Notes under the pieces: model-generated | Told to the model about the DNA's origin: nothing | What the model saw: the letters and a program-made list of their open reading frames with translations, nothing else | The model's database searches: none | Source of the DNA: a virus | IMG/VR virus record: IMGVR_UViG_3300045988_027176 | Coordinates: 1-41,559 of that record | Reading direction: 5' to 3' (one strand) | Length of the DNA stretch: 41,559 bases | In this document: positions 1-41,559 of the stretch, in pieces | Layout: every line of letters begins with the position of its first letter | How positions within the stretch are numbered: the first letter of the stretch is position 1 | Position numbers and translations under genes: made by a program

Positions 1-55
1 CAGAAAACGGCGACATCTTTTTTGAACTTGTTTGGCTATAAAGAACCTTAACACC
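1..55. repeat. 55-bp terminal direct repeat, copy 1 (identical to 41505-41559)
   Basis: Read directly: cagaaaacggcgacatcttttttgaacttgtttggctataaagaaccttaacacc is present at both ends. It includes the last 41 nt and stop codon of the integrase ORF. Confidence 0.95.
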
Positions 56-79
56 TGTTATGGTATAATATAGCTAAAC

Positions 80-102
80 AGGGGATGCACTATGCATCCC
101 CT
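80..102. terminator. Perfect 10-bp stem hairpin at the convergent ends of int and the ArdC-like gene
   Basis: aggggatgca-cta-tgcatcccct. The loop is the stop codon of the 90-938 ORF. There is no long U run on either side, so terminator function is only suggested. Confidence 0.4.
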
Positions 103-938
103 AAAATATAGTTTACTGCTTTTTCAGCTTTGCCAGCGGCAGAGATTATCATAGTTGGATCATTTTTTAGAACTTGCATCCAACCTTGAAGATATGCAGC
201 GCTATTTCGGAAAGAAGCTCTTGTTTCTATCCCTACATAGGCAACAAGGTTTGCCGCGCCGAGCTCCGCTACAAGCTCTTCTTTGCTGTAGTCATCGCTT
301 CCAAAAGCCGCTGCGCCAGAACCGCAAGCAAAGCGATCAAGCCTTGTTTTATGCCCGGTAGAATGTGCCATCTCGTGAAAGGCTGTCGAGTAATACAATG
401 CATCATTAGGGAATTGTTCAATCTTCGGAATGACGATTGCATCACGTGACGGGCTGTAAAACGCTTCGTCGGACAGATTATCGCGGATCAGCTTTACGCC
501 CTCGCGCTCAACATAAGCGGTAATGATGTCCTCGGCCTCCGATACCGGGTTTGCGTGCTTTTGGAGTTCGGGAGGATATTTGATTTTGATATTCTCGCAA
601 TCTTCGACATTGAACACGGTGTAGTATCTAAGCATCGGTACGATCTTTTCTGTTGGCTCTCCGCTCTCGTCCGTCAAGCTCGTTGTCACCTGTTTCCAGA
701 AAACAACCGGGCGGCCTTTAGAGCCTTTCTTCAAATGGCCCTTTTCAGCTTTGATCTGATTCATCGTCACCCACTCGCCCGCGCAACCAAGAATTAACTG
801 GTTAAGCAGGCTGTACGGCTTGCCGGTGGTGTGGGAAACAGCACCAACGCCCGTCCAAGGCTTGTCCCACGGGATGACGCCCTTTTCCATTTCCTCAATC
901 AGGCGGTCAGTTATCAACGCGCAAATTTTCTTGTTCAT
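90..938 (-). CDS. ardC: ArdC-like antirestriction protein (N-terminal ssDNA-binding DUF1738-type domain plus C-terminal zincin metalloprotease)
   Basis: 282 aa. The N-terminus (LIEEMEKGVIPWDKPW...) is typical of the ArdC N domain. There is a C-terminal HExxH motif (FHEMAHSTGH). ATGA overlap with the upstream small ORF. Confidence 0.7.
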   Translation of the reverse strand: MNKKICALITDRLIEEMEKGVIPWDKPWTGVGAVSHTTGKPYSLLNQLILGCAGEWVTMNQIKAEKGHLKKGSKGRPVVFWKQVTTSLTDESGEPTEKIVPMLRYYTVFNVEDCENIKIKYPPELQKHANPVSEAEDIITAYVEREGVKLIRDNLSDEAFYSPSRDAIVIPKIEQFPNDALYYSTAFHEMAHSTGHKTRLDRFACGSGAAAFGSDDYSKEELVAELGAANLVAYVGIETRASFRNSAAYLQGWMQVLKNDPTMIISAAGKAEKAVNYILGDA

Positions 939-1084
939 ACAATCGCCTCCTCCGCCGTCTGGTAGATGAATTCATACTCGGCATTGGAAATGCTGTCGTC
1001 ATTCGCGGCAAAAGACACAATATACCGAAGCGTGTCAATGCTGTCAGCCGCTGCGATCAAATTGATGTACTCGCTTACGCACAT
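935..1084 (-). CDS. Hypothetical small protein (49 aa), translationally coupled to the ArdC-like gene
   Basis: My translation: MCVSEYINLIAAADSIDTLRYIVSFAANDDSISNAEYEFIYQTAEEAIV. RBS aaaggagaaaaaac lies before the ATG. Its stop overlaps the ardC ATG (ATGA). Too short for the ORF track. Confidence 0.5.
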   Translation of the reverse strand: MCVSEYINLIAAADSIDTLRYIVSFAANDDSISNAEYEFIYQTAEEAIV

Positions 1085-1124
1085 AGTTTTTTCTCCTTTA
1101 CATTTGCGCCTTGCCGTGTTAAGG

Positions 1125-1162
1125 TAGAAAAGGAAAGGGGCTTTGGCAAGGCTCTAAGCCCC
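1125..1162 (-). terminator. Terminator-like hairpin between the 38-aa ORF and the ArdC operon
   Basis: On the minus strand: GGGGCUU-12 nt-AAGCCCC followed by UUUCCUUUUCU. Confidence 0.4.
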
Positions 1163-1211
1163 ATCCTGTGGCTTTCGGTGAGCGGCTTTAGCTGGGGCGC
1201 TCACCGATTTT

Positions 1212-1328
1212 TTAATGCTTCTGCATGATACGCTTAACGCGCTCTCGCAGCTCTTCGAGCGAATCGCAAGTTTCGATCAGCTCAAGAATCGCTCTGAGCA
1301 ACGCTTCCGTGACGTTCACGTCAGGCAT
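1212..1328 (-). CDS. Hypothetical small protein (38 aa)
   Basis: My translation: MPDVNVTEALLRAILELIETCDSLEELRERVKRIMQKH. Strong RBS gaaaggaagtgagg. First ORF downstream of the promoter at 1378-1406. Confidence 0.5.
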   Translation of the reverse strand: MPDVNVTEALLRAILELIETCDSLEELRERVKRIMQKH

Positions 1329-1361
1329 GTCCTCACTTCCTTTCGTAAAAGGCTTTCGCCC

Positions 1362-1411
1362 TTGCCTTACAGTTGTAGTTATAAACTATATAGTTTAGAA
1401 TGTCAACTGTT
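1362..1411 (-). promoter_or_regulatory. Promoter/operator cassette copy 1 (-35 TTGACA 1401-1406, 17-nt spacer, -10 TATAAC 1378-1383)
   Basis: Minus strand reads aACAGTTGACAttctaaactatatagttTATAACtaCAACTGTaag. Inverted repeats ACAGTTG/CAACTGT bracket the promoter, and a perfect 14-bp palindrome AAACTATATAGTTT fills the spacer. 46 of 50 positions are identical to 27094-27143. AT-rich UP-like region upstream. Confidence 0.7.
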
Positions 1412-1486
1412 TAATTGAATTTTCTTGCAAAAATTTATAACATTTTCGACATGCTCAATGAAGCACGCGGTTGATTTTATAAAGCA

Positions 1487-1514
1487 AAGAGGAGGGCCTT
1501 TCAGCCCTCCTCTT
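1487..1514 (-). terminator. Rho-independent terminator after the RHH gene
   Basis: 11-bp perfect stem aagaggagggc/gccctcctctt. On the minus strand it is followed by UUGCUUUAUAAAAU. The stop codon lies in the loop. Confidence 0.6.
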
Positions 1515-1641
1515 TTAATGCCTTGATGATTATGTTTTCGATGTAATTTGTCAGTGTCCGGTTCTCCGCATCGGCGGCTTTTTGCAACTTTTCTTTCATC
1601 TCCGGTGTGAGGCGGAGATTGACGCGCTCTGTCTTTGCCAT
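1501..1641 (-). CDS. Ribbon-helix-helix (CopG/Arc-like) DNA-binding protein, 46 aa
   Basis: My translation: MAKTERVNLRLTPEMKEKLQKAADAENRTLTNYIENIIIKALKEEG. The strand-helix-helix pattern (RVNLRLTPE... then NYIENII) is classic RHH. Its start overlaps the upstream stop (TAATG). Confidence 0.7.
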   Translation of the reverse strand: MAKTERVNLRLTPEMKEKLQKAADAENRTLTNYIENIIIKALKEEG

Positions 1642-1973
1642 TATTTTGCCTCTGAACTGTCGAAGCAACCCTCGGTAGACCCGGCGCAGCCATAGGCTTT
1701 CCAGTCAATCGGGAGGTCTTCGTCAGCAATGCTCTGGTCGAGGTCTTCGCGATCCACGCGGAAGACCCAGATGTGCCGCTGCTTGCGCTCGCGCTCTGTG
1801 AGGTAGTGCCACTGCTCGCGGGCGTCGTCGTTCGCCTCTTCCAGAGTGCGGAAAGCCTTTTCAAATACGTCCGGGTGCCCGCCCGCGCCGTAGATCGGTT
1901 CATCCTGAACAAGGTAAACGTGGTCAAGCTCTGCCCAATCGTGGGCGTTCTCTTTCGTGAACTCGTTTTTCAT
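1641..1973 (-). CDS. Hypothetical acidic protein, 110 aa (start MKNEFTK)
   Basis: RBS aaaggaaaaacaacc before the ATG at 1973. By my count 27 D/E against 13 K/R. It has its own consensus promoter, and an RHH gene follows immediately. Confidence 0.6.
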   Translation of the reverse strand: MKNEFTKENAHDWAELDHVYLVQDEPIYGAGGHPDVFEKAFRTLEEANDDAREQWHYLTERERKQRHIWVFRVDREDLDQSIADEDLPIDWKAYGCAGSTEGCFDSSEAK

Positions 1974-2021
1974 GGTTGTTTTTCCTTTCTTCGGGCGTTC
2001 ATCTCTTGCCCTTATGGTTGC

Positions 2022-2050
2022 ATTGTAAACCAATGTACATACAGTGTCAA
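2022..2050 (-). promoter_or_regulatory. Consensus sigma-70-type promoter (TTGACA-17-TACAAT) for the acidic-protein/RHH operon
   Basis: Minus strand: TTGACActgtatgtacattggttTACAAT. The spacer contains the palindrome ATGTACAT. Confidence 0.65.
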
Positions 2051-2071
2051 CAAAAATTTGAAGAACTGAAA

Positions 2072-2098
2072 GAAGCGCCAGAAATTCCCCGGCGCTTC
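2072..2098 (-). terminator. Terminator closing the post-lysis cassette
   Basis: 8-bp stem gaagcgcc/ggcgcttc. On the minus strand it is followed by UUUCAGUUCUUC. Confidence 0.5.
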
Positions 2099-2117
2099 CT
2101 GCTAATTGAAAAAAATG

Positions 2118-2672
2118 TCATTCGACGATACACTCGTAATACCGCACGAGCTTATCTTCGTCCGCGTCCTTATCGCAAAGAAACGCTTCGGCAAGGTCTG
2201 CGTAGAACTCCGTGTTGTTGACGTTGAATTTCTTTGCCACCTTGAAGTAGTCCGAGTACAGCATGTTCATGGCGACATAGAACTCCATCGGATCACAGTC
2301 TATTTTCTTCTGTTCAAGAAGATTCTTGGTCTGGTCATAGCTCCAATGCGCGCCCCTGCTGCCGTCCTCATTCTCAAGGCCACGCATCCACTCGTCCGCC
2401 ATTTCGCGGGTCATGCGGTCGTACACTCCGGCATAGCCGCGGTCGTACTCGCCGCCGTAGCTCTCTCCCATACGAGGCTCGTAGGAGAATCCGATTCGTC
2501 GGCGGTCGTCGTAGTAGTCCGTGTATTCGTCGCGGTATTCGTTGCGCGGGGCATAGCGCCCGTTGTTGTAATGCTCGCGGCCTCGGCTGTCGCGGTATCT
2601 GTCCTGCGGCTCGTAGTCACGGTTATTCTGTGTCTGGTAGTCTCGGATGCGTCTGATTCTGTCCGCTCTCAT
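2118..2672 (-). CDS. Hypothetical protein with an R/D/Y-rich low-complexity N-terminal half and a globular C-terminal domain
   Basis: 184 aa. The first ~90 aa are dominated by R, D, Y, E and N (RDYQTQNNRDYEPQDRYRDSRGREHYNNGRYAPRNEYRDEYTDYYDDRRR). ATGA overlap with the upstream gene. Confidence 0.6.
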   Translation of the reverse strand: MRADRIRRIRDYQTQNNRDYEPQDRYRDSRGREHYNNGRYAPRNEYRDEYTDYYDDRRRIGFSYEPRMGESYGGEYDRGYAGVYDRMTREMADEWMRGLENEDGSRGAHWSYDQTKNLLEQKKIDCDPMEFYVAMNMLYSDYFKVAKKFNVNNTEFYADLAEAFLCDKDADEDKLVRYYECIVE

Positions 2673-3058
2673 GTCGCTGCTCCTGTCTCCGCGTTAATAG
2701 CGGTAAGATCATTGCTCGGCGAGCAGCACGGCTTCCCGATCATTCGGAACGTGCCGCCCGTGGCGTTGGTGACTACAATCGTGCTGTACTTCGTCCGCGT
2801 CCGCACACCACATGCAGTTACGGGAGCGCAACAACGATTCGTCAGCGGGAACTGCGCCGTTCCCGCGCCGATGGTAAACACGACAGGCGCGTTAATCGTC
2901 GCCGTCGTTGGGATGCTCTGCGCCAGAACGATACAGTATTTTTCACCGTTGGAGTAGTTGCCATCTGGAAGATTGACAACCAGATTCCCGCCGGTAAACG
3001 TGATCGACTGGCTAAGGATCAGCCTTTTGCAAAGCTGACATACAGGTTTGCAAGCCAT
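2669..3058 (-). CDS. Hypothetical Cys-rich protein, 129 aa
   Basis: RBS aaaggagttaaaa. Cysteine clusters at both ends (MACKPVCQLCK..., ...RCCAPVTACG..., ...GKPCCSPS). No family recognised. Confidence 0.6.
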   Translation of the reverse strand: MACKPVCQLCKRLILSQSITFTGGNLVVNLPDGNYSNGEKYCIVLAQSIPTTATINAPVVFTIGAGTAQFPLTNRCCAPVTACGVRTRTKYSTIVVTNATGGTFRMIGKPCCSPSNDLTAINAETGAAT

Positions 3059-3103
3059 TTTTAACTCCTTTCAGGGGCGGGATGTCCCGCCCCGATCACA
3101 TTT

Positions 3104-3814
3104 TCAGCACCCGCAACAGGTGTTCTGGTTGCAGCAGTAAGGGTTCTGCACCTGATACGCGGGAACGGGGGACGGGCGCAGCGCGTTAATGAGCGTCGCG
3201 TTCTGGGCGCTCTGGGACGCGGCCAGACGCAGCGCCTGATTATCCGCTTCAAGGCTCTGAATCTTGCTCTGCGTGAGGAAATCGAGGATAGCGCGGGTTC
3301 CGGCGTTCTGGTTGTCCGTGATGTCACGGGCAACATTCTGGATGGTGTTCCGGGTATCGCACGCCTGCGTCGCCATGTCATAGCGAACCTGTGCGATAGC
3401 CTGCCGATTCTCGCAGCAGCAGTTCTGGTTCTGCATCTGCATGGCGTTGAGCTGCTGCATGAGCGCCGCCTGCTGATTGCATCGGGCAAGCTCCGCCGCA
3501 GAGAATCCGCTCGTCACGGCCTGCGTCACACCAGCAAAGCCGTTAAGCATTCCGGTATTCATCGCGTAGAAGCCGTCACAAACGCCATTGTTCACCGCGT
3601 CGATCTTGCGCTCAATGTTCGCAAAGTCGGAGGTGAGAACATAGCCATCAACTACACCGCCGGAATTGCCGCTGCCAAAGCCGTAGCCGCCGTTCCCCCA
3701 GCCGAAAATCAGCGCAAAGATGATGATTGCCCACCAACCGTCGCCGCCGAAAAGACCGCTTCGGTTATTGTCGCCCTGTCCGGCAAGGAAGCCGTTCATA
3801 AAATCGTCTGCCAT
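3104..3814 (-). CDS. Hypothetical membrane protein: Gly-rich TM N-terminus, long Q/N-rich helical region, C-terminal CCNQNTCCGC
   Basis: I place the start at MADDFMNG (ATG 3814, RBS taggag plus 9 nt) rather than the track start at 3868. TM segment WWAIIIFALIFGW, internal CCC, and a terminal Cys cluster. Confidence 0.6.
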   Translation of the reverse strand: MADDFMNGFLAGQGDNNRSGLFGGDGWWAIIIFALIFGWGNGGYGFGSGNSGGVVDGYVLTSDFANIERKIDAVNNGVCDGFYAMNTGMLNGFAGVTQAVTSGFSAAELARCNQQAALMQQLNAMQMQNQNCCCENRQAIAQVRYDMATQACDTRNTIQNVARDITDNQNAGTRAILDFLTQSKIQSLEADNQALRLAASQSAQNATLINALRPSPVPAYQVQNPYCCNQNTCCGC

Positions 3815-3822
3815 AGAAAAAA

Positions 3823-3911
3823 CTCCTATCAGTTTATTTACATCCGGGCGCGCGCCTCCCGGCTGCATTCGAGAAGCGGCTTTTTGTCAAGATGCCGTAA
3901 ACTGATAGGAG
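3823..3911 (-). promoter_or_regulatory. Structured intergenic RNA element: 14-bp perfect inverted repeat that pairs with the RBS of the 3104-3814 gene
   Basis: ctcctatcagttta (3823-3836) is the exact reverse complement of taaactgataggag (3898-3911). An inner GC hairpin (ccggg...cccgg) lies between them. In the mRNA the 3' arm contains the AGGAG Shine-Dalgarno and is followed by UUUUUUCU-AUG. Confidence 0.6.
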
Positions 3912-3916
3912 AGTGT

Positions 3917-4141
3917 TTATTTAAGCCCTAATCCTCGGGCGATTTCGTCCACAGTCGTTCCGCGTTCCTTCGCCATGTTCTCCGCCATCTGCCGGAGCTG
4001 GTCGGGCGTCTTTCCCTGTACCATCTGCAAAGCCTGTTGCGCCCGCGGATTGCGTCCAGCCATCTGCTGCATTAGCGTCATCGGGTTTCCGCCGGTACGG
4101 GCGAGGTTAATTAAATTGAAAATCGGATTATTCGTCATCAT
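3917..4141 (-). CDS. Hypothetical protein, 74 aa
   Basis: ORF overlapping the upstream gene by 14 nt. Q/M-rich helical sequence. No family recognised. Confidence 0.5.
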   Translation of the reverse strand: MMTNNPIFNLINLARTGGNPMTLMQQMAGRNPRAQQALQMVQGKTPDQLRQMAENMAKERGTTVDEIARGLGLK

Positions 4142-4481
4142 CTTCTACCCTCCGGCGCTTTTTGGCGGTCAGCTCCGCCCGTAGCGCGTCAAGGTCGGCT
4201 TTTGTGGCGTACTCTACCGCTGGGGCTTGTTCAGGCGTGAACAGTTTGAAATCAAAGAAATCCGATGCACCCGTCTGCTGGTTGAAGCGTTTCAGGTAGA
4301 TCATTCCGTGCCCAATGTCCGGCATGACGACACCGAGAGAAAAGTAGTCCGTGCTTGTGGCAATAGCCTCTTCGCGGCTCGTGACCGGCTTGCAGACGTA
4401 TCCGGGAGCAATCTGCTGCATGGGCTGCTGTCTCTGATATCCGCCGTAAAACTGCTGTGGCTGCTGGTAGTAGTTTTCCAT
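4128..4481 (-). CDS. Hypothetical protein with a Q/Y-rich N-terminus, 117 aa
   Basis: RBS gaaaggacgtgaagca. N-terminus MENYYQQPQQFYGGYQRQQPMQQ. First gene after the terminator at 4514-4547. Confidence 0.55.
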   Translation of the reverse strand: MENYYQQPQQFYGGYQRQQPMQQIAPGYVCKPVTSREEAIATSTDYFSLGVVMPDIGHGMIYLKRFNQQTGASDFFDFKLFTPEQAPAVEYATKADLDALRAELTAKKRRRVEDDDE

Positions 4482-4513
4482 TGCTTCACGTCCTTTCTGC
4501 CCCCATTGTCACA

Positions 4514-4547
4514 TAAAAAAAGAGGGCTAACCCATCGGTTAGCCCTC
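4514..4547 (-). terminator. Rho-independent terminator at the end of the late/lysis operon
   Basis: 10-bp perfect stem gagggctaac/gttagccctc. On the minus strand it is followed by UUUUUUUAU. Confidence 0.75.
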
Positions 4548-4567
4548 AATAATCCATCAATAATCCA

Positions 4568-4831
4568 TCATTCGATTGCAGCGGCGATCTTGTCCTTAAT
4601 CGCCCGTATACGGCGCTCAACTTTCTCTGTGCCGTACAGTTCCGTGTCCGTCTGCATGGCGAAGGAGATTTGCAAAACGCTCATGCCCTTTGCCCGCAGA
4701 CGGAAGATTTTTAATTCCTCATCGGTAAAGCCGCAGTCCCGCTCAAACTGTTCGCGCAGCTCTCGCGGGAATTGCAGCTTATTCTTTGTCCCCGGCGTTG
4801 TTAAACTCCGTAGGATGCTCTCTGTCGTCAT
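4568..4831 (-). CDS. Small sigma-70 region-4/LuxR-like HTH protein, 87 aa
   Basis: The segment FTDEELKIFRLRAKGMSVLQISFAMQ... resembles a region-4-type HTH. Last gene before the terminator. Confidence 0.4.
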   Translation of the reverse strand: MTTESILRSLTTPGTKNKLQFPRELREQFERDCGFTDEELKIFRLRAKGMSVLQISFAMQTDTELYGTEKVERRIRAIKDKIAAAIE

Positions 4832-4968
4832 CGGCTACACTCTCCATATATGCGTTAAAAAGTGTCTCTGAGAGGCTTTCAGACGCCTCCACGCCATTGA
4901 TGCGGCAGAACGTTTTTACGGATTCTTTCATCTTTCCGTAGTGTCGGTTTACAAAGTTTTTGTTGCCG

Positions 4969-5289
4969 TCAGGCGGCTTTGAACTTATCGTTCATTTCCT
5001 TAACGGCGGCTTCGAGAAGCACCTTAAGCTCGTCCTCCGTGGTTTTGATGCCCTTCTGTTCGAGTATGGAGGCGGCAACGGCCATGGCGCGGGACAGTTT
5101 CTCGTCGCCGTGGATATCCTTATACACCTGTTCAATGTACGCAACGGTAGTTGCCGCTACCTTGCGCTTGGTATCGGTGTTGACATACTTCTCGTACAGC
5201 TTCGCGGCGTAAGACGCAGCAATGCCGCAGACGGCGAGGATGATGTACTTGATGATTTCCATGCAGTAGGTAGTGATAATCTCGTTCAT
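4969..5289 (-). CDS. Holin (LL-H-like family)
   Basis: 106 aa. N-terminal TM helix (IIKYIILAVCGIAASYAA) then an amphipathic helical tail with the ...IEQVYKD...KL..A pattern typical of LL-H holins. It lies one gene (5302-5688) downstream of the endolysin. Confidence 0.6.
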   Translation of the reverse strand: MNEIITTYCMEIIKYIILAVCGIAASYAAKLYEKYVNTDTKRKVAATTVAYIEQVYKDIHGDEKLSRAMAVAASILEQKGIKTTEDELKVLLEAAVKEMNDKFKAA

Positions 5290-5301
5290 TGCAAATTCTC
5301 C

Positions 5302-5688
5302 TTACTTCAAAAAATCGTTTTTCTTTAGATGTCCCGCGTAGACGCTGTTAAGATGCTGAATGGTGTTTGCGGCGCGGTTGTTTTCGTATAGCGGGTGGCC
5401 GGAGCAATAGTCCTCGTATCGGTCAACGTCCCGAAGAACGTCAGCCCAATGCTCGGCGGTGTGAAGAACACCCTGCCGCACCTCATCGCCGAAGCGGAGG
5501 ATGCGGCTTCGCGCCTCGTCAGCACGACACGCGGCGTCGTCCTCAATGTGCTTTACGAGCTTACCGTCTAAGGCGTCCAAACGCTTCACAATCTCGCTTT
5601 TGTTCTTACGGTTGGCGAGGATCAGCGAGAAGATGCCCGCAACGGCAGCCCCGCCGCATGCGGTGATGATTGCCTTTATGATTTCCAT
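5302..5688 (-). CDS. Membrane-anchored lysis-cassette protein (possible second holin or lysis regulator)
   Basis: 128 aa. A single N-terminal TM (AIITACGGAAVAGIFSLILA) plus a soluble domain. Sits between the endolysin and the holin. Confidence 0.4.
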   Translation of the reverse strand: MEIIKAIITACGGAAVAGIFSLILANRKNKSEIVKRLDALDGKLVKHIEDDAACRADEARSRILRFGDEVRQGVLHTAEHWADVLRDVDRYEDYCSGHPLYENNRAANTIQHLNSVYAGHLKKNDFLK

Positions 5689-5697
5689 TTATTTCTC

Positions 5698-6453
5698 CTA
5701 CTTTACTCCGAGTATCCGGTTCACTTCGCCCTGCACGAGATCGTAAAACCACGCGCCGAGCTTCTGCTTTCGCTCCTCACCGTTGCCCCACTTTCCGTCG
5801 AGCACCTCCTGCGCCATTGCCGGAATGCTCACAGTCATTCCTTCCTTTTCGTCTGGGCAGGGCTCTGCTCCGCCCGCCGCTCCATCGTCGAAATAGGACA
5901 GCGGGACATGCATGATATCAAGGTCGAGCGGCTCCCCGCGGTACTGGTGAAAGATGCATTTCCCAGTCAGATCGGGATAATGCTCCCCGTCGTTCCAGCC
6001 CCACGCCGCGATCCATTTGTCGTAGCCGGTATTCCCGATATGCTCGTCAAACCAGCTCTGCGACGCATATACGCCCGTTCTGTTCCCTGCCTCTTCCATA
6101 GCCGCGCAGAACGTTTTGCACATTGCGGTTATGGTCTCGTCCGTGGGGAAACCGTTTTTCACCTTATACCCGTCCGCGTCCTCCATATCAAACCACACGC
6201 CGAGACGGGGCTTTCGGCCATTGAGGAAGCGCAGACACCGCTCCGCCTCCAATTTAGCCGTCTGCACATTCAGCGCATAGCTGTACCAGTAGATGCCCCA
6301 CGGGATACCGAGCGCATCGCATTTGGCAATGTTGCGCTCCGCCCATTTGTCGGCATTTCGGATGCCGTAGCCGCCGCGGATGATGACAAAGCCATCTTTG
6401 TAAGGGGTGAAGTCAAAATCGCCCTGATGCTCGGAAACGTCAATACCGTTCAT
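5698..6453 (-). CDS. Endolysin: GH25 muramidase with C-terminal Cpl-7-like (CW_7) wall-binding motif
   Basis: MNGIDVSEHQG...GIPWGIYWYSY...WFDMED is the GH25 signature. The C-terminus AQEVLDGKWGNGEERKQKLG...VQGEVNRILG matches the CW_7 pattern. I take the start at 6453 (ATGA overlap with the upstream stop) rather than the track start at 6534. Confidence 0.9.
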   Translation of the reverse strand: MNGIDVSEHQGDFDFTPYKDGFVIIRGGYGIRNADKWAERNIAKCDALGIPWGIYWYSYALNVQTAKLEAERCLRFLNGRKPRLGVWFDMEDADGYKVKNGFPTDETITAMCKTFCAAMEEAGNRTGVYASQSWFDEHIGNTGYDKWIAAWGWNDGEHYPDLTGKCIFHQYRGEPLDLDIMHVPLSYFDDGAAGGAEPCPDEKEGMTVSIPAMAQEVLDGKWGNGEERKQKLGAWFYDLVQGEVNRILGVK

Positions 6454-6953
6454 TTCCATGTCCCTCCTGCTTTGAATTTTGCCAGCGCATTTTTCCATGT
6501 GCCGCCCTTGCGGTACAGCGTCGCCTGCTTCCACGTCCCGCCGACCTTGAAATAAAGCGTCGAGCCGAGCAGCGCTGGGGCGGTAAATGTCGCGGTTTGG
6601 ACGGCGACCGCGGCGTCAACACCGCCGACCTTTACGGTTATCGTTACGCCCTCTCCGGCTTCGCCGACGAAGTAGAATGTGGTCGTTCCTTTGGTTACGC
6701 CGAAGGACGTGTCCTCTGTTCCCGCAACGCCGCCGACATCGCACCGGAGCTTCCAGTTGGACGGCGGGTAATACGTCCCGTAGCTGCCGTTTGTGCTCGT
6801 AAGCTCTGCTTTAACAGCAAACTGCCTGCCATTCAGACGGGCGATGTAGAGCTTTCCGGTAAAGTTCCAGTGGTTTGACCATCCCGAAATGCTCTTTTCC
6901 TGCTCCCAAGCGCTGCCGCTGGGCAGCGTCGGAGCGGTCTTCGACCATGCCAT
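6450..6953 (-). CDS. Tail fibre-associated protein with C-terminal GGTWK repeats
   Basis: 167 aa, ending KVGGTWKQATLYRKGGTWKNALAKFKAGGTWK (three GGTWK units). Follows the tail fibre gene. Confidence 0.5.
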   Translation of the reverse strand: MAWSKTAPTLPSGSAWEQEKSISGWSNHWNFTGKLYIARLNGRQFAVKAELTSTNGSYGTYYPPSNWKLRCDVGGVAGTEDTSFGVTKGTTTFYFVGEAGEGVTITVKVGGVDAAVAVQTATFTAPALLGSTLYFKVGGTWKQATLYRKGGTWKNALAKFKAGGTWK

Positions 6954-6962
6954 ACCCGCACC

Positions 6963-8105
6963 TCACTCCGAATACATAAGATAGATATCCCCGTCCGCGC
7001 CGAGCTCGGCGCCCGGCTCCGTCGTTCCGGCGTAAACATGCCGCACCTGATCGGCGGAAAGGCCGAACTTCGTATACGGAATGTCGTTCGCGAGCTTCTC
7101 AGCAGTCACGACATTGCTTCCGAGATTCGCCGTGCCAACCGCGCCGTTGGCGTTGGACAGCGCGCCAAGATTTGCCCGCGCCGCATCCGCCGTCGTTGCG
7201 CCCGTGCCGCCGGAATCGACGGGCAGCGCCGTGGTCTTAAAGGCCGCGCGGATTTTTGACACGATGTTAGACCAAGGGGTTTTCCGGTTCAGCGATACGG
7301 AAACATCATAGAACGGGAAATAGTCCCCGTCCGCAAGCGTCGCTTCTGCGGCAAGATCTTTTGTCGCCGCCTGTTTCGCTTCAATCGCATCGGGGATCGT
7401 AGTTTCATCGTCTGCGCTAACGGGGATATCGTCGCCGGTTAACGTCACATTGCCGGAGGCGTCCGGCGATTTCATGTTCACTGTCACGACAGAGCCGGAG
7501 CCGTTCATTCCGTTGTAGACGGAGAATGTGGTAAACTCTCCATTGTCGAACGTGATCTTGTAAGTATCCGTCGTTCCGGCGGCGTGCGTTCCGCTTTGCA
7601 GCGTGATGGACGCTATACCGTTTCCGTTCTTTACGTTGAACGTGGATGTCGTTCCGTCCGTGAGCGTCACGGTGTAGGTGTCCGTCAAGCCGCTTGTTCC
7701 GGTTTTGGCGATGCTCTTGATGGATGAGCCGTTTGTCACGGTAAAGTTGGTGCTTGTGTTATCCGAGAACGAGATTTTATAAGTATCCACAAGGCCGGAC
7801 GTGCTGATTTTCGTAACGCTCGTGATTGCCCGCCCGTCCGTTCCCTTGTCGCCCTTTGCGCCGGTCGCACCGCGTACCGAAGTAGTTGTTACCTCCGTAT
7901 CGTCCGCCATCGTGAACGTAAGGGTATAATCATCGTTCAGGGTAATGCTTTTAATCCCGCCATGACCGTCAAGAGCCGTTGCAAGGTCGTTGATAAGCAC
8001 CTGTCCGGTCAGAGACTTTGCCTGTCCCGCCTGTTCCATAACAAACAGATCTGTCGTTGTTACGGTTGATGCTCTCGGAAGTTCGCCTACTGTTTTGTCA
8101 GCCAA
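6963..8105 (-). CDS. Tail fibre / receptor-binding protein with a collagen-like segment and repeated beta motifs
   Basis: 380 aa. TTG start with RBS aaaggaggg. Collagen-like GATGAKGDKGTDG. Four or five repeats of the type GL.DTYK.TF.DGT.T.F.V.NG. Confidence 0.7.
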   Translation of the reverse strand: MADKTVGELPRASTVTTTDLFVMEQAGQAKSLTGQVLINDLATALDGHGGIKSITLNDDYTLTFTMADDTEVTTTSVRGATGAKGDKGTDGRAITSVTKISTSGLVDTYKISFSDNTSTNFTVTNGSSIKSIAKTGTSGLTDTYTVTLTDGTTSTFNVKNGNGIASITLQSGTHAAGTTDTYKITFDNGEFTTFSVYNGMNGSGSVVTVNMKSPDASGNVTLTGDDIPVSADDETTIPDAIEAKQAATKDLAAEATLADGDYFPFYDVSVSLNRKTPWSNIVSKIRAAFKTTALPVDSGGTGATTADAARANLGALSNANGAVGTANLGSNVVTAEKLANDIPYTKFGLSADQVRHVYAGTTEPGAELGADGDIYLMYSE

Positions 8106-8108
8106 GGA

Positions 8109-8240
8109 TTAGCCCTCCTTTGTTTCCGCCGCCATCAATTTCTCAATAAGCAGCTTGATGTAAACGAGCTTCTCGAAATTCTCCCATCCATCGACGCGGA
8201 GAGTGCCGAGAAGCTCCTTGATTTTATTAAGCTCGTTCAT
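8109..8240 (-). CDS. Hypothetical small protein (43 aa)
   Basis: My translation: MNELNKIKELLGTLRVDGWENFEKLVYIKLLIEKLMAAETKEG. RBS ggaggaaga. ATGA overlap with the upstream gene. Confidence 0.5.
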   Translation of the reverse strand: MNELNKIKELLGTLRVDGWENFEKLVYIKLLIEKLMAAETKEG

Positions 8241-8500
8241 TCTTCCTCCCCGGCAAAAAGCCGACGAAGCGTTACTCGGATTCCGTCATTCTGTGCGGAA
8301 ATGCTTACAAGTTTTATAAAACCTGTATACTCGTAAGATTCCCCGTTGCTTTCATAACGGATTTTTTCTAAGTTCGTTTTCTTTGAAAAGAAGTCGGCAA
8401 TCTCAACGATCGTTGATCCTGTAATGACTACATGCATATTCCCAGCAGTGCTTACGCCGAAAAAAGAACAATTAAACGCTCTGTCATTTGCAAAAATCAT
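8237..8500 (-). CDS. Hypothetical protein, 87 aa (start MIFANDR)
   Basis: RBS gaggggttaaaa before the ATG at 8500. Visibly AT-richer than its surroundings. Confidence 0.5.
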   Translation of the reverse strand: MIFANDRAFNCSFFGVSTAGNMHVVITGSTIVEIADFFSKKTNLEKIRYESNGESYEYTGFIKLVSISAQNDGIRVTLRRLFAGEEE

Positions 8501-8502
8501 TT

Positions 8503-9672
8503 TTAACCCCTCGCTAATATCCATGCATATGTGCCATCTCCGAGTTTTACATATTTCCACGTAACGAAATAATCTTTGAATTTGAAGGTCAACCCAGTTT
8601 TTAGATTATTTATAGTGGCGTATGATGCTCCTAAGTTTCCCATTATAAATTCCGCAAAGTCGTATGCGTTGGCAATGCCGGTATTTATCCAGCTATTTGT
8701 GTTGGCAGAGGTTATTGTCCCGCCGCCTATCTGACCGCCGGATATGTATCCCGCATACTCCCCATTTTGCGTGCCGGTTTGAATGCGATTTGCAAACACA
8801 TTCCCGGTAAACGTTCCGTCCGTTGCATACAGTTGCCCGTAGCTGTTTACGCGGAATTTCCCGCCGCCGAGAGCGATGCCATCTGTACCGATATAAACGC
8901 CGTTCACCGTGCCATAGAGAGAGGACAGCGCGTTATAAATGGCGTTCTCCGTGATGGTGAAACCCTTGTTCTTACTTCCAATAAATCCGGACGTTGCCGT
9001 TATCTTGCCGGTGATGTCCACACCGTCTTTCGTCGCCCTGAACACTTCCTGCCCTGAGCTTTCCAGCACAAACCCGTCCGCCGTCAGAGACCAACCAAAA
9101 GAGGCGGAATTGCCGCCGGTCTGCGTCACTCTCGCGGCAATCTCCTGCGCGTGTAGTTCCAAAGCCGCCCGCATTTCCGCTTCGCTCGTTTCTCTGGCCG
9201 TGACCTCCGCCTGAATGCTCGCGGCGTTAACTCTAAGGCTTGCCCTCGTCTCGGCAAACTGCCGGGTGGTCTTCCGGTCGGTCGGGGATTTATATGGATA
9301 CTCATGGTCAACCGCGTTCTCCTGCGGTGCGGCGATACGCGCCGCCATCAGCGTTGAGAAATTCGTTTCGTTGACATATATGCCGGAAAAAACGCCGTTG
9401 ATGGTAACGCCGTCACCCAACTCTGCCGCAGGGTCGAGCTTTGCCCATTCCGTGTCATACGGACGATAGACAAACTCCCCGATGCTCTCTAAGATGTCGT
9501 TTGCCATCTGTTGAGAACCCCACGGGCAGTCAAGCTCTAAGACGTTGTCCCCGCTCCCGGCCTCATAGAAGGAATCATCGTCCACGTTGATACGGACTTT
9601 TGTATACTTCGGGAGTTCGGGCGTCGTTGTATATCCTTTTGCGCTTCTTCCGATAAAAACCGATTCAGACAA
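8503..9672 (-). CDS. Tail protein (host-specificity or tail-tip associated) with a central coiled coil
   Basis: I place the start at TTG 9672 (RBS ggaggtga plus 8 nt), which overlaps the upstream stop. Coiled-coil segment ASLRVNAASIQAEVTARETSEAEMRAALELHAQEIAARV. Gly-rich beta C-terminal region. Confidence 0.55.
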   Translation of the reverse strand: MSESVFIGRSAKGYTTTPELPKYTKVRINVDDDSFYEAGSGDNVLELDCPWGSQQMANDILESIGEFVYRPYDTEWAKLDPAAELGDGVTINGVFSGIYVNETNFSTLMAARIAAPQENAVDHEYPYKSPTDRKTTRQFAETRASLRVNAASIQAEVTARETSEAEMRAALELHAQEIAARVTQTGGNSASFGWSLTADGFVLESSGQEVFRATKDGVDITGKITATSGFIGSKNKGFTITENAIYNALSSLYGTVNGVYIGTDGIALGGGKFRVNSYGQLYATDGTFTGNVFANRIQTGTQNGEYAGYISGGQIGGGTITSANTNSWINTGIANAYDFAEFIMGNLGASYATINNLKTGLTFKFKDYFVTWKYVKLGDGTYAWILARG

Positions 9673-10435
9673 GGATCCTGTCACCTCCGAACGTGAGGAC
9701 ATACCCGGCGGTATCCACGAGATAGTGTGTCTCGATGCCGATCTCATTCAGCCGGACAAGACGGAGCTTTCCATCGTCCGACATTATAAAGTTTCCGGCG
9801 TACATTGCCGCGATGTATCCGAGGATTTCCCTCATAGCGTAGCCGCCGGGATACTGGACAAGATACCCACGCTGCATGATGTCAAACGTGCGCGTATCGA
9901 CCTCCACACCCATATGCCCAGCAATAAGGCTTACAACGTCAATGTCCGTTTTGGGCCATTCGCCGATGTTCCCATTCACGGGAAAATCGTTCTCGGCCTT
10001 TAACATAGCGTCGTATCCGTGGAATACGATCTCGTCCGTGCTCTCCCCGTCGGAGCGCGTATCGATATAAAACACGCCCTTTGGTATCCATTCGCTTTCC
10101 TTCGTGTCGTTCACGGCACGGATAAACGGCTTGATGGAGGACATTCTCTTGATCGTCGCCGTCGGCTTTACCATCGTGACATCGATTTCCGCGGCTACAC
10201 AGCACCCGACCATAGGCTTGTCGTCCGTGAAAAGGTGCTGCGTGGTCTTGATCTCTTTGAGCATATTCCCGCCATAGCCGCCGGAATCGGAATCGTAGTA
10301 AATCCTCGTCCCGCCGAACGTGATATAGTCTGCGTGCTCATCGATCAAATAAAACTCGTCGCCGATGACGAGCTTGGTCTCGAACCAATGCGTACCGGCG
10401 ACGATTTCCTTGTAGGTTGCGCTTGTGTTCTGCAT
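9665..10435 (-). CDS. Tail component (baseplate or Tal-like), 256 aa
   Basis: Position downstream of the tape measure and Dit-like gene. No motif recognised. Confidence 0.4.
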   Translation of the reverse strand: MQNTSATYKEIVAGTHWFETKLVIGDEFYLIDEHADYITFGGTRIYYDSDSGGYGGNMLKEIKTTQHLFTDDKPMVGCCVAAEIDVTMVKPTATIKRMSSIKPFIRAVNDTKESEWIPKGVFYIDTRSDGESTDEIVFHGYDAMLKAENDFPVNGNIGEWPKTDIDVVSLIAGHMGVEVDTRTFDIMQRGYLVQYPGGYAMREILGYIAAMYAGNFIMSDDGKLRLVRLNEIGIETHYLVDTAGYVLTFGGDRILV

Positions 10436-10437
10436 GG

Positions 10438-10803
10438 CTATCTCTCCACAAGGGAGAGCGCATCAATGTTCCAGCGTTCTTTCCCATCACCGAAAGATGT
10501 ATCGACCGTAGCCTTGCCTGTGCTGTTGTACATCGTCGTGACTTGCGTGCCCTTTAACCACGGGTTTGTGTATGTTACTTCTACATACTCCGGCATAAGC
10601 GCCGGTAGAACGATCTCGGCGTCTTTGGTGTACAGCGGCTTAAAAGTTGCATCAATGCGGAATTTCGTTGAGATCCTCGCCCGGTACATGGTGTAATCCA
10701 TCGTGCGCCCCGCGTCCGAGCTGTCTCCGTCCTCGCGTGTCACGGTGTACCCGCCGCCGTCAAGATACGGAAGCATATCAACGCCGTTGACGATCAGTTT
10801 CAT
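10438..10803 (-). CDS. Distal tail (Dit-like) small tail component, 121 aa
   Basis: ATGA overlap with the tape measure stop. The call is positional. Confidence 0.4.
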   Translation of the reverse strand: MKLIVNGVDMLPYLDGGGYTVTREDGDSSDAGRTMDYTMYRARISTKFRIDATFKPLYTKDAEIVLPALMPEYVEVTYTNPWLKGTQVTTMYNSTGKATVDTSFGDGKERWNIDALSLVER

Positions 10804-12953
10804 TTGCCGCGCCCCCTGTTCCGTTCCTCGGTGTAGGTGTACATGATCTCGCCGACCTTGCGCTTATCAAGGTAAACGTCGCTCGGTTTGATTTGTTCGT
10901 TGCCACGCGCCGTTAAACGGTCGAGAAGCGCGTCTAGCTTACTTTCCAACTCTGGGGATATACCATACCCATACCCGGAGGAAAACGCATTAGGCGGCAC
11001 TACACCGCCCATAGCAACGGCGGGCATTTTCATGCTCAAACCGGCGAACTTATCCGTCATACGGTCAATGATGCCGTCCGCGACCATCGACACCCACCGT
11101 GTGTTTCTCTCAAGCGGAATGACGGCCTCCGAGCCATTTTCACCGGCAATAAACGGAGTGCCCTTTTTGACGATACCGCCCTTGGCGAGACGCGGAATAG
11201 ATACAGAGCTTGCACGCCAGTTTATACCGCCGCCGCCGAAGAATTGCAAAACGCTGCTGAACGCCCCGACGAGGTTATTGAACATCGTAATAACGCTGTT
11301 TACAAATGCTTCCACAGTGCCAAGGATACTGTTGATAAGGGACGCGCCCCAGCGTTTGATTTCGACCCATACGTCGATCCACGCGCTCTTGATCTTTTCA
11401 AGCGCCGCCGACCAATCGCCGGTGGCGAAACCGTATACAACAGCGGCCAGCGTTTCAAAGATCGCTTTTATAAGTGACAATGCCGTGCGAATAGCGCCGA
11501 CGATATTGTTAAAAGAATACTGAACGACGCCGTAAAGCAGAATGAATACTTGCGAAAGGACGTTGCCCTTTTCGGAAAGCGTTTTCAGCGCATTGTCGAA
11601 CCACCCATTGACTATGCCGCTGATCTTGTCGAAAAACGCTGTGATGTCATCCCACCACCCGGACAGGAATGAACCGAGAGCAAGGAACGCTCCGATTGCA
11701 AGCGGTATCCATGATCCGGTGAGAAGGGCAAGACCGATACCGATTTTAAGAAACCCGGTTGACATCTCCGCGCACATGTCTTTCGTAAGGCTTCCGGTGT
11801 TGATGAAATTTTTAAAAGCATCAATCAAATCCAGAGTGCCGAAAAGAACCAGCGCAATACTCGCGGCAGTTTTCCCGAACGCAAGCCCGATAGCAAGTGC
11901 TGCTATCCCCTCCAACAGGTTTTTGATAAGCCCGAGGTTGTTCTTGATCTTGTCGCTGATGGCTACATCTTCGTACTTGATCCCGCTGCCGGAACCGCCC
12001 CCGCCGCCACCGGAGGACGAATCCTGCGCAATGGTCAGCGTATCAATGCCCATGAGCTGCTTTTTCATTTCCTTTGCAGCGCCAGCGCCGGAGGATAGAT
12101 TGTCGCTCAACTTTCCCGTGTTGGTTATGGCCCGCTTGAATGTGCTTTTCCCACTAAGAGCCGCAAAGAACGCCGCGATAGCGTCCACAGCCTTTGTGAT
12201 CCAGCCAATGAGCGTCTGCAATACCGGGATAACCGCAGTAAGAATTGGAGCAAACGCAGCGCCCCATGACGCCTTTAGCCCCTGCAAAGACGCTTTCAGT
12301 TCGTTAATGCTTTTCTTCGTCTCCGGGTCGTTCTCGGCATAAGCCCTAACCGCTTCAATGGTGTATTGCTTTAGCTTTCGGAAAAGAACAAACAGCGAGC
12401 GGATACCGATGCCGTATTTGAGCAGATTTTTTATGCCGCTTTTGATGGACTGCTGCGCCCCCTCCATCGCGGCCTTGATGTCAGCGCCTTTGGACGCATC
12501 GGTGATTGTCTGCGTCAGCTCCCCAGCTCTTTTTTTCTGTTCTTCCAGCTCCGCTGTCTGCTGTTTCAGTTTGTCAACGATTTTCGCGTCCTGCGCTTCA
12601 AGCCGCTGTGCGGCTTTCTCTTTCGCCGCGAGAATCTTTTCCTGCTCGGAAAGCTGCGCTTTGATTTCCGCCTGCCGCTGGGTCTCTTCGATCCATGTCT
12701 GCGGATCAGCATTGGCGTTAATTGCGTTTTTTGCCTCGCTCTCGGCCAATGAGGATTTCAGCTTTTCGACCTTATCATAAGCCTGCGCCGCCTCATCCTG
12801 CGCCTGTTTGAGCTGTTCAACGATGGGTGCGCGTTTCGCCTCGCCGCTCTCCATGTTCTTTTTGAGCCTGTCCATGTCGCGTTGGAGTTTGTCCAATTCT
12901 TTGGCGGCTTGCCCGGCGTCGATTTCTACCGGGAATCTAATTTCTGTCGCCAT
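10800..12953 (-). CDS. Tape measure protein
   Basis: 717 aa. Coiled-coil N-terminal third (A/E/K/Q-rich), hydrophobic Gly/Ala-rich central region with GGGGGSGSG, canonical position after the chaperone genes. Confidence 0.9.
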   Translation of the reverse strand: MATEIRFPVEIDAGQAAKELDKLQRDMDRLKKNMESGEAKRAPIVEQLKQAQDEAAQAYDKVEKLKSSLAESEAKNAINANADPQTWIEETQRQAEIKAQLSEQEKILAAKEKAAQRLEAQDAKIVDKLKQQTAELEEQKKRAGELTQTITDASKGADIKAAMEGAQQSIKSGIKNLLKYGIGIRSLFVLFRKLKQYTIEAVRAYAENDPETKKSINELKASLQGLKASWGAAFAPILTAVIPVLQTLIGWITKAVDAIAAFFAALSGKSTFKRAITNTGKLSDNLSSGAGAAKEMKKQLMGIDTLTIAQDSSSGGGGGGSGSGIKYEDVAISDKIKNNLGLIKNLLEGIAALAIGLAFGKTAASIALVLFGTLDLIDAFKNFINTGSLTKDMCAEMSTGFLKIGIGLALLTGSWIPLAIGAFLALGSFLSGWWDDITAFFDKISGIVNGWFDNALKTLSEKGNVLSQVFILLYGVVQYSFNNIVGAIRTALSLIKAIFETLAAVVYGFATGDWSAALEKIKSAWIDVWVEIKRWGASLINSILGTVEAFVNSVITMFNNLVGAFSSVLQFFGGGGINWRASSVSIPRLAKGGIVKKGTPFIAGENGSEAVIPLERNTRWVSMVADGIIDRMTDKFAGLSMKMPAVAMGGVVPPNAFSSGYGYGISPELESKLDALLDRLTARGNEQIKPSDVYLDKRKVGEIMYTYTEERNRGRGK

Positions 12954-12957
12954 CGCA

Positions 12958-13497
12958 TCACATCCATTTCTTCAACATTTCTTCGTCCTCTGCCGTGTAC
13001 TTCGTCGGGAGCGTTACCAAATCCCGATTCTGCCGCAGCCATTCCCGCTCGTATTTTTCGAGCTTTTTACCTTTGGCAAGTTTCGAGCGCAGCGACACGA
13101 TCTGCGAGAACGCACAGTCTCCGCCGATCTCCATGTACGCGCCCATGAATGTCCACCAGTGGAGATATTCGACAGAGCGGCATTCGTAGCCGAGCACACG
13201 GTTGACCGGCGCGACGATATACGGGAAGTCCTTTTCCCAATCCACAAGGCGGGCGGATTTCTTCCCGTGCGGCTGTCCGAGGTCGATGAACCAGAAGCTC
13301 TTCTCCAATGCTTCCGAATAGTCCGTCAGTGTTTCCCAATCGGGAAAAATCGTCTGTATTGTCGCCTCCGCCTTGTCTGTATCGGAAAAATCAGGGTCAT
13401 TCAAGACCTCTATGAGATCGAGAATAACCCTGTAGTCCGAGCGTATCGCATGGTCTGCACCGCCGACGGAAAGCGACACCGGCAGGGAGTAGATCAT
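12958..13497 (-). CDS. Gp15-family tail protein (T-like partner of the tail assembly chaperone)
   Basis: Start MIYSLPVSL at 13497 (ATGA overlap with the chaperone stop). The reading frame stays open for 165 nt upstream of that ATG, in the -1 frame of the chaperone gene. Confidence 0.6.
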   Translation of the reverse strand: MIYSLPVSLSVGGADHAIRSDYRVILDLIEVLNDPDFSDTDKAEATIQTIFPDWETLTDYSEALEKSFWFIDLGQPHGKKSARLVDWEKDFPYIVAPVNRVLGYECRSVEYLHWWTFMGAYMEIGGDCAFSQIVSLRSKLAKGKKLEKYEREWLRQNRDLVTLPTKYTAEDEEMLKKWM

Positions 13498-13913
13498 TTC
13501 TTGAATTTTGCGAGATACTTTTGCAGCTTCGGATTCGTCTTTTTCTTTTCCGCCGTAAAGGTATCGTTCATGTTGTCGATGAGGCAGAGCATCAGGTTGC
13601 ACCACACGGGCAGACCGTCCGCCATCGCGTAGGTGTTCATCGTGCCATACAGGGGAGTGCAAACGTCAAAGCCGAAAAGACCGTTGATAAGCTCTCGCAT
13701 CTCCCCGTCCATCGCACGGGCGGCAGCAAAGATTTTCTTCGCGTCGTTCTCCCCGGCGAGCATCGCCTGGTATTTGTCCTGCTGCTTGTCCATCGCGTCA
13801 AACGCATTAAAAACGCGCTCGATAAAGTCAATGTCGGTGAGGTTGAGCAACACCGTCACCTTTCCGTTGATGGAGATTTCCTGCACTCCGGTATCATGTC
13901 TAAGTTCAAGCAT
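13494..13913 (-). CDS. Tail assembly chaperone (gpG-like)
   Basis: 139 aa, located between the major tail protein and the tape measure. Confidence 0.6.
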   Translation of the reverse strand: MLELRHDTGVQEISINGKVTVLLNLTDIDFIERVFNAFDAMDKQQDKYQAMLAGENDAKKIFAAARAMDGEMRELINGLFGFDVCTPLYGTMNTYAMADGLPVWCNLMLCLIDNMNDTFTAEKKKTNPKLQKYLAKFKK

Positions 13914-13931
13914 TGCTTAACCTCCAAAAAT

Positions 13932-14441
13932 TCAGGTCTCCGGCGTAAACTCGATAGCGCCGCTAGTGCCCTTCGTGGCAGTGCCCTTCGTGCGCGTGCC
14001 GCCGTAGGTTACGTTGATGGGCATACCGACGCTGCCGCCGCCCTCGCCACCGAGACCAGTGACCTCGACCATGCACGCCTCGTAGCGCTCGGCAAATCCA
14101 GCGTAAGTGTGGACGATGAGCATGTCCATAGCCGCAAGCGCCATCGCGTCCTGATCGACAACGGCGAGCTTCCAGATCTTCTGCTGCGCCGCGTCGCCGC
14201 TGTCAAGCTCGCACGGCTCGAAAGACTGCGTAATGACAGGCTTCTTCATCGTGCCGTAGGTGTCGCCGAGAATGTCTTTCTTGCTCTCGGTAGACCAGTC
14301 GTATTCCTCGGAGCTGTCCTCCACGCGCTTGCCGATCACCGACCAAACAGGAGCGGAACTCGTGCCGGTGTTCAGATAAGCGAGAAGCAGCTCACGCGCC
14401 ACAGTCTGACCAGCAGTAGTGGTAAACGTGTATTCAGCCAT
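13932..14441 (-). CDS. Major tail (tube) protein
   Basis: 169 aa. RBS gaggtgatataacga. Position and size are typical of a siphovirus tube protein. Confidence 0.7.
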   Translation of the reverse strand: MAEYTFTTTAGQTVARELLLAYLNTGTSSAPVWSVIGKRVEDSSEEYDWSTESKKDILGDTYGTMKKPVITQSFEPCELDSGDAAQQKIWKLAVVDQDAMALAAMDMLIVHTYAGFAERYEACMVEVTGLGGEGGGSVGMPINVTYGGTRTKGTATKGTSGAIEFTPET

Positions 14442-14444
14442 TCG

Positions 14445-14894
14445 TTATATCACCTCGTAAATTAAAGTTAAAAGGATCTGGTGATCCTCTACATCGCCCT
14501 CATATCGGGCAAAAAGAGCCGCCGCCGTGTCGCGTTTGACTTTGCGCACGCGGATACCGTCCGCAATCGTCAGGCTATCCGCATTCGCCTCCGCCCACGC
14601 GCCGTATGTATCCAGTACCTCGTCCGCGCTCATTCTCTCGTCGGCATTCTTCGCCGGGACGCGATAAATAAGTTTAAATTGGTACTGCGCCTGATACGAG
14701 CCGTCGATAAACTGCTTGGTTTTGTACGCCGCCTGAATGGTGGAAATGCATAAACCGCTTTTCTCACCCAACCATTCAAAATCGAGCTTGGAAAGCGGTT
14801 TATCCGGGTACGTATTCAGCCATTGCCGCACGGCGCGGCTCACGTCTGCGTTTTCCTCCGCAGACACTAAGGTTTTAGGTTTCTGTTCATCCAA
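14445..14894 (-). CDS. Head-tail joining / tail terminator-like protein
   Basis: 149 aa, TTG start. The call is positional. Confidence 0.4.
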   Translation of the reverse strand: MDEQKPKTLVSAEENADVSRAVRQWLNTYPDKPLSKLDFEWLGEKSGLCISTIQAAYKTKQFIDGSYQAQYQFKLIYRVPAKNADERMSADEVLDTYGAWAEANADSLTIADGIRVRKVKRDTAAALFARYEGDVEDHQILLTLIYEVI

Positions 14895-15318
14895 GGGACG
14901 AAATCACCGCCTTTTCTGCGACACGCGCCCACTTGTCGCCGTTTTTCTTGTAGGATGCGTCCATCCAATGGGATTGAGCTTGCGGGTGCATGTCCGTAGT
15001 AAAAACAAGGTCTTTCGCCGTCGGAGTGAGCGTTGCGCCCTTGTGCCAGCGCAATCCTACATCCGGTATGTTCATCGGGCCTTTCCCAGTGGCGGCGTCA
15101 ACCATGACCTTGCCCTCGTACAGATATCGGGCTTGGTCGCCGGTATAGACGATCTCATTGCCATCCGTCCGCGCCATGTTGGAGAAAACGGCCGTCAGCG
15201 CAGGGACAAAGGGAATCGTGTCTTTCAGCGCTTGCGTTGCAACAACGATCTCCGCCGCTTTACAGGCGGATTTGAAGTCTTCCCAGCTCACGGTCTTGAT
15301 CTTTAGCGTGATCCTCAT
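14887..15318 (-). CDS. Head-tail joining protein (minor capsid protein-like)
   Basis: I take the start MRITLKIK at 15318 (ATGA overlap with the upstream stop). Confidence 0.45.
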   Translation of the reverse strand: MRITLKIKTVSWEDFKSACKAAEIVVATQALKDTIPFVPALTAVFSNMARTDGNEIVYTGDQARYLYEGKVMVDAATGKGPMNIPDVGLRWHKGATLTPTAKDLVFTTDMHPQAQSHWMDASYKKNGDKWARVAEKAVISSLG

Positions 15319-15752
15319 TTCCCGCCGACCTGCCAATGCATCATGTCGCCGCCAAAATCGCGGACATCAACCGTGCTCACGTCAAAGGCGTAATCGTATT
15401 TCTCTTGCAGCTGCGCAAGGCTCATCATTTCGGAAACCTCGCCTTTGACAAAGTAGGTGGACGTGGAATTGCTATGTCCGCCGCTATCCAGCGTCCACAA
15501 TCCCTGTTGATCCGCCGCCGCATAGAACGCTTTTGGCTCGACATACGTTTTCTTGTCGCCGGTCGTACTGACCGCATCAACGGAAAAGGGGATGTAAAGA
15601 GTAGCGGCGTCAGCGTCGGCAAGACCCGTCTTTGCAACGTTCGTTCCCTTGGACACATCCAACAGCACACCACGCAGGATGGTAATACTGTTGTGAATCT
15701 TTAGGTCGTCGTCCTCGTAGGAGTTAAAGACAGTCACAACATGAGGGAACAC
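15315..15752 (-). CDS. Head closure / head-tail adaptor protein
   Basis: I place the start at GTG 15752 (RBS agaggagg plus 8 nt). The upstream extension in the ORF track overlaps the previous gene and is R/K-rich junk. Confidence 0.45.
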   Translation of the reverse strand: MFPHVVTVFNSYEDDDLKIHNSITILRGVLLDVSKGTNVAKTGLADADAATLYIPFSVDAVSTTGDKKTYVEPKAFYAAADQQGLWTLDSGGHSNSTSTYFVKGEVSEMMSLAQLQEKYDYAFDVSTVDVRDFGGDMMHWQVGGK

Positions 15753-16125
15753 AGCGCTGACCTCCTCTGTACAAAAGCCCCGTCCATGCCAGATAGTCCA
15801 TAGCGATATCTTCCAGCGTTTTCCGGGCGGCTTCCGCCGTCTCCGCGCCACTTGCGTATGTCTTGCTCCACGCGCCTACGGTCTGGCTCTTGACCTCGCC
15901 GCCGCTCATGCTCTGCGCTTTGGCGTTCTCAATGATTTGATACTGTTCCGCCAGCGCGCAGCAGCACATCGCAAGCGCGTTGTCATCGTCCGGGTAGTCC
16001 TTCGCCTTGCCTATCGTGTAATAGTCGATGAAGGAGCTTGCCCGCTTGGATGCACGGGCAAACTCCTGTTCCGTCAGGGCGCTGCCGAGATATGTGTCGG
16101 TGTAAAACGTGTATGTTGCGTACAT
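15724..16125 (-). CDS. Head-tail connector (gp6/gp15-like DNA packaging protein)
   Basis: 133 aa. RBS aggagggg. The N-terminus Y.FYTDTYLG...EQEF..A...AS.FIDYYT is typical of the gp6-like connector family. Confidence 0.55.
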   Translation of the reverse strand: MYATYTFYTDTYLGSALTEQEFARASKRASSFIDYYTIGKAKDYPDDDNALAMCCCALAEQYQIIENAKAQSMSGGEVKSQTVGAWSKTYASGAETAEAARKTLEDIAMDYLAWTGLLYRGGQRCVPSCCDCL

Positions 16126-16143
16126 CTGCGCCCCTCCTAATTA

Positions 16144-17355
16144 TCAGCCAACGGTAACGGCAGCCGTGCCGGACTTCGTGCCGTCCTGCTTGGAAGTCGC
16201 GGTAACGGTCAGCGCAGTATTCGTCTCGTTGGAGGCGATAGTCAGCGTGCCGTTCTCGTCAATCTTCGTTCCGGCCTTAACAGCAGCCGTGCCGGAAACG
16301 CTCCACAGCACGCCGTTAGACACCGCGCCCTCGCCGGTCACAGCGGCGGCAAACGTCTTGCTCGCTCCCTTGGCAACGGTAGCGGTGGACGGGGTAACGC
16401 TAACGGTGTTGACCGTACCGGCGGGAGCGTACACCGCGAACGGGCAGTACTTCGACAGGGTGTCGTTGTACGCCGTCTTCGGGTTAGGGATTTCCCAGCC
16501 GAGACGCATAACCGCACGCAGCGCGACCATGTCATTCTGCATGAGGTTGTAAACGATGGAGTTGTCGGAAGGATCCTGCACAACGCCCTGATCGAAAATC
16601 TTGAACGTGATGTCCTGACGGATGGAGTACACCAGCTCCGACCAGTCACCGGCAAACATAAGCGCCTTGGCAGTGTCAAAAGCGCCGTTGCGCGGAAAGT
16701 ACATAGGAGAGCCGTCCAGCGCATAAGGCGTCGCGCCCTGCATATCGGTTTTGAAGATGGGATTGCCGTTCAGGTCTTTCAGGCCGCGCAGCTTCGCGCG
16801 CATCTGGATAGCGGACATAATGCCGTTGACGAGATAGCCGCTTTCCTCGACCTTGGCGATCACGCCGCCCTCGGCGAGAAGGTCGTCATAAATGTACGGC
16901 GTCGCCGCCACGACGGAACCGGCCTTCGTGCAAGTCTCAAGGACGCTATCGCGCCAAGAGGTGGGCTTGTTCGTGCCGAACAGGATCGCGCCGTCAATGA
17001 CCTTACCGAACGCCTCGACCAGACGCGGGCGGACTTCGCCCCAGATGTCATAGTCGGCGTCGTCAAGCACCGCCTCCGGAATGGGGACGATAACGGCGAT
17101 CTCTTCGGCATAGATTTTCTTCTTGTCCCACTTCATCTTCGTGGTCTGCTTCATGCCGGTGTCGCCGTTCACGAAGTAAGCGGTCGGGAGCATGTCCAGA
17201 ACGTTCATCGTCTGGGTCTTGCTGGTCATGTTGGGGAGGCGGCGTCCCATCTGGAGGACGGCGCTACCCTCGGTCACGCCCTGGATGATCTCACGGGTGA
17301 CAGGTTCCGGGATAAGCCCGGAAAGGTCAGTTCTGTTTACAATGTTAGTAGCCAT
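16144..17355 (-). CDS. Major capsid protein (HK97-fold family) with C-terminal Ig-like (Big_2-type) domain
   Basis: 403 aa. The core resembles the phage capsid family. The last ~85 aa (TVSVTPSTATVAKGASKTFAAAVTGEGAVSNGVLWSVSG...TVTATSKQDGTKSGTAAVTVG) match the Big_2 pattern. Confidence 0.85.
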   Translation of the reverse strand: MATNIVNRTDLSGLIPEPVTREIIQGVTEGSAVLQMGRRLPNMTSKTQTMNVLDMLPTAYFVNGDTGMKQTTKMKWDKKKIYAEEIAVIVPIPEAVLDDADYDIWGEVRPRLVEAFGKVIDGAILFGTNKPTSWRDSVLETCTKAGSVVAATPYIYDDLLAEGGVIAKVEESGYLVNGIMSAIQMRAKLRGLKDLNGNPIFKTDMQGATPYALDGSPMYFPRNGAFDTAKALMFAGDWSELVYSIRQDITFKIFDQGVVQDPSDNSIVYNLMQNDMVALRAVMRLGWEIPNPKTAYNDTLSKYCPFAVYAPAGTVNTVSVTPSTATVAKGASKTFAAAVTGEGAVSNGVLWSVSGTAAVKAGTKIDENGTLTIASNETNTALTVTATSKQDGTKSGTAAVTVG

Positions 17356-17380
17356 ATTAGTCTTGTTTACCTCACAATTC

Positions 17381-17881
17381 TCATTTAAATTTGCCCCGAA
17401 TAAGGGCGTTCATAGCGTCGTTAGTGCCATTAGCACTGTTGGCGCTGTTGCCGACGTGCGCGGACATATCCACACGCACGGAGGCGGGTTTGCGATCTTT
17501 CAGAAACTCGTCGGCTGCCTTTTCAAAGCTCACCGTGTCCGTCACTTTCTGCCCGATCTTAAAGCAGTAAAATTCCAGCTCATCAGCCGAAACGCCCTTT
17601 GCGGTCAGATACTTTTCCCGCTCAAACTGCGTTACCTTCGCTTCGGCGGCAAGCCGCGCCGCCTTTTCGGTGTCGCGCTCTTTCTCGATTCCCTTGAGCT
17701 TGTCCGCTTCGCTCTGCTGATTGGCTTTCCAAGCCTTATAAGCGTTCATTTCTTCCTCGGTGGGCATTCCTTTGGTTGCCCGCGCGAGACGCTTTGCAAC
17801 GATATTGTCTACCTCGGCTTGTGTAAAAGTAGCCTCGTTCCCGCCCTCGGCGGTGTTGGGATTGGTATTCGGTTCTGCCAT
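17381..17881 (-). CDS. Capsid scaffolding protein
   Basis: Start MAEPNTNP at 17881 (RBS ggaggaatcatc). Helical, charged, with a coiled-coil-like centre. Lies immediately upstream of the capsid gene. Confidence 0.7.
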   Translation of the reverse strand: MAEPNTNPNTAEGGNEATFTQAEVDNIVAKRLARATKGMPTEEEMNAYKAWKANQQSEADKLKGIEKERDTEKAARLAAEAKVTQFEREKYLTAKGVSADELEFYCFKIGQKVTDTVSFEKAADEFLKDRKPASVRVDMSAHVGNSANSANGTNDAMNALIRGKFK

Positions 17882-17933
17882 GATGATTCCTCCGTTTTCC
17901 GCCCGTCGGCGTATTCCGTTTATGCCCGTCGGC

Positions 17934-17968
17934 AAACAAAAAAGGAACGGGTGTAAAACTCGTTCCTT
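17934..17968 (-). terminator. Rho-independent terminator downstream of the tRNA
   Basis: 8-bp stem aaggaacg/cgttcctt. On the minus strand it is followed by UUUUUUGUUUG. Confidence 0.65.
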
Positions 17969-18091
17969 GAATGTTTTAAATTTCGGCTCGTGCGGGCGTT
18001 CCCTCCCGCGTCAACCGCGCCGGGCCAAACGCCCGGTGCCACAGCAGGCGAACCCGCCGTGCGATCTTGCACGATTTAATGACGCCTTAGT

Positions 18092-18165
18092 TGGCAGCGC
18101 GAGTTGGGATTGAACCAACATCGACAGGATCAAAGCCTGTTGTGTTACCTTTGCACCATCGCGCT
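18092..18165 (-). tRNA. tRNA-Gln (anticodon UUG), 74 nt with encoded CCA
   Basis: Folded by hand. Acceptor AGCGCGA/TCGCGCT. Weak D arm GTG(C)/CAC. Anticodon stem ACAGG/CCTGT with loop CTTTGAT. Variable loop CGAT. T arm GTTGG-TTCAATC-CCAAC. Discriminator G, then CCA. Confidence 0.8.
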
Positions 18166-18333
18166 ATAAATGCATGGCCGCTGTTGAGCAGTAGCGACGC
18201 GGTTTTTGTATCCCCCTCCGCAGGGGCAAGACAGGGGGAAAGGAAGGAAGCCCTGCCAAAGCAAGACCGTTATTTCTGTACCCGCCACAAGGTCAGGCGG
18301 CGCTCTCTGTTATGCTTTTGAAAAATAGGCATA

Positions 18334-18362
18334 GAAAAAGCACCGTGTGTTTACACGATGCT
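18334..18362 (-). terminator. Rho-independent terminator after the MuF-GNAT gene and small ORF
   Basis: On the minus strand: AGCAUCGUGU-aaac-ACACGGUGCU (one G-U pair) followed by UUUUUC. The stop codon of the 54-aa ORF lies in the stem-loop. Confidence 0.6.
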
Positions 18363-18515
18363 TTTGAACATATCAAATTCTTCGTAAGTCAGTTCCGTGA
18401 ATTCTTTCCCTGTCTCTCTGCAATATTCTCGAATCCGCTTGAAATTATAGCCCGGCGAGCTGTCGGGAAACGGATCAGTCAGAGCGCCGTAATTGTCAAG
18501 AGGATTCTCCGCCAT
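18351..18515 (-). CDS. Hypothetical small protein (54 aa) overlapping the end of the MuF-GNAT gene
   Basis: My translation: MAENPLDNYGALTDPFPDSSPGYNFKRIREYCRETGKEFTELTYEEFDMFKSIV. Its ATG lies 20 nt inside the upstream gene. No clear Shine-Dalgarno, so expression would depend on coupling. Confidence 0.35.
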   Translation of the reverse strand: MAENPLDNYGALTDPFPDSSPGYNFKRIREYCRETGKEFTELTYEEFDMFKSIV

Positions 18516-20271
18516 AGTATCTGTCATATAGTTTTTTCGCGCTCCTTTCTTCGATGGCCATAATTCTAAGTCTTGGGTTAATGAGCGTTGCGCCGAGCGA
18601 TTCTTGATAATGCTTAATCAAATCCGACTTGGCAGTAAAGTATACATATCCGTCAAAACCTTGTTTGAAGCTCTCCCGAACAGCCTCTGCAAACAAATGG
18701 CCGCCTACACCAGAATACTCCTTACTTAGAAATGCAGGGTTGTGCGGGTTGTTAAACGGAGCAGCTTCGACTATATCAATCTTTACGGCATAATTGTTTG
18801 GATCCGGCTTTAAGGCAATTAAACCCTGTATGCGGTTATCTCCATTCGCTTTAATTCCGCGAATTGTATACCCGTTCTTACGCGGAATCGTCCAGTCAAA
18901 CTCCCAGTCCTTAAAATCGCGTTTTGTTGGAATAACCTCAACGACGGTGGTGTTGACAAATTGTCCGTCATTCATTCTTTTAAGGCAAGGTGTAAGCTCG
19001 TCAACCTCGATTTTAATTATACCATTTTCAGGCTGTTTTGCAATATTTTTTGCAGCTTTCTGCGCTTCCCGTGCTTCTTTCGGCCCGAACTCCGCGATGT
19101 TCCCACGCTCGTATTGTGGCCGCAGTCCTGCCGCCTTACTGAAAGCCTCGTATTCCTCGTTTAGACGACGATACCGTACAGACTTGGTCGTATACTCCTC
19201 ATCGTCTCCGCGTCCTTTAGCAGCTATTAGCTCACGTTTAACTTTACGCAGCGATGCTTCAACCTGCCTCTGCTTTTGTGTCGCTTCGTAAAAGGTGTAT
19301 TGCTTGCCCTCAAACTCAAAAGGCGGCGGGTCGATGTTCTCCAATTCCTCATCGGTGTATGTCCGCTCGGAAACACCCTCGATCCAGATATGGTACATAT
19401 GGCGGCAGTTTGCGCCGCACAAGCCGTCCACCTCGTCAAGGCCGCAGACCTCATAGATGGACGGGTAAATATCGCCGGTACGTACGGAATAAACGCGCCC
19501 CTGCCATTTCTTGTGGCTCGCCCATGGCGTTTTGCCCTCTCCGTCACGCGCTCCGCGGTGCGCCGTAACCTCCCTGTATGGCGTGTCAAGCAACGTCGCC
19601 GTCTGCTCGGTGTACTGCCGGGAAAGCTGGGTAACGCCAGTCATAACGGCTCTGCGGGCAGCAACGTCAACGCGGTTATGCCAGCCGGATTCATAGTCAA
19701 CGTACTGCAAGCCGCTGTCCGTCAGCATCTTCGTTGCGTCACGGATCGCCACGTTATAGCTCTGCCCGCTCTCAACGCGCATCAAGGCATCGTCAAGCAC
19801 GCGCTGGTACATACGGCCTATATCATCGACCTTTACCGTGCCGTCCGGCGCTCGGTACGCAAAGCCCATGCTTCGGGTAATGTTCGTCAGCTCTCCGAGC
19901 GTCTGCATCTCAATGGCGTTGATTTCCTGCATGAACAGGTCGGCATTGAAGTTGTTTTCACCGAGAATGAGGTTGTCGTCGATCAGCGTATCAAAATACT
20001 GCTGATTGCGTTGAACGGCCTTGTTCCATACGGTGTCAAACTCGCTCTGTGTGAGCTTTAGGGTCTTTCGGATATACTCGTTGATTTTTTTGTAATCGTA
20101 TCCCCTCCGCTGCAAAGACCGTATATGCTCTATCGCCGTCTCCGTCATTTCCCCGGTCATGGCAACACGGGAGCATATGTCCTCAAGGATTTGCTCTTCT
20201 AAGCGCTGATATAGCCGCATAAGCGGCAGGGGCAGGGAGTACATGAACTCCGGCGTGATCGGGTATTTCAT
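18496..20271 (-). CDS. Head morphogenesis protein (Mu F / SPP1 gp7 family) fused to a C-terminal GNAT-like acetyltransferase domain
   Basis: 591 aa. MuF signature ...TAHRGARDG...HKKWQGRVYSV...GANCRHMYH. The C-terminal ~170 aa (IQGLIALKP...VKIDIVEAAP...YSGVGGHLFAEAVRESFKQGFDGYVYFTAKSDLIKHYQESLGA) have GNAT-like beta4-alpha3 and beta5-alpha4 patterns, including a G-x-G-G CoA-loop-like motif. Confidence 0.75.
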   Translation of the reverse strand: MKYPITPEFMYSLPLPLMRLYQRLEEQILEDICSRVAMTGEMTETAIEHIRSLQRRGYDYKKINEYIRKTLKLTQSEFDTVWNKAVQRNQQYFDTLIDDNLILGENNFNADLFMQEINAIEMQTLGELTNITRSMGFAYRAPDGTVKVDDIGRMYQRVLDDALMRVESGQSYNVAIRDATKMLTDSGLQYVDYESGWHNRVDVAARRAVMTGVTQLSRQYTEQTATLLDTPYREVTAHRGARDGEGKTPWASHKKWQGRVYSVRTGDIYPSIYEVCGLDEVDGLCGANCRHMYHIWIEGVSERTYTDEELENIDPPPFEFEGKQYTFYEATQKQRQVEASLRKVKRELIAAKGRGDDEEYTTKSVRYRRLNEEYEAFSKAAGLRPQYERGNIAEFGPKEAREAQKAAKNIAKQPENGIIKIEVDELTPCLKRMNDGQFVNTTVVEVIPTKRDFKDWEFDWTIPRKNGYTIRGIKANGDNRIQGLIALKPDPNNYAVKIDIVEAAPFNNPHNPAFLSKEYSGVGGHLFAEAVRESFKQGFDGYVYFTAKSDLIKHYQESLGATLINPRLRIMAIEERSAKKLYDRYYGGESS

Positions 20272-21686
20272 TCATTTTCGCCCGATATAAGGCTCTCCAT
20301 CTTCGGCAGGGCGGCTTTTGCCGTCGCCTCGTCCTCGTTCATATAACGCATTCTGAACTCATACGGCTGCATGATCCCCATCTTCACCATACGCGCATCT
20401 CGGTTAAACTCCGATTCCTTATCCTCAATGATGGAATCGTCGAAATCAACCGTGATCTCAACGTCCTCATTCAGCCCGGCATTCATATAAGCATTGCCCA
20501 TTCGGAGCAGGACGCGGCACAGCTCAATGAGAGCGCTTTCAAGGATGATCTCGTGCTTTTTGATAGTGCGGAACATCTCGGAGTTTTCGCTTATAATCTG
20601 CGTCGCTGTGGAGACGTTGCCGTTGTCGTATTTGTAATGGTTCTCGCCAAAGCCGCACTTGCTCGACAGAAGATTTAGCATGTCCTGAATGCCGGCGTTG
20701 TGTTCCGCCGTGCGGAGGTTCATGTTGATCTCTTTGATGATATCGCCGTCCTTCCCGTCGGCGGGAAGAACATAAAAAACAACGTCGCTCGTATCGAATA
20801 GCGGCTCGCCCGTGTGGAAATTCTTTGTAGCCTGCGGTTTGAGCATGACGCGCTTCTTGCCAAGCTGAAACTCATTCACATAGCTGTCGTATGTCAGGTC
20901 AACGCCCTTTAGTTGATCTATTGCGTTCGCAAACACCGAAATGCCCATCGGCAGGGTTGCATCAACGTTGTTGACGATGTTCAGCCGGTCAATGACGAAC
21001 ATCCGCTGCGTGAACGGCGTATGCACGACCGGAGCTACATTTTCAAACCCCGGAACATCGGCAAGGTTCACCTCCGACAGGCTCCCCTTTGTGTCACGAT
21101 ACAAAAGGTTTTCGATGTCGTATGTCCCCTTTTCCGTTCGCTTATGTATGCAGATGTAAAGGTAAGAATCTTTCTTTATTGCCTTGTGCGATCCGAACGC
21201 GCATTCGGTTACGATGCCGTTCTCCCATGTAAGGGGAAGGATAAGGTCAGCCGGTACATAATCGATGCGGATTTCCCCGCCGCTGCCGTTCACCTTGCCC
21301 GTCTGCTCATCGACAGACGCATTAACGACCGTCGGAACATACGCGACAGTGCCGCGAGCTGCCTTGATCTCCTGCATCTCGTTCGATTTGACGGTGAAGT
21401 TGTTCCGCTCAAAAACGGAATCGATGAAGTCCTGCTCTGGCTTCCCCTCAAGCGTTATCTTGCACTTTTCGTTCAGCAAAAGGTTCGCCCAGTCCTCGCA
21501 GACCTTTTTCGCCATGCCGAGAGAATACAGGCGACAGGGGACATATTTCATGCCGTTCCAGATGCGGTAACGGTGGAACTGCTTCACATACCCGTCATAC
21601 CAGCTCTTCCAGTTCTGAATGTAAGTGTAAAACTCTTCCGGCACGGTGGTATATCCACGTGCCCGTAAAACCTCGTAAATGTTCAT
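20268..21686 (-). CDS. Portal protein (SPP1 gp6-like)
   Basis: 472 aa, between terL and the MuF gene. ATGA overlap with the downstream gene. Confidence 0.85.
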   Translation of the reverse strand: MNIYEVLRARGYTTVPEEFYTYIQNWKSWYDGYVKQFHRYRIWNGMKYVPCRLYSLGMAKKVCEDWANLLLNEKCKITLEGKPEQDFIDSVFERNNFTVKSNEMQEIKAARGTVAYVPTVVNASVDEQTGKVNGSGGEIRIDYVPADLILPLTWENGIVTECAFGSHKAIKKDSYLYICIHKRTEKGTYDIENLLYRDTKGSLSEVNLADVPGFENVAPVVHTPFTQRMFVIDRLNIVNNVDATLPMGISVFANAIDQLKGVDLTYDSYVNEFQLGKKRVMLKPQATKNFHTGEPLFDTSDVVFYVLPADGKDGDIIKEINMNLRTAEHNAGIQDMLNLLSSKCGFGENHYKYDNGNVSTATQIISENSEMFRTIKKHEIILESALIELCRVLLRMGNAYMNAGLNEDVEITVDFDDSIIEDKESEFNRDARMVKMGIMQPYEFRMRYMNEDEATAKAALPKMESLISGENE

Positions 21687-22925
21687 TTATGCCTTCACTC
21701 CGTACAATCTGAATACAGGCTCCATCCCATACCGGATAGCGTCTATTGCATGGTTGTTCTTGTCTGGGTATCCGCTGATAATCTCGCCGTCTTTGTTCCG
21801 TTCGTACTCATAGCCGACGATCTCTTTGTATGCGTTCGGCGTCCTGCGTTTGTCAATAACAATTTTTCGACGCTGTAGCCACTTCATACCATACTCGACA
21901 CTTCCCGGGCCTTTTATGGCGTTTCTTGCATCCAGCCCACTTGCCCGCAAGTCTGCGATGCTTTTAGGCTCCGCGCTGTCACATGTGATCGGGAAATCAT
22001 TATAATGGCGGTCGCGGATCCAGACGGCATTGTCTTCGTTACTCGTCTTATTGACGTAATGCTCATCGATCAGATATAACGTTTCTCTGGCAACATCATA
22101 GTATATGCGGATAAAGCAAAACGGATCAGGATACCAGCCAAAGTCGATGCCTTGATAAATCCTGTCAAACCGCTTTACTTCGTCGTCCGTAATTTCCCGA
22201 AGCTCCAACCGCTCAAATACGTTGCCGCCCGTGCCTACAGGCAGACCAAGGTATTCGTGTTGGTACGCTCTTTCATCGGTCTGTTTAAGGTATTCGGCTT
22301 CGTTTATGAACTCCTCGCCGAGCCAGCTCTTAGGCGCATCAAGGTAGGTGCTTATGTGGCACAGTCGGTTCGGCTTGTCTTCAGCACTATCTATATTCGC
22401 CCAATTATCGCGGCTGATAGGCGGGTTGTAGCTCTCGAAATTCCAGAACTTGTCCCCGCCGCGCATTGTTGACTGCAAAATGGTGCGTATCTCCGCCCTG
22501 CCGGAAAACTGATCTTTTTCCTCAAAGTGAGTAACGGCAATGTACCCGAACGGCACCTTGATAGATTTAATCTTCATTGGGTCGTCTGCGCCACGGAACA
22601 TGATCTTTTGCCCGGTCGGGCGGTAGATGATTTCCATCGGACTGACCTTTGCGTACCATAGCCCGGCCATGCCAAGCTCGGAAATCGCCCACATGTACTG
22701 GTTAAACACACTGTCTCGAAGGGTGTTTGCAACCTTACGGAGCACCAGCGCGTGAGTATTTGGATTGGCGATTAACAACTGTGGTACAAGCAGGGATACG
22801 GTTGACGATTTCAGGCTCCCTCGACCGCCGCGAATGTCGTAATGCGTATGACCGTGCCGCATAACGTCTTTCGCAAGGTCATAAAATACAGGGGCAAGCA
22901 TTTCTGACATTTTTATATGTCCCAT
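21687..22925 (-). CDS. terL: Terminase large subunit (PBSX/Terminase_3-like)
   Basis: 412 aa. Walker A-like GGRGSLKSS. C-terminal nuclease motifs (DSAEPKSIADL, HAIDAIRY). Confidence 0.9.
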   Translation of the reverse strand: MGHIKMSEMLAPVFYDLAKDVMRHGHTHYDIRGGRGSLKSSTVSLLVPQLLIANPNTHALVLRKVANTLRDSVFNQYMWAISELGMAGLWYAKVSPMEIIYRPTGQKIMFRGADDPMKIKSIKVPFGYIAVTHFEEKDQFSGRAEIRTILQSTMRGGDKFWNFESYNPPISRDNWANIDSAEDKPNRLCHISTYLDAPKSWLGEEFINEAEYLKQTDERAYQHEYLGLPVGTGGNVFERLELREITDDEVKRFDRIYQGIDFGWYPDPFCFIRIYYDVARETLYLIDEHYVNKTSNEDNAVWIRDRHYNDFPITCDSAEPKSIADLRASGLDARNAIKGPGSVEYGMKWLQRRKIVIDKRRTPNAYKEIVGYEYERNKDGEIISGYPDKNNHAIDAIRYGMEPVFRLYGVKA

Positions 22926-23299
22926 TCAATGATCGCCCCTCTATCAACTTCCGGATCAGGATAGTCTTTCTGTCCGAGAACTTGCTTGCCAAGCCATATC
23001 GCCATTGTTGCATTAGTTTCCGATAGCTTCATCTGGTTACGGCGCAAGCTCACTTTGCCTCTGGCCTGTCCTCTTTTTTTGCAGTCTAAGAATGTTTCTC
23101 GGTTATTCTTGTTATGCAGCGTTTCTACGGTAGTGCCAAGCTCCCCGGCCATTTCTTCATCTGTGCACATGTATTTGGACAGCATCTCGACCAGTTGCTT
23201 ACCCTCGACACTCAAAACAAGGCTCGGTCGGCCTTTTCCGTTGGGCTGCTTATTCAGATATTTGTTAAACGCTCCAAGCTGTTCAGCAGTCTTCGCCAT
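22913..23299 (-). CDS. terS: Terminase small subunit
   Basis: 128 aa. HTH-like region (TDEEMAGELGTTVETLHNK). Overlaps terL by 13 nt. Confidence 0.75.
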   Translation of the reverse strand: MAKTAEQLGAFNKYLNKQPNGKGRPSLVLSVEGKQLVEMLSKYMCTDEEMAGELGTTVETLHNKNNRETFLDCKKRGQARGKVSLRRNQMKLSETNATMAIWLGKQVLGQKDYPDPEVDRGAIIEWDI

Positions 23300-24392
23300 A
23301 TAAGCACCTCGTAGACAACGCGAGAACGCTCTCTATGGTTTCGGACATGTCATAATATCTATAATCACCCAAACGGCCACAAACGATTAGACCGTCCTTT
23401 TCCGCTCTCAATCGGTATTTCTGGTACAGGGCTTCACTCTCTGCGTTATTGACAGAATAAAAAGGTTCTTTCCCTCGTTCCCATGCGTCAGGATATTCGA
23501 TTGTCAGTACTGTTTTCGGGCTTTCTGTGTCAAAAACGAAGTGCTTATGCTCTATAACCCTAGTATGGGGGATTCTGCTCTCGGTGTAATTTACTACAGC
23601 CACACCTTGATAGTTGTCTATATCAACCGTCATCTGGTCAAAACGCAGGCTTCGCCACGGGAGTTCGCCATACTCATATCTGTAAAGCTCATCGAGTGCG
23701 CCAGTATAAACGATCTTCTTTGCCTTATACTTTTCCTTCGCTTCTTCAAAGGACGTATTTAAGGCTACGTCTGTACCGTTTAACAGTGATTCAATGAGTT
23801 TATTATACCCCTCGATAGGGATGCCCTGATATTTCGCATTATAATAGTTATTGTCCGCTGTATACCGAACTGGGATCCGCCGCATTATATCCGGCGGAAG
23901 TTCGGAACAAGACTTGCCCCATTGCTTTTCGGTGTACCCTCGGATAAACATCTTATAGATGTCTTCTCCGACAAGCGACAGCGCGTGTTCTTCTAGATTC
24001 TTCGCTTCGCGATCAAGCACAAGTCTCTGGCGGTTGATCTCCGCTTTCGCCTGAAAAGGGAAATTCACACCCCACAACTGCCGGAATGTGTTCATGTTAA
24101 ACGGGAGGTTGTAGCACCGCCCTGCGTAGCAGGCAAGGGGGCTGTTAATGAAATTATTGAAATGAACGAACTGATTGACGAATTTCCATACCTCGTCATT
24201 GTTCGTGCGGAAAATGTGCGCTCCGTATTTATGAACTGCTATCCCCTCAACATTTTCTTGGTAGCAGTTTCCGCCGATATGGTCGCGCCGATCCACGGCA
24301 ATACAGGACTTCCCAGCCTTTGTCGCCATATACGCAAAAACAGAGCCTGCAAGCCCTGTTCCAACTATTAAGTAATCGTAGTTTTTTTCCAT
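23283..24392 (-). CDS. glf: UDP-galactopyranose mutase
   Basis: Start MEKNYDYLIVGTGLAGS (FAD GxGxxG). Collinear by eye with bacterial Glf (HKYGAHIF, NLPFNMNTF, LVGEDIY..FIRGYTEKQWG, RIPVRYT.DNNYY...YQGIP, IEHKHF, GRLGDYRYYDM). The 35-aa N-terminal extension in the ORF track is rejected. Confidence 0.93.
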   Translation of the reverse strand: MEKNYDYLIVGTGLAGSVFAYMATKAGKSCIAVDRRDHIGGNCYQENVEGIAVHKYGAHIFRTNNDEVWKFVNQFVHFNNFINSPLACYAGRCYNLPFNMNTFRQLWGVNFPFQAKAEINRQRLVLDREAKNLEEHALSLVGEDIYKMFIRGYTEKQWGKSCSELPPDIMRRIPVRYTADNNYYNAKYQGIPIEGYNKLIESLLNGTDVALNTSFEEAKEKYKAKKIVYTGALDELYRYEYGELPWRSLRFDQMTVDIDNYQGVAVVNYTESRIPHTRVIEHKHFVFDTESPKTVLTIEYPDAWERGKEPFYSVNNAESEALYQKYRLRAEKDGLIVCGRLGDYRYYDMSETIESVLALSTRCLYGEDC

Positions 24393-25249
24393 TTTTCGTT
24401 CACCAGCTTCGGGCGGCAGTTGTTCCAACTTATTTTGTGATGGATTCGGAAATTTATTATGCCCTGTTTTGCGATCTTCACGAACGACGGGCAGCACATA
24501 ACACTGTAAAAGCTCTTCCGGTACGTACCGTTGTCCTGATATATGTCCGTCATTCCACCACGCATGTGCTGTGTCGGCGGCGTCTGTACCTGCAAGTACA
24601 TAACAGAATACATCAGCAGCCCCCGGCTTGCTTCGTCTATCGTCGTGGTAATATCGTCATTCATGCGCATACGGAATTTGACTTTTTTATCAGCGCGCAT
24701 CAAGAACGATCCCATAGTTTTCGGGTTAAGCCCCATGAAATACTTTTTTCCACGGATCCCGCCGAGGTATTCGCTCGACAGCGCAAAGGACAGCCATGCA
24801 ATGTCCGTCTTATCGATGTACCGCACAAGGTAATAGAAAAGCGTGTCAAGGTCCCGGCAAGCCTTTGTAACAAGCCTGTCATCCTCTACATATCTGAAAT
24901 CGATCCTCGTAAAATCATCGTCGAGCTGCAAATGATATTTATAGCCACGCTCTTCGGCAAGGTCTTGTATCTTGTTTCTTGCGAACACTCCAACGCGGCG
25001 GTCATTGTCCGTGTCGCCGGTATCCGTCTCATCCGCAACAGCCTTTTTATCAAACTGAATGACATGTTCGCCGAACTTAGAGAAGTATTGATCGGCTTGG
25101 TCGTCCTCATTGTCGATCACAACGTACCAGTCTCCGGTATAGCCGCTGTCTTTCAGCATCTTTACTGTTTTTATCTCGTCAGCTCTGCCGTGGCTTAGAA
25201 TAAAGACAGCGAAAGATTCGCGGTATTCACTCCTCGTCAATGCCCTCAC
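24368..25249 (-). CDS. Putative GT-A fold glycosyltransferase (DxD type), family not recognised
   Basis: 293 aa, GTG start. N-terminal beta-strand motif FAVFILSHGRA, then YVVIDNEDD, and a DxD-like motif HLQLDDDF. Overlaps the ParB-like gene by 23 nt and glf by 25 nt. Confidence 0.5.
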   Translation of the reverse strand: MRALTRSEYRESFAVFILSHGRADEIKTVKMLKDSGYTGDWYVVIDNEDDQADQYFSKFGEHVIQFDKKAVADETDTGDTDNDRRVGVFARNKIQDLAEERGYKYHLQLDDDFTRIDFRYVEDDRLVTKACRDLDTLFYYLVRYIDKTDIAWLSFALSSEYLGGIRGKKYFMGLNPKTMGSFLMRADKKVKFRMRMNDDITTTIDEASRGLLMYSVMYLQVQTPPTQHMRGGMTDIYQDNGTYRKSFYSVMCCPSFVKIAKQGIINFRIHHKISWNNCRPKLVNEKWKKTTIT

Positions 25250-25961
25250 CGTCCTTTAACTCTACCAAACCATCAAGCAGCTCTGCAAACCCATTAGCAA
25301 TGGCATTATCGATATCGACGATGACAAGTGCGGAACGCTCCATCAGTTCCTGCATTTCAGGGCTTGCACAGTTCGCATAGTATTCCGCAATATTCCTGTA
25401 ATTGAACACATTATGCCGGTTTGCCGCTGCAGTAAGGAACGCTTTCTGCTCAGGAAGGATGTCTGCGGCCTCAATCTCCATGATGAGGCTGTCCGTCTTA
25501 TCCGTATTGTACAAGTCGGCAAGGCTCGGCTTTATCCCGTCCGGCTCATACTGCGGAATATTGACTTTCATGCTGTACTGGTTAGGCTCGCTCTCTTTTT
25601 CTTCCTCAAAAAATCCGAAGTCAAAGCCCTCAAAATCCAGCTCCGCAAGTTCTTCCGATAAAAGCGCATCATCCCATTCGGCAAACTCATTCGTTTTGTT
25701 GTCCAGCAGACGATACTTCCGTTTCTGCTCCTTCGTCAGACCCTCTTTGATAAGAACATCCGCTTCTTTATAGCCGAGCTTTTTCAATGCCTTATATCTC
25801 GTATGCCCGGCAAGGATCACGCCGTCCTCATCCACAATGATAGGCGCAACGTAGGTGCACTGCTTGATGCTCTCCATGACATAAGCGACAGCATCATCAT
25901 TCTTTCTGGGATTCTTTTCATAAGGGACGATTTCCCTTAACAGCTTTTTGACAAGCTCCAT
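25227..25961 (-). CDS. ParB N-terminal (ParB/Srx nuclease-like) domain protein without a methyltransferase domain
   Basis: 244 aa. IVPYEKNPRKN...SIKQCTYVAPIIVDEDGVILAGHTRYKALKKLG is the ParB-N signature. The following linker (...FLTAAANRHNVFNYRNIAEYYA...) resembles the region that precedes the MTase domain in phage ParB-methyltransferase fusions, as far as I recall. Confidence 0.75.
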   Translation of the reverse strand: MELVKKLLREIVPYEKNPRKNDDAVAYVMESIKQCTYVAPIIVDEDGVILAGHTRYKALKKLGYKEADVLIKEGLTKEQKRKYRLLDNKTNEFAEWDDALLSEELAELDFEGFDFGFFEEEKESEPNQYSMKVNIPQYEPDGIKPSLADLYNTDKTDSLIMEIEAADILPEQKAFLTAAANRHNVFNYRNIAEYYANCASPEMQELMERSALVIVDIDNAIANGFAELLDGLVELKDGEGIDEE

Positions 25962-25987
25962 TTCAGTTCCTTCCTTTCCGCTTCCAA

Positions 25988-26017
25988 CAAAAAAGAGCCG
26001 GAATCGCTTCCAGCTCT
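25988..26017 (-). terminator. Strong rho-independent terminator immediately upstream of the ParB-like gene and late operon
   Basis: On the minus strand: AGAGCUGGAA-gcga-UUCCGGCUCU (10 bp, one G-U pair) followed by UUUUUUG. The RBS and ATG of the ParB-like gene follow within 27 nt. Confidence 0.75.
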
Positions 26018-26030
26018 TTCGAGTGTACCC

Positions 26031-26040
26031 ATTATAGCAC
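26031..26040 (-). promoter_or_regulatory. Extended -10 promoter-like element (TGcTATAAT) about 14 nt upstream of the terminator stem
   Basis: The minus strand reads gTGcTATAATgggtacactcgaa and then the terminator hairpin. There is no good -35. Confidence 0.35.
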
Positions 26041-26059
26041 TTGATTTTGGCTTTTTAGG

Positions 26060-26248
26060 CTAATCTTTCAACGTCGGCGTGAAACTTTCGCTTTTAAGCA
26101 TCCCCATGATCCTGCCCATTTCCGCAAGCCTCCCTGCGGAAAATTGTGTACCACCGCCATTTAATTTACAAGCTTCAATAAGCTCAAGTCGCCGCTCTTT
26201 GAAGAATTCATAAAGTCTGTCTGCGTCAATAGCTCTCATTAGTCCCAC
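26060..26248 (-). CDS. Hypothetical protein, 62 aa
   Basis: ORF with a GGGGTGGG RBS-like sequence. Overlaps the upstream gene. Confidence 0.5.
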   Translation of the reverse strand: MGLMRAIDADRLYEFFKERRLELIEACKLNGGGTQFSAGRLAEMGRIMGMLKSESFTPTLKD

Positions 26249-26487
26249 CCCATCATCTGAAAAATTTCGTCAAAATTAAAACATTTGCTTATGCCGGTAG
26301 TATCCTCCGTTTTCTGTAAAAGATGGCGGTCAATTTCTTTCTGCGCTTCAATGTGCTTTTCTCTCATAGTTTCAGAATAACCGTTGTGCTCATCCGTTAT
26401 CATGTACTCACAGCCACGGTACTCATAGAACAGATGAACGGCGTACCCGTTTTTGTCTCTGACCTTACCCTTGTATTTCGCTCTCAT
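26239..26487 (-). CDS. Hypothetical protein, 82 aa
   Basis: ATGA overlap with the upstream gene. RBS ggagatg. Confidence 0.5.
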   Translation of the reverse strand: MRAKYKGKVRDKNGYAVHLFYEYRGCEYMITDEHNGYSETMREKHIEAQKEIDRHLLQKTEDTTGISKCFNFDEIFQMMGWD

Positions 26488-26702
26488 TTCAGCATCTCCT
26501 TTCCAGCAAGATCAAACGCCATCTTGATTGCAGCGTCACGCGCTGCCGATCCTTTACCGTGTACGGTGTGTGTTCCTTTCCCGCGTTCTTCGACAAGAAA
26601 ATTGGCCTTTTCGCCAGTGTTCCATTGGTATATAGCAATGTTCGTTCCTACCAGCCAGAAATGATTCCCGTTGCGCTGCCACTGTTTTCCTCTAAAAGTC
26701 AT
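26484..26702 (-). CDS. Hypothetical protein, 72 aa (start MTFRGKQWQ)
   Basis: RBS gaaaggacaacggc before the ATG at 26702. The track start at 26765 is a TTG with no RBS. Confidence 0.45.
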   Translation of the reverse strand: MTFRGKQWQRNGNHFWLVGTNIAIYQWNTGEKANFLVEERGKGTHTVHGKGSAARDAAIKMAFDLAGKEMLK

Positions 26703-26751
26703 GCCGTTGTCCTTTCTGGGCGGTTTAGCCGCCGCCCTTCGGCTTTTTATC

Positions 26752-27060
26752 TCACGCGATTTCAAACCAATCGCAGAACTTCGTCATGTAGTGCTTTGCG
26801 ATGTGGTTTGTCTCTGCTGCCGCCCACTTCGTGGAGCGCTTTTCCATAATCGCCGTGTAGGTCTGAGCTTTAACACCGCTCTCAACCTTTTCGACCTTGC
26901 CGCTCTTTTCCATGATCCTGATGAGATACATTGTATCCCGGTCGTGAATCGCGTCGGCCTCAATAACAGCCTCGGCAATAGTCTTCGCGTTCAAAGCGCG
27001 ATACTCGGAAGTCATGGGCTTGTAGAATGCGCTGTAATCGATGTAAAGAATGTATTTCAT
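26752..27060 (-). CDS. Hypothetical protein, 102 aa
   Basis: RBS gaaaggaaattgaa. First gene behind promoter/operator cassette copy 2. Confidence 0.55.
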   Translation of the reverse strand: MKYILYIDYSAFYKPMTSEYRALNAKTIAEAVIEADAIHDRDTMYLIRIMEKSGKVEKVESGVKAQTYTAIMEKRSTKWAAAETNHIAKHYMTKFCDWFEIA

Positions 27061-27093
27061 TTCAATTTCCTTTCTGCCTGTCGGCTTGTTTAT

Positions 27094-27143
27094 TTGCCTT
27101 ACAGTCGTAGTTATAAACTATTTGGTTTAGAATGTCAACTGTT
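27094..27143 (-). promoter_or_regulatory. Promoter/operator cassette copy 2 (-35 TTGACA 27133-27138, 17-nt spacer, -10 TATAAC 27110-27115)
   Basis: 46 of 50 positions are identical to 1362-1411. The differences fall in one flanking half-site (CGACTGT versus CAACTGT) and in the central palindrome. Confidence 0.7.
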
Positions 27144-27180
27144 ATTTTGAACTTTTTGGATTATTTTTGAAAAGTTTTAT

Positions 27181-27209
27181 TTGACAAGCAAAAGTATATA
27201 GTTTACAAT
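27181..27209 (+). promoter_or_regulatory. Plus-strand promoter TTGACA-17-TACAAT for the HTH gene
   Basis: ttgacaagcaaaagtatatagtttacaat. The spacer contains tatatagttta, which is shared with the palindrome of cassette copy 1. Confidence 0.65.
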
Positions 27210-27230
27210 AAGATCGAAAGGGGTGATCCA

Positions 27231-27440
27231 ATGACTGCTAAGCAATTAGTTGATATGGCGCTGGCTTACGCCGGGATGAGCAAATCAGAGCTTGCCCGCC
27301 GCCTAAACTGGTCTCCGCAACTGTTAAGCAAGCGCCTAAATACCGGAAAGTTTTCCGTTGAAGAATGGGGCATTATTGCAAAAGCCATTGGCGCAGAACC
27401 ACATATCGGCTTTATTTTCCCGGACGGAAAAGAAATATAA
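27231..27440 (+). CDS. Small XRE-family HTH regulator, 69 aa
   Basis: SKSELARRLNWSPQLLSKRLNTGKFSVEEW is a classic XRE HTH. RBS gaaaggggtga. It is the only plus-strand gene inside the minus-strand lytic block. Confidence 0.8.
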   Translation: MTAKQLVDMALAYAGMSKSELARRLNWSPQLLSKRLNTGKFSVEEWGIIAKAIGAEPHIGFIFPDGKEI

Positions 27441-27444
27441 AGCA

Positions 27445-27476
27445 AAGGGGTAGTCATTCGACTGCCCCTTTTTTTG
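27445..27476. terminator. Bidirectional terminator between convergent genes
   Basis: 11-bp stem aaggggtagtc/gactgcccctt, followed by ttttttt on the plus strand and by a U-rich tract on the minus strand. The stop of the 27454-27873 gene lies inside the stem-loop. Confidence 0.7.
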
Positions 27477-27873
27477 TAAGTCCAAAGTTCTCTGCTGTTC
27501 TTTCGATGAATTTATTATGCCAGTTCTTAGCGGTTCCGTAGGAAACGAACAGGGCCATAGCTGCCCCATGCAAAGTATGTGTGCGCTTAAAAAAAACCAT
27601 TTCGATGAGCTTTACGCGATCCGCGCCATTAGGATACCGCATGGTGTCCCGTATGGTCTTTTCGACAGCTAAATACTCTTTCATATCATCGAAAGGCAGC
27701 TCGCGCAAGGCTACGCTTTCAGCGGCTCGGTTTACGTCCGTCCCTCGTCCTGTTGCGCCGTATGCAGGAACAACAGACTGCTCCCGTATATTCCGCAAAT
27801 CCTCACAATGCATCGGGTACGCCCGGATGATCGCTTTCACGAATCCCCACCATTTGTATCTTGGTTTGCTCAT
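27454..27873 (-). CDS. Putative late-gene transcriptional regulator (RinA/ArpU or sigma region-4-like)
   Basis: 139 aa. The C-terminal part (LHGAAMALFVSYGTAKNWHNKFIERTA) looks like a region-4-type HTH. Its position between the early and late blocks fits. Confidence 0.4.
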   Translation of the reverse strand: MSKPRYKWWGFVKAIIRAYPMHCEDLRNIREQSVVPAYGATGRGTDVNRAAESVALRELPFDDMKEYLAVEKTIRDTMRYPNGADRVKLIEMVFFKRTHTLHGAAMALFVSYGTAKNWHNKFIERTAENFGLTKKGAVE

Positions 27874-27937
27874 TTTGCCTCCGTTCTCGCAACGTTAAAC
27901 GCTCTGTACGGAATTTTCGATTGTCAGGCACATCTTT

Positions 27938-28585
27938 TCATGCCTCCCACGAAACGCTTAGCTTTGCCATGCTCACGGATCCGAGGACGGAGTAAACGAG
28001 GTTCAGCGCTTCTGTGGTCGTGGTGTTCTCGAAGCAGAGGCTTCCGCTCTTTGGAGTGCCCCCCCTATTCTGTACCGGCGGAGCGTCAGGAGCTTTGACC
28101 TCCTCCGGCGGTTCAGCAACTTCCGGCGTGGAATGCACCGGTTCCGGCGGCGCTTCTACATGATCGGCTTTCGGCTCCTCGGAGCAAAAGGCACGGAACC
28201 CGCCGTTGTTGGTATTCGCCCATCCTCCACGGTGCGGAAACTTGATGCCGAGCTTCTTAGTCTCCAAGCCTACAGAATTAATAGAAACACCAAACATCGC
28301 AGCGAGGTCTTTCTGCATCACGCCGAAGCGTTTTTGTAGGTTCTCTATGTACTCCCGGCGCACATCATCCGGGAGCAGTTTAAATTCTTTCCACCGCATA
28401 GGGCGGTTGAGCGCGTAGGTCTTTACTTCGCCGTTCATCGCTTCTCGTTCCTTTCTTGTTAGGTAGTCGGACGGGAAGAGGACTTTCCCGCCCTTACCGG
28501 TGTGGGTGCGCTTATTGTGGATGCCCCGCGCCGTTCGCTTCTTCTCTGCGCAGTCAGTAATGAAAACGTACTTTTCATCGTTCAC
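27938..28585 (-). CDS. Putative DNA-binding protein with a central HTH and a Pro/Glu-rich linker
   Basis: 215 aa. QKDLAAMFGVSINSVGLETKKLG is HTH-like. Confidence 0.4.
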   Translation of the reverse strand: MNDEKYVFITDCAEKKRTARGIHNKRTHTGKGGKVLFPSDYLTRKEREAMNGEVKTYALNRPMRWKEFKLLPDDVRREYIENLQKRFGVMQKDLAAMFGVSINSVGLETKKLGIKFPHRGGWANTNNGGFRAFCSEEPKADHVEAPPEPVHSTPEVAEPPEEVKAPDAPPVQNRGGTPKSGSLCFENTTTTEALNLVYSVLGSVSMAKLSVSWEA

Positions 28586-28587
28586 AG

Positions 28588-28776
28588 TTAAAGCTCTCCA
28601 TAACGTTCGATTTTATATTTCTCACCATCTATAGTGTATATCGTTAAAGTCTCACATATCACCGGGGGAGACGATACAGGAACGGAAACTGTGACCCCGT
28701 ATTTTGTCCCGCAATACTCACACACGCTCCCGGTGATCGGAGCTCCACAGTTCAGGCAGTTTGTCAAACCTCCCAC
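28588..28776 (-). CDS. Zinc-ribbon protein, 62 aa
   Basis: CLNCGAPITGSVCEYCG (CxxC...CxxC). Confidence 0.5.
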   Translation of the reverse strand: MGGLTNCLNCGAPITGSVCEYCGTKYGVTVSVPVSSPPVICETLTIYTIDGEKYKIERYGEL

Positions 28777-28994
28777 CCGAACTCGTCCTTTATAGCGTCT
28801 TTGACCATCCAGACGTTGAGATTGCCGCTTCCGACGCTCTCCCGGATGTTCGCCACCTCCGCCGACAGCTTGTTCACGTCCTCCTGCGTAGGATTAAAGC
28901 AGGACATCCATGCCCAGACGAAGATCGTCATGGCAATGGACACGGCCTTGTGCATGGAGACGTCTTTCGACTTGCGTTTGGATTTACTGCTCAT
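28764..28994 (-). CDS. Small membrane protein, 76 aa (start MSSKSKRK)
   Basis: RBS ggaggag before the ATG at 28994. One TM helix (AVSIAMTIFVWAWMSCF). Confidence 0.45.
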   Translation of the reverse strand: MSSKSKRKSKDVSMHKAVSIAMTIFVWAWMSCFNPTQEDVNKLSAEVANIRESVGSGNLNVWMVKDAIKDEFGWEV

Positions 28995-29571
28995 CGCGTA
29001 TCTCCTCCACATAGTTCCAGCTCTGCGGCGGGCGCTTAATATCGACCGGTTCTGCGCCAAATCGTGTAAAACGCAATCCGGTCCATTCGCTCAGCCCCCG
29101 CGGCTTGTCGTAGATTTTCAGATCGGAGATGTGCCAGCCGAACCCTGGGTTTCCGCCCAAATACGCATTGATCTCCTCCTCTGTTAAGCGCGACTCTTCG
29201 AGGAGCCGATCGATTGGAGATTCCCAATCTCCGTTATTCGCAATTCGATATTCCGGTTCTCCGCCACGTCTGGTGAAGCCGACACGCGCCAGCCAGACGG
29301 TGCCGTCGCATACAAACTCGCCTATGACCTTGCCGCTTAAAGTAATATTTCCGTGGCGTTCGAGTGCCTTTTGATGGTCTTTGCTTGTCGCAACATATAT
29401 TTTATTGTTATAATGTGACCTTGTAAGTAGCTCTGACTTCGTGCAGTAAATATAGCACTTGAACGGAGTTTCCAGCTTCGGGCGCGTCTTCCGGATCTCT
29501 GTGGTCTTTTCGCCATTTGCGATTAACTCACACCAGCGGGGTCGGATGCTTATCATTACTGCTTTACTCAT
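28984..29571 (-). CDS. ASCH (PUA-like) domain protein
   Basis: The N-terminus AVMISIRPRWCELIANGEKTTEIRKTRP matches the ASCH beta-barrel opening motif. Confidence 0.6.
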   Translation of the reverse strand: MSKAVMISIRPRWCELIANGEKTTEIRKTRPKLETPFKCYIYCTKSELLTRSHYNNKIYVATSKDHQKALERHGNITLSGKVIGEFVCDGTVWLARVGFTRRGGEPEYRIANNGDWESPIDRLLEESRLTEEEINAYLGGNPGFGWHISDLKIYDKPRGLSEWTGLRFTRFGAEPVDIKRPPQSWNYVEEIRDEQ

Positions 29572-29917
29572 CGTGTCTCCTTTCTCCGTCGGCGCAATAG
29601 AAATCCGCGCGTGTTGCTCTCAGCCCAACTTCGTGCCCGTCAAGGATTGTTGCGTTTTTTGCGCACATATCGCGCCCATTAAAAATTCTATGTTCTTTGC
29701 ACTCGCGGCAACGTACGACCGGCTCATACCCAAGCTGCACCGCCATTCTCTTAAACTGGCTGCGAGTGGGGCGATCAATATCGATTGTCGGTGCTGCATC
29801 GATAAGTTCTTTTACCTGTTCTTTATCAAGCAGCACACAATTTCTGCAATTCTGGAAAGCGTCAACGCTTGTTTCCGGGATAGCGAGTTTGAGATCGTCA
29901 GCGTTAATCAAGCGCAT
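29564..29917 (-). CDS. Hypothetical protein, 117 aa
   Basis: Overlapping ORF in the operon. C-terminal Cys pairs (CRECKEH...C...C). Confidence 0.5.
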   Translation of the reverse strand: MRLINADDLKLAIPETSVDAFQNCRNCVLLDKEQVKELIDAAPTIDIDRPTRSQFKRMAVQLGYEPVVRCRECKEHRIFNGRDMCAKNATILDGHEVGLRATRADFYCADGERRHDE

Positions 29918-30155
29918 GGTCTTTTCCTCCTTCGTATTTGGCGATCAGCATATTGAGATTGCGAAGTCTTCGCCTCGTGATAAGATTATCTTCGTACAGG
30001 TTGTCGCGGAGTGAAAGAAGTTCGGAGACGGGGACGGCGGCAACTGTATCCTGCATCCTTATCCAACGTAAGAACTGCCCCATAATGACCGGATTGTATT
30101 TGAATGCGGTCTTGACCTGCGATTCTTCGGCTTTTGCATCAATCAGCCTTGCCAT
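29904..30155 (-). CDS. Hypothetical protein, 83 aa
   Basis: Overlapping ORF in the operon. Confidence 0.5.
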   Translation of the reverse strand: MARLIDAKAEESQVKTAFKYNPVIMGQFLRWIRMQDTVAAVPVSELLSLRDNLYEDNLITRRRLRNLNMLIAKYEGGKDHALD

Positions 30156-30212
30156 TCACTACACCCCCCATTCCACCGCCACACACACCGATGGCATTTG
30201 CCGTAGCAGGGT

Positions 30213-30506
30213 TTATGCATCGCTGTCGCCTCCGTCCATCTTCGCACCGCAGTTGGGGCAGTATCGCATTTTTAGGTTCGTAAAATCCATGGCCTTAACG
30301 TCTCCTTGCCCGCATTCGGAGCATTCATAATCGCCGTATTTCTTATTCAACGCCCACCGCCCATGCCGTACAGGCGCAACGTCGGCGGCAGGAATCCCTT
30401 CAACAAAGCACTTCAATGCGACAATTTCAGGCTTCCAAATCGTATCCATGCAAGCGTCCAGATGGTTAATCAACGTCTCGCTCTTTATGTATTCAGTCAT
30501 TGTCAT
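30213..30506 (-). CDS. Hypothetical zinc-ribbon protein (start MTMTEYIK)
   Basis: CSECG...CPNCG. I place the start at the ATG pair at 30506/30500, downstream of ggagg. The longer track ORF overlaps the previous gene. Confidence 0.5.
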   Translation of the reverse strand: MTMTEYIKSETLINHLDACMDTIWKPEIVALKCFVEGIPAADVAPVRHGRWALNKKYGDYECSECGQGDVKAMDFTNLKMRYCPNCGAKMDGGDSDA

Positions 30507-30660
30507 CGCCTCCATCCGTCCGAACTTCTTTTTCAAGCGTTGTGTCGATAACTTTAATAGCGTCGAGAATGCCACAGCTTACGCTTTTGTCGAGGTCGAA
30601 TATAGCGCCCTCGATGAAGCCTAACATGCGCTGAATCGTTGAAAAGTCTTTGTGTGTCAT
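30493..30660 (-). CDS. Hypothetical small acidic protein (55 aa)
   Basis: My translation: MTHKDFSTIQRMLGFIEGAIFDLDKSVSCGILDAIKVIDTTLEKEVRTDGGDDND. Its start overlaps the upstream stop. Too short for the ORF track. Confidence 0.45.
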   Translation of the reverse strand: MTHKDFSTIQRMLGFIEGAIFDLDKSVSCGILDAIKVIDTTLEKEVRTDGGDDND

Positions 30661-30887
30661 GGTGTTTTCTCCTCATAGTTGTCTTTAATGCCGTGATTTC
30701 TCCGGCAGCAGGAGCACTTCTGGTGACGCTTGCCGAGCCATTTGCAGTTGTCGCAGGAAAGCGCGTCCTCTTCGAGCATCCGCAGCCAGTCACAGTCTGC
30801 CGGTTCGCAAGGATCGTCTGGGTAGAGCTCGTTGCATAATTCGCAGATAATCGTCCGCGCTGTTTTAATTTTCGTGTATTCAGACAT
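30657..30887 (-). CDS. Cys-rich small protein (start MSEYTKIK)
   Basis: RBS gggaggg. Multiple Cys pairs (CELC, CEPADC, CDNC, CSCC). Confidence 0.5.
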   Translation of the reverse strand: MSEYTKIKTARTIICELCNELYPDDPCEPADCDWLRMLEEDALSCDNCKWLGKRHQKCSCCRRNHGIKDNYEEKTP

Positions 30888-30889
30888 GG

Positions 30890-31213
30890 TCAGCCCTCCC
30901 AATCAATCGCCTGTCCGCAATGCTCGCAGTATGTGATTTTCTTACCACCGCCGATAAATTCCCAATGTCCAAGGGCGTAATCACATGCGGGACAAATTGC
31001 TTCTTTCGTAGGCGTTCCCCATGTCCTGTCAACGCCGCTGTTCGGCGTCTTCGGAATCTGCTTGTCCAGCGCCTCACACGCCATAAGGCAAGCCTCGTCT
31101 ACCGCCTCCTGCAATTTCTCCTTGCCTTTGAAACCTCCTAAGAACTCGATCTCGGCAAGCGCTTCCCGCGTAGTGTCAGGGTGCAGGATTCGTTTTGCTG
31201 CTTTGTATGTCAT
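30890..31213 (-). CDS. Hypothetical protein with C-terminal zinc ribbon, 107 aa
   Basis: CPACD...CEHCG. ATGA-type overlap with the upstream gene. Confidence 0.5.
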   Translation of the reverse strand: MTYKAAKRILHPDTTREALAEIEFLGGFKGKEKLQEAVDEACLMACEALDKQIPKTPNSGVDRTWGTPTKEAICPACDYALGHWEFIGGGKKITYCEHCGQAIDWEG

Positions 31214-31905
31214 GTAATCAGCTCCTTTTCGTATTTGCAGAATGTCATGTCGCAGTCCTTCCTATCCGCGCACACGCTGCATCCGTGTCGGCGGGCAAAG
31301 TCGGCAAACTCGCTTTTCGGCGTCTTTTTGTCGCAGCCACAGGAGGTTTTTCTTCCTTTCCGTAAATCATGTCCGTATGCGGTTATCTCACGACCGCAGT
31401 CACAGCGGCAGTCAAAGACCGGGTGATTCAGCGCCATCGTTGCATCTTCATTCCGCCGCAGAACGACAAGCTTTCCAAACCGCTGACCGTCAAGGTTAAC
31501 ACGCTTTGAGCCTTTCGGCCCGCAGCCGCAGGATTTTCTTGTCCCGCGCAGCAGCTCTGCTGTCTGATAAACGACCTCCTTCCCGCATTCGCACAAGCAG
31601 CGCCAGCTTGCCATCCTTGCCGGGCCGAGAACGGTAAGCATCCCGAACACTTTCCCTGTCAGATCGTGCCGTGTCTTTTCCTTTCGTGCCTCTCGCATCA
31701 CTTCGGCCTTTTTCGGGCCACGTTCCTTTTTCAGGCACCCGCAGGATTGTGTAAGACCGGATTGCAGATTCTGACGCCGAACAATCGTCTCATTTCCGCA
31801 GTCGCACCGACAGCGCCAACAAGCATTCCCCTTTTCCGTTGTGTGGTCGTATCGGATGACCGTCAGGCGTCCGAAGCGCTGCCCGGTAAGGTCAATTCGT
31901 TTCAT
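31210..31905 (-). CDS. Protein made of three tandem ~70-aa zinc-ribbon modules
   Basis: Three repeats of L(T/D)GQRFG.L.V...W.C.C(D/E)CG.E......L..G...SCGC (MKRIDLTGQRFGRLTVI..., HDLTGKVFGMLTVL..., VNLDGQRFGKLVVL...). Confidence 0.6.
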   Translation of the reverse strand: MKRIDLTGQRFGRLTVIRYDHTTEKGNACWRCRCDCGNETIVRRQNLQSGLTQSCGCLKKERGPKKAEVMREARKEKTRHDLTGKVFGMLTVLGPARMASWRCLCECGKEVVYQTAELLRGTRKSCGCGPKGSKRVNLDGQRFGKLVVLRRNEDATMALNHPVFDCRCDCGREITAYGHDLRKGRKTSCGCDKKTPKSEFADFARRHGCSVCADRKDCDMTFCKYEKELIT

Positions 31906-32336
31906 CCGAGCCTCCGCTTGGCGTAGAGTGCCATGAGTAAAGATTCCGCCATTCCGTCATGCTCCTTGCGGCAGCCCGGCGGAATCAAATTCACGCCGGG
32001 GAAAAGCCGCTTGCAGACCTCTATGGACGTGTTCTTGTCCGCCGTGACGGAAAATTCCTTCTTCCACTTCTGAGGGCGGACGAGCTCATACGGTATCTCG
32101 TATGCTTCCAGCATCCCTTGCAGCCACCCGAAGCCCTCGCCGAAGTGGAACATAGAGGTCACTCCCTGCCCCGGCATGGCGCTGACGTGCTCTAAGCAGC
32201 ACACCGCCTTTTCCCCGCGAAGATCGGATAGGCCGCAGCGGTAGGTGTCTCGGTCGTACCGGAACGTCTGGACTTCCTCACCCTGCAGAATGGCGAGGCC
32301 GCCGTTCTTGCCGGGGTCTATGCCGATGTAGATCAT
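31902..32336 (-). CDS. RuvC-like Holliday junction resolvase
   Basis: MIYIGIDPGKNGGLAIL is the catalytic-Asp opening motif of phage and Gram-positive RuvC-like resolvases. 144 aa. Confidence 0.7.
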   Translation of the reverse strand: MIYIGIDPGKNGGLAILQGEEVQTFRYDRDTYRCGLSDLRGEKAVCCLEHVSAMPGQGVTSMFHFGEGFGWLQGMLEAYEIPYELVRPQKWKKEFSVTADKNTSIEVCKRLFPGVNLIPPGCRKEHDGMAESLLMALYAKRRLG

Positions 32337-33424
32337 TCTTCCGCCTCTACGATCTCGCCGTTGCGGAGAGTGTAAAATACATCCGCCTTGATGATCTCAC
32401 CATCCACCTGGTACGACTTAACGCAGATGCAAGGGTATCCATCGCCGTCCCATTCGCCGTACTCGGCGAGAGTACACCATGTACCAACGGGAGCCTTGAT
32501 CTTCCCGCGCTTGCCGATAGCCGCCGCGACGCCGTGGACATTCTCGATCACAATTCTTGCGTCATCGCCGGAACTGCCGATCTGCGCGTATCTGCCGGAA
32601 CTGCCGATCTGCGCGTATCTGCCGGAACTGCCGATCTTCGCGTCATCGCCGGAACTGCCGATCTTCGCGTATCTGCCGGAACTGCCGATCTTCGCGTCAT
32701 CGCCGGAACTGCCGATCTGCGCGTATCTGCCGGAACTGCCGATCTTCGCGTCATCGCCGGAACTGCCGATCTGCGCGTATCTGCCGGAACTGCCGATCTG
32801 CGCGGCATCGCCGGAACTGCCGATCTGCGCGGCATCGCCGGAACTGCCGATCTGCGCGGAATCGCCGGAACTGCCGATCTTCGCGTCATCGCCGGAACTG
32901 CCGATCTGCGCGGCATAGCCGGAACTGCCGATCTTCGCGGCATCGCCGGAACTGCCGATCTTCGCGTATCTGCCGGAACTGCCGATCTGCGCGTATCTGC
33001 CGGAACTGCCGATCTGCGCGGCATCGCCGGAACTGCCGATCTGCGCGGCATCGGAAACGTCAACGTCCTCCGGCTTCGGCATTTTCTTAATCGTTTTCTC
33101 AAAAAGAAAATCAACGCACGCCTGAATAAAGCCGGAAAAGCCAAGCTTTGCGCCGATTTTAATCGTGCTGGTTGCGAATTTCTTGTCGTCATCCGTTACC
33201 GGAGGATAGATGGCTTCCACGGTTGTAAAGTCGCTGAACTGTCCGTCCGGTCGGACAAGCGGGTAATGGTCTAAAACGTCGAACGGATTAACACAGTAGT
33301 GTGTTACGCCCGGAACGCAGATGCCGTGACCGGATTTTTTGTAAACCGTGTTCTCTTCGTATTTGTGTCCACGGCAGATCAAGCCGGGTTCATAGGCTTT
33401 AAAGCCGTGCATATTATCGCTCAT
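32333..33424 (-). CDS. DUF7666-like protein with 18 tandem nonapeptide repeats
   Basis: The N-terminus FKAYEPGLICRGHKYEENTVY...GVTHYCVNPFDVLDHYP resembles, from memory, the DUF7666 family. The centre is 18 units of x-x-A-(Q/K)-I-G-S-S-G. Confidence 0.6.
   Translation of the reverse strand: MSDNMHGFKAYEPGLICRGHKYEENTVYKKSGHGICVPGVTHYCVNPFDVLDHYPLVRPDGQFSDFTTVEAIYPPVTDDDKKFATSTIKIGAKLGFSGFIQACVDFLFEKTIKKMPKPEDVDVSDAAQIGSSGDAAQIGSSGRYAQIGSSGRYAKIGSSGDAAKIGSSGYAAQIGSSGDDAKIGSSGDSAQIGSSGDAAQIGSSGDAAQIGSSGRYAQIGSSGDDAKIGSSGRYAQIGSSGDDAKIGSSGRYAKIGSSGDDAKIGSSGRYAQIGSSGRYAQIGSSGDDARIVIENVHGVAAAIGKRGKIKAPVGTWCTLAEYGEWDGDGYPCICVKSYQVDGEIIKADVFYTLRNGEIVEAEE
32567..33052. repeat. 27-bp tandem repeat x18 (coding)
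   Basis: The unit gccggaactgccgatct(g/t)cgcg plus a 5-nt variable tail (tatct, tcatc, gcatc, gaatc, gcata) repeats 18 times with an exact 27-nt period (32567 + 17 x 27 = 33026). Confidence 0.95.
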
Positions 33425-34092
33425 GGTCTTTCCTCCTCGTTTGGTTTATTTTTAAGATTTGCCAGAAGCCTTTCGAGACGGTCTATGTCATCTCCATGCG
33501 GGGCGGAAACTGTTTTCTTTGGCGCTTCCGGCTCGTCCTTGAGCGGGAAAACACCCTGCCAGCCTCGCTGGATGCTCTGGTTGAGTATGGCGATCTTCTT
33601 CTCGTCATCGCCGGGTGCGAGCTTTTCCAGTTCGGAAAGCGTGAGAGCAAGGGCGCGGTCGGTAAGCGGTTTGCGCATCTTTTTCCGCATTTCGGCAAAA
33701 TCGTTCAAAGCCGCATCCAGCGCGGAAGCGCCTTTATGTTTTTCCTCGTCAGAGGTAAAACATCTGTCTTTGTCTTTGTCTTTGTCCTTGTCCTTGTCCT
33801 TGTCCTTGGGGGGCGTTCGGGGGCGTTCGGGGGCGTTCGGGGGCGAATGCCCCCCACCCTTTTCTCCGTTCTCGCGGTTTCGCGCGCATTTGGCGTTGTA
33901 TTTCTCAATGTCCCTATCGATCTGCGACCTCATGCCGGGGAAGACAAAGCGTTCATTACCGCGGAGTTCCGGAGCTGCGCCGGTCGCGCTGTATTCTAGC
34001 AGCGCCCTGAACAGTCTCCCGCACTCCGCGTCATTCAGCGCTTCCATGGTGTCGAGGTAGCTGTGATAGGCATTGAAGCTCTCTAGTGCCAT
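33421..34092 (-). CDS. Replisome-organizer-like replication protein (DUF6291-like N-terminus, phage conserved C-terminal domain)
   Basis: The N-terminus F.AYHSYLDTMEALNDAECGRLFRALLEYSATG and the C-terminus ...F.EMRKKMRKPLTDRALALTLSELEKL......ILNQSIQRGWQGVF match patterns I associate with phage replication organizer proteins. The central linker contains (KD)7. Confidence 0.5.
   Translation of the reverse strand: MALESFNAYHSYLDTMEALNDAECGRLFRALLEYSATGAAPELRGNERFVFPGMRSQIDRDIEKYNAKCARNRENGEKGGGHSPPNAPERPRTPPKDKDKDKDKDKDKDRCFTSDEEKHKGASALDAALNDFAEMRKKMRKPLTDRALALTLSELEKLAPGDDEKKIAILNQSIQRGWQGVFPLKDEPEAPKKTVSAPHGDDIDRLERLLANLKNKPNEEERP
33766..33854. repeat. Microsatellite and iteron block inside the replication gene
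   Basis: (gtcttt)3(gtcctt)4 at 33766-33807. Then gggggcgttc x3 at 33809-33838 with an exact 10-bp period. Then the palindrome gggggc-gaat-gccccc at 33839-33854. Confidence 0.9.
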
Positions 34093-34104
34093 TGTGCGCC
34101 TCCG

Positions 34105-34485
34105 TTAAAACGGAAGCTGTCCGTCATCCTCGACCGGCTCCAAGCTCGCCGCCCGTTCGTAGGCTTCCTTCTGGTCGGGCTTCTTGCCGCCGCAGAAACT
34201 GACTTCTTCGGCAACGATCTCCGTTGACCGGCGGGCGTTGCCGTTCTTGTCCGTCCAGTCGCGGTTCTGAATGCGCCCGCGGACGCAGATCATGTCGCCC
34301 TTGGAAAACCACTTGGATACAAACTCGCCGGTCTCACGCCATGCGGTAATGTCGAAGAAGTCCGTGCCCTCCTTGAAGCGGTCAACGGCGATCGCAAACG
34401 ACGCGACCGGCGTGTTGTTCGCCGTGTAACGCTTCTCCGGGTCTCGTGTAAGGCGTCCCATGAGGACGCATGTGTTCATTGCCAT
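34105..34485 (-). CDS. ssb: Single-stranded DNA-binding protein
   Basis: OB-fold opening NTCVLMGRLTRDPEKRYT.....ASFAIAV and an acidic C-terminal tip DDGQLPF. Confidence 0.9.
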   Translation of the reverse strand: MAMNTCVLMGRLTRDPEKRYTANNTPVASFAIAVDRFKEGTDFFDITAWRETGEFVSKWFSKGDMICVRGRIQNRDWTDKNGNARRSTEIVAEEVSFCGGKKPDQKEAYERAASLEPVEDDGQLPF

Positions 34486-34808
34486 CTTGGATTATCCTTT
34501 CGGTAGATTAAATTTTTTTCGTCCCAATCGTGATAGAAGATTTTCAGATAGTCGCGGAAGTATCGGTACATTTCCTCCCGCGTTTCTTTTGGGCCGCTGT
34601 CAAATTGGTAGTGGCACGCCGGGCATAACGTCAGTATGTTTTCTTCGATTCCCGCACCGCCGTGTGATCGCCGGATGAAATGCGCATTAGGGGCTGCATT
34701 GAGTGAGTGGCAGTAAACGCAGCAGTGGTTGTCGCGCTCCCAAACGCGCTCTTTGACAGCCTTTGGAATGGCGCACGCTTTAGCGCGTTTGCTTGAGATT
34801 CTTTTCAC
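34476..34808 (-). CDS. HNH endonuclease
   Basis: CVYCHS...NAHFIRRSHGG...ENILTLCPACH (HNH with flanking Cys pairs). I place the start at GTG 34808 (RBS gggagg plus 6 nt). Confidence 0.8.
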   Translation of the reverse strand: MKRISSKRAKACAIPKAVKERVWERDNHCCVYCHSLNAAPNAHFIRRSHGGAGIEENILTLCPACHYQFDSGPKETREEMYRYFRDYLKIFYHDWDEKNLIYRKDNPRWQ

Positions 34809-35313
34809 GTTTTTCCTCCCATTCCCCGAGCAGGGCGGTGAGCTTGTCCGGCGGCATGGTCTCGATACCAACGGCCTTGGCGTCCTGAATCAGGTTGTCT
34901 ATAAGGCGGCTCATCGTGGAGCGGGAAAAGACCGAAGAGCCGTAATAGAGGATCACATTCACGCAGTCGGGGATCTTGGATGCTGTGACGTCAGATTGCC
35001 AGCCGAGGCCGTTTGATGCCCAGACTTGCCGCAGCTCTTCCGCCGCCGCTGACTGGATGCAGACGATCTTCATGTTGCCGCCAACGTCGCGGACGGCGCG
35101 GCGGTAGACTTCGGACGCCGGAACGCCGGTAGCTTTGGCGAGCTTGTCGATCAATGTCCAGGCATAAGCGTTCGCGTCGAGGCTGCGGAGGGATTTCTTC
35201 ACATTGATCTCGTATTCCCCCGGCGTGAACGCGTAGGCAAAATGCCTCGCGTCCACGTCCGCGGTATGGAGCTTGAGATAGCCGCCCTCCCAGATTGCCT
35301 TGTCAACCTTCAC
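34780..35313 (-). CDS. NinB/Orf-like recombination mediator
   Basis: SLRSLDANAYAWTLIDKL and ...GSSVFSRSTMSRLIDNLIQDAKAVGIET parallel, from memory, lambda NinB (RSLDQNRKLWACLGDV and GQSTSRMRVGEFAELLELIQAFG). Adjacent to the SSAP gene. Confidence 0.5.
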   Translation of the reverse strand: MKVDKAIWEGGYLKLHTADVDARHFAYAFTPGEYEINVKKSLRSLDANAYAWTLIDKLAKATGVPASEVYRRAVRDVGGNMKIVCIQSAAAEELRQVWASNGLGWQSDVTASKIPDCVNVILYYGSSVFSRSTMSRLIDNLIQDAKAVGIETMPPDKLTALLGEWEEKREKNLKQTR

Positions 35314-35942
35314 AGACGATCACCAGCGTCTTCGTGATTAAGGGCCTGTGCCTGTTCTTCGAGCTTCTCCATATTGAACGCCTTTTTCTGGCAGTCAGGA
35401 CAAAGGATACGGTCAAAACGGCGGAGGGAGTATTCCGCCATGTCGGACACGCTCCACATCGTACCGTCGCGCTTTTTGATCGGGTAGAGCATTCCGCCGC
35501 AATCGGCGCACTTTGGAGCGGGAACGGCTGTGGGCTTCTCTTCCGGCGCTTCGCTTTCCGGCAGATCCTCCCCGGCGTAGATGTAAAGACCGAGCCCGTG
35601 ACGGGCGACAGCCTTGGTAAGGCTGCGCTGGATCGCCTTGTTTACGTCGAAGCTCGTGACCTGCTCGACCGGAATGGAGCGATTCTTGAAGTCCATAACG
35701 GGGAGGTATTCGATGTGCTCAACGCCGTTCACGGTAACGCCGGTTTTGACCCAGCACGTTTTCCCGTCGGTGTGATAGAAGAGGCCGTCCGCGTTCTCGT
35801 AGATCGTGTACGTCGCATCGGGGTGCAGCTTCTTGACCTCGCCCCATGCCCAGGCCCATGAGAGGTAGGTGAGGCCGTTCTTCTTCTCCGTCTTGCCGTT
35901 GACGTTGATGTTGTTCAGCTCAACAAAATAGTTCTCGCTCAT
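35310..35942 (-). CDS. sak: Sak-type (Rad52-like, DUF1071) single-strand annealing protein with C-terminal zinc ribbon
   Basis: NGLTYLSWAWAWGEVKKLHP...HGLGLYIYAGEDLP are the hallmark motifs. C-terminal CADCGG...CPDC. Confidence 0.75.
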   Translation of the reverse strand: MSENYFVELNNINVNGKTEKKNGLTYLSWAWAWGEVKKLHPDATYTIYENADGLFYHTDGKTCWVKTGVTVNGVEHIEYLPVMDFKNRSIPVEQVTSFDVNKAIQRSLTKAVARHGLGLYIYAGEDLPESEAPEEKPTAVPAPKCADCGGMLYPIKKRDGTMWSVSDMAEYSLRRFDRILCPDCQKKAFNMEKLEEQAQALNHEDAGDRL

Positions 35943-36187
35943 TCCGCCGCCTCCTTTGCCTCCGCGAGCTTCTTCCGGAAATCGTCAAGCTCGGCGCGCA
36001 GGGCGATATTCTCCGTGCGCATCTTCCAGTAGTCATCCGCGAGACGCGCCGCGTCGTTTTTTCCTGCTCTATCTACGAGCTCGCGGTATTCAGCGACTGT
36101 GATCCCGACGGTAAACATTGCCGTGCTCTCGCCGGTCTTTTCGTCAACGACGAAGCCGGTGTCAAATTCGTTCTTGTAGTAAGCCAT
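35939..36187 (-). CDS. Hypothetical protein, 82 aa
   Basis: RBS ggaaaggaac. ATGA overlap with the sak gene downstream. Confidence 0.5.
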   Translation of the reverse strand: MAYYKNEFDTGFVVDEKTGESTAMFTVGITVAEYRELVDRAGKNDAARLADDYWKMRTENIALRAELDDFRKKLAEAKEAAE

Positions 36188-36546
36188 TATTCAAGTTCCT
36201 TTCCATCAAAAATTTCGTTTAATGCTTTGATCTCTTCTTTGTCAAAATTACAGATTAAAAGCTCGTGGAAGCGGTCGCGGAGGTTCTGGGCGCAGTCGTC
36301 GCAGTAGATTCCCTCGGCGTACCGTCCGCACAAGGGGCATTTATTCCCCCATTCGATACGGTCAGACCCGCAGGTAGGGCAGCGCTCCCAGCCGTATCCC
36401 TCGTCGGCATAGACGACGGGGTAGAATCCGTCCTCGCCGCAGTCACGGCAGCGGCACGTTCTGGACACTTGACAAATCCGCCTCCTTTGCGGTAGAATTT
36501 GAAGCAAGGTTGTTTTTCCTGTAAGCGTCGTCGGTGTCATCTCCAC
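36187..36546 (-). CDS. Cys-rich zinc-ribbon protein (start uncertain)
   Basis: CRCRDCG...CPTCG...CPLCG...CDDC. The first ~30 codons overlap the upstream gene, so the true start is probably internal (a GTG near 36463, after aaaggagg). Confidence 0.45.
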   Translation of the reverse strand: MEMTPTTLTGKTTLLQILPQRRRICQVSRTCRCRDCGEDGFYPVVYADEGYGWERCPTCGSDRIEWGNKCPLCGRYAEGIYCDDCAQNLRDRFHELLICNFDKEEIKALNEIFDGKELE

Positions 36547-36901
36547 CGGCGGCGCTTTCGCCTTTTTCCGCCCATGTGGTGGAACATTCAGACTGCGCTA
36601 GCCATGCAAGGACGAGCGATTCCAAAAACGTCTGCATGGATGCGATGCCGTTTCTTTCCAGCGCCTGTTTAACGCGCTGTGCGGTACTTTCGGTCAGGCG
36701 GCACTGTAAGCGTATGGGCTTAACTCGGCGCGGTCTGCGGGGCTTTCGCTGCGTAACGGCGTCGTAAATTTCCTGCGCACGTGCACAGAATTTCACGCCG
36801 TAATCGTTCGTGTGAAGCGCCATGCTCACCGTTCCCTTGTTGGCTTTCGGGAACTCTTCCCGGAGGGCGGCGGCGATGGCCGTGCAACGTGTGTCGTTCA
36901 A
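36443..36901 (-). CDS. Hypothetical protein, 152 aa
   Basis: TTG start with RBS gaggagg. No motif recognised with confidence. Confidence 0.45.
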   Translation of the reverse strand: MNDTRCTAIAAALREEFPKANKGTVSMALHTNDYGVKFCARAQEIYDAVTQRKPRRPRRVKPIRLQCRLTESTAQRVKQALERNGIASMQTFLESLVLAWLAQSECSTTWAEKGESAAGGDDTDDAYRKNNLASNSTAKEADLSSVQNVPLP

Positions 36902-37116
36902 TGCCGTCCTCCTCTCTGCATGATCGACGTGTCCGGCATTTGAAGCCAGCGGCAGCAGTCATCGGCGAGGCTCGAAAAGCCGTAGACCGCGAAGATGCCC
37001 TCGATGACGGCAAAGCCGAGACCGTTATATTTTCCGAATTTCCAGACGAAGAAGATCACAAGCGCCAGAAGCGTCATGATCGCGGTGGTGGCGAACGTAG
37101 CCTTTCGTTTTGTCAT
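36898..37116 (-). CDS. Small two-TM membrane protein, 72 aa (start MTKRKATF)
   Basis: RBS aggaaaaacaacc before the ATG at 37116. TM helices AIMTLLALVIFFVW and GFAVIEGIFAVYGF. Confidence 0.5.
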   Translation of the reverse strand: MTKRKATFATTAIMTLLALVIFFVWKFGKYNGLGFAVIEGIFAVYGFSSLADDCCRWLQMPDTSIMQRGGRH

Positions 37117-37127
37117 GGTTGTTTTTC

Positions 37128-37316
37128 CTACTTTCTGCGGCGGTTGGCCGCTTTTTGTACTCTCTTTGTGATGTCGATGGTGTAATCGGCAATCGGGTGC
37201 AGCTTTGTCCGCTCTTCCCGCCGGGCTTCGCATCCGGCCTTAAATTCTGCGTACCGGGGGCAGGATGCGTGGCAGCCGACGAAGCGCTCGGAACAGTCCT
37301 TACACGGGGCTGTCAT
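37128..37316 (-). CDS. Cys-rich small protein, 62 aa
   Basis: RBS aaggagagg. CKDC...CHASC. Confidence 0.5.
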   Translation of the reverse strand: MTAPCKDCSERFVGCHASCPRYAEFKAGCEARREERTKLHPIADYTIDITKRVQKAANRRRK

Positions 37317-37428
37317 CTGGTGTCCTCTCCTTTTTGCGTTGGTTCAAGGGCTCAACGGTGACGTTGAAGTATTTCGCATAAGTCTGCCAAACAATAGCGG
37401 CAAAGCGCTCGCCGTCCGCTACCGTCAT
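37300..37428 (-). CDS. Hypothetical small protein, 42 aa (start MTVADGER)
   Basis: The ATG lies 1 nt after the Cro-like gene's stop. The upstream extension in the track overlaps that gene. Confidence 0.35.
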   Translation of the reverse strand: MTVADGERFAAIVWQTYAKYFNVTVEPLNQRKKERTPDDSPV

Positions 37429-37429
37429 T

Positions 37430-37642
37430 TCAGTCTGCACCGTTTCCCCTCCGTTCCTTGATGATCTCATCGACAGCCGCCTCAAGTTTTGCGCGTCCAT
37501 TGCTTGGGCTTCGCTGACCATTCAGGATCATGCTGACATACGCCTTGTGGTAGCCGAGCCGATTGGCAAGCTCCGTGTTCGTGATGCCGTTGTTATGCAT
37601 CTTGCCGATCAGCCGACCCGTCCATGCTTCGGGAAGATTCAC
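37430..37642 (-). CDS. Cro-like XRE-family HTH regulator, first gene of the leftward early operon
   Basis: 70 aa, GTG start with RBS gggggtga. ITNTELANRLGYHKAYVSMILNGQRSPS is an XRE HTH. Divergent from the CI-like gene. Confidence 0.75.
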   Translation of the reverse strand: MNLPEAWTGRLIGKMHNNGITNTELANRLGYHKAYVSMILNGQRSPSNGRAKLEAAVDEIIKERRGNGAD

Positions 37643-37677
37643 TTTTTCACCCCCATCAAATTATTTTGATTTGATAG

Positions 37678-37706
37678 TTGCAAAAGTTAACACCGTCTGC
37701 TATAAT
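37678..37706 (+). promoter_or_regulatory. Rightward promoter TTGCAA-17-TATAAT (candidate repressor-maintenance promoter)
   Basis: ttgcaaaagttaacaccgtctgctataat. The inverted repeat atcaaa-ttat-tttgat and the direct repeat ttgat ttgat lie just upstream (37655-37675). Confidence 0.6.
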
Positions 37707-37760
37707 GAAATTGCACTTACAAAACAGCAGAAACGGGGCGCGAAAGCAACTGCGCTTTAT

Positions 37761-37839
37761 TAACTTCGCTAACCATGATTGCATTATAACCCATGACGTT
37801 ATTGAAGTAAACATCTTTTTGCTAACTTCGGTAACTTCG
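37761..37839. promoter_or_regulatory. Repeated TAACTTCG(C/G)TAAC operator-like sites flanking the leftward promoter
   Basis: taacttcgctaac at 37761-37773 and taacttcggtaac at 37823-37835. The second overlaps a third taacttcg at 37832-37839. Confidence 0.55.
37783..37811 (-). promoter_or_regulatory. Leftward promoter TTTACT-17-TATAAT (candidate early lytic promoter)
   Basis: The minus strand reads gTTTACTtcaataacgtcatgggtTATAATgc. Confidence 0.5.
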
Positions 37840-37869
37840 GCATTCTAAACAAAAAGGCAGGGGTGTTTT

Positions 37870-38190
37870 ATGGCGTTTTACCAACAGTTTATTAAGTTAT
37901 GTAATACCACCGGAATATCGCCATCCCGCGCAGCATTAAACGCCGGACTTTCTAAAACATCTGTAAATGGATGGAAAAGAGGGCAAACGCCAACCGACAA
38001 GAACATTGCGAAACTCGCAGAGGTGTTTAATGTTCCTGTTTCCTACTTTGACGAAAAAGAAGAAAAGCTCCCTGTCGATACCGACAAAGAGCTTTCCCCT
38101 AAGTATTCTGATTGGCAAATTTTAGCCGCCTACGAAAAGGCGGACGACAATGTTAAGGAAGCAATCCTGCTTCTTCTAAAATTAAGGTGA
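37870..38190 (+). CDS. CI-like XRE-family repressor
   Basis: 106 aa. ISPSRAALNAGLSKTSVNGWKRGQTPTDKNIAKLAEVFNVPVSYF is an XRE HTH with a C-terminal extension. Divergent from the Cro-like gene. Confidence 0.8.
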   Translation: MAFYQQFIKLCNTTGISPSRAALNAGLSKTSVNGWKRGQTPTDKNIAKLAEVFNVPVSYFDEKEEKLPVDTDKELSPKYSDWQILAAYEKADDNVKEAILLLLKLR

Positions 38191-38459
38191 TAGCCTCTCG
38201 CAAAGCGGGATCCTGAAGTGCTTTTTCAATTTCAGCTTTTTCGTTCTCCGCAAGTAGATTCTTTTCGTTCTCGCTCATTCTGATCCTCCATTATGAATTT
38301 ATAGAATTTGAGCAGGAAGTCGATCCTGCGGGCGTAGCGATCCGGTGCGTCAACGGGTGTTTGCATTTTATCACTTCCCTAAATTGTTTTTCGACAATTT
38401 TCTGTTGATTCTATCGACATAGAAATTTATTCTGAACATAGCCGCATGGTGGTAACGAG

Positions 38460-39491
38460 ATGGAATACATTCCGCACTTCCGATATGGGCGCGCATATAA
38501 ACTTGTCCCGCCTCCGCCAAATTCGTTGTACGAAGATCGAGAGCTCATAAATTATGCAGAGAAAATCGTATGCGACGGCAAAATGTACGATCTGGCAAGC
38601 GTTGAATCAATCTATTCGATTCCTATTCCAGATTACGGGAAAATGCACATAGGCTCTATCGAAAGTCCCGTTTTTTACCTTGAGTACGTTCTCCGTATGC
38701 ACGCAAGCTATCTCTGGAAAAAGAAGGAATACCGGTTAGCTCTTGTTTGTCTGGGGAAGTCTACACAGATGATGCCGTTTTCGCCAATTGGATACCTTAA
38801 AGAAACCTACTACCGTATTGTCGATTGGGAAGAAGAACTTGGTAAATTTCAAAAAGCGGAAGAATGGGAACAATGGATAGAAGATAATGCGCCAAGCATC
38901 GAACAAGACGTTTTTACTAATGTATTGAAAGGTTGCAGGGAACTGCACACAGATCTTGTTTATTCGGCTTGGGCGGGTGCGCAAAGCGCAGTAACAGCAA
39001 AATATCAAGGGAGAGTTTACAGCATTTCAGGAAAAGACAAGCGATTCCCTACGCTGCCTGATTTTATGAAAGGGCCGCAGAACATTTGCTATTTGTCCGG
39101 CCCTTTTACATGTTGGGGAGACAAAAGCCTTGATACGATCTATTACAAAGGGAAAGACGCAAACGCCATTTCAGTAAGTTGGAGACCGTTTAAGGACGAT
39201 AGATCGCCGCAAGAAATTGCCGGATATAAAAACACGATTGAGAAAATCATGCAGCCCAAAATATCTCGGTACAAGATGCGTGTATACTTCCGAATTAAGT
39301 ATTATTTTCCTGAAAAGCTGCCTAAAACAAAATCGGCGATTTATCGCCTTTCGGAAGAAGAATTTGAAAATCTAATTTCTGCCGCGGAGTGCGCCGGTGT
39401 CCAACTTCCGGAAAAACCCGTTTACAAAGAACCGATAGACCCAGAGCCAGATTATAACGGCGGACACCGTAAACCATTTTTCGTTTTCTGA
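38460..39491 (+). CDS. Lysogeny-module cargo protein, 343 aa, function unknown
   Basis: Clean ORF on the lysogeny strand between the repressor and the integrase. Visibly AT-richer than the phage backbone. A hairpin follows it. Residues ~170-215 carry a short MuF-like motif (SAWAGAQSAVTAKYQGRVYSI). Confidence 0.6.
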   Translation: MEYIPHFRYGRAYKLVPPPPNSLYEDRELINYAEKIVCDGKMYDLASVESIYSIPIPDYGKMHIGSIESPVFYLEYVLRMHASYLWKKKEYRLALVCLGKSTQMMPFSPIGYLKETYYRIVDWEEELGKFQKAEEWEQWIEDNAPSIEQDVFTNVLKGCRELHTDLVYSAWAGAQSAVTAKYQGRVYSISGKDKRFPTLPDFMKGPQNICYLSGPFTCWGDKSLDTIYYKGKDANAISVSWRPFKDDRSPQEIAGYKNTIEKIMQPKISRYKMRVYFRIKYYFPEKLPKTKSAIYRLSEEEFENLISAAECAGVQLPEKPVYKEPIDPEPDYNGGHRKPFFVF

Positions 39492-39500
39492 TTTAAGATC

Positions 39501-39532
39501 GCCCCGGCGTTGGCGGCAACCTCTGCCGGGGC
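39501..39532 (+). terminator. Terminator-like GC hairpin after the 343-aa gene
   Basis: gccccggc-16 nt-gccggggc. Only a short tt follows. Confidence 0.4.
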
Positions 39533-39689
39533 TTCGGGTAAGGTGGTAAACCGACACGTCTGCCACATCTCAAGCGTACCCGCTCTTGCCCATAAAGTCC
39601 ATGTTGTAAATCACAAATCAGGAGGAAGATTCAAGAACCGTTCCCAAAACTTTCGGGAAATCCAACAACTGAATGGAGATGGAGAAAAA

Positions 39690-40250
39690 GTGTCCGCGCT
39701 CACAGACCTACAACCTTACTTAGACGAGTATCCAGCCAAACTTCGCAAAGCGAAAAATGCCAGCGGCTTCACCCTGCAAGAGTTGTCAGACCTTTCAGGC
39801 GTTCCTTATAACAACGTATGCGACACAAATGCAGGGCGGGTCAAGCACCCGCTCCTTTTTTATGCCGCTGCCACTTGCAAGGTATTGAATCTATCGCTGA
39901 ATGAGCTTGTCGGTCTGGATGAACAGCCGGACACACAGCATGTCCATGATCTGGAATTAGAGAACGTGCGGTTATCCGGCGAAGTAAAGCATCTGCAAGA
40001 AATGAACGCAGGGCTGAGAAAGCAGGGGGAAACCCACACAAGGACAATTTATATGCTTATAGGCGTATGCAGTATTCTTTTGTGCGCCGTTGTATGGTAC
40101 GTCATATTTGACATCAAGGTAGAGACCGCCGGTATTTTCCGCTCGGCTGGGACAAGCATTTTTGCGGGCGTCCTCGCCCTGATACTGAACGCCTCCGTCG
40201 CAACCATCATTTACGCCTTCAAAAGCATTTACAAGGGGAAAAAGAAATGA
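39690..40250 (+). CDS. Membrane-anchored XRE-family HTH protein
   Basis: I place the start at GTG 39690 (RBS ggagatggag). HTH FTLQELSDLSGVPYNNVCDTNAG, a coiled-coil-like segment, and two C-terminal TM helices (IYMLIGVCSILLCAVVWYVIF and IFAGVLALILNASVATIIYAF). ATGA overlap with the integrase start. Confidence 0.6.
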   Translation: MSALTDLQPYLDEYPAKLRKAKNASGFTLQELSDLSGVPYNNVCDTNAGRVKHPLLFYAAATCKVLNLSLNELVGLDEQPDTQHVHDLELENVRLSGEVKHLQEMNAGLRKQGETHTRTIYMLIGVCSILLCAVVWYVIFDIKVETAGIFRSAGTSIFAGVLALILNASVATIIYAFKSIYKGKKK

Positions 40251-41545
40251 GAGTTGCACTTTATGTCCGCGTCTCCACGGAAGAACAAGCCGTTCACGGC
40301 CTTTCCGTCGATGACCAGAAGGACAGCCTGAAAAGATGGGCGGAGGAAAACAAGCACAAGGTCGTTGATTATTACGTCGATGCCGGGGTAAGCGGCAGGA
40401 AAAGCGTGTCAAAGCGCCCTGAATTGCAGCGGCTTCTGTCCGACGTGGAAGCGGGGAAAATCGATCTCGTAGCGTTCACAAAGCTCGACCGGTGGTTCCG
40501 AAACATCGGGGAATTTTATAAGGCGCAGGAAGTCCTCGACGCGCACGGCGTTGTCTGGCAAGCGACATACGAGGATTATGAGACCGCCACAGCCGCCGGA
40601 CGGTTAAAGGTCAATATAATGCTGTCCGTCGCGCAGGACGAGGCAGACAGAACGTCAGAGCGTGTTAAACGGATCATGCAGCACAAGCGGGAGCTTGGCC
40701 TTTGCCCCGCGGGTAAAACGCCCATCGGGTTAAAGGCCGTCGAGAGCCGCCTTTGCATCGATGAGGAAACGGCGCACATTGCTAGGCGAATGTTTGAAGA
40801 TTACATCGCAACGGGAAGCGTTAACCACGTCAAAAAGATGCTCGTTTCCGAATTTGGAATAATGCGAGCGAATCATCATATAAAAGGCGCATTGAGCAAC
40901 GAGAGATATATCGGCCTTAACAACGGAATAAAAGTCTGCGACGCGCTGATCCCGCCGGAGGATTTTGCCCTTGTACAACGGATGCTGACGGCAAGAAGCA
41001 TTCGCAACAACGGATCAAAGCATACTTGGCTTTTCTCCGGCCTTGTCTGGTGCGCCGAATGCGGCCATCGTCTTGTGACGCATTCAACACGGCAACGTGG
41101 GACAGACTACTTCTATTACCGCTGCAAAAACTATGAAATTGGCATCTGCCGCCACAAAAAGAGAATCAACGAGGCGACGCTTGAAAAATATCTGCTTGCC
41201 AAGCTGCCAATCGAGGTACAGGCGCACAATGCAAAGCTCAAAGCAGGAAAAACAAAGCCGCCGGTTGATACGGCGGCGATCAAGCGGAAAATGGACAAAC
41301 TGACAGACCTTTACCTCGCTGATCTCATAAGCCGCGAGAAATACGAAATAGAATACACAGCATTAAAAGAAAAACTGAACGTACCGCCAGAGCCGAAGCC
41401 TATCAACGAAGAACTTGTCATGTCTCTATTGGACGCATATGACAAACTTCCGCCACGTGGAAAAAAGGAAGTGTGGAATCGCTTCATTCGCCGGATTGTA
41501 GTTTCAGAAAACGGCGACATCTTTTTTGAACTTGTTTGGCTATAA
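40247..41545 (+). CDS. int: Large serine recombinase (integrase)
   Basis: 432 aa. The N-terminal resolvase domain opens MRVALYVRVSTEEQ (catalytic Ser). Then a recombinase domain, a zinc ribbon CAECGH...YYRCKNYEIGICRH, and a C-terminal coiled coil. Confidence 0.93.
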   Translation: MRVALYVRVSTEEQAVHGLSVDDQKDSLKRWAEENKHKVVDYYVDAGVSGRKSVSKRPELQRLLSDVEAGKIDLVAFTKLDRWFRNIGEFYKAQEVLDAHGVVWQATYEDYETATAAGRLKVNIMLSVAQDEADRTSERVKRIMQHKRELGLCPAGKTPIGLKAVESRLCIDEETAHIARRMFEDYIATGSVNHVKKMLVSEFGIMRANHHIKGALSNERYIGLNNGIKVCDALIPPEDFALVQRMLTARSIRNNGSKHTWLFSGLVWCAECGHRLVTHSTRQRGTDYFYYRCKNYEIGICRHKKRINEATLEKYLLAKLPIEVQAHNAKLKAGKTKPPVDTAAIKRKMDKLTDLYLADLISREKYEIEYTALKEKLNVPPEPKPINEELVMSLLDAYDKLPPRGKKEVWNRFIRRIVVSENGDIFFELVWL

Positions 41546-41559
41546 AGAACCTTAACACC
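41505..41559. repeat. 55-bp terminal direct repeat, copy 2
   Basis: Identical to bases 1-55. Confidence 0.95.

What the first reader, a model, noticed from the sequence alone, without database searches (positions are those of the whole stretch)
1362..1411. A 50-bp promoter/operator cassette is present twice, 26 kb apart, defining a small regulon that includes the ArdC-like gene
1362-1411 and 27094-27143 are identical at 46 of 50 positions. Both encode a minus-strand TTGACA-17-TATAAC promoter. The conservation extends beyond the hexamers: inverted half-sites ACAGTTG / CAACTGT bracket the promoter, and the spacer of copy 1 is a perfect 14-bp palindrome, AAACTATATAGTTT.

Conservation of non-hexamer positions implies a shared DNA-binding regulator rather than just a strong promoter. 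One copy drives 38-aa and 49-aa ORFs followed by ArdC. The other drives four small unknown proteins (26060-27060). Co-regulation with an antirestriction gene makes those small proteins candidates for early anti-defence factors.
Basis: seen in the sequence. Interest (0 to 1): 0.65.

Follow-up and report, generated by a model that had tools for sequence, protein, structure and literature searches.

The report
Duplicated phage promoter-operator with its repressor
A gut-bacterial phage carries two near-identical copies of a strong promoter with a built-in repressor binding site, probably both switched off by one small phage protein, so that an anti-restriction gene and a swappable set of tiny unknown genes are expressed together; this is a new example of a known control logic.

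Summary
None of 100 shuffles reproduced it.

Both copies read TTGACA-17-TATAAC on the minus strand. A third promoter, P3 (27181-27209, + strand), drives the 69-aa HTH gene.

I retrieved 63 relatives through the HTH protein alone. In 54 of 55 distinct upstream regions the same divergent module appears:
- the HTH gene with its own promoter;
- exactly 42 nt between the two -35 hexamers (50 of 54);
- TTGACA-N3-TAAAC-N6-GTTTA-TAnAAT, then a leader and cargo genes.

The conserved operator candidate is the 16-bp inverted repeat TAAAC-N6-GTTTA in the promoter spacer. The outer ACAGTTG/CAACTGT repeat is specific to this clade.

In this clade the ancestral module looks split by duplication of its ~85-bp promoter. 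P2 kept the HTH gene and drives a hypervariable set of small genes. P1 kept the canonical leader and 38-aa gene, followed by ArdC.

Best reading: an autoregulated Xre-type repressor controls two or three promoters, as Aca and ArdK regulons do. Nothing here is experimentally shown. It is a new member of a known kind.

The parts
1362..1446 (-). P1: 'orphan' copy of the cargo promoter-operator. It has an AT-rich upstream region, -35 TTGACA at 1406..1401, -10 TATAAC at 1383..1378, and a conserved TGTAAGG start region at 1372..1366.
   Evidence: (D2). Present in all 13 close relatives retrieved through ArdC.
1382..1397 (.). Operator candidate O1: TAAAC-TATATA-GTTTA, a 16-bp inverted repeat inside the -35/-10 spacer of P1.
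   Evidence: only P1 and P2 match exactly in the window. Conservation profile.
27094..27178 (-). P2: copy of the cargo promoter-operator next to the HTH gene. -35 TTGACA at 27138..27133, -10 TATAAC at 27115..27110.
   Evidence: Conserved in 17 close and 3 distant HTH relatives.
27114..27129 (.). Operator candidate O2: TAAAC-TATTTG-GTTTA as read on the + strand (minus strand: TAAAC-CAAATA-GTTTA).
27181..27209 (+). P3: promoter of the HTH gene, TTGACA-17-TACAAT. It carries a degenerate operator (AAAAG-TATATA-GTTTA, 27190-27205) in which only the GTTTA half is conserved.
   Evidence: 42 nt separate the two -35 hexamers in 50 of 54 loci.
27231..27440 (+). 69-aa Xre-type HTH protein, the proposed autoregulated repressor of P1, P2 and P3. 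It is followed by a terminator at 27444-27471.
   Evidence: Pfam HTH_3 at E = 2.9e-4, below the gathering cut-off. PHROG 'transcriptional repressor' families. AF2 model with pLDDT 94.6 and four helices. Best fold matches are XRE-family proteins at TM 0.65. At least 156 unnamed homologue clusters. Terminator.
1212..1328 (-). 38-aa helical protein (p38). In many other lineages this is the canonical first gene behind the cassette.
   Evidence: Homologues lie directly behind the HTH-adjacent cassette in other lineages. No family match.
1348..1363 (-). Small hairpin near the 5' end of the P1 transcript (AAGGGC-GAAA-GCCUUU).
   Evidence: Five-pair consensus hairpin, three pairs with compensatory changes, across 12 leaders.
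1085..1211 (-). Structured spacer between p38 and p49/ArdC: two hairpins (the second followed by a U-rich tract) and an anti-SD:SD pairing.
   Evidence: Fold z-score -4.35. Same architecture with compensatory changes in 5-6 lineages. No Rfam family.
935..1084 (-). 49-aa ORF whose stop overlaps the ArdC start (ATGA).
   Evidence: Conserved together with ArdC in 12 relatives of the clade.
90..938 (-). ArdC-like protein (ArdcN domain plus MPTase-PolyVal zincin domain).
   Evidence: both domains above the Pfam cut-offs. (phrog_7245, anti-restriction protein).
26060..27060 (-). P2 cargo: four tightly packed small ORFs (26752-27060, 102 aa; 26484-26765, 93 aa; 26239-26487, 82 aa; 26060-26248, 62 aa).
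   Evidence: Only phrog_37083 (function unknown) matched. This gene set differs among relatives whose HTH is 94-97% identical.
25985..26020 (-). Intrinsic terminator (13-bp stem plus U6) that closes the P2 unit, just before the ParB-like gene.

Best explanation
The two cassettes are copies of one promoter-operator unit. That unit belongs to a conserved divergent module of gut Clostridia (Oscillospiraceae-type) phages.

**The module**
- A 69-aa Xre-type HTH gene with its own promoter.
- 42 nt further on, a near-consensus SigA-type promoter whose -35/-10 spacer contains the inverted repeat TAAAC-N6-GTTTA.
- A leader and variable cargo genes behind that promoter.

**Proposed mechanism (inferred, not shown)**
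- A dimer of the HTH protein sits on TAAAC-N6-GTTTA between the -35 and -10 elements and excludes RNA polymerase from P1 and P2.
- It represses its own promoter P3 more weakly, because only one half-site is kept there.
- When the DNA enters a cell that lacks the protein, P1 and P2 fire at once. They are shut down as the repressor accumulates, giving a transient burst of ArdC and the small proteins. In a lysogen they stay low.

**Origin of the two copies**
- In this clade the ancestral single module was split by duplication of about 85 bp of promoter.
- P2 kept the HTH gene and acquired exchangeable small genes.
- P1 kept the canonical leader and 38-aa gene, followed by p49-ArdC. It is regulated in trans from 26 kb away (16 kb the other way round the circle).
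For: **Shown in the sequence**
- 47 of 50 identity, with 0 expected by chance.
- TTGACA-17-TATAAC on the minus strand, with the similarity spanning about -75 to +12, which is the extent of a promoter.

**Comparative evidence**
- 63 loci were fetched through the HTH protein only. In 54 of 55 distinct upstream regions the cargo promoter carries TTGACA, TAAAC, GTTTA and TAnAAT at high information content. N3 and the centre of N6 are free.
- The distance between the two -35 hexamers is 42 nt in 50 of 54 loci.
- The recognition helix is almost invariant, and so is the GTTTA half-site.
- The HTH promoter keeps GTTTA but has a degenerate second half-site.
- Within the clade, nucleotide diversity in the operator centre is 0.40, against 0.056 for the remaining sites taken together, though a few upstream sites are equally variable.

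**Evidence about the two copies**
- P1 and P2 share clade-specific states (TATAAC, CTACAACTGTAAG, ACAGTTG) that are absent from other lineages, so they are paralogous copies.
- P1 carries the canonical leader and p38, which elsewhere sit beside the HTH gene.
- Nine relatives carry both copies on one contig.

**Other support**
- The window has only one HTH69 gene.
- The CI/Cro switch region uses different repeats, TAACTTCG.
- The HTH fold is XRE-like.
- Cargo includes ArdC here, and Amidoligase_2 plus an AIG2-like protein in relatives.
Against: - There is no experimental datum: no transcription start, no binding, no expression timing.
- TATAAC lacks the conserved T at -7, so promoter strength in this clade is uncertain.
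- GTTTA abuts the -10 element, and GTTTAnAAT is over-represented in the window's promoter-like sites generally (6 found, 1.2 expected). Part of the conservation could therefore reflect polymerase contacts rather than a repressor.
- The exact motif TTGACA-N3-TAAAC-N6-GTTTATAAT also occurs at 31 unique sites in unrelated low-GC viral contigs that have no HTH69 homologue within 400 nt. The motif alone does not imply this regulator.
- A structured spacer with a terminator-like hairpin lies between p38 and p49-ArdC, and a promoter-like site lies inside p49. ArdC may therefore not be driven only, or at all, by P1.
- Apart from ArdC itself (phrog_7245), no protein in either unit matches a known anti-defence family.
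Confidence: 0.65

Rival explanations
1. The two copies are simply a duplicated strong constitutive promoter. Their similarity outside the hexamers reflects recent common ancestry and general promoter constraints (UP-like AT tract, extended -10 region). No dedicated regulator is involved.
For: - P1 and P2 are clade-specific paralogues that share even neutral-looking states.
- GTTTAnAAT recurs at other promoter-like sites in the window.
- The same spacer motif occurs in unrelated phages without the HTH.
Against: - TAAAC at -26..-22 is not a known polymerase contact, yet it is conserved across lineages whose HTH is only 58-75% identical, while the adjacent N3 and N6 centre vary freely.
- The motif is an inverted repeat.
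- The promoter is tied to the HTH gene at a fixed 42-nt spacing in 50 of 54 loci.
Confidence: 0.13
2. The inverted repeat is an operator, but for another protein. Candidates are the 46-aa RHH protein encoded just upstream of P1, the CI-like 106-aa repressor, p38, or a host factor. In this reading the HTH69 protein has a different target.
For: - An Arc/TacA-like RHH gene ends 95 nt upstream of P1.
- RHH regulators of anti-defence operons are known (PMC13551039).
- p38 is the most conserved cargo gene.
Against: - The RHH gene and its partner are not part of the module in other lineages, whereas the HTH gene always is.
- The CI/Cro region uses unrelated TAACTTCG repeats.
- p38 is absent from P2 units and from several lineages that keep the operator.
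Confidence: 0.1
3. The quasi-palindrome is a bidirectional or face-to-face promoter. In this clade the + strand reads TTGTAG-17-TAGAAT. Copy 2 would then add a second promoter for the HTH gene, and copy 1 would produce a ~100-nt RNA ending at the 1487-1515 terminator.
For: - The + strand hexamers are at 1373-1378 and 1396-1401.
- TAnnnT is kept on the + strand in all relatives.
Against: - TAnnnT on the + strand follows automatically from the conserved TGTCAA and GTTTA at fixed spacing.
- The + strand -35 varies (TTGTAG, TCGTAG, TAGTAG) and is absent in other lineages.
Confidence: 0.06
4. The cassette is mainly a DNA-level element. It would serve as a conserved boundary sequence for homologous recombination that swaps cargo modules, or as a cruciform or site-specific recombination site, with transcription secondary.
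For: - Cargo behind P2 differs among near-identical relatives, while the promoter and the downstream ParB-like gene are conserved.
- The unit is a 42-bp quasi-palindrome.
Against: - The element has all the parts of a promoter in the right geometry, followed by a conserved leader and ribosome-binding site.
- The outer palindrome arms are not conserved outside the clade.
- The serine integrase lies next to ArdC's 3' end, not next to a cassette.
- Acting as a recombination linker is compatible with the best explanation and does not compete with it.
Confidence: 0.06

Closest known systems
Aca (anti-CRISPR-associated) repressors and their multi-operon control (Aca1/Aca2; Aca11/13; Aca14; PMC6765145, PMC9410906, PMC13551039)
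   Same: - A small DNA-binding protein with an inverted-repeat operator inside a strong promoter.
- Autoregulation.
- The same motif repeated in front of a second operon of small, mostly unannotated, fast-changing genes.
- Structured 5' leader RNAs in some families.
   Different: - The HTH gene is transcribed divergently instead of lying downstream in the regulated operon.
- No cargo protein is a known Acr.
- The second operator is 26 kb away rather than in the neighbouring operon.
- Sequence membership in a named Aca family could not be tested here, and Aca2's DUF1870 domain is not hit.
ArdK-controlled establishment regulon of IncW plasmid R388 (PMC3937220; ArdC function in PMC7213743)
   Same: - One autoregulated repressor acts on several dispersed promoters, including the ardC promoter.
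- Negative feedback gives a transcriptional overshoot when the DNA enters a new cell.
   Different: - That system is a conjugative plasmid of Proteobacteria, not a Clostridia phage.
- No PDB chain reached even E = 0.1 in a sequence search with HTH69, so no similarity to a solved regulator such as ArdK is apparent; ArdK was not compared directly.
- The operator sequences are unrelated.
- The overshoot is only inferred for this phage.
Restriction-modification controller (C) proteins such as C.Esp1396I
   Same: - A ~70-80-aa Xre-type HTH with fold similarity (TM 0.63-0.65).
- A palindromic operator in its own promoter region.
- A role in timing gene expression after entry into a naive cell.
   Different: - No restriction or modification genes are adjacent.
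- C proteins act first as activators and then as repressors at tandem C-boxes.
- Sequence identity is only 14%.
Dispersed operators of phage immunity repressors (lambda OL/OR; P1 C1 operators)
   Same: One phage repressor recognises related operators at promoters far apart in the genome.
   Different: This phage has a separate CI/Cro-type switch with different repeats (37650-37870). The HTH69 module is an accessory circuit, not the lysis-lysogeny switch.

Membership tests
SigA/sigma-70-type promoter | -35 hexamer close to TTGACA | tested here: met
   TTGACA is exact in P1, P2 and P3. It is invariant in 40 unique relatives.
SigA/sigma-70-type promoter | 16-18 bp spacer | tested here: met
   17 nt in P1, P2 and P3. 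17 nt in nearly all relatives, 18 in one.
SigA/sigma-70-type promoter | -10 hexamer TATAAT with A at position 2 and T at position 6 | tested here: inconclusive
   P1 and P2 have TATAAC, with C at position 6, so the scan tool did not list them. This state is fixed in the clade. Other lineages have TATAAT or TACAAT at the same place.
SigA/sigma-70-type promoter | Mapped transcription start 6-8 nt downstream of the -10 element | not testable with these tools
   No transcript data. The conserved (T/C)GTAAGG at the expected start is only suggestive.
Xre/Cro-CI-type HTH regulator | HTH_3-type domain by sequence | tested here: inconclusive
   PF01381 at E = 2.9e-4 and 21.2 bits, below the 23-bit cut-off. 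PHROG repressor families at 1e-7 to 1e-5.
Xre/Cro-CI-type HTH regulator | Helical-bundle fold of XRE proteins | tested here: met
   AF2 model with pLDDT 94.6 and four helices. Top Foldseek hits are an XRE-family protein (3f6w), Stl, ClgR, C.Esp1396I and DdrO at TM 0.63-0.67, although E-values are only about 0.01.
Xre/Cro-CI-type HTH regulator | Dimer binding to an inverted-repeat operator | not testable with these tools
   Inferred from the TAAAC-N6-GTTTA symmetry and its linkage to the gene.
Aca (anti-CRISPR-associated) regulators | Encoded in or next to an operon containing a validated anti-CRISPR gene | tested here: not met
   No cargo protein matches an annotated family. The HTH gene is divergent, not co-transcribed. 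No Acr-specific library was available.
Aca (anti-CRISPR-associated) regulators | Inverted repeat within the promoter of the regulated operon, repeated at further operons | tested here: met
   TAAAC-N6-GTTTA lies in the spacer of P1 and P2, with a half-site in P3.
Aca (anti-CRISPR-associated) regulators | Sequence membership in a named Aca family | not testable with these tools
   No Aca profile library was available. Pfam DUF1870 (Aca2) was not hit.
ArdK-type plasmid establishment regulon | Regulator homologous to ArdK | not tested
   ArdK was not compared directly, and I did not confirm that its chain is in the PDB copy searched. A phmmer search of HTH69 against all PDB chains returned only DnaB helicases and one XRE-family protein, all at E of 0.18 or higher, so no similarity to any solved regulator is apparent.
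ArdC anti-restriction proteins | N-terminal ArdcN ssDNA-binding domain plus C-terminal zincin metallopeptidase domain | tested here: met
   PF08401 at 86 bits (cut-off 22.6) and PF18818 at 119 bits (cut-off 27.5). phrog_7245 at 2.5e-70.
R-M controller (C) proteins | Located with, and controlling, a restriction endonuclease or methyltransferase pair | tested here: not met
   The neighbours are small unknown ORFs, a RinA-like gene and a ParB-like gene.

The most novel reading that the evidence does not exclude
The HTH69 module is a portable 'expression dock' of Oscillospiraceae phages. Its fixed parts are a repressor, an operator-promoter, the p38 gene and a structured leader. The leader has three elements: two hairpins, a possible pseudoknot between the GCCUUACC loop and GUAAGGC, and an anti-SD pairing.

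Behind these fixed parts, anti-defence or establishment genes are exchanged freely. Cargo would then be controlled at two levels: transcription by HTH69, and translation by a new RNA motif, possibly together with p38. The window would show how such a dock can be split to build a dispersed regulon.
Probability: 0.25. Interest if true: 0.7.

Novelty: new member of a known kind. Interest (0 to 1): 0.5.

Why it matters
If the model holds, it gives a sequence signature (HTH69 family plus TTGACA-N3-TAAAC-N6-GTTTA) that marks where gut Clostridia phages keep genes they need immediately on entry. These phages and their hosts are hard to culture, and no anti-defence genes are known for them.

The genes behind the signature would be a ranked candidate list for anti-restriction and other counter-defence functions. 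That list includes ArdC, amidoligase with an AIG2-like protein, and dozens of unannotated small proteins that differ between near-identical phages.

The window also shows a simple route by which a local autoregulated operon becomes a dispersed regulon: duplication of 85 bp of promoter. The underlying control logic, however, is already known from Aca and ArdK systems.

Tried and rejected
- **Megablast of the first 25 kb against GenBank phages:** no match. tblastn of the HTH against phages and plasmids found only 28-49% relatives in different contexts, such as Flavonifractor phage Chenonceau and Enterococcus plasmids. These were not informative for the module.
I replaced it with stricter patterns and, above all, with gene-anchored retrieval.
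- **RNA hairpin reading of the cassette** (conserved stems, variable loop, some G-U-compatible changes in the outer arms): rejected. The outer arms are clade-specific, the element lies upstream of its own start site, and a strong terminator precedes P1.
- **Plus-strand promoter:** its TAnnnT conservation is a by-product of TGTCAA and GTTTA at fixed spacing.
- **CI-like repressor as regulator:** its switch region has unrelated repeats.
- **RinA-like p139 as activator:** such activators serve promoters without a -35 element, and the module sits elsewhere in other lineages.
- **Sequence search of HTH69 against PDB:** nothing significant.
- **Rfam:** only a tRNA in the window, and no family for the leader.
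- **A second cassette copy in other lineages:** none found on any contig with the exact canonical pattern.
- **Inverted match 1282-1305 / 18584-18607:** it lies inside two coding regions and looks accidental.

Full report
**Observation.** They are identical at 47 of 50 positions, not 46. A search with copy 1 at up to three mismatches finds only these two sites, and none of 100 dinucleotide-preserving shuffles gives any. Ungapped similarity continues on the + side to 85 nt at 79% (D2).

On the minus strand both copies read TTGACA, 17 nt, TATAAC. Copy 1 contains the perfect palindrome AAACTATATAGTTT, and the whole unit is a 42-bp quasi-palindrome (I10). A third promoter with a related spacer, TTGACA-AGCAAAAGTATATAGTT-TACAAT, lies on the + strand at 27181-27209, directly in front of the 69-aa HTH gene.

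**Context.** The window is a circular contig: bases 1-55 repeat at 41505-41559. It is 52% GC and has the layout of a temperate siphovirus:
- Lysogeny genes on the + strand: a serine integrase (40247-41545) and a CI-like HTH (37870-38190).
- A long minus-strand early block running from about 37640 to 27454 and ending with a weak RinA-like gene.
- The lone + strand HTH gene with its own terminator.
- A minus-strand block with four small ORFs, then a ParB-like gene, terminase, portal and the remaining late genes.
- A self-contained two-gene unit at 2050-1500: its own TTGACA-17-TACAAT promoter, a 110-aa unknown protein, a 46-aa RHH protein and a bidirectional terminator.
- P1, the 38-aa ORF, the 49-aa ORF and ArdC. 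ArdC carries ArdcN and MPTase-PolyVal domains, both above the Pfam cut-offs, and converges on the integrase.

The P2 unit ends at a 13-bp-stem, U6 terminator at about 25985-26020.

**Relatives.** No GenBank phage is similar at the DNA level. IMG/VR holds a clade of close relatives. All 13 loci found through ArdC (98-99% identical) carry P1-p38-p49-ArdC. All 17 loci found through the HTH (94-97% identical) carry P3 and P2. Nine contigs carry both.

To avoid selecting on the motif itself, I then retrieved 63 loci through an alignment of HTH proteins only, which gave 55 distinct upstream regions. In 54 of them the same architecture is present, down to 58% HTH identity. In order it comprises:
- the HTH start and its promoter;
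- an AT-rich stretch;
- TTGACA-N3-TAAAC-N6-GTTTA-TAnAAT;
- (T/C)GTAAGG at the expected start site;
- a short leader hairpin and a strong ribosome-binding site;
- a small helical protein, often a p38 homologue.

The information profile shows TTGACA, TAAAC, (A/T)T-(G/A)-GTTTA and the -10 element as conserved. N3 and the first three or four bases of N6 are free. The two -35 hexamers are 42 nt apart in 50 of 54 loci, which puts the operator centres 76 bp apart.

The HTH promoter keeps the GTTTA half but has a degenerate second half. The predicted recognition helix, WSPQLLNKRLNTGKF, is almost invariant, in step with the invariant half-site.

Hosts named in genome records are Agathobaculum, Anaerotruncus, Acutalibacteraceae, Oscillospiraceae and other Clostridia.

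The 14-bp palindrome is the symmetric form of the real conserved unit, the 16-bp inverted repeat TAAAC-N6-GTTTA. Its centre varies even among near-identical genomes: diversity is 0.40 there against 0.056 for the remaining sites taken together. The outer ACAGTTG/CAACTGT arms and the C at the end of TATAAC are restricted to this clade. Other lineages have AAAGGGTTGACA and TATAAT.

**Origin of the two copies.** P1 and P2 share the clade-specific states, so they are copies of each other. P2 nevertheless has the canonical left neighbour (P3 and the HTH gene), and P1 has the canonical right neighbour (leader hairpin and p38). Upstream of P1 only a decayed remnant of the P3 -35 element remains: TCGACA, aligned with the TTGACA of P3.

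The simplest history is that one divergent module was split by duplication of about 85 bp of promoter. No other lineage shows two exact copies on one contig. The window has a single HTH69 gene.

**Cargo.** Behind P2 the small genes differ among relatives whose HTH is 94-97% identical: at least six different first genes occur. None has an annotated family. In more distant lineages the cassette drives Amidoligase_2 plus an AIG2-like/GGACT protein, or other unknown proteins. ArdC and such enzymes are typical of genes needed on entry into a new host. That statement rests on established knowledge of ArdC (PMC7213743) and on inference.

**Mechanism.** The promoters have a perfect -35 element, optimal spacing and a near-consensus -10 element, and the symmetric site lies between the hexamers. 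A dimeric repressor bound there would exclude RNA polymerase.

The adjacent, always-linked, autoregulated small Xre-type protein is the obvious candidate. Its AF2 model has pLDDT 94.6, and its best fold matches are XRE-family proteins, Stl, ClgR and C.Esp1396I at TM about 0.65. I put this reading at 0.65. Binding, repression, start sites and timing are all inferred.

The expected behaviour is a burst of expression on entry followed by shut-off. This was measured for the ArdK-controlled ardC promoter of plasmid R388 (PMC3937220) and has been proposed for Aca-controlled anti-CRISPR operons (PMC6765145, PMC13551039).

**Caveats.**
- TATAAC lacks T at -7.
- GTTTA touches the -10 element, and GTTTAnAAT is common at promoter-like sites in this phage.
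- The exact canonical motif also occurs at 31 unique sites in unrelated low-GC viral contigs that have no HTH69 homologue nearby.
- Between p38 and p49-ArdC lies a 125-nt spacer that folds far better than shuffles (z = -4.35). It keeps the same three-part structure, with compensatory changes, in five or six lineages. Its second hairpin is followed by a U-rich tract, and the ribosome-binding site of the next gene is paired. How much P1 transcription and translation reaches ArdC is therefore open. A promoter-like site inside p49 (CTGACA-17-TATATT) is an alternative source.

**Comparison and novelty.** In logic, the system matches Aca repressors that control more than one anti-defence operon, and the ArdK establishment regulon that includes ardC. 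It does not meet the membership tests that could be run. No validated Acr is present, the gene is divergent rather than co-transcribed, and no PDB chain matched HTH69 by sequence; ArdK itself was not compared directly. The HTH family is unnamed, with at least 156 clusters annotated only as hypothetical.

I rate it a new member of a known kind, with moderate interest. The by-products that could raise the interest are the conserved leader RNA and the idea of a portable cargo dock.

Noticed in passing
window 1085-1211 (minus strand); same element in L158, L205, L241, L177, L009: A conserved ~125-nt structured spacer lies between the 38-aa gene and the next gene. It has a hairpin right after the stop codon with three compensatory pairs, and a GC-rich hairpin with conserved loop GCCUU(A/G)CC. 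A third pairing sequesters the next gene's Shine-Dalgarno sequence. The loop is complementary to a downstream GUAAGGC (GGCAAGGC in the window, a matched change), so a pseudoknot is possible. No Rfam family matches.
   Followed up: partly
window 25985-26044 (minus strand): An extended -10 element (TGCTATAAT) with no -35 element is followed within ~15 nt by a 13-bp-stem, U6 terminator, just before the ParB-like gene that heads the packaging genes. It could be a late promoter with a leader terminator. A weak RinA-like gene (27454-27873) lies upstream.
   Followed up: partly
window 1500-2050 (minus strand): A self-contained two-gene unit with its own TTGACA-17-TACAAT promoter (2050..2022). It encodes a 110-aa protein with no family and a 46-aa RHH protein (Arc/TacA-like), and ends at a bidirectional terminator (1487-1515). 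Its promoter spacer contains the palindrome ATGTACAT and a GGTTTA next to the -10 element.
   Followed up: partly
window 1386-1388 and 27118-27120, and the same positions in about 30 relatives: The three bases at the centre of the operator differ in almost every otherwise near-identical relative (TAT, TGA, CTA, CAA, CGA, TAA, TTA). Diversity there is 0.40, against 0.056 for the remaining sites taken together. This may be relaxed constraint, a mutational hot spot at a palindrome centre, or tuning of repression.
   Followed up: partly
window 32451-33152 (inside ORF 32333-33424, minus strand): A long tandem array of 27-nt units (nine-residue protein repeats) inside a 363-aa ORF of the early region.
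   Followed up: no
window 33806-33845: Four tandem copies of a G-rich 10-mer (TTCGGGGGCG) inside ORF 33421-34092.
   Followed up: no
window 18092-18165 (minus strand): A tRNA-Gln (anticodon TTG) gene sits among the structural genes.
   Followed up: no
window 37650-37870: The CI/Cro-type intergenic region carries three copies of TAACTTCG, probably the operators of the main immunity switch. They are unrelated to the cassette.
   Followed up: no
window 1-55 and 41505-41559: An exact 55-bp terminal overlap shows that the window is a circularly closed contig of 41,504 bp. The two cassettes are therefore also only about 15.8 kb apart the other way round.
   Followed up: yes
L251-L319 (viral contigs, 30-46% GC): The exact motif TTGACA-N3-TAAAC-N6-GTTTATAAT recurs in several unrelated phage families without an HTH69 homologue within 400 nt, for example CCTCTTGACAAGTTAAACTTCGTAGTTTATAAT. 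These sites may have their own regulators or may be chance matches among consensus promoters.
   Followed up: partly

Follow-up and report, generated by a model that had tools for sequence, protein, structure and literature searches.

An exchangeable cassette with an Acr/Aca-like layout at a variable hot spot of temperate Oscillospiraceae phages

We describe a cassette of ~0.6 kb, with all elements on the minus strand from promoter through terminator, in a window of 41,559 nucleotides (the whole stretch of DNA analysed) that represents the complete circular genome of a temperate phage of uncultured gut Oscillospiraceae. The cassette combines a near-consensus promoter with a probable operator in its spacer, a gene for an acidic 110-aa protein (p110), a gene for a 46-aa RHH protein and a terminator hairpin, and occupies a variable hot spot, with the last late gene on one side and the attachment site on the other (Table 1). 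The initial annotation had likened this layout to that of Acr/Aca operons; the likeness is well supported by comparative sequence evidence and is borne out by the autonomy of the unit, the bare RHH protein, the palindrome in the promoter spacer, the interchangeable cassettes with matching palindromes and the fusions of p110 relatives to HTH domains. The strongest argument is that, at one hot spot of near-identical phages, cassettes that each pair a small protein with a minimal DNA-binding protein, and that each have a matching palindrome, are swapped for one another. We read the unit as a self-contained, self-repressed accessory cassette (a "moron") whose acidic protein would most likely inhibit a host defence system, and we hold this reading as a whole at somewhat less than even confidence. 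More than 40 independent metagenomic contigs preserve the arrangement of promoter and spacer, two overlapping genes and terminator, which indicates a cassette anatomy beyond chance.

Table 1. Features of the cassette and its surroundings (positions in the window)
Feature	Position	Strand	Description
ArdC-like protein gene	938..90	-	ArdcN and MPTase-PolyVal domains
49-aa ORF of ArdC module	1084..935	-	
38-aa ORF of ArdC module	1328..1212	-	
ArdC module	90..1413	-	separate from the operon; own promoter 1413-1385 inside 42-bp palindrome 1369-1410
Cassette terminator hairpin	1486..1515	.	perfect 12-bp arms 1486-1497 and 1504-1515
RHH gene	1501..1641	-	46 aa; probable autorepressor
p110 gene	1641..1973	-	110 aa; ATG start, GGAAAGGAAA upstream
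5' untranslated region	1974..2021	-	GGGC/GCCC stem (2011-2008 with 1996-1993), then Shine-Dalgarno GGAAAGGAAA
Sigma-70-type promoter	2022..2050	-	TTGACA (2050-2045), 17-nt spacer, TACAAT (2027-2022)
Probable RHH operator	2033..2044	.	CTGTATGTACAT; first 12 nt of the promoter spacer
Terminator hairpin of DUF7841	2072..2098	-	inverted repeat; fold -20.7 kcal/mol, z -4.7
DUF7841 late gene	2672..2118		upstream of the cassette

Promoter, operator and boundaries of the cassette

The promoter had been described as a consensus promoter from the outset; it matches the consensus at 11 of 12 positions and is the top site within positions 1-3200 (seven sites, 2.2 expected), and its -35 box, spacer and -10 box are kept in 13 sequence variants from 46 loci, with differing flanks. 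A palindrome in the spacer had been proposed as the RHH operator. This palindrome, ATGTACAT at 2040-2033, is present, but it is only part of a larger 12-bp element (YTGTAYGYACAW, 2044-2033) that was recognised by comparing the 46 related loci: in 17 of these loci it is perfectly palindromic (ATGTACGTACAT or TTGTACGTACAA), and the copy in the window (CTGTATGTACAT) is a degenerate version of the palindrome TTGTAC-GTACAA. It is the sole good operator match in the window, and a search for further copies at the promoter of the ArdC module and elsewhere in the phage returned none above chance. These comparisons suggest that the 12-bp spacer element is probably the operator bound by the RHH protein. 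The stem in the leader downstream of the promoter is weak when folded alone (-6.3 kcal/mol, z -1.5); a stem with altered letters (GGGG...CCCC) is kept in relatives just 5' of GAAAGGAG, including cassettes with another first gene.

At the other end of the cassette, the terminator placed by the initial annotation at 1487-1514 proved to be a strong hairpin spanning 1486-1515, with a fold of -27.5 kcal/mol (z = -6.1) that none of 200 shuffles equals; a simple terminator scan overlooked it because the stem takes up the T run. Given that an A run and a T run flank the hairpin on opposite sides, it probably works in both directions. The same hairpin stands directly 3' of DUF7841 in phages that lack the cassette, carry it inverted or carry an alternative cassette, and it marks the constant boundary next to which the cassette stands in one orientation or the other. 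On the upstream side, the hairpin that follows DUF7841 insulates the cassette from late transcription; it falls within the 601 bp (1517-2117) by which the window exceeds its cassette-free relatives (L041, L055 and L066), and it is missing from the type C junction.

The cassette adjoins the ArdC module, and positions 90-2050 had been viewed together as an anti-defence island. This view holds loosely, in that the two are neighbours, but they are separate modules with their own promoters, each of which occurs without the other: the ArdC module without the cassette in five loci (L041, L053, L055, L063 and L066), and the cassette without ArdC in more than 20. As no copy of the operator is found at the ArdC promoter, there is no sign of a co-regulated island, and ArdC is a neighbouring module outside the p110-RHH operon. 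Its profile matches (PF08401, 3e-24; PF18818, 1.3e-34; PHROG 7245, anti-restriction protein, 2.5e-70) identify the architecture of an ArdC N-terminal domain combined with a zincin metallopeptidase domain. The cargo of the hot spot includes, in this gene, a member of an ArdC-like anti-restriction family, an observation that we counted for an anti-defence reading.

The acidic protein and its RHH partner

The composition first reported for p110 (27 D/E against 13 K/R) is correct and corresponds to a pI of 4.57. It is a member of an unannotated family whose core is a domain of ~90 aa and which comprises 175 representative clusters at E<=1e-3 (about 175 at 50% identity). Acidity is a family trait, with a median pI of 4.35, a median net charge of -13 and 96% of 89 members below pI 5; alone, the acidity of p110 is weak evidence for DNA mimicry. 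No match to p110 was returned from the family libraries Pfam, PHROGs, NCBIfam and PADLOC, from the PDB by sequence and profile searches, or from GenBank phages and PLSDB plasmids by tblastn, and no relatives were found among GTDB species representatives. A word-indexed search with the 89-sequence p110 profile made few additions, and a search for related loci with a narrowed alignment yielded two. One of the profile matches, a beta-helix protein of 3217 aa (P0159), was judged spurious.

Structure prediction had been suggested as a way of finding a known Acr, Ocr or Ard-like fold in p110. The AlphaFold model based on the 89-sequence alignment, adopted in place of a discarded model from a shallow 7-sequence alignment (pLDDT 43), is confident (pLDDT 88, pTM 0.82), yet it matches no fold in the PDB: the best Foldseek hit has an E of 0.66 and a TM below 0.4, and against BFVD only uncharacterised family members were matched. 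Neither in sequence nor in fold does p110 resemble a solved anti-CRISPR, an Ocr/ArdA-type mimic, a sponge or another anti-defence protein. Within the family, the p110 domain is fused to an N-terminal XRE-type HTH domain in several members (P0015, P0018, P0053, P0137 and others), and one member (P0143) contains an RHH-like stretch; some members occur in tandem copies, and many are solitary, with no DNA-binding gene nearby (e.g. L024, L027 and L029). Solitary relatives being common, control by a partner is not a trait of the family as a whole.

The RHH gene overlaps the stop codon of p110 by the single base 1641, common to both genes, in the TAATG arrangement noted at first reading, an arrangement that couples the start of the RHH gene to the stop of p110. 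The description of the RHH protein as little more than a DNA-binding fold also stands: the Arc/MetJ-type strand-helix-helix fold spans all 46 aa, as judged from Pfam Arc (positions 1-46 of 50; 22.6 bits, cut-off 20.4), RHH_5 (positions 2-42 of 43) and RHH_1 and from Arc in the PDB (1b28), and the better-scoring Pfam TacA1 model (9e-7; 29 bits, cut-off 21) is matched at positions 1-32 of 80 only. The PHROG match is an Arc-like repressor, the PDB matches are HP0222, the N-terminus of KacA (5zgn) and Arc (1b28/1myl), and databases label the protein DUF1778; searches of Pfam and the PDB returned generic RHH and antitoxin families only, and no described Aca. The length of the protein is constant (46-47 aa) across the 120 listed clusters, and the 46-aa form is always paired with p110: in each of the 10 distinct contexts shown, the start of its gene is overlapped by a gene of 107-111 aa. 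NCBI assigns an RHH protein of identical class to Hominenteromicrobium sp. Some relatives (L004, L022 and L035) carry a C-terminal extension of ~55 aa. Taken together, we consider the 46-aa RHH protein to be a probable autorepressor.

Exchange of cassettes at the hot spot

Among phages whose DUF7841 genes are 96-98% identical, the cassette is present, inverted without ArdC, absent or replaced. In the absent state, DUF7841 is joined straight to the 1486-1515 hairpin; in the inverted layout, the segment in common with the window runs from 1481 to 2051, with the -35 box at one end and the complete terminator at the other, and the cassette lies downstream of the integrase gene on the same strand. 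Two alternative cassettes were found at this site: one encodes an acidic protein of 90 aa and an overlapping HTH protein of 58 aa, with the palindrome CACCA-GTT-TGGTG, and the other (L035) an unrelated protein of 102 aa and a homologue of the RHH protein, with the palindrome TTGTATAGCA-TT-TGCTATACAA. A related phage has, at a different site, a relative of p110 with an unrelated RHH protein of 61 aa behind it, and there the palindrome is ATGGGTA-T-TACCCAT. In every such cassette the palindrome is contained in a 17-nt promoter spacer next to a consensus -35 box (TTGACA), and it co-varies with the DNA-binding gene: a different gene is accompanied by a different palindrome. The proteins of the alternative cassettes, tested as distant relatives of p110, showed no homology to it; what the exchangeable cassettes have in common is the 5' leader and the terminator.

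These arrangements combine two sets of properties. Those of an Acr/Aca operon are a small gene directly upstream of a regulator gene, with one promoter and one terminator; an inverted repeat that, judged from 46 loci, overlaps the unit's own promoter; and a regulator family that stands behind unrelated small genes (the 102-aa protein of L035, and in L022 a p110 homologue with a second small protein, of 168 aa, between it and the RHH gene). Those of a moron are an own promoter and terminator and presence or absence between near-identical phages.

Proposed function and comparison with known systems

We propose that host RNA polymerase would fire the near-consensus promoter once the DNA enters the cell, with no need for a phage factor, and that the single mRNA, ending at the 1486-1515 hairpin, would yield p110 and, by coupled translation, the RHH protein. 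RHH dimers would then occupy the 12-bp palindrome in the spacer and close the promoter, so that an initial burst of expression would give way to a low steady level, in the lysogen as well. We are rather confident that the RHH protein binds and represses its own promoter. p110 would most likely be an inhibitor that binds a host protein or a nucleic-acid-binding machine, with a host defence system as its likeliest target, as for anti-CRISPR/Aca operons. Anti-defence activity of p110 is a possibility to which we give somewhat less than an even chance; the more specific proposal, that the p110 family is a new and widespread class of phage counter-defence proteins acting as nucleic-acid mimics or stoichiometric inhibitors against an immune system of uncultured gut Clostridia, is more tentative still. 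Homology of p110 or the RHH protein to a described Acr, Aca or other anti-defence family was found neither among PDB sequences and folds nor in Pfam. Other accessory genes and toxin-antitoxin pairs have this design of small protein, repressor and palindrome too, which counts against an anti-defence reading.

A less likely alternative is that p110, at a low and self-limited level, acts in the lysogen on a host process or on incoming phages and plasmids and not on host defence, for example by superinfection exclusion or by inhibiting a host nuclease or polymerase unrelated to immunity. The position at the prophage end beside the attachment site, with an own promoter and terminator, is the classic layout of a moron; the cassette is present or absent among otherwise identical phages, its inverted form follows the integrase gene on the same strand, and autorepression fits steady low expression in a lysogen. 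On the other hand, p110 lacks a membrane segment and any other hallmark of exclusion proteins, and no cassette protein matches a PADLOC defence family; the fusion to a repressor-type HTH domain and the ArdC neighbour better fit counter-defence loci, although these points are not decisive. Those same HTH fusions could instead suggest a regulatory device of the phage itself, in which p110 would be a partner, sensor or oligomerisation domain of DNA-binding proteins or, alone, an anti-repressor or co-regulator of the lysis-lysogeny decision held by the RHH protein, as with ant in P22 immI. The recurrence of the p110 domain with DNA-binding domains, both fused and adjacent, the end-to-end alignment of the RHH protein with Arc and the operator inside the promoter spacer are all consistent with this alternative. 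We nevertheless regard it as improbable: near-identical sibling phages lack the cassette or carry unrelated proteins instead, and a dispensable and swappable cassette is unlikely to be a component of a core switch; p110 bears no likeness to the CI-like repressor of this phage; the order is HTH-domain in the fusions and domain-RHH in the operon, and therefore the pair does not correspond to one regulator simply cut in two; and many family members are solitary.

The initial annotation had also raised a reversed toxin-antitoxin pair. In such a pair, of type II, p110 would be the toxin and the RHH protein the antitoxin and autorepressor, serving prophage stabilisation or abortive infection. The overlap of the two genes and the matches of the RHH protein to the RHH part of TacA/DUF1778 and other antitoxin models are compatible with such a pair, as is the C-terminal extension of the RHH relatives in L004, L022 and L035; but this extension accompanies three different upstream proteins and is therefore not a cognate neutraliser, and the 46-aa form, being a DNA-binding fold that covers only positions 1-32 of 80 of TacA1, lacks a toxin-neutralising segment altogether. 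Moreover, no GNAT or other toxin gene lies in the vicinity; p110, with its strong acidity, differs from typical RNase toxins and matches no toxin fold or family; and its relatives occur solitary, in tandem or fused to HTH domains. We therefore consider a toxin-antitoxin pair very improbable.

Should p110 inhibit a bacterial defence system, the anti-defence repertoire would gain a new protein family and a new fold, and the cassettes of the hot spot would constitute a ready catalogue of further inhibitors; should it not, the cassette would be an ordinary autoregulated moron. The hot spot provides a rule for finding candidates, namely a consensus promoter whose spacer holds a palindrome, followed by the gene of a small protein and next by a minimal RHH or HTH gene, and the sibling phages, with the cassette present, absent, inverted or replaced, are natural experimental controls. 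Phages of this group abound in human gut metagenomes; one form of the RHH protein is indexed in 585 sequence-collection blocks. The Oscillospiraceae hosts are difficult to work with, and little research has been done on their immune systems.

Aca proteins repress acr promoters via inverted repeats. Like Acr/Aca operons, the cassette has a strong constitutive promoter, one or more small, unrelated and often acidic proteins followed by the gene for a small DNA-binding repressor, an inverted repeat over the core promoter, effector genes that vary before the regulator, occasional fusion of the effector to the DNA-binding domain of a regulator, and an accessory location in a prophage. Unlike them, it is without a known Acr or Aca homologue, its operator lies in the spacer and not over the -10 box, and its RHH protein shows no sign of controlling the neighbouring operon. 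Among Aca proteins, Aca14 (WP_005725436.1) is of the RHH type, with DNA binding and repression validated by EMSA and reporter assay, and is described with a long helical extension (PMC13551039). That description sets it apart from the cassette RHH protein, which at 46 aa has no room beyond the RHH fold.

The cassette RHH protein has an N-terminal RHH in common with the TacA/DUF1778 (KacA) antitoxins (29 bits to TacA1; match to 5zgn), whereas the cassette has no toxin-binding C-terminus and no acetyltransferase toxin gene, and its gene order is reversed. In P22 immI, arc precedes ant, and a second RHH protein, Mnt, is also involved. As with P22 Arc, the repressor is a minimal RHH protein of ~50 aa (residues 1-46 align to Arc 4-49), is co-transcribed with the gene that it limits and probably acts at a palindromic operator inside the promoter; the cassette differs from immI in that its RHH gene comes second, it has no Ant homologue and it is dispensable. 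The moron concept is said to come from Juhala et al. 2000 on HK97 and HK022. The cassette resembles morons in having its own promoter and terminator, in being inserted between genes of conserved modules and in its patchy occurrence among close relatives; it differs from them in bringing its own repressor and in being one of an exchangeable set of cassettes with a common 5' leader and terminator.

Regulatory anatomy of the cassette

The initial annotation had placed a promoter, p110 (the acidic 110-aa protein), a 46-aa ribbon-helix-helix (RHH) protein and a terminator on the minus strand, and each element is found where it was placed (see table). The cassette promoter is the top-scoring site of positions 1-3200, where a promoter scan found 7 promoter-like sites versus 2.2 expected from shuffles; the terminator folds at -27.5 kcal/mol (z = -6.1). 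Directly 5' of the Shine-Dalgarno sequence, the leader contains a short G-rich/C-rich stem, thermodynamically weak in the window; the stem is retained with altered letters (GGGC/GCCC vs. GGGG/CCCC) in homologous leaders of the related loci L004, L022 and L033, and is present even where the first gene of the cassette differs.

Coordinates of the cassette and associated features in the window and in related loci (L numbers)
Feature	Location	Strand	Remarks
Cassette promoter	TTGACA 2050-2045; TACAAT 2027-2022	-	17-nt spacer; 11/12 matches
Leader	1974-2021
p110 gene	1973..1641	-	110 aa; 27 D/E, 13 K/R; pI 4.57
RHH gene	1641..1501	-	46 aa; base 1641 shared with p110 TAA stop (TAATG)
Terminator hairpin	arms 1486-1497 and 1504-1515		perfect 12-bp arms
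Second hairpin	2072-2098		end of upstream late gene DUF7841; -20.7 kcal/mol
DUF7841 gene	2672..2118	-	last conserved late gene
ArdC-module promoter	1413-1385	-	TTGACA, 17 nt, TATAAC; within 42-bp near-palindrome
tRNA-Gln gene	18092-18165
Collagen triple-helix repeat protein	32333-33424		also has DUF7666 domain
CI-like HTH gene	37870-38190	+	
Large serine integrase	40247-41545	+	
Alternative cassette, layouts D/E	L033 4578-5019; L039 4578-5019		90-aa acidic protein, 58-aa HTH protein
Alternative cassette, 102-aa protein	L035 4592-5202		99-aa RHH with ~55-aa C-terminal extension
Three-gene cassette	L022 4995-6145		p110 homologue, 168-aa protein, RHH gene
Tandem p110-domain paralogues	L029 3540-3836 and 4001-4264		113-kb viral contig; no adjacent DNA-binding gene
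Junction hairpin	near 4558-4594 in L033, L035, L039, L055
tRNA gene 3' part	L004 4400-4490		GGTTCAAATCCCGG...CCA; between integrase gene and cassette

Pfam RHH models span all 46 residues of the RHH protein (Arc, 1-46/50; RHH_5, 2-42/43); the top-scoring model is TacA1, matched in its RHH part only (profile positions 1-32/80), and the nearest PDB sequences are HP0222, the RHH part of KacA, and Arc. Among the 46 loci with a promoter in hand (13 sequence variants), the -35 box, -10 box and spacer are all kept and the sequence outside diverges. The initial 12 bases of the spacer read YTGTAYGYACAW across the 46 loci; in 17 of them the palindrome is perfect (ATGTACGTACAT or TTGTACGTACAA), and the window version is CTGTATGTACAT. 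The palindrome noted initially, ATGTACAT, is thus real but only part of this larger element. Each different DNA-binding gene is paired with a different palindrome at an unchanged position in the promoter: TTGTATAGCA-TT-TGCTATACAA for the RHH homologue of L035, ATGGGTA-T-TACCCAT for an unrelated 61-aa RHH (L026), and CACCA-GTT-TGGTG for the HTH protein of L033. This co-variation is the best available support for autorepression by a small DNA-binding protein, which would bind between the hexamers. The phage genome holds no further good copy of the putative operator motif, which suggests that RHH regulates locally.

This anatomy is what one would expect of an accessory cassette that represses itself: a strong host-type promoter would drive an effector and a translationally coupled minimal repressor, the operator would lie within the promoter, and a terminator closes the unit. 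We consider this regulatory design highly probable.

The p110 family and its predicted fold

p110 has no match in Pfam, PHROGs, NCBIfam, PADLOC or PDB sequences, and no relatives were found in GenBank phages, PLSDB plasmids or GTDB representative genomes. Its close homologues form 13 clusters, every one from gut metagenomes; an exhaustive profile search extends the family to 175 representative clusters (E<=1e-3), the majority stand-alone proteins of ~90 aa, with the core YxVIDE..GD.F..VF.TLEEAN..A...W.HLT..E.K.RHI.V..V...DL...A.DEDG.IDW......G.FDS. Acidity is near-uniform (89 members: median pI 4.35, median net charge -13, pI <5 in 96%). The AlphaFold model, built from an 89-sequence alignment, is confident (pLDDT 88, pTM 0.82) and predicts strand, strand, helix, helix, strand, followed by an irregular conserved C-terminal part. 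The initial annotation had suggested looking for a known Acr/Ocr/Ard-like fold; Foldseek against 350,542 PDB chains returned nothing significant (best E 0.66, TM <0.4), and a viral library returned uncharacterised family members only.

An XRE-type HTH is found at the N-terminus of several family members; it is of the 'IPxRTxExWExG..P.YV' type also seen in the 58-aa HTH protein of layout D. One member contains an RHH-like stretch, and a 245-aa relative is followed by an overlapping gene for an unrelated RHH. In the L022 cassette, the 168-aa protein is related to the 90-aa protein of layout D. Other members are solitary or tandem, with no DNA-binding gene nearby.

Cassette exchange at a prophage hot spot

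The window ends in an exact 55-nt direct repeat (1-55 = 41505-41559); it is therefore a circular assembly, a complete phage genome of ~41.5 kb, and related loci cross the junction without a break. Its minus strand carries the replication genes, as well as holin and lysin genes in related loci. The cassette lies past DUF7841, near the integrase end, and in integrated copies host genes start immediately past it. Of the host flanks, one matches a gut 'Clostridiales UBA11467' genome at 97% identity and Oscillospiraceae/Faecousia genomes at 72-85%, and NCBI assigns a near-identical RHH to Hominenteromicrobium sp. The tRNA 3' part in L004 is likely the attachment site of the tyrosine-integrase phages; other siblings have a serine integrase and are integrated beside thymidylate kinase or PfkB genes. 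The last of the late genes, at 2118-3868, are unusual: the N-terminal half of the DUF7841 protein is R/Y/D-rich, a 129-aa protein is Cys-rich, and a 254-aa protein (PHROG 16490, unknown function) ends in CCNQNTCCGC.

We compared the DUF7841-to-integrase interval among viral contigs that share 96-98% identity with the window in the DUF7841 gene. Layout A, that of the window, has p110, RHH, 38-aa and 49-aa ORFs and ArdC; layout B has p110 and RHH only, in opposite orientation, convergent with DUF7841; layout C has the two ORFs and ArdC and lacks the cassette; layouts D and E have the 90-aa acidic protein and overlapping 58-aa HTH protein; and layout F has an unrelated 102-aa protein followed by the 99-aa RHH homologue. 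Layouts A and B share 1481-2051, from the -35 box through the terminator end, and the window has 601 bases more than layout C (1517-2117). One palindromic hairpin (window 1486-1515) recurs in all layouts, directly abutting the 3' end of either the DNA-binding gene or DUF7841. This makes it the fixed junction of the hot spot, and it may serve as a recombination anchor for cassette swapping or flipping. Alternative cassettes (L033, L039, L035 and L022) occur at the same site or another one, and their small proteins matched no known family.

The ArdC-module promoter is centred in its palindrome (region 1369-1413), which differs from the RHH site, and drives the two ORFs and ArdC. Each module also occurs without the other; the 90-2050 island proposed initially is only a loose description, and the two modules are hot-spot neighbours that do not form a single operon.

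Possible roles and relation to known systems

That p110 is a counter-defence inhibitor is a reading we hold tentatively: the layout matches comparatively, but the fold resembles no known inhibitor, and nothing links p110 to any particular target. A lysogenic-conversion or exclusion moron, to which location and autoregulation are equally well suited and which sequence does not separate from counter-defence, is rather unlikely in our estimate. A phage-internal regulator or anti-repressor would agree with the recurrent link of the family to DNA-binding domains and with an Arc-like repressor; this role is poorly matched by a cassette that sibling phages can lack or replace, and p110 shows no resemblance to the phage's own CI-like repressor; we think it decidedly unlikely. 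The reversed toxin-antitoxin pair offered initially as an alternative is very improbable, because RHH lacks a neutralising segment, because the C-terminal extension of some RHH relatives is found behind upstream proteins of three different kinds, because p110 is acidic with no match to a toxin fold, and because its relatives are solitary, tandem or HTH-fused.

Carried by a gut prophage that is very common, the cassette is a well-founded candidate that is easy to test, with p110 as a putative counter-defence protein. No library searched describes the p110 effector family, the fold predicted for it or the set of exchangeable cassettes. The type of system is already known, that of autoregulated accessory or anti-defence-type operons, which now include RHH regulators: Aca proteins are mostly DNA-binding HTH regulators, and Aca14 is an RHH Aca validated by EMSA and reporter assay (PMC13551039). 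As in anti-CRISPR/Aca loci, unrelated small proteins are swapped ahead of small DNA-binding genes, operators vary together with the regulator, effector-regulator fusions occur in the p110 family, and an ArdC-like gene shares the hot spot.

Follow-up and report, generated by a model that had tools for sequence, protein, structure and literature searches.

The muf head gene of the virus record IMGVR_UViG_3300045988_027176 ends in a mobile cassette of two genes, made up of the 3' end of muf itself and the next small ORF, and this cassette is swapped at the same junction in sibling phages. The C-terminal domain encoded by the cassette has, in structure prediction, a GNAT fold with conserved catalytic motifs, and the small protein belongs to a new family that is near-obligately linked to the domain. 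We consider it probable (about 60%) that the two together constitute a capsid-delivered GNAT-fold acyltransferase effector and its cognate inhibitor, and thus add a new class of cargo to the MuF polymorphic toxins. The whole record of 41,559 nucleotides (positions 1 to 41,559) is called the window below, and the features used in the argument are the following.

20268..21686, minus strand: SPP1-type portal gene, directly upstream of muf and overlapping its start (PF05133, E 7e-20)
18496..20271, minus strand: ORF encoding the 591-aa MuF fusion protein, with the C-terminal domain at its 3' end
19057..20271, minus strand: MuF-superfamily (MuF2, Phage_min_cap2) head-morphogenesis module, residues 1-405 (PF06152, phrog_581)
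18364..19054, no strand assigned: swapped cassette (C-terminal domain and small ORF), replaced in sibling phages, delimited by DNA breakpoints and GC
19016..19043, minus strand: promoter-like element TTGCAA-16-TGgTATAAT in the linker codons (IAKQPENGII), from consensus match
18499..19020, minus strand: predicted divergent GNAT-fold domain, residues 418-591 (AF2, Foldseek, profile matches, family HMM)
18982..19002, minus strand: DELTPCL, a family-specific N-terminal motif (alignments A1 and A2, secondary structure of the model)
18688..18717, minus strand: YSGVGGHLFA, predicted pyrophosphate-binding P-loop (GNAT motif A) and start of alpha3 (alignments, 3pp9)
18607..18609, minus strand: Tyr555 in HYQESLGA (GNAT motif B), candidate general acid (alignments, 3pp9)
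18351..18527, minus strand: 58-aa acidic partner, candidate immunity protein or inhibitor (linkage, phiPaco ORF match, co-variation with cargo)

Residues 6-377 of the 591-aa protein match PF06152 Phage_min_cap2 in Pfam (E 3e-75), and the module also matches the minor head protein family phrog_581 of PHROGs (E 1e-84). An earlier note on this DNA had named the protein MuF/gp7; the assignment to the MuF superfamily stands, through PF06152, which Jamet et al. 2017 (PMC5576092) call 'MuF2', and not through PF04233 itself. The genes upstream of muf encode the SPP1-type portal and the large terminase, so that the MuF-type N-terminus is encoded immediately after the portal. The identical full-length protein is found in the public records DAV40272.1 and DAZ60303.1, annotated there as 'minor capsid protein', and the domain family comprises at least 1851 clusters at 50% identity, which argues that the muf-GNAT ORF is not a product of chance. 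The phage encodes a large serine recombinase and is therefore temperate; MuF toxins have been reported only from temperate phages (Jamet et al. 2017, PMC5576092). Also present within the window are an ArdC-N/zincin anti-restriction gene and DNA-hypermodification genes, and GLF and TET-associated glycosyltransferase (TAGT) genes lie nearby.

Comparison with sibling phages delimits the cassette. Sibling MuF N-termini which are 95-99% identical to that of the window end in at least five other C-termini or in none, so the C-terminus that the earlier note wished to see surveyed is not a constant part of MuF; the alternative cargos at the junction include Ntox50 (PF15542) and three unknown domains, and short MuFs occur as well. 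At the DNA level, an identity of 90-95% with the siblings breaks exactly over 18364..19054: in three of them similarity ends at 19085 (L084), 19055 (L085) and 19047 (L183) and restarts at 18363, and in a sibling with a short MuF (L086) it ends at 19044 and restarts at 18319. Each alternative cargo is accompanied by its own unrelated small ORF, and the short MuFs have none. The cassette has a GC content of 0.43, whereas the MuF N-terminal part reaches 0.545 and the window as a whole 0.52; its GC3 is 0.42, versus 0.67, and it ranks within the lowest 3% of windows of its size. The impressions that the domain DNA is richer in AT than the MuF part and that a module had been captured, both made from the sequence by the earlier reader, are thus borne out by composition and breakpoints. 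A tRNA-Gln adjacent to the cassette was considered as a cargo-specific feature and ruled out, being present in siblings with other cargos.

The family HMM places the C-terminal domain at 18505..19020 (E 1.7e-72), in accurate agreement with the position proposed earlier. Its AF2 model (pLDDT 88.1, pTM 0.83) has the mixed alpha/beta architecture of a GNAT, and a Foldseek search of the PDB returned 32 matches at E<=1e-3, GNATs throughout among the matches listed. The best neighbours are TacT3 (7ak9, E 1e-5), the 'bacterial toxin' 7byy and AtaT, together with GCN5, KacT and GmvT, and the TM-scores against known GNATs range over ~0.5-0.6 (about 0.55). The TacT and AtaT matches precede GCN5 by an E-value factor of only ~10, which gives weak support to a tRNA target; on the other side, the low overall pI, considered as a case against a tRNA substrate, was dropped as an argument since TacT2 itself has a pI of 6.6-7.1 (PMC5959882). 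At the level of sequence, profile searches gave weak in-register matches to the acetyltransferases 3h4q and 3pp9 (E 0.18 and 0.36), the domain alone as a single-sequence query against PDB sequences gave chance matches only, residues ~418-591 had no match in Pfam, PHROG, NCBIfam or PADLOC, and Pfam GNAT models matched 0/46 family members even at E<=5. The GNAT-like domain suspected at the MuF C-terminus is therefore upheld by predicted structure and by an intact P-loop and motif-B tyrosine, and not by Pfam GNAT models.

The three segments quoted earlier as GNAT-like all occupy GNAT-appropriate positions in the model: AVKIDIVEAAP forms strand beta4, YSGVGGHLFAEAV the P-loop and helix alpha3, and GYVYFTAKSDLIKHYQESLGA beta5 and alpha4. 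Motif A (Q/R-x-x-G-x-G/A) is represented by E-Y-S-G-V-G-G, in which both glycines are invariant or conserved at >=90% and the first position shows no Q/R conservation in the family; it aligns with R-x-x-G-x-G of 3pp9 in the profile comparison, and G523, H525, L526 and A528 of YSGVGGHLFA are invariant in the alignments. Tyr555 is invariant in alignment A1, conserved at >=90% in A2 and aligned with the FYEK tyrosine of 3pp9 (the conservation of the P-loop glycines and Tyr555 was judged across 46 and 88 sequences). It is probably equivalent in position to Y137 of TacT2, an enzyme inactivated by Y137F (PMC5959882). The N-terminal third is atypical in the model: a beta-hairpin that contains DELTPCL, with D424, T427, C429 and L430 near-invariant in A1 and A2, stands in place of the usual GNAT alpha1-alpha2, and a 14-residue insertion precedes the P-loop.

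The 54-aa downstream ORF flagged in the earlier note exists at 18351..18527; read from its first ATG it gives 58 aa, and from the next one 54 aa. Its overlap with the MuF stop amounts to 32 nt, and it has an AAGGAG 14 nt upstream. Start/stop overlaps of the domain and partner genes suggest translational coupling. The protein has a pI of 4.3 and matches the small ORF of phage phiPaco with a pairwise E of 3e-10. A partner-family ORF lies directly downstream of the domain at 151/156 loci (about 97%), ~1 Mb of six-frame sequence contained a single partner-family match elsewhere, itself directly upstream, and the linkage also holds when the partner is the starting query. The pair is known in both gene orders. 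Searches of Pfam, PHROGs, NCBIfam and PADLOC gave nothing useful for the ORF; among 31 family members there is no consistent Pfam match and no RHH or DUF1778 domain. Its AF2 model is of low confidence (pLDDT 67), with a disordered N-terminal half, and has no Foldseek match at E<1 and no recognisable fold. Pentatricopeptide 'hits' of the small-ORF profile in the PDB were rejected as summed matches to a 14-residue motif. One natural fusion of domain and partner exists (P0258), which is odd for a toxin-inhibitor pair.

The domain is not restricted to this scaffold. Among 88 long carriers, it is joined to PF04233 in 39, PF06152 in 29, VG15 in 7 and a portal in 1, and in the Fusobacterium phage phiPaco the 49% identity is confined to the domain. 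The majority of genome loci (61/80) carry a standalone pair, and in Bacillota such pairs adjoin HicAB, ToxN, VbhA-Fic, GmrSD, R-M systems, SocA/Panacea and SIR2-HerA. One standalone copy was also seen in a phage early region, adjoining an AcrVA2-like gene. The linker of the fusion contains a promoter-like element with a 10/12 match to the consensus and an extended -10; a strict promoter motif at the domain start occurs at 81/157 loci versus 0.4% of control windows, an enrichment of >100-fold, and from these matches we infer that the element acts as a promoter. A bacterial chromosome keeps an orphan partner gene: at a locus by rplS, lepB and rnhB, seen on at least 18 contigs, the domain has lost its GNAT core, P-loop and tyrosine included, and the small ORF is intact with 97.7% identity, versus 86% for the flanking remnants. 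The promoter-like element is still present in this remnant.

The scheme that we favour would run as follows. The cassette would encode a divergent, acyl-CoA-dependent transferase of GNAT fold and a ~60-aa acidic, partly disordered partner which would bind and inhibit it. In this temperate siphovirus of Oscillospiraceae, the MuF2 head protein and the enzyme form a single in-frame fusion, which would be built into the capsid beside the portal and leave with the DNA, by analogy with SPP1 gp7. Incorporation of SPP1 gp7 into the capsid and its exit with the DNA are known, and MuF polymorphic toxins have been proposed to behave likewise. After entry into a new cell, the enzyme would transfer an acyl group to a target in the cytoplasm. 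This would most likely be an amine in the translation machinery, with aminoacyl-tRNA, the substrate of TacT and AtaT, as an example, and the outcome would be a transient arrest of growth or translation. The producing cell and the lysogens would be protected by the partner, which the linker promoter would let lysogens make independently of the late operon. For MuF toxins in general, the literature so far offers only hypotheses on their biological role.

A broader reading, which we advance tentatively and hold to be somewhat less than an even bet, is that of a widespread and so far unrecognised toxin/inhibitor family with three lives. It would exist as a self-promoted two-gene module, similar to toxin-antitoxin (TA) systems, in bacterial defence islands. 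After in-frame capture by a phage, the module's promoter and leader would be translated as the linker (…QPENGII…), the acyltransferase would be delivered by the capsid on MuF, VG15 or portal, and the embedded promoter would sustain the inhibitor in lysogens. Finally, the domesticated orphan inhibitor of the host chromosome would neutralise the injected enzyme.

Three other explanations were weighed against the effector-inhibitor reading. An anti-defence effector, by which an injected acetyltransferase would, as it enters, inactivate an immune protein or messenger of the host, appears unlikely to us but merits discussion; its model would be the GNAT anti-CRISPR AcrVA5 acting on Cas12a, and the small protein would be a chaperone, a packaging adaptor or a temporal inhibitor rather than immunity against a growth toxin. 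Capsid delivery would serve such pre-emptive action well, the anti-restriction and hypermodification genes of the window and the standalone copy beside the AcrVA2-like gene are consistent with it, and a host would gain from a chromosomal orphan inhibitor here too. However, Ntox50, an RNase domain recognised in polymorphic toxins, takes the position of this cargo in a sibling phage, and the genomic copies are mostly standalone pairs in bacterial TA and defence islands and not in phages. An inhibitor so tightly coupled and near-obligate is, moreover, typical of enzymes that harm their own producer.

The dispensability of the domain, evident from the short MuFs of sibling phages, speaks against a structural role, in which a GNAT-derived pseudoenzyme would help to assemble the capsid or sense a ligand, with the small ORF as an ordinary head-assembly accessory. 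The standalone pairs far from head genes speak in the same direction, as do the P-loop glycines and the motif-B tyrosine, invariant or nearly so in a family of >1800 clusters; divergence past Pfam detection and the atypical N-terminal region would agree with lost catalysis, which we nevertheless find very improbable. Least credible of all is an enzyme acting on the phage's own components (virion proteins or GLF/TAGT-hypermodified DNA), or else a Fem/LFTR-like aminoacyl-tRNA-dependent transferase, despite the neighbouring GLF and TAGT genes and the fact that the GNAT fold superfamily includes tRNA-dependent transferases. A sibling with the same backbone, GLF included, carries Ntox50 instead, so the domain is not integral to DNA modification; moreover, the glycine-rich P-loop points to a CoA donor, and standalone pairs occur without phage context.

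The proposed capsid-delivered effector and its inhibitor can be compared with several known systems. As in MuF polymorphic toxins (Jamet et al. 2017, PMC5576092; Apk2 toxins, PMC12226406), the MuF N-terminus comes just after the portal, near-identical N-termini exchange C-terminal extensions at a fixed junction, a small ORF directly downstream changes with the cargo, and the host phage is a temperate one of gut Bacillota. The cargos described for those toxins are nucleases, metallopeptidases, ADP-ribosyltransferases and RelA-like domains, with GNAT absent from the repertoire. The cargo here, by contrast, is predicted to have a GNAT fold, the partner family is new, and the cassette occurs mostly standalone in bacterial genomes with its own embedded promoter-like element. 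The type II GNAT/RHH toxins (TacAT, AtaRT, KacAT, ItaRT, GmvAT) are the closest structural neighbours and share the P-loop, the catalytic-type tyrosine, a two-gene toxin/inhibitor logic and a location in TA and defence islands; the differences are an undetectable sequence similarity, another N-terminal substrate-side region, a loop insertion, the possible fusion to virion proteins, and a partner of about 60 aa which is usually downstream, in place of an upstream RHH or DUF1778 antitoxin. The GNATs of polyvalent proteins (Iyer et al. 2017, PMC5512222) are likewise effectors proposed to enter with invading DNA, and that study noted that other effector domains (PBECR, 2H) occur fused to MuF and portal proteins; its two RimI-like GNAT families, from gammaproteobacterial prophages beside ART domains and from conjugative elements, are set apart from ours by description only, and the MuF-GNAT architecture and the small partner are not described there. 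GNAT is unmentioned in Jamet 2017 and Zhang 2012 and the MuF-GNAT combination in Iyer 2017, so the earlier reader was right not to know it as a MuF cargo. Phage T4 Alt, a protein-modifying ADP-ribosyltransferase that the virion carries in its head and injects together with the DNA (see the summary in PMC5512222), offers an analogy for the proposed delivery of a modifying enzyme, with another fold and chemistry, no MuF scaffold and no inhibitor partner.

In the founding MuF survey, two thirds of the C-terminal extensions had no known domain, and one large class of them now receives a predicted enzyme fold and a testable chemistry. The fusion joins two fields studied separately, GNAT toxin-antitoxin systems and phage-delivered polymorphic toxins, and adds a new family of ~60-aa candidate inhibitors; the chromosomal orphan and the promoter-like element within coding sequence offer handles on the role of MuF toxins in infection and lysogeny. 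If the reading of three lives is true, an acyltransferase would for the first time be known as cargo of a polymorphic toxin system, and a GNAT toxin for the first time as delivered by virions. Experiments are possible since the cultured phage phiPaco carries the fusion. The cultured-phage and plasmid databases contain hardly any further members: a satellite, a single faecal phage that lacks annotation, and a few plasmids from Paenibacillus and Treponema. The domain class is common in Clostridia of the human and animal gut.

The 591-aa protein that carries the domain matches PF06152 Phage_min_cap2 (E 3e-75) over residues 6-377, and also phrog_581 'minor head protein'. PF06152 is classed as family 'MuF2' within the MuF superfamily (Jamet et al. 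2017, PMC5576092), so the label 'MuF/gp7' used in the earlier note is right at the superfamily level. The gene stands in a minus-strand order that begins with the large terminase and continues, past a tRNA-Gln(UUG), with the scaffold and then the major capsid protein; in the following list, the cassette is the domain together with the small ORF behind it.

90..938, minus strand: ArdC-like anti-restriction protein, 282 aa (ArdC N-terminal PF08401, 3e-24; MPTase-PolyVal zincin PF18818, 1e-34)
18092..18165, minus strand: tRNA-Gln(UUG), flanked by the cassette and the scaffold gene
18351..18527, minus strand: 58-aa ORF, overlapping the fusion-gene stop by 32 nt
18496..20271, minus strand: fusion gene (591 aa), from the ORF call
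19043..19016, minus strand: promoter-like element TTGCAA-16-TGgTATAAT, from a consensus scan, at the exact 5' edge of the cassette
20268..21686, minus strand: SPP1-type portal, between the large terminase and the fusion gene
21687..22925, minus strand: large terminase
23283..25249, minus strand: UDP-galactopyranose mutase (GLF, 6e-71) and, beside it, a TET-associated glycosyltransferase (PF20691, 5e-35), both a short way upstream of the terminase genes
40247..41545, plus strand: large serine recombinase (Resolvase and Zn_ribbon_recom domain matches)

The recombinase indicates a temperate phage, and the GLF and glycosyltransferase pair suggests glycosyl hypermodification of the phage DNA. The ArdC-like protein is of a type known from polyvalent proteins. 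The tRNA-Gln(UUG) is not cargo-specific, because sibling phages with other cargos retain it.

The last ~175 residues of the protein had no match in Pfam, PHROGs, NCBIfam or PADLOC, and no Pfam GNAT model scored against the 46 family members, even at E<=5. Using the alignment of these 46 homologues (A1), AlphaFold2 gave a domain model with a pLDDT of 88.1 and a pTM of 0.83, in which disorder is confined to the 17-residue linker. Foldseek returned 32 PDB matches at E<=1e-3, and all among the matches listed are GNAT acyltransferases: the tRNA-acetylating toxins TacT3 (7ak9, E 1e-5, TM 0.55-0.60) and AtaT (6gtq) and a 'bacterial toxin' (7byy) come at the top, GCN5 and PCAF follow, and KacT and GmvT are also among the matches listed; the non-self structural matches in BFVD are viral GNATs too. 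Against PDB sequences, the family profile found two acetyltransferases only, 3h4q and 3pp9, at the weak E-values of 0.18 and 0.36, both in register; in these weak profile alignments their R-x-x-G-x-G pyrophosphate loop corresponds to E-Y-S-G-V-G of the domain and their FYEK tyrosine to the invariant HYQESLGA tyrosine. The generic GNAT positions that are invariant or nearly so in A1 and in the 88-sequence alignment A2 are the P-loop glycines G521, G523 and G524 and H525, L526, A528 and Y555; Y137F, which would correspond to a change of Tyr555, serves as the catalytically dead form of TacT2 (PMC5959882). Family-specific positions conserved to the same degree are D424, T427, C429 and L430 (DELTPCL), W456, W460, Q482-G483, P505 and N507. 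Two traits are atypical for GNATs, namely a beta-hairpin in place of alpha1-alpha2 in the model and 14 extra residues inserted ahead of the P-loop. The model, its structural neighbours and the conserved P-loop glycines and Y555 lead us to assign the domain a GNAT fold and a GNAT cofactor site, in line with the GNAT-like pattern of the earlier note. Its family is new and has diverged strongly, and its catalytic activity is a prediction.

Searching 1.84 billion representatives with a profile gave 1851 clusters at E<=1e-3, including 337 at E<=1e-30, and in long proteins the domain invariably occupies the extreme C-terminus. The scaffolds of 88 long carriers are PF04233 (Mu F) in 39, PF06152 in 29 and PF25310 (VG15) in 7, with a portal domain, an SNF2/DEAD helicase and an HTH in one case each. 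Many further members stand alone, with lengths of 165-190 aa; of the copies in IMG/VR 68/78 are fused, and of those in one-genome-per-species bacterial assemblies 61/80 are standalone. The main hosts are Oscillospiraceae, Lachnospiraceae, Ruminococcus and Streptococcus suis, with Leptotrichia, Fibrobacter, Synergistaceae and Phascolarctobacterium in addition. The minor head protein of the Fusobacterium phage phiPaco (L001, OR492274.1; fusion and partner at 3969..5716) aligns with the window protein in residues 408-588 alone, at 49% identity, and no alignment is possible for its N-terminus; as the sole cultured phage in the phage collection with the MuF-GNAT fusion and a 58-aa partner, phiPaco is usable as an experimental system. 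Unusual architectures also occur: P0121 (719 aa) runs from MuF1 through an HExxH metallopeptidase-like middle (HHEIGH) to the GNAT-like domain, and P0127 (653 aa) joins it to a portal protein (PF04860) by a Gly/Ser linker.

A 53-82-aa ORF starts -56 to +30 nt from the stop of the domain-bearing gene in 76/77 IMG/VR loci, frequently with a 1-4-nt overlap. These ORFs are homologous to one another (consensus …lDeAAekAGGYv.P…YDYRkI..YCKEKGI.P.DLT..EL..F; window versus phiPaco partner, E 3e-10). By HMM search, a same-strand partner lies directly downstream in 151/156 phage and bacterial loci, and a six-frame search of the 156 gave one match elsewhere, immediately upstream of the domain. The partner is upstream instead of downstream in L002 (5778..5984) and L099 (2822..2966); the abundant standalone P0056 shows this order too. 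Starting from the partner, both clusters looked up sit downstream of MuF2 proteins ending in the domain. The small ORF is thus an obligate partner of the domain. Pfam assigns it to no family, and fold searches gave no significant match; the window copy is acidic (pI 4.3), and in its model the N-terminal half is disordered whereas the C-terminal half forms a small beta-alpha-alpha-beta unit. One natural fusion of domain and partner exists, P0258 (245 aa).

Cluster-mates of the 58-aa protein include gene calls of 177-193 aa that map to one locus in a bacterial chromosome, bordered by rplS, signal peptidase (lepB), ylqF and rnhB on at least 18 contigs. There, a decayed MuF-cassette remnant of ~580 bp (L181/L182, 2958..3582) keeps the linker, ~45 codons from the start of the domain and pieces of the MuF 3' end with 86-87% identity to the window; a 343-nt deletion (window 18580..18921) takes out the GNAT core including the P-loop and Tyr555, and the small ORF is intact at 97.7% identity. 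A partner that neutralises the enzyme and is of use by itself would be expected to leave such a trace, with the enzyme gone and the partner kept.

With residues 1-405 of the MuF protein as query, we compared the best ~60 proteins (94-99% identical).

C-terminal classes among the ~60 closest MuF proteins
591/592 aa: GNAT-like domain
570-574 aa: PF15542 Ntox50
605 aa: C-terminus without known domain
563/564 aa: C-terminus without known domain
548/551 aa: C-terminus without known domain
396-410 aa: no C-terminal cargo (short MuF)

These proteins are near-identical through …AEFGPKEAREAxKA and diverge completely thereafter, and the short forms end 2-3 residues past this junction; the survey of related C-termini proposed in the earlier note thus found other cargos, or none, at the same point. 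At the DNA level, the match to the window extends down to 19085 in the Ntox50 sibling L084 (94% identity), 19055 in the 563-class L085, 19047 in the 548-class L183 and 19044 in the short-MuF phage L086, and resumes from 18363 in the first three and from 18319 in L086; the exchanged unit is therefore ~18364..19054, the domain plus the small ORF. Sibling small ORFs at the cassette position (65, 82 and 52 aa) are unrelated to the window partner, and the short MuFs have none there. The cassette, at 43% GC, is poorer in GC than the MuF N-terminal part (54.5%) and the window as a whole (52%), and its GC3 is 0.42 versus 0.67, which agrees with the AT-richer domain DNA noticed earlier. P0018 (271 aa) is 87% identical to the window domain over its first ~125 residues and then continues as a Swt1-like HEPN domain; its GNAT-like part ends after beta5, with the catalytic tyrosine lost, and this recombinant appears to record a past cargo displacement.

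An extended -10 promoter box, AATGGTATAAT, gives on translation the linker motif …(Q)PENGII…, which elsewhere reads SGII or NDII (loci L007-L174); in the window element the -10 box is encoded by the G-I-I codons. The strict pattern TTGnnn-N16-18-TATAAT, sought from -80 to +30 nt around the domain start, occurs in 81/157 loci (fused 49/83, standalone 27/65), against 33/8054 (0.4%) of control windows of 110 nt taken from these loci, an enrichment of more than 100-fold at the start of fused and standalone genes, with similar element-to-domain spacing in both classes. The element also precedes the unrelated cargo of L183 and is kept in the chromosomal orphan. On its consensus, it is a putative promoter. 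The window has no in-frame start codon ahead of M433, and transcripts from the linker would therefore give the partner protein only, whose ORF has its own AAGGAG; such a promoter could provide lysogen immunity without need for late transcription. A standalone operon, captured in frame along with its promoter and leader, may have given rise to the fused form.

Standalone pairs adjoin HicAB, ToxN and VbhA-Fic, as well as GmrSD, a type IIG R-M enzyme and a SocA/Panacea protein; one is flanked by a DNA methyltransferase, SIR2-HerA and a ResIII restriction enzyme, and another lies in a phage early region beside an AcrVA2-like gene. This neighbourhood is typical of toxin-antitoxin and defence modules. 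We favour, with a probability of about 0.6, a virion-delivered acyl-CoA-dependent transferase with its cognate inhibitor, as a new class of cargo among the MuF polymorphic toxins, with which the window element shares every testable feature; in published work, virions of StB12 were found to contain a MuF toxin. The main rival, an anti-defence enzyme, seems rather improbable: the orphan-inhibitor pattern fits it and a growth toxin alike and does not distinguish them, whereas the standalone pairs in TA islands and the alternation of the cassette with Ntox50 favour a toxin. Neither a pseudoenzyme nor an enzyme modifying the phage's own components is likely, because the catalytic motifs are invariant, siblings dispense with the domain, and Ntox50 replaces it in a sibling whose backbone, including GLF, is the same. 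For the favoured transferase, aminoacyl-tRNA is a tentative first guess at the target, based on the structural neighbours, where TacT3 and AtaT lead GCN5 by a small margin, and on the alternation with RNase cargo.

The window pair falls outside the TacAT/AtaRT GNAT-RHH family: it has no sequence similarity to members, its partner lacks RHH/DUF1778, and gene order is mostly reversed in the domain-partner family. Jamet 2017 and Zhang 2012 nowhere mention GNAT or acetyl, and searches for MuF with GNAT returned nothing beyond two RimI-like GNAT families of polyvalent proteins in other contexts (Iyer et al. 2017, PMC5512222), in line with the earlier note, to which the combination was not known as a described MuF cargo, although coverage was incomplete and an earlier description is possible. 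In public records the fusion protein goes by no name more specific than 'minor capsid protein', and its partner is entered as 'hypothetical protein'. The 605, 563/564 and 548/551-aa classes (P0264, P0268, P0296/P0313) represent three further cargos on the same MuF backbone, without a Pfam match; both classes looked up, 563 (L085) and 548 (L183), have their own small downstream ORF, and the three are candidate new toxin/immunity pairs.

Follow-up and report, generated by a model that had tools for sequence, protein, structure and literature searches.

Gene order at the head of the late operon

The window analysed here, i.e. the whole stretch of 41,559 nucleotides, represents a 41-kb temperate siphovirus of gut Clostridia in which a cassette of three genes opens the DNA-packaging operon. 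That the host is a Gram-positive member of the Clostridia is indicated by a GH25 and CW_7 lysin and by prophage relatives in Clostridia and Lachnospiraceae. The five open reading frames of the block are all carried by the minus strand, at the positions given in the original prediction:

25989..26039, minus strand: leader of the late operon, with a -10-like element, a hairpin and a T6 run
25227..25961, minus strand: ParB-like partner protein, 244 aa (phrog_620, ParB_N)
24368..25249, minus strand: TAGT-family GT-A glycosyltransferase (GT), 293 aa (PF20691, phrog_842), predicted to use UDP-galactofuranose
23283..24392, minus strand: Glf, UDP-galactopyranose mutase, 369 aa from the ATG (PF03275, TIGR00031)
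22913..23299, minus strand: terS, small terminase subunit, 128 aa (phrog_309, 1e-4; position; 13-nt overlap with terL)
21687..22925, minus strand: terL, large terminase subunit, 412 aa (Terminase_3, 8.4e-35; Terminase_3C, 2.8e-16)
23170..25278, no strand: segment without DNA similarity to the sister phage L051 in the blastn HSP map, covering TAGT, Glf and the 5' end of terS

Recomputed from the coordinates, the successive overlaps amount to 23 nt (ParB-GT), 25 nt (GT-Glf), 17 nt (Glf-terS) and 13 nt (terS-terL), in exact agreement with those first reported. The GT starts with a GTG preceded by AAAGGA, and the ATG of Glf comes after GGAGAAAGGAAA, the mechanical reading frame reaching further, to a GTG at 24497. 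Upstream of the block, the leader contains an extended -10-like element (TG at 26039-26038 and TATAAT at 26036-26031), then a hairpin at 26016-25995 followed by the T6 run at 25994-25989, the ParB start codon lying 25-30 nt further on. Folding gives the hairpin -18.9 kcal/mol (z = -4.78), a stability equalled by none of 200 shuffled sequences. A generic promoter scan gave a result not above chance; read from the sequence, the -10-like element may nonetheless be the promoter of the late operon, and the whole leader is identical in L051. These data support the view that ParB, TAGT and Glf form one co-translated block with terS and terL at the head of the late operon, in line with the earlier proposal that they are made with the packaging machinery. 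The start of the late operon is a place where phages keep orphan DNA-modification genes.

The three proteins of the cassette

The glycosyltransferase, previously assigned to no recognised family, is a clear member of the TAGT (TET-associated glycosyltransferase) family PF20691, the family of the T6 second DNA glucosyltransferase (5.5e-35, 121.6 bits for a cutoff of 27.5), and also matches phrog_842 (3.3e-63). The GT-A hallmarks noticed at the outset, FAVFILSHGRA and LQLDDDF, are present; the DDD motif at residues 110-112 and the RIHH motif at 268-271 are invariant, D110-D112 being so in 49 homologues, and the AF2 model (pLDDT 89.3, pTM 0.88) displays a GT-A fold. The top matches of this model in BFVD are TAGT-domain phage proteins (TM 0.86), and a T-even-type beta-glucosyl-HMC-alpha-glucosyltransferase of the same database is matched at TM 0.61; the best match in the PDB reaches a TM of 0.53 only, and the remote structural matches include TarS and a fungal Galf-transferase. 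The protein is soluble and has no transmembrane segment (maximum 19-residue hydropathy 1.05). It is basic, its pI of 8.66 being close to the TAGT median of 8.75 (84 sequences).

Known members of the TAGT family include the T6-type enzyme, which glucosylates glucosyl-5hmC in DNA (PMC13390438), and GTs of phage TET clusters (PMC8256090). The T2/T6 beta-glucosyl-HMC-alpha-glucosyltransferase shares with the window protein its Pfam and PHROG families and its fold, and is a soluble, DNA-acting TAGT, but it extends glucose on 5hmC made before replication, uses UDP-glucose, has no ParB partner and is encoded in the nucleotide-metabolism region of a lytic myovirus (PMC13390438). The catalytic domains of the eukaryotic TAGT relatives JGT (base J) and GREB1 are related GT-A domains in which the catalytic residues are conserved; JGT, however, needs 5hmU made by JBP, GREB1 acts on a protein, and neither has a ParB partner or a furanose donor (PMC7968844).

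The neighbouring Glf is a bona fide UDP-galactopyranose mutase, as originally called: it matches PF03275 (4.8e-71) and NAD_binding_8 (4e-19), and passes the TIGR00031 equivalog with 359.7 bits for a cutoff of 303.75. No other GT was found among the scanned window ORFs, and the adjacent TAGT is supported as the sole plausible consumer of the Glf product.

The ParB-like protein begins with a ParB/Srx-type nucleotide-binding N-domain (NBD, about residues 1-105) that contains the motifs PYEKNPRKN and GHTR. A disordered, acidic linker (119-135) leads to the C-terminal domain (CTD, about 146-210), which is helical. Only the N-terminal 100 or so residues of its AF2 model superpose on the CTPase domains of ParB, Noc and KorB (rmsd 1.9 A over 92 residues). 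Residues 1-123 match phrog_498, which groups ParB-methyltransferase fusions (1e-34), so that the resemblance of N-domain and linker to these fusions stands. The idea of a fusion that has lost its methyltransferase does not, since this is a full-length NBD and helical-CTD protein of a TAGT-paired family (phrog_620, 2.5e-53). The match to ParB_N (3.3e-5) is below Pfam's cutoff. Among the invariant motifs derived from 38 homologues, a Tyr-containing one, Y129...NIPQY138E.xG, lies at the linker. With a pI of 4.46, the protein resembles the other ParB partners, which are strongly acidic (pI 4.05-5.2).

That DNA-modifying enzymes have ParB-fold proteins as partners is established. A subclass of phage thymine (T-) dioxygenases needs a ParB on dsDNA, with cognate specificity, and these ParBs require both NBD and CTD and have no DNA-binding domain either (PMC13229309); the NBD-linker-CTD architecture of the window ParB is theirs. 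ParB-methyltransferase fusions are also common in phages (PMC12704722). ParB-like genes ahead of terminases are often annotated as nucleases.

Recurrence and exchange of the cassette

Across 87 related loci, whose TAGT is 35-98% identical to the window protein, the ParB-like gene adjoins the TAGT in 86, the single exception being cut by a contig end. The two reading frames frequently overlap, and when three ParB homologues were picked arbitrarily, each had a TAGT directly after it. The hosts are Firmicutes, Bacteroidota, Proteobacteria and Actinobacteria, haloarchaeal viruses carrying the pair too, and about 29% of complete E. coli genomes contain it as ynaK and its neighbour. The pair is almost always located just ahead of terS/terL, as is likewise the case in a Porphyromonas phage at 25% identity. 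ParB and TAGT thus behave as an obligate gene pair.

This pairing bears on two other readings. According to the first, to which we grant very little probability, the cassette acts on another nucleic-acid or small-molecule target (for example host tRNA or RNA, or a defence signalling nucleotide), or the ParB has nothing to do with the GT, being a packaging nuclease or a partition protein that merely adjoins it. The nuclease annotations and the functional versatility of ParB/Srx folds, which bind CTP, ATP or GTP (PMC12704722), are compatible with it; nothing, however, points to RNA, and partition is contradicted by the failure of the partition-ParB model TIGR00180 (26.6 bits for 58.45 required) and by the lack of ParA and of an HTH DNA-binding domain. 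Mere neighbourhood would explain neither the near-universal adjacency with its overlapping frames nor the joint exchange of the ParB CTD and the GT described below. The second, which is the least probable of all and was already among the initial hypotheses, assumes that a host envelope polysaccharide or teichoic acid containing Galf is modified late, in the manner of seroconversion or receptor masking. Gram-positive wall polysaccharides commonly contain Galf, and both the clostridial host and the TarS and fungal Galf-transferase matches would fit. Against it, the TAGT is a soluble protein devoid of transmembrane or amphipathic anchor, belongs to no wall-glycan GT family and is encoded in the late operon, not in the lysogeny module; besides, the obligate ParB partner would be left unexplained, and the same pair occurs in phages of diderm bacteria and in haloarchaeal viruses.

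In 17 loci, Glf directly follows the TAGT, and it does so in no other clade than the one at least 57% identical to the window protein. Because the ParB-TAGT-Glf-terS order recurs in these 17 loci, from about six distinct phage lineages, it is more than a chance arrangement. In the other TAGT clades, the next gene codes for an NDP-sugar epimerase/dehydratase, a radical SAM enzyme or a second TAGT. The coupling of TAGT to a sugar-nucleotide enzyme is thus clade-specific, and, since clades track the downstream gene, this slot seems to provide the donor sugar or to tailor it. Rhizobium phage RL38J1 offers a proposed precedent for Glf working with DNA GTs (PMC13326640).

Comparison with L051, based on blastn HSPs, DNA and ParB protein alignments and gene order, shows that the cassette is exchanged as a unit. 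The DNA of the two phages is nearly identical across the leader and the ParB N-domain, diverges from about codon 105 of ParB, and becomes similar again at window position 23170, L051 carrying instead a TAGT-TAGT-radical SAM set. The exchange therefore comprises the ParB CTD, TAGT, Glf and the 5' end of terS, whose first 43 or so codons lie in the exchanged segment and whose product is 67% identical to its L051 counterpart; TerL is 98% identical. Being co-exchanged with the GT, the CTD travels with it, as would be expected of a cognate interaction surface. Hence, of the original suggestion of an AT-rich, swapped-in module, the swap is borne out and the compositional argument is weak: the GC content of the cassette (0.47, compared to 0.52 for the window) is that of terS (0.473) and of the 2 kb upstream (0.458).

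L051 is otherwise 91-95% identical to the window phage, the structural genes, including that of the capsid Ig-like tail, being in that range. This is relevant to protein O-glycosylation, the main rival and a rather unlikely one in our estimation, in which the TAGT would place galactofuranose on Ser, Thr or Tyr of a simultaneously made protein with ParB as substrate adaptor. Candidates are a virion protein, TerS, the portal, a host DNA-bound or defence protein, or ParB itself, through its invariant Tyr-containing linker motif. In favour of this reading, mycobacteriophages are known to glycosylate their virions with GTs of their own, the cassette is expressed together with structural genes, and proteins always offer hydroxyls, while no hydroxylated base is available. 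In addition, the TAGT-related GREB1 O-GlcNAcylates a protein (PMC7968844), and the nearest solved structures are protein- or glycan-directed GT-A enzymes, yet with TM values of at most 0.53. The Ig-like tail, initially cited in favour of virion glycosylation, loses this value, being identical in L051 with its different GT cassette; more generally, the structural genes of the two phages are conserved where their GT cassettes differ, and pair-bearing phages are unrelated, archaeal viruses included, with different capsids, terminases and hosts. If the acceptor were a capsid or tail protein, there would be no reason for a strict ParB/CTPase-fold partnership. The module is found ahead of terS, in the DNA-modification hot spot and away from capsid and tail genes, and DNA is the target of the characterised viral TAGT members.

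Acceptor and possible role

Of the initial hypotheses, galactofuranose on DNA stays the best supported after the profile and structure comparisons placed the GT in the TAGT family of DNA glycosyltransferases. We accordingly favour, at about even chances, a ParB-assisted, post-replicative galactofuranosylation of the phage DNA. Glf would convert host UDP-galactopyranose into UDP-galactofuranose, the TAGT enzyme would move the furanose onto newly replicated phage DNA, and the ParB-like protein would be an obligatory partner which, on double-stranded DNA, activates the transferase or puts it in position, by analogy with the ParB of the phage thymine dioxygenases. Translational chaining to terS/terL would place the modification of the DNA during packaging or immediately ahead of it. 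One point that speaks against DNA as acceptor is that the ParB partner is acidic and has no DNA-binding domain, its DNA contact being putative.

All TAGT-clade enzymes characterised so far, to our knowledge, O-glycosylate a hydroxyl that is already there (on 5hmC, 5hmU, a sugar or Ser/Thr); in canonical DNA such hydroxyls occur at the termini only. In agreement with the first reading, which saw no hydroxymethylase, no TET/JBP, C5-methyltransferase or ThyA-like hydroxylase was found in the window, in the neighbourhoods (25 of 72 Pfam families listed in the bulk scan) or in phage c5, whose complete genome measures 31.8 kb. A canonical base or another non-hydroxymethyl acceptor, implying new chemistry, is tentatively put forward as one form of the DNA reading. 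The other, a still less probable sub-case, is the classical two-step hypermodification, where 5hmU or 5hmC would come from a dioxygenase or ThyA-like enzyme too divergent to be recognised, encoded beyond the window or supplied by the host. TAGT are defined through their association with TET/JBP, and several window ORFs have no family (215 aa, 27938-28585; 343 aa, 38460-39491; 246 aa, 39510-40250); these, however, look regulatory, membrane-associated or part of the lysogeny module on the other strand. On 5mYOX contigs, GTs (31%), ParBs (27%) and terminases (19%) are found as companions, and the Pfam model misses 5mYOX-like sequences by the thousand (PMC13229309), which, like the listing of 25 of 72 families in the neighbour scan, leaves room for such an enzyme. 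Conversely, no acceptor-making candidate is conserved beside the pair across the 87 loci (25 of 72 neighbour Pfam families listed), the c5 genome has no unassigned ORF above 208 aa, and TET_JBP is missing from the precomputed Pfam lists of seven further contigs. Against the DNA reading as a whole, the authors of a large GT survey judged contigs that have a GT but neither 5mYOX nor ThyS 'less likely' to act on DNA (10.1101/2023.12.21.572611).

Among known systems, the phage TET/5mYOX-GT clusters resemble the proposed galactofuranosylation of DNA by their post-replicative action on the DNA polymer, their GT-A GTs including TAGT, their frequent ParB/terminase linkage and their accessory sugar-nucleotide enzymes (Burke et al. 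2021, PMC8256090; Pyle et al. 2023, bioRxiv 10.1101/2023.12.21.572611). They differ in encoding a C5-methyltransferase and/or 5mYOX that makes the hydroxymethyl acceptor, none of which was found in the window or its relatives, and in their reported sugars (hexose, HexNAc, heptose), which are not galactofuranose. The ParB-dependent thymine dioxygenases likewise combine an orphan NBD and CTD ParB, devoid of DNA-binding domain, with an adjacent DNA-modifying enzyme near the terminase, and specificity resides in the pair, as the co-exchange of ParB CTD and GT suggests here; their partner, however, is an Fe/2OG dioxygenase instead of a glycosyltransferase, and the likeness between ParB176 and the window ParB is at the level of the shared fold (O'Toole et al. 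2026, PMC13229309). In the galactosylated 5-hydroxycytosine pathway of RL38J1/Pootjesviridae, a phage Glf is also proposed to feed DNA GTs, but RL38J1 is a lytic myovirus of large size, has a ThyA-like 5hodCMP synthase as acceptor source and carries several non-adjacent GTs (Lee et al. 2026, PMC13326640), whereas here a three-gene cassette, with no acceptor-making enzyme found, is located in a 41-kb temperate siphovirus. Finally, phage fusions of ParB with N6/N4 DNA methyltransferases share the N-domain subtype (NPR...GHTR) and the pre-terminase niche, but have a fused catalytic domain and transfer methyl groups, while the window ParB is separate, with its own helical CTD and a GT partner (phrog_498; PMC12704722).

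The cassette may serve an anti-restriction purpose. Against a modification of the DNA, we know of no report of restriction-resistant DNA in the cultured pair-bearing phages (L. delbrueckii c5, LL-Ku and phi jlb1). If the phage DNA is indeed galactofuranosylated, the modified DNA would be shielded from the restriction-type defences of the next host.

The packaging operon and its surroundings

Five open reading frames follow one another on the minus strand of the window (21687-25961), and their coordinates give overlaps of 23, 25, 17 and 13 nt at the successive ParB/GT, GT/Glf, Glf/terS and terS/terL junctions, in agreement with the original prediction. Downstream of terL come an SPP1-type portal and then minor capsid protein 2.

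Features of the window to which the text refers
25961-25227, minus strand: ParB-like protein, 244 aa
25249-24368, minus strand: TAGT glycosyltransferase (GT), 293 aa
24392-23283, minus strand: Glf, predicted UDP-galactopyranose mutase, from an ATG behind a GGAGAAAGGAAA ribosome-binding site
23299-22913, minus strand: terS, terminase small subunit
22925-21687, minus strand: terL, terminase large subunit, with a Terminase_3/3C match in Pfam
37870-38190: HTH repressor-type gene
40247-41545: serine recombinase

A highly stable hairpin with a T-run lies 25 nt 5' of the ParB start codon (-18.9 kcal/mol and z = -4.8 upon folding), and is itself preceded by a TGcTATAAT extended -10-like element that may act as a promoter. 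Given this leader upstream of ParB, the three cassette genes therefore appear to head the late/packaging transcription unit. A generic promoter/terminator scan of the window performed at chance (9 against 8.2 and 11 against 7.9, respectively) and failed to pick up the hairpin of the leader.

The window belongs to a temperate siphovirus whose host is Gram-positive. Besides the serine recombinase and the HTH repressor-type gene, it encodes a Sak annealase, SSB, HNH, a resolvase, an ASCH protein and a DUF6291 replication protein, its lysin combines GH25 with CW_7, and prophage relatives of the GT are found in MAGs of Clostridia and Lachnospiraceae. Several other genes deserve mention in their own right. 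At the far end of the prophage, an ArdC-type anti-restriction-like gene (90-938, minus strand, 282 aa) combines an ArdC N-terminal domain (3e-24) with a zincin-like metallopeptidase domain (MPTase-PolyVal, 1.3e-34). Two plus-strand ORFs (38460-39491, 343 aa; 39510-40250, 246 aa), flanked by the HTH repressor-type gene and the serine recombinase, occupy the part of the window with the lowest GC content (0.43) and match no Pfam or PHROGs family; the second has a sub-threshold NCBIfam RstR match (0.0033), an HTH-like look and a hydrophobic C-terminal segment, and both are probably lysogeny-expressed cargo. A 363-aa protein (32333-33424, minus strand) with DUF7666 and collagen triple-helix repeats is encoded among early/replication genes and not among tail genes. 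Finally, in minor capsid protein 2 (18496-20271, minus strand), Phage_min_cap2 (aa 6-377) is followed by a C-terminal extension of about 210 aa without Pfam match; the homologue in the relative locus L004 has an Ntox50 toxin domain at that position, and in E. coli relatives an ADP-ribosyltransferase is encoded in the corresponding place, which suggests that the extension is a variable, possibly injected effector domain.

The TAGT glycosyltransferase and its ParB partner

The 293-aa glycosyltransferase had been regarded as an orphan, yet it scores 121.6 bits on the TAGT profile PF20691, for which the cutoff is 27.5 (E = 5.5e-35), its residues 13-229 covering profile positions 1-202 out of 205, and it also matches phrog_842 (3e-63); PF20691 is carried by all 120 homologues among the matches listed. 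This family, which was reportedly defined by Iyer et al. 2013, owes its name to a genomic association with TET/JBP dioxygenases, i.e. 5-methylpyrimidine dioxygenases (5mYOX). The AlphaFold2 model built with 49 homologues (pLDDT 89.3, pTM 0.88) has a GT-A fold, whose best BFVD matches are TAGT-domain phage proteins (TM 0.86) and which aligns with the T-even 'beta-glucosyl-HMC-alpha-glucosyl-transferase' at a TM of 0.61 among predicted viral structures. By sequence and modelled fold, the protein is thus assigned to TAGT; the eponymous TET context, a contextual and not a sequence characteristic, is lacking around it. Residues D110-D111-D112, corresponding to the DxD metal/nucleotide-sugar motif, and the RIHH motif at 268-271 are invariant. 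A sequence search of the PDB returned noise only and an exact-sequence look-up matched no record, while the top structural matches in the PDB are GT-A enzymes that are all remote (best TM 0.53), so that the acceptor could not be inferred by homology. Among characterised relatives, the T6-type second DNA glucosyltransferase is a TAGT member (PMC13390438), the TAGT-like GTs of phage TET clusters act on 5hmC (PMC8256090), and the eukaryotic relative GREB1 glycosylates a protein (PMC7968844).

A role of the GT in modifying an envelope glycan, which the original prediction had listed as a third option, appears highly improbable. In Pfam and NCBIfam, the GT has no match other than TAGT and hence none to a wall-glycan GT family of the GtrB or TarS type, its model resembles TarS only remotely (TM 0.41), and the protein is soluble and basic, with a maximum 19-aa hydropathy of 1.05, hence no TM segment and no sign of membrane association. 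Besides, its gene is chained to terS and terL in the packaging operon and does not belong to the lysogeny module. An enzyme of the seroconversion type was discarded on the same grounds. Targets other than DNA, proteins or envelope glycans are also poorly supported and only marginally less improbable.

With tblastn, the GT was found in 36 cultured phage records, including L. delbrueckii and L. gasseri phages, lambdoid E. coli and Salmonella phages, the Nocardia phage NTR1, the haloarchaeal virus HHTV-2 and Porphyromonas phages. A search of the 4.3-kb region by megablast, covering 50,697 phage records, returned no cultured close relative. In the five non-jumbo phage records whose annotation was inspected, a ParB-like gene stands directly upstream of the GT and terS/terL come after it (5/5). 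The same holds on a larger scale for ParB, since in a set of 87 loci (80 IMG/VR loci of 591 relatives, plus 7 others) a ParB-like gene adjoins TAGT in 86, the sole exception starting at a contig edge. Conversely, TAGT genes come directly after three out of three arbitrarily chosen ParB homologues (52-56% identity). Judged from gene order, ParB and TAGT form an obligate pair. In E. coli, the pair consists of ynaK and a neighbouring 'hypothetical protein' in lambdoid/Rac-like prophages, the GT being unannotated in RefSeq; among 5426 complete genomes, 1580 carry it, and in 889 of these it is covered to at least 80%.

Minimal ParB-TAGT pair in lambdoid/Rac-like prophages
L002 (relative locus), 5226-6942: ParB-TAGT pair
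NZ_CP033378.1, 2597963-2599679: example of the same pair in an E. coli genome

No relevant functional literature was found on ynaK/ydaY or on HHTV-2 modification, and no paper was found that treats the ParB-TAGT pair as a unit.

The ParB-like partner had been proposed to be a ParB-methyltransferase fusion that lost its methyltransferase. This view has to be abandoned, as the protein is full length relative to phrog_620 and has a conserved C-terminal domain (CTD) of its own. In the AlphaFold2 model, residues 1-105 superpose on the CTPase N-domains (NBD) of ParB, Noc and KorB (rmsd of 1.9 A over 92 residues), after which come a disordered, acidic linker and a helical C-domain that is modelled with confidence. 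The family is acidic throughout, with a pI of 4.05-5.2. A chromosome or plasmid partition ParB was considered and rejected: the score against the partition model TIGR00180 (26.6 bits) is below the cutoff of 58.45, no HTH region aligns in the model and no ParA-like gene is present among the scanned window ORFs. A closer parallel comes from phage T-dioxygenases, one subclass of which needs a ParB activator for dsDNA, and in which ParB/5mYOX pairs show cognate specificity (PMC13229309). Like the 5mYOX-associated activator ParB of O'Toole et al. 2026 (e.g. ParB176), the window protein is modelled with a CTPase-fold NBD and a C-terminal domain devoid of HTH; unlike it, ParBs of the window type adjoin a TAGT (86/87 loci), with no dioxygenase found.

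Accessory enzymes and exchange of the cassette

The identification of Glf proved sound. The protein passes the equivalog model TIGR00031 (359.7 bits against a cutoff of 303.75), matches PF03275 (4.8e-71) and NAD_binding_8 (4e-19), and has the FAD-binding Rossmann motif DYLIVGTGLAG, making it unambiguously a UDP-galactopyranose mutase as far as prediction goes. No second glycosyltransferase is present among the scanned window ORFs. Glf directly follows TAGT in 17 loci from about six lineages, which are exactly the loci whose TAGT is at least 57% identical to the window protein, none being found in more distant ones. In other clades, the slot after TAGT is filled by a radical SAM enzyme of about 320 aa (18 loci), by an enzyme of the NDP-sugar 4,6-dehydratase/4-epimerase family (6-7 loci), by a second tandem TAGT, or by nothing before terS. 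In a neighbour-joining tree of the TAGTs, the Glf-linked members form one clade, the radical-SAM-linked members another, and the epimerase-linked members two small clades. TAGT clades match accessory genes, and donor specificity and accessory enzyme therefore co-vary. The slot after TAGT thereby appears to supply the donor sugar, and this co-variation is the strongest available argument for a use of UDP-galactofuranose (UDP-Galf) by the window TAGT.

Two further observations concern these cassettes. In two loci, e.g. L041:3287-4129, the gene adjoining the pair encodes a PA0069/Rv2578c-family radical SAM enzyme (7e-28); we take this family to be related to DNA repair enzymes of the spore-photoproduct-lyase type acting on thymine methyl groups, in which case some cassettes might use it to activate thymine by a radical route. 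Truncation of the first TAGT (122-157 aa, compared to 277 aa in L106 and L108) is frequent in cassettes of the ParB-TAGT-TAGT-radical SAM type, and could reflect pseudogenisation, the switching on and off of one glycosylation step, or an error of assembly.

Truncated first TAGT in relative loci from otherwise near-identical contigs
L104, 4737-5207: truncated first TAGT
L105, 4737-5210: truncated first TAGT
L107, 4737-5105: truncated first TAGT

The IMG/VR contig L051, from a sister phage, offers a direct view of cassette exchange. Its TerL is 98% identical to that of the window, DNA identity over the structural genes amounts to 91-95%, and the two phages hardly differ in the leader, in the ParB N-domain and in the gene preceding ParB. 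Divergence starts from about ParB codon 105, no DNA similarity is left between 25278 and 23170, and similarity resumes inside terS. Where the window has ParB-CTD, TAGT and Glf, L051 has a different ParB-CTD, two TAGTs and a radical SAM enzyme. The cassette has been swapped as a unit relative to L051, and the idea of a swapped-in module was therefore right, although the AT-richness first invoked for it does not hold: the GC content of the cassette is 0.47, compared to 0.473 for terS and 0.458 for the upstream 2 kb. The breakpoint lies inside ParB, so that the C-domain moves together with its GT, which would fit a role of this domain as the cognate interaction surface for the GT. By analogy, such co-exchange would mirror the cognate specificity of ParB/5mYOX pairs.

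At the other end, the first ~43 codons of TerS lie inside the exchanged segment, similarity resuming at 23170, and TerS is 67% identical between the two phages whereas TerL reaches 98%. The N-terminal part of TerS usually binds DNA, and this part thus co-varies with the glycosylation cassette, which may reflect a recombination boundary only or the recognition of differently modified DNA.

Acceptor and target of the predicted glycosylation

According to the current view, phage DNA is glycosylated in two steps, a hydroxylated pyrimidine being made first and a sugar added afterwards. Essentially every window ORF of at least 100 aa outside the tail region, together with the small ORFs upstream of ParB, was scanned against Pfam and/or PHROGs, and contained no homologue of a TET/JBP dioxygenase, a C5-methyltransferase or a thymidylate synthase; the earlier impression that no hydroxymethylase is encoded is borne out for these ORFs. 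A pre-replicative pathway of the ThyA type, as in T-even phages, RB69 and RL38J1, was rejected since none of them matches a thymidylate-synthase family. Similarly, TET_JBP is absent from the ten most recurrent unidentified neighbours of the pair, scanned directly, and from the precomputed Pfam lists of seven related contigs; it is also absent among the Pfam matches listed for 102 neighbour-gene representatives (25 of 72 families), from which a weak match could escape. The complete phage c5 (31.8 kb, cos), in which the first two genes behind the cos site encode ParB (ORF1) and TAGT (ORF2), contains no plausible dioxygenase candidate and no unassigned ORF above 208 aa. No enzyme making 5hmC, 5hmU or 5hoC was thus found in the window, the recurrent neighbours, the Pfam lists of the seven contigs or c5, and the minimal conserved unit is therefore ParB plus TAGT. 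We infer that this unit would draw its UDP-sugars from the host, except where an accessory enzyme has joined it.

Taken together, these data lead to a model, evenly poised between right and wrong, in which the cassette is a late, post-replicative DNA glycosylation module. Glf would make UDP-Galf, TAGT would transfer Galf to phage DNA, ParB would license or position TAGT on dsDNA, and the DNA would be modified while being packaged. By analogy, the cassette would work like phage 5mYOX-GT clusters and ParB-dependent T-dioxygenases, and would be set apart from partition ParBs, seroconversion GTs and the ThyA-type pathway. This proposal is based on the family identity of the GT, on its obligate ParB-fold partner and the known role of ParB with other DNA-modifying enzymes, on the genomic niche, on the arms-race-like glycodiversification, on the basic and soluble character of the GT, and on the precedent of Rhizobium phage RL38J1, for which a Glf feeding DNA GTs has been proposed (PMC13326640). 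Surveys report that ParB and GTs co-occur with 5mYOX (PMC13229309; 10.1101/2023.12.21.572611). Nevertheless, GT contigs devoid of 5mYOX or ThyS were judged less likely to act on DNA (10.1101/2023.12.21.572611), and the lack of a hydroxyl acceptor, the acidic ParB without DNA-binding domain and the existence of a protein-directed relative, GREB1, all speak against DNA as the target.

All characterised members of the TAGT clade O-glycosylate an existing hydroxyl. Within the DNA glycosylation model, an acceptor other than a hydroxymethylpyrimidine, and hence new chemistry, is a tentative possibility, and a base hydroxylated by an unrecognised hydroxylase is an unlikely one. Slightly more doubtful than the former is the specific idea that ParB and TAGT are self-sufficient, the sugar (here Galf) being placed directly on a canonical base or another non-hydroxymethyl position of dsDNA, with the ParB-fold NTPase giving access or activation.

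The main rival, protein O-glycosylation, would account for the absent hydroxylase and be in line with the activity of GREB1, but we consider it rather improbable, as it leaves unexplained both the universal ParB partnership in phages with unrelated structural proteins and the cassette swap on a constant structural background. The Ig-like tail of the capsid protein, put forward as a candidate substrate, does not provide specific evidence for it, since it lies in a region with 95.4% identity to a phage whose GT cassette differs; from its Thr/Ser/Ala/Val-rich sequence, it is read as an ordinary Ig-like decoration. Should proteins nonetheless be the target, a widespread ParB-guided protein glycosylation system would stand at the heart of phage packaging.

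The ParB-TAGT family keeps the sugar-adding half of DNA glycosylation and a ParB partner, but of the hydroxylating half there is no trace. DNA as the target would mean that the acceptor chemistry is new, or else that an entire class of base hydroxylases has so far escaped recognition; in either case, the licensing of DNA-modifying enzymes by ParB-fold proteins would be general and extend past dioxygenases and methyltransferases. A canonical base as acceptor would be categorically new. The variety of accessory genes by clade and the exchange of cassettes between near-identical phages point to diversifying selection on the glycan, such as would result from an arms race with modification-dependent and modification-blocked nucleases, and a furanose on DNA, if true, would offer a new handle for enzymatic DNA labelling. 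The cassette matters because the ParB-TAGT pair is extremely widespread, uncharacterised and amenable to reconstitution in E. coli followed by nucleoside LC-MS; since the minimal pair is found in prophages of E. coli, the question lends itself to direct testing. If ParB and TAGT are self-sufficient, a new DNA-modification chemistry would be present in thousands of bacterial and archaeal phages and in about one in four E. coli genomes.

Follow-up and report, generated by a model that had tools for sequence, protein, structure and literature searches.

A lysogeny-module protein family derived from half of a MuF2 head protein, with a possible role against rival phages

What is a relative of a phage head protein doing in a lysogeny module? 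The literature defines MuF proteins by a gene position behind the portal gene and by a function as carriers inside the head. The window analyzed here is a 41,559-nucleotide stretch of viral DNA (IMG/VR record IMGVR_UViG_3300045988_027176), and a sequence-only reading of it had described a lysogeny-strand cargo gene carrying a degenerate copy of the phage's own MuF motif. Both the ORF and the motif are real, with the quoted stretch at residues 167-216. We call the family of this cargo gene FAM. The gene is 17 kb from the portal gene of the window and on the opposite strand, and it lies between a repressor and an integrase as had been described, with one further ORF before the recombinase (Table 1).

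The 270-bp gap 5' of the cargo gene showed no sigma-70-like promoter, and thus its expression would rely on read-through from the repressor promoter. The cargo gene is probably co-transcribed with the repressor and the integrase, which have the same orientation. The low GC content that had been noticed was confirmed (0.433 in the cargo gene versus 0.521 in the window, with a GC3 of 0.43 versus 0.58-0.68 in the integrase, MuF, and portal genes), but it is not specific to the gene. GC is just as low in the repressor (0.427) and in the intergenic DNA (0.424), and therefore the low-GC patch is the entire 37.5-39.5 kb segment. An Rfam scan of positions 36000-41559 gave no match. The ORF between the cargo gene and the integrase did not match Pfam or PADLOC; by eye, not by any tool, its N-terminus looks HTH-like and its C-terminus hydrophobic. 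Only close relatives share this ORF, and it is not conserved with FAM at other loci. For this reason it was rejected as a conserved partner, and no other obligate or conserved partner gene adjoining FAM was found.

Table 1. Positions in the window of the lysogeny-module features, the parts of the cargo gene, and the resident head genes.
Feature	Position	Strand	Remarks
Resident head MuF2 gene	18496..20271	-	591 aa; PF06152, E=3e-75; variable C-terminal extension
Part of resident MuF2 aligned with the cargo	19375-19617		residues 219-299
SPP1-type portal gene	20268..21686	-	PF05133, E=6.9e-20; directly upstream of resident MuF2
Cro-like HTH gene	37430..37642	-	divergent from the repressor
Promoter-like site	37678-37706	+	upstream of the repressor
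CI-like HTH_3 repressor	37870..38190	+	Pfam HTH_3, E=2.2e-8; immediately 5' of the cargo gene
Cargo gene (FAM)	38460..39491	+	343 aa; ATG start; exact ORF
N-module	38460..38894	+	residues 1-145; two beta hairpins plus TPR-like helices, from modelled secondary structure
MuF2-homologous half	38913..39413	+	residues 152-318; matches residues 183-343 of 347-aa head MuF2 proteins
Stretch noticed in the sequence-only reading	38958..39107	+	residues 167-216; KYQGRVYSISGKDKRFPxLPDF; degenerate metal-ligand positions S176, T179, C210, Y211
Second conserved core motif	39177..39206	+	residues 240-249; S-W-R-P-F-x-D-D-R-S
ORF between cargo gene and integrase	39510..40250 (or start 39689)	+	246 aa from TTG; 186 aa as called in the twin contig
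Large serine recombinase (integrase)	40247..41545	+	Resolvase, E=4.7e-32, plus Zn_ribbon_recom

At the level of single proteins the resemblance to MuF was borderline. The cargo and the resident MuF shared 9/17 identities in pairwise BLASTP (E=0.069), and the cargo protein scored 11.2 bits against PF06152 (E=0.17; the gathering score is 26.3 bits) and E=0.12 against phrog_581 'minor head protein'. A profile comparison with Phage_Mu_F-type families, which the sequence-only reading had proposed, was run with PF06152 and hhalign, and it found homology to MuF2. PF06152 was matched by 26 of the 50 family members at E<=0.01 (best 1.3e-11), and the relatives P0049, P0039, P0257, and P0324 scored above the gathering score (28.8, 30.2, 37.6, and 40.2 bits, respectively). 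The cargo family aligned with the resident MuF2 family in hhalign (Prob 83%, E=8.5e-6), with cargo residues 153-219 on MuF residues 219-299. This is the same register as the alignment proposed earlier, in which the MuF stretch was residues 234-294. The match of the cargo-family alignment (A1) to that of Bacillales head MuF2 proteins (A5) was much stronger (Prob 99.9%, E=3.5e-33, 161 columns, cargo residues 152-318), and the homology thus covers about 165 residues, versus the about 50 that had been noticed. Using tblastn, cargo residues 165-292 were 32-38% identical to Bacillales head genes, and a portal gene immediately precedes these head MuF2 genes in 25/25 cases. Foldseek of the cargo model against BFVD returned 'minor capsid protein' models (best E=2.7e-12). 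As judged by these sequence comparisons, the resemblance between the cargo and MuF2 is true homology, and it is secure at the family level.

The MuF superfamily includes MuF1 (PF04233; SPP1 gp7 and phage Mu gpF) as well as MuF2 (PF06152; Jamet et al. 2017, PMC5576092). No direct sequence match of the cargo to PF04233 was obtained. Within MuF2, its nearest relatives are head proteins of about 347 aa from prophages of Bacillus, Paenibacillus, and Sporosarcina, such as P0053 of Metabacillus bambusae. The claim that the motif was copied from the phage's own MuF did not hold, since the cargo profile scored only 2-3 bits against the resident MuF2 protein and 103-123 bits against the Bacillales head branch. 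The cargo family has diverged from the resident MuF2 as deeply as the branches of head MuF2 have from one another. FAM is an old family that is separate from the resident MuF.

Only part of a MuF2 protein is present in the cargo. Residues 152-318 derive from the C-terminal half of a protein of the head interior, MuF2 (Phage_min_cap2), whose N-terminal half has given way to a separable beta/TPR-like module (N-module). The cargo family covers profile positions of about 205-340 in PF06152, which runs from 1 to 366, and thus not the full-length domain. The N-module had no match in the hhalign comparisons with the resident and the Bacillales MuF2 branches. FAM and the Bacillales head proteins have in common DL..C..CAKYQGRVYSISGxDxRFP, a C-H pair, SNRPFxDNRT (the head-protein counterpart of the second motif in Table 1), and a helical tail. 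Residues R185, G191, D246, and R248 are invariant in the FAM core. The full-length AF2 model of the cargo protein is confident (pLDDT 92.4, pTM 0.84). PDB sequence searches with the family profile and with the resident MuF2 gave nothing relevant, Foldseek found no solved homologue of the MuF2 core in the PDB, and the PDB sequence search with the C-terminal extension of the resident MuF2 was empty.

The first search found 53 homologues. FAM comprises at least 417 clusters at 50% identity (E<=1e-30) and is abundant in human and animal gut Clostridia. We found no description of it in the literature on MuF, minor head proteins, defence, and lysogeny modules. The genomic setting was scored at 121 unique loci, 59 of the cargo type in GTDB genomes and 62 in IMG/VR. 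In GTDB, an integrase lies at most three genes downstream on the same strand at 32/59 loci (21 tyrosine and 11 serine), and an HTH regulator lies at most two genes upstream at 32/59. Among the IMG/VR loci, 51/62 have a regulator, 34/62 an integrase, and 55/62 either of them. The typical gene order is repressor, cargo gene, integrase. The repressors and integrases on either side belong to unrelated types, and thus the FAM gene moves as a cassette. Head MuF2 genes follow the portal gene, whereas FAM never adjoins one; its sites are lysogeny modules, defence islands, and FtsK/AAA operons. No portal or terminase gene lies within 6 kb at any of the 59 GTDB loci, and no portal neighbour was found at the 62 IMG/VR loci. 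Half of the MuF domain has been relocated to the lysogeny modules of many unrelated temperate phages and to defence islands, and this architecture is new. Outside prophages, FAM also occurs in mobilisable elements, and its neighbours in defence islands include PD-Lambda-1 (E=2.6e-162), PDC-S31, and SoFic/PDC-S04. These neighbours point weakly to a defence role. The cargo protein matched none of the families in PADLOC-DB v2.0.0 at E<=10, in agreement with the earlier remark that no defence family could be recognized. FAM is unnamed and absent from that version, and it is a concrete candidate for catalogues of defence systems.

We think that FAM probably blocks rival phages. How it might do so is more doubtful. 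Our preferred reading, which we hold with slightly more doubt than belief, is that the cargo is a cytoplasmic MuF mimic that is expressed in the lysogen and disturbs incoming phages at the portal, at packaging, or at the DNA step. The sequence-only reading had likewise offered a decoy or competitor of the head-morphogenesis protein of incoming phages, and all of the present findings can be reconciled with that idea. The prophage would express the soluble protein together with the repressor and the integrase. In the lysogen, the protein would engage the portal/packaging vertex of superinfecting siphophages, or the DNA handled there, and these phages would then give defective or non-infectious particles or would not establish. 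The TPR-like module might add bulk, mediate oligomerisation, or make a second contact. The resident phage would escape because its MuF2 is from another branch. We infer the expression in the lysogen, the target, and the protection. The protein is predicted to be soluble, with no transmembrane segment or signal peptide (maximum Kyte-Doolittle value for a 19-residue window, 0.91). In 3/3 examined phage genomes with the MuF-derived half, the head MuF2 of the resident phage belongs to the other branch, A4, and thus self-sparing is plausible. Blautia phage Montmirail, which has only the N-module, likewise has an A4-type resident MuF2. The lack of the N-terminal half of MuF2 counts against a mimic that acts on the portal.

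Proteins of the MuF class reach the inside of the procapsid through portal binding, and they bind DNA. The experimentally studied paradigm is SPP1 gp7, whose strong binding to the portal directs it into the procapsid, and which also binds DNA and aids the start of infection (PMC6316719, PMC4493119). Gp7 is part of the virion and is produced late in infection; the cargo gene, by contrast, is on the lysogeny strand. Prophages are known to encode blockers of virion assembly or packaging, namely Tab of P. aeruginosa, Tai, and TerI of Listeria (PMC10884400, PMC11364771, bioRxiv 10.1101/2025.02.27.640495). With these, infection proceeds but infectious progeny are prevented, and the cargo may act by the same mechanism; the likeness is one of proposed mechanism, with no known sequence relationship. 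Tab and TerI need dedicated self-immunity proteins, whereas no such partner was found beside FAM. To our knowledge, Tab, Tai, and TerI are not derived from the structural protein that they interfere with. Superinfection-exclusion (sie) genes that are transcribed in the prophage state also sit in the lysogeny modules of Firmicutes phages, for example Ltp (PMC3952083). Ltp and Sie2009 occupy the same genomic slot as the cargo, but they are membrane-anchored proteins or lipoproteins that block DNA entry, whereas the cargo is cytoplasmic and unrelated in sequence. A membrane protein of the Sie type was rejected for the cargo, since it has no transmembrane segment or signal peptide.

If the mimic model holds, FAM would be a structurally explicit addition to the recent class of defences that block virion assembly or packaging, and phages would be turning structural domains of their own against competitors. 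With still greater reserve, we suggest that FAM may be a widespread single-gene anti-phage strategy of prophages in gut Clostridia, in which the C-terminal half of MuF2, a portal- and DNA-binding module of the virion interior captured from head genes, poisons the portal/DNA-packaging vertex of rivals. If so, the captured half, used from lysogeny modules and from the FtsK/AAA systems of other elements, would represent head-protein mimicry as immunity.

The MuF half could instead be a sensor. The cargo might cause abortive infection, with the MuF half recognizing the incoming portal or packaging complex and the N-module or a host partner being toxic or growth-arresting. The N-module is indeed separable. 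In Montmirail, a cultured temperate phage, it occurs (33% identity, E=5e-18) in WAK79202.1, a 343-aa 'hypothetical protein' with the same position between regulator and integrase, on a C-terminal half that is unrelated to that of the cargo and has no Pfam or PHROG match. Shorter proteins carry the N-module with a helical tail only. Swapping of this kind is typical of sensor/effector defence proteins, and the defence-island neighbours also agree with abortive infection. However, the N-module has no Pfam domain and no enzyme-like fold (TPR matches only), and the cargo contains no pore or transmembrane segment. Core-only FAM proteins of 167-190 aa, without the N-module, are found in the same slot after the repressor, and thus the MuF half alone seems to be sufficient. 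We regard the sensor reading as rather unlikely.

The target might also be DNA. The MuF half could bind DNA ends or a translocating pump, alone or with FtsK-like and AAA+ partners, and act on foreign DNA, as it enters or replicates, or on the host FtsK/SpoIIIE, not on the portal. FtsK-AAA-FAM triads occur in two unrelated arrangements: AAAx2, then FtsK plus gamma, then FAM (L004), and FtsK followed by a FAM-AAAx2 fusion and next by an FtsK-gamma protein (L184/L185). FtsK-gamma and FAM are directly fused in P0203 and P0257. These recurring associations and fusions suggest DNA, or a DNA pump of the host type, and not the portal in particular, and gp7 itself has been described as a DNA-binding protein. 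But most FAM members, including that of the window, are solo genes without FtsK or AAA partners, and no DNA-binding fold was recognized in the cargo models. We consider a DNA-directed factor unlikely. The fusions and the separable N-module provide handles on what the little-understood MuF core binds.

The cargo might serve its own phage, either as a regulator of lysogeny or induction or as a portal/MuF chaperone kept in reserve for assembly. Its orientation and probable co-transcription with the repressor and the integrase would suit such a role. In Firmicutes elements, an ImmA anti-repressor often fills the slot between repressor and integrase. The 343 aa of the cargo contain no HExxH motif and do not match Peptidase_M78, and FAM co-occurs with S24-type self-cleaving repressors as well as with short HTH repressors; an ImmA-like anti-repressor was thus rejected. 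In addition, FAM is also found outside prophages, in the defence islands and mobilisable elements described above, and the resident MuF2 is only a distant relative. A service to the resident phage is improbable.

The sequence-only reading had also suggested an ADP-ribosyltransferase (ART)-like enzyme, on the ground that MuF would belong with ART-like folds, and MuF domains are often fused to ARTs, but this possibility is now largely refuted and we consider it extremely improbable: in the Foldseek check for an ART fold, the core-only model (pLDDT 92.7) had no match in the PDB (best E 8.6) and the full-length model matched TPR proteins only (E>=0.2), no conserved ExE, R-S-E, or H-Y-E triad was found in the core, the one Glu or His with >=70% conservation, E252, is outside the beta-core, and three comparative-genomics papers treat MuF not as an ART fold but as a domain that is packaged in the head, has a structural or DNA-packaging role, and is fused to ARTs (PMC5512222, PMC9503650, PMC3482391). 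Equally hard to believe is a functionless, decaying remnant of a head gene, for which the loss of Cys and His ligands in the clade of the window might speak, but which is refuted by a reading frame that stays intact in hundreds of clusters (24-99% identity) and keeps its invariant residues, by an architecture and position kept across unrelated prophages, and by the confidently predicted fold.

The word 'degenerate' holds in one respect. The CxxC ... C-H positions, which flank QG[RK]VYS, are presumably metal ligands. CxxC is kept in 26/26 proteins of the head-type group (25 true head proteins plus L078, since moved to the cargo class) and at 51/59 GTDB cargo-type loci, and it is present in 20/50 rows of alignment A1. 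Unlike in the head proteins, the CxxC and the His are lost in the clade of the window, whose protein has S176, T179, and Y211 at these positions and retains C210 alone. This loss could mean that the function has changed in this clade. Immunity proteins against MuF toxins pair with the toxin domain and are encoded directly after the toxin gene (PMC5576092). Such a role against injected MuF toxins was set aside for the cargo, since the slot directly after the resident MuF2 gene is held by a separate 58-aa ORF.

The cargo gene had been placed between the repressor and the integrase by the sequence-only reading, and it lies exactly there (see table). Its lower GC was borne out (0.433, with a GC3 of 0.43, against 0.521 for the window), but this is not specific to the gene: the repressor and the intergenic DNA are equally low, and thus the low-GC patch is the whole 37.5-39.5 kb segment. 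Other low-GC patches (26001-27500, 8001-9000, and 23501-24000; GC 0.40-0.47, the rest of the phage 0.50-0.60) may contain further acquired cargo genes. A whole-prophage twin, with TatD and GAPDH genes next to its insertion site, was identified on a metagenome scaffold of 54 kb. There is a promoter-like site before the repressor (37678-37706) and none in the 270-bp gap preceding the cargo gene. This gap also holds two small antisense ORFs, 38153-38278 (-) with a GGAGG ribosome-binding site and 38232-38366 (-), of 41 and 44 aa, with minus-strand promoter-like sites nearby (38436-38408 and 38394-38365). They are kept (88-100%) only in close relatives of the window phage, and gene calling on the twin contig included one of them. 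Between the cargo gene and the integrase lies an ORF that, judged by eye, has an HTH-like N-terminus and a hydrophobic C-terminus. It had no match in Pfam or PADLOC; outside the lineage of the window phage it is common only to one other locus of the family (L013).

Features of the cargo gene, its protein (residue numbers), and their setting
Feature	Position	Strand	Remarks
Own head protein (MuF2)	18496..20271	-	591 aa; PF06152 over residues 6-377, E=3e-75
SPP1-type portal gene	20268..21686		precedes own MuF2 gene
Cro-like HTH gene	37430-37642	-	upstream of cargo gene
CI-like HTH_3 gene (repressor)	37870-38190	+	upstream of cargo gene
Cargo gene	38460..39491	+	ATG start, 343 aa
ORF between cargo gene and integrase	39510/39689-40250	+	likely start near 39689
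Large serine recombinase	40247-41545	+	downstream of cargo gene
N-module	residues 1-145		two beta hairpins and TPR-like helices (predicted model)
Small beta core	residues 152-249		motifs KYQGRVYSISGKDKRFPxLPDF, SWRPFxDDRS
Stretch quoted in the sequence-only reading	residues 167-216
Long helix and helical tail	residues 250-318		tail LPDxAPKSxxxYxRMK..N..Y in relatives
Clade-specific tail	residues 319-343		EPxDPxPxYxGG

Taken pairwise, the resemblance of the cargo protein to MuF is marginal. BLASTP against the phage's own MuF aligned 17 residues (E=0.069), and the single cargo protein gave E=0.17 with PF06152 and E=0.12 with phrog_581 ('minor head protein'). The question was settled by family-level comparison. 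Of 5.8 billion proteins searched, 53 proved to be related, with identities as low as 24%; the weakest matches carry the annotation minor capsid protein. PF06152 was matched by 26 of the 50 aligned relatives at E<=0.01 (best 1.3e-11). We gathered and aligned the resident phage's MuF2 branch, and hhalign matched the cargo-family alignment to it (Prob 83%, E=8.5e-6; cargo 153-219 to MuF 219-299) in the same register that had been drawn by eye. The cargo HMM also scored 103-123 bits on ~347-aa proteins of Bacillus, Paenibacillus, and Sporosarcina in GTDB species genomes; all 25 of these are encoded directly after a portal gene, one having been checked through its Pfam-annotated neighbours. The match to this Bacillales head branch was far stronger (Prob 99.9%, E=3.5e-33, 161 columns; cargo 152-318 to head protein 183-343 of 347), while the two head branches matched each other at E=2.9e-5 only. 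Judged from these three profile alignments, the cargo family is the sister of one MuF2 branch. The full-length model (pLDDT 92.4) likewise matched viral 'minor capsid protein' models in BFVD (Foldseek, best E=2.7e-12). The motif parallel noticed earlier is thus confirmed and considerably strengthened. A copy of the resident MuF gene is ruled out, since the cargo HMM scored only 2-3 bits on the resident protein.

The core residues R185, G191, D246, and R248 are invariant, and head-type and cargo-type proteins have in common D165, L166, C176, C179, K181-S188, G191, F196, P197, C210, H211, S240-F244, D246, and R248. The window's clade carries S176, T179, and Y211, and W241 replaces N; around position 176, CxxC is present in 20 of the 50 sequences of the family alignment and Ser at 176 in 24. 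The word 'degenerate', used earlier of the cargo, is therefore accurate for the presumed metal site. Because the remaining core is strongly conserved, the window's clade is a stable subfamily without decay.

The modules of the protein are separable. The cultured temperate Blautia phage Montmirail encodes a 343-aa 'hypothetical protein' between regulator and integrase (L092 3983-5014; ON453898.1 1467-2498), in the same slot before the integrase as the cargo. The two proteins share the N-module (33% identity, E=5e-18), but their C-terminal halves are unrelated; that of Montmirail, ~200 aa, has no known domain. Montmirail could be an experimental entry point to the N-module. In proteins of 230-269 aa the beta core is absent and the N-module runs straight into the helical tail, and this tail matches phrog_4611 'minor head protein' (E 2e-7 to 4e-3). 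Core-only proteins (167-190 aa) directly follow S24-type repressors. One locus (L097 363-8209) encodes a 196-aa N-module-only protein in a same-strand cluster with a Sel1-repeat protein, an AAA ATPase, and a KAP NTPase.

Of the 59 unique cargo-type loci in GTDB genomes, one is from Selenomonadaceae and all others are from Clostridia (Oscillospiraceae, Acutalibacteraceae, Ruminococcus, Gemmiger, and Lachnospiraceae). In 32 of the 59 a co-oriented integrase (21 tyrosine, 11 serine) is among the next three genes downstream, in 32 an HTH regulator is among the two genes upstream, and 27 have both; at 5 of the remaining loci the contig ends. No portal or terminase gene lies within 6 kb of any of the 59, L078 being counted here after it was moved by hand from the head class because of its genomic context. 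In IMG/VR, a relative is encoded on 162 viral contigs. The best 80 contain 62 unique proteins, of which 51 have a regulator, 34 an integrase, and 55 either one; none adjoins a portal. Since the flanking repressors (short HTH or S24-type) and integrases (Tyr or Ser) vary in type, the cargo gene acts like a mobile cassette that favours one slot. No conserved gene was found between the family member and the integrase. An exhaustive HMM search of 1.84 billion representatives gave 417 clusters at E<=1e-30; the number rose to 1133 at E<=1e-10 and to 2526 at E<=1e-3, sets in which head-type MuF2 proteins are also included. Most of the best 150 cover both modules. MuF genes have been defined by their place after the portal gene (Jamet et al. 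2017, PMC5576092). Lysogeny-module MuF copies are not mentioned there or in the other papers retrieved, and literature searches found no description of this family. What is new here is the architecture and the genomic role of this half-domain derived from MuF2.

The earlier suggestion of an ART-like enzyme is rejected. The core modelled alone (residues 160-301, pLDDT 92.7) had no match among 350,542 PDB chains (Foldseek, best E=8.6), and it has no catalytic Glu or ExE motif. MuF is described as a head-packaged structural/DNA-packaging domain that is frequently joined to ARTs and other effectors (PMC5512222, PMC9503650, PMC3482391), and this probably accounts for the suggestion. PDB matches of the full model were TPR proteins only (E>=0.2). 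The 343-aa protein has no HExxH motif, TM segment, or signal peptide, and thus an ImmA-type protease and a membrane Sie protein are ruled out; a pseudogene is also rejected. That no defence family was recognised agrees with PADLOC-DB v2.0.0, in which the protein had no match.

What is established is homology, a two-module architecture, positions in lysogeny modules and defence islands, a cytoplasmic protein, and the absence of an enzyme fold. Since the cargo gene is co-oriented with the repressor and integrase, we infer that its protein is produced in the lysogen. The decoy reading is plausible, and we tentatively favour the cargo as a MuF mimic against superinfecting phages. Once made in the lysogen, its retained MuF half would engage the superinfecting phage's portal, packaging machinery, or DNA without supplying MuF function, and defective or non-infectious particles would result. 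The resident MuF2 belongs to the other branch, which may spare its phage; the resident MuF2 is likewise of that branch in the family-carrying phage genomes MT835513 and MT835475, and also in Montmirail, which has the N-module only. There is precedent in Tab, Tai, and TerI, with which prophages block tail assembly or DNA packaging (PMC10884400, PMC11364771, bioRxiv 10.1101/2025.02.27.640495). Ltp shows that genes of Firmicutes-phage lysogeny modules are expressed by the prophage and bring about exclusion of other phages (PMC3952083). Of the main rival readings, a sensor-type abortive-infection role of the MuF half seems unlikely.

The family also occurs in defence islands. Its 394-399-aa form adjoins PD-Lambda-1 (DUF4041 and T5orf172, E=2.6e-162) at L027, L028, L047, L030, L041, and L046. 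Upstream genes were examined in L027, where the island (2832-9433) consists of PDC-S31 (DUF2971), a Fic protein (SoFic/PDC-S04), a 316-aa gene, the family member, a SHOCT-domain protein, and PD-Lambda-1, with a serine recombinase adjoining. Elsewhere an FtsK-type translocase, an FtsK-gamma domain, and a double AAA(lid_6) ATPase recurrently accompany the family member in varying order and fusions. The order is AAA(lid_6)x2, FtsK_SpoIIIE with FtsK_gamma, family member in L004 (6122-11185), and FtsK, a 1135-aa fusion of the family member with AAAx2, an FtsK_gamma protein, and Fic in L184 (5192-10720) and L185 (6790-12318), on a mobilisable element. FtsK_gamma is fused directly to the family member in P0203 and P0257. 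These triads are in mobile elements beside Fic, HigB/A-like (Gp49 and HTH_37), and TIR genes, and may be an unnamed conflict system. The FtsK/AAA links suggest a DNA- or translocase-directed role, to which we give a somewhat smaller chance than to the sensor. A role in the resident phage's own biology is improbable.

The phage's own MuF2 belongs to the polymorphic 'MuF toxin' type, its variable part being chiefly the C-terminal one (18496-19128). Relatives with 98-99% identity over the first 381 aa are 548-605 aa long in total, and many carry PF15542 (Ntox50); the 591-aa protein has a differing extension without a Pfam or PDB match. The name of one relative, 'phage minor capsid protein [Hominenteromicrobium sp.]', gives a hint of the host. 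A 58-aa ORF (18351-18527, -) overlaps the MuF2 stop, the position at which MuF-toxin immunity genes are expected (Jamet et al. 2017, PMC5576092).
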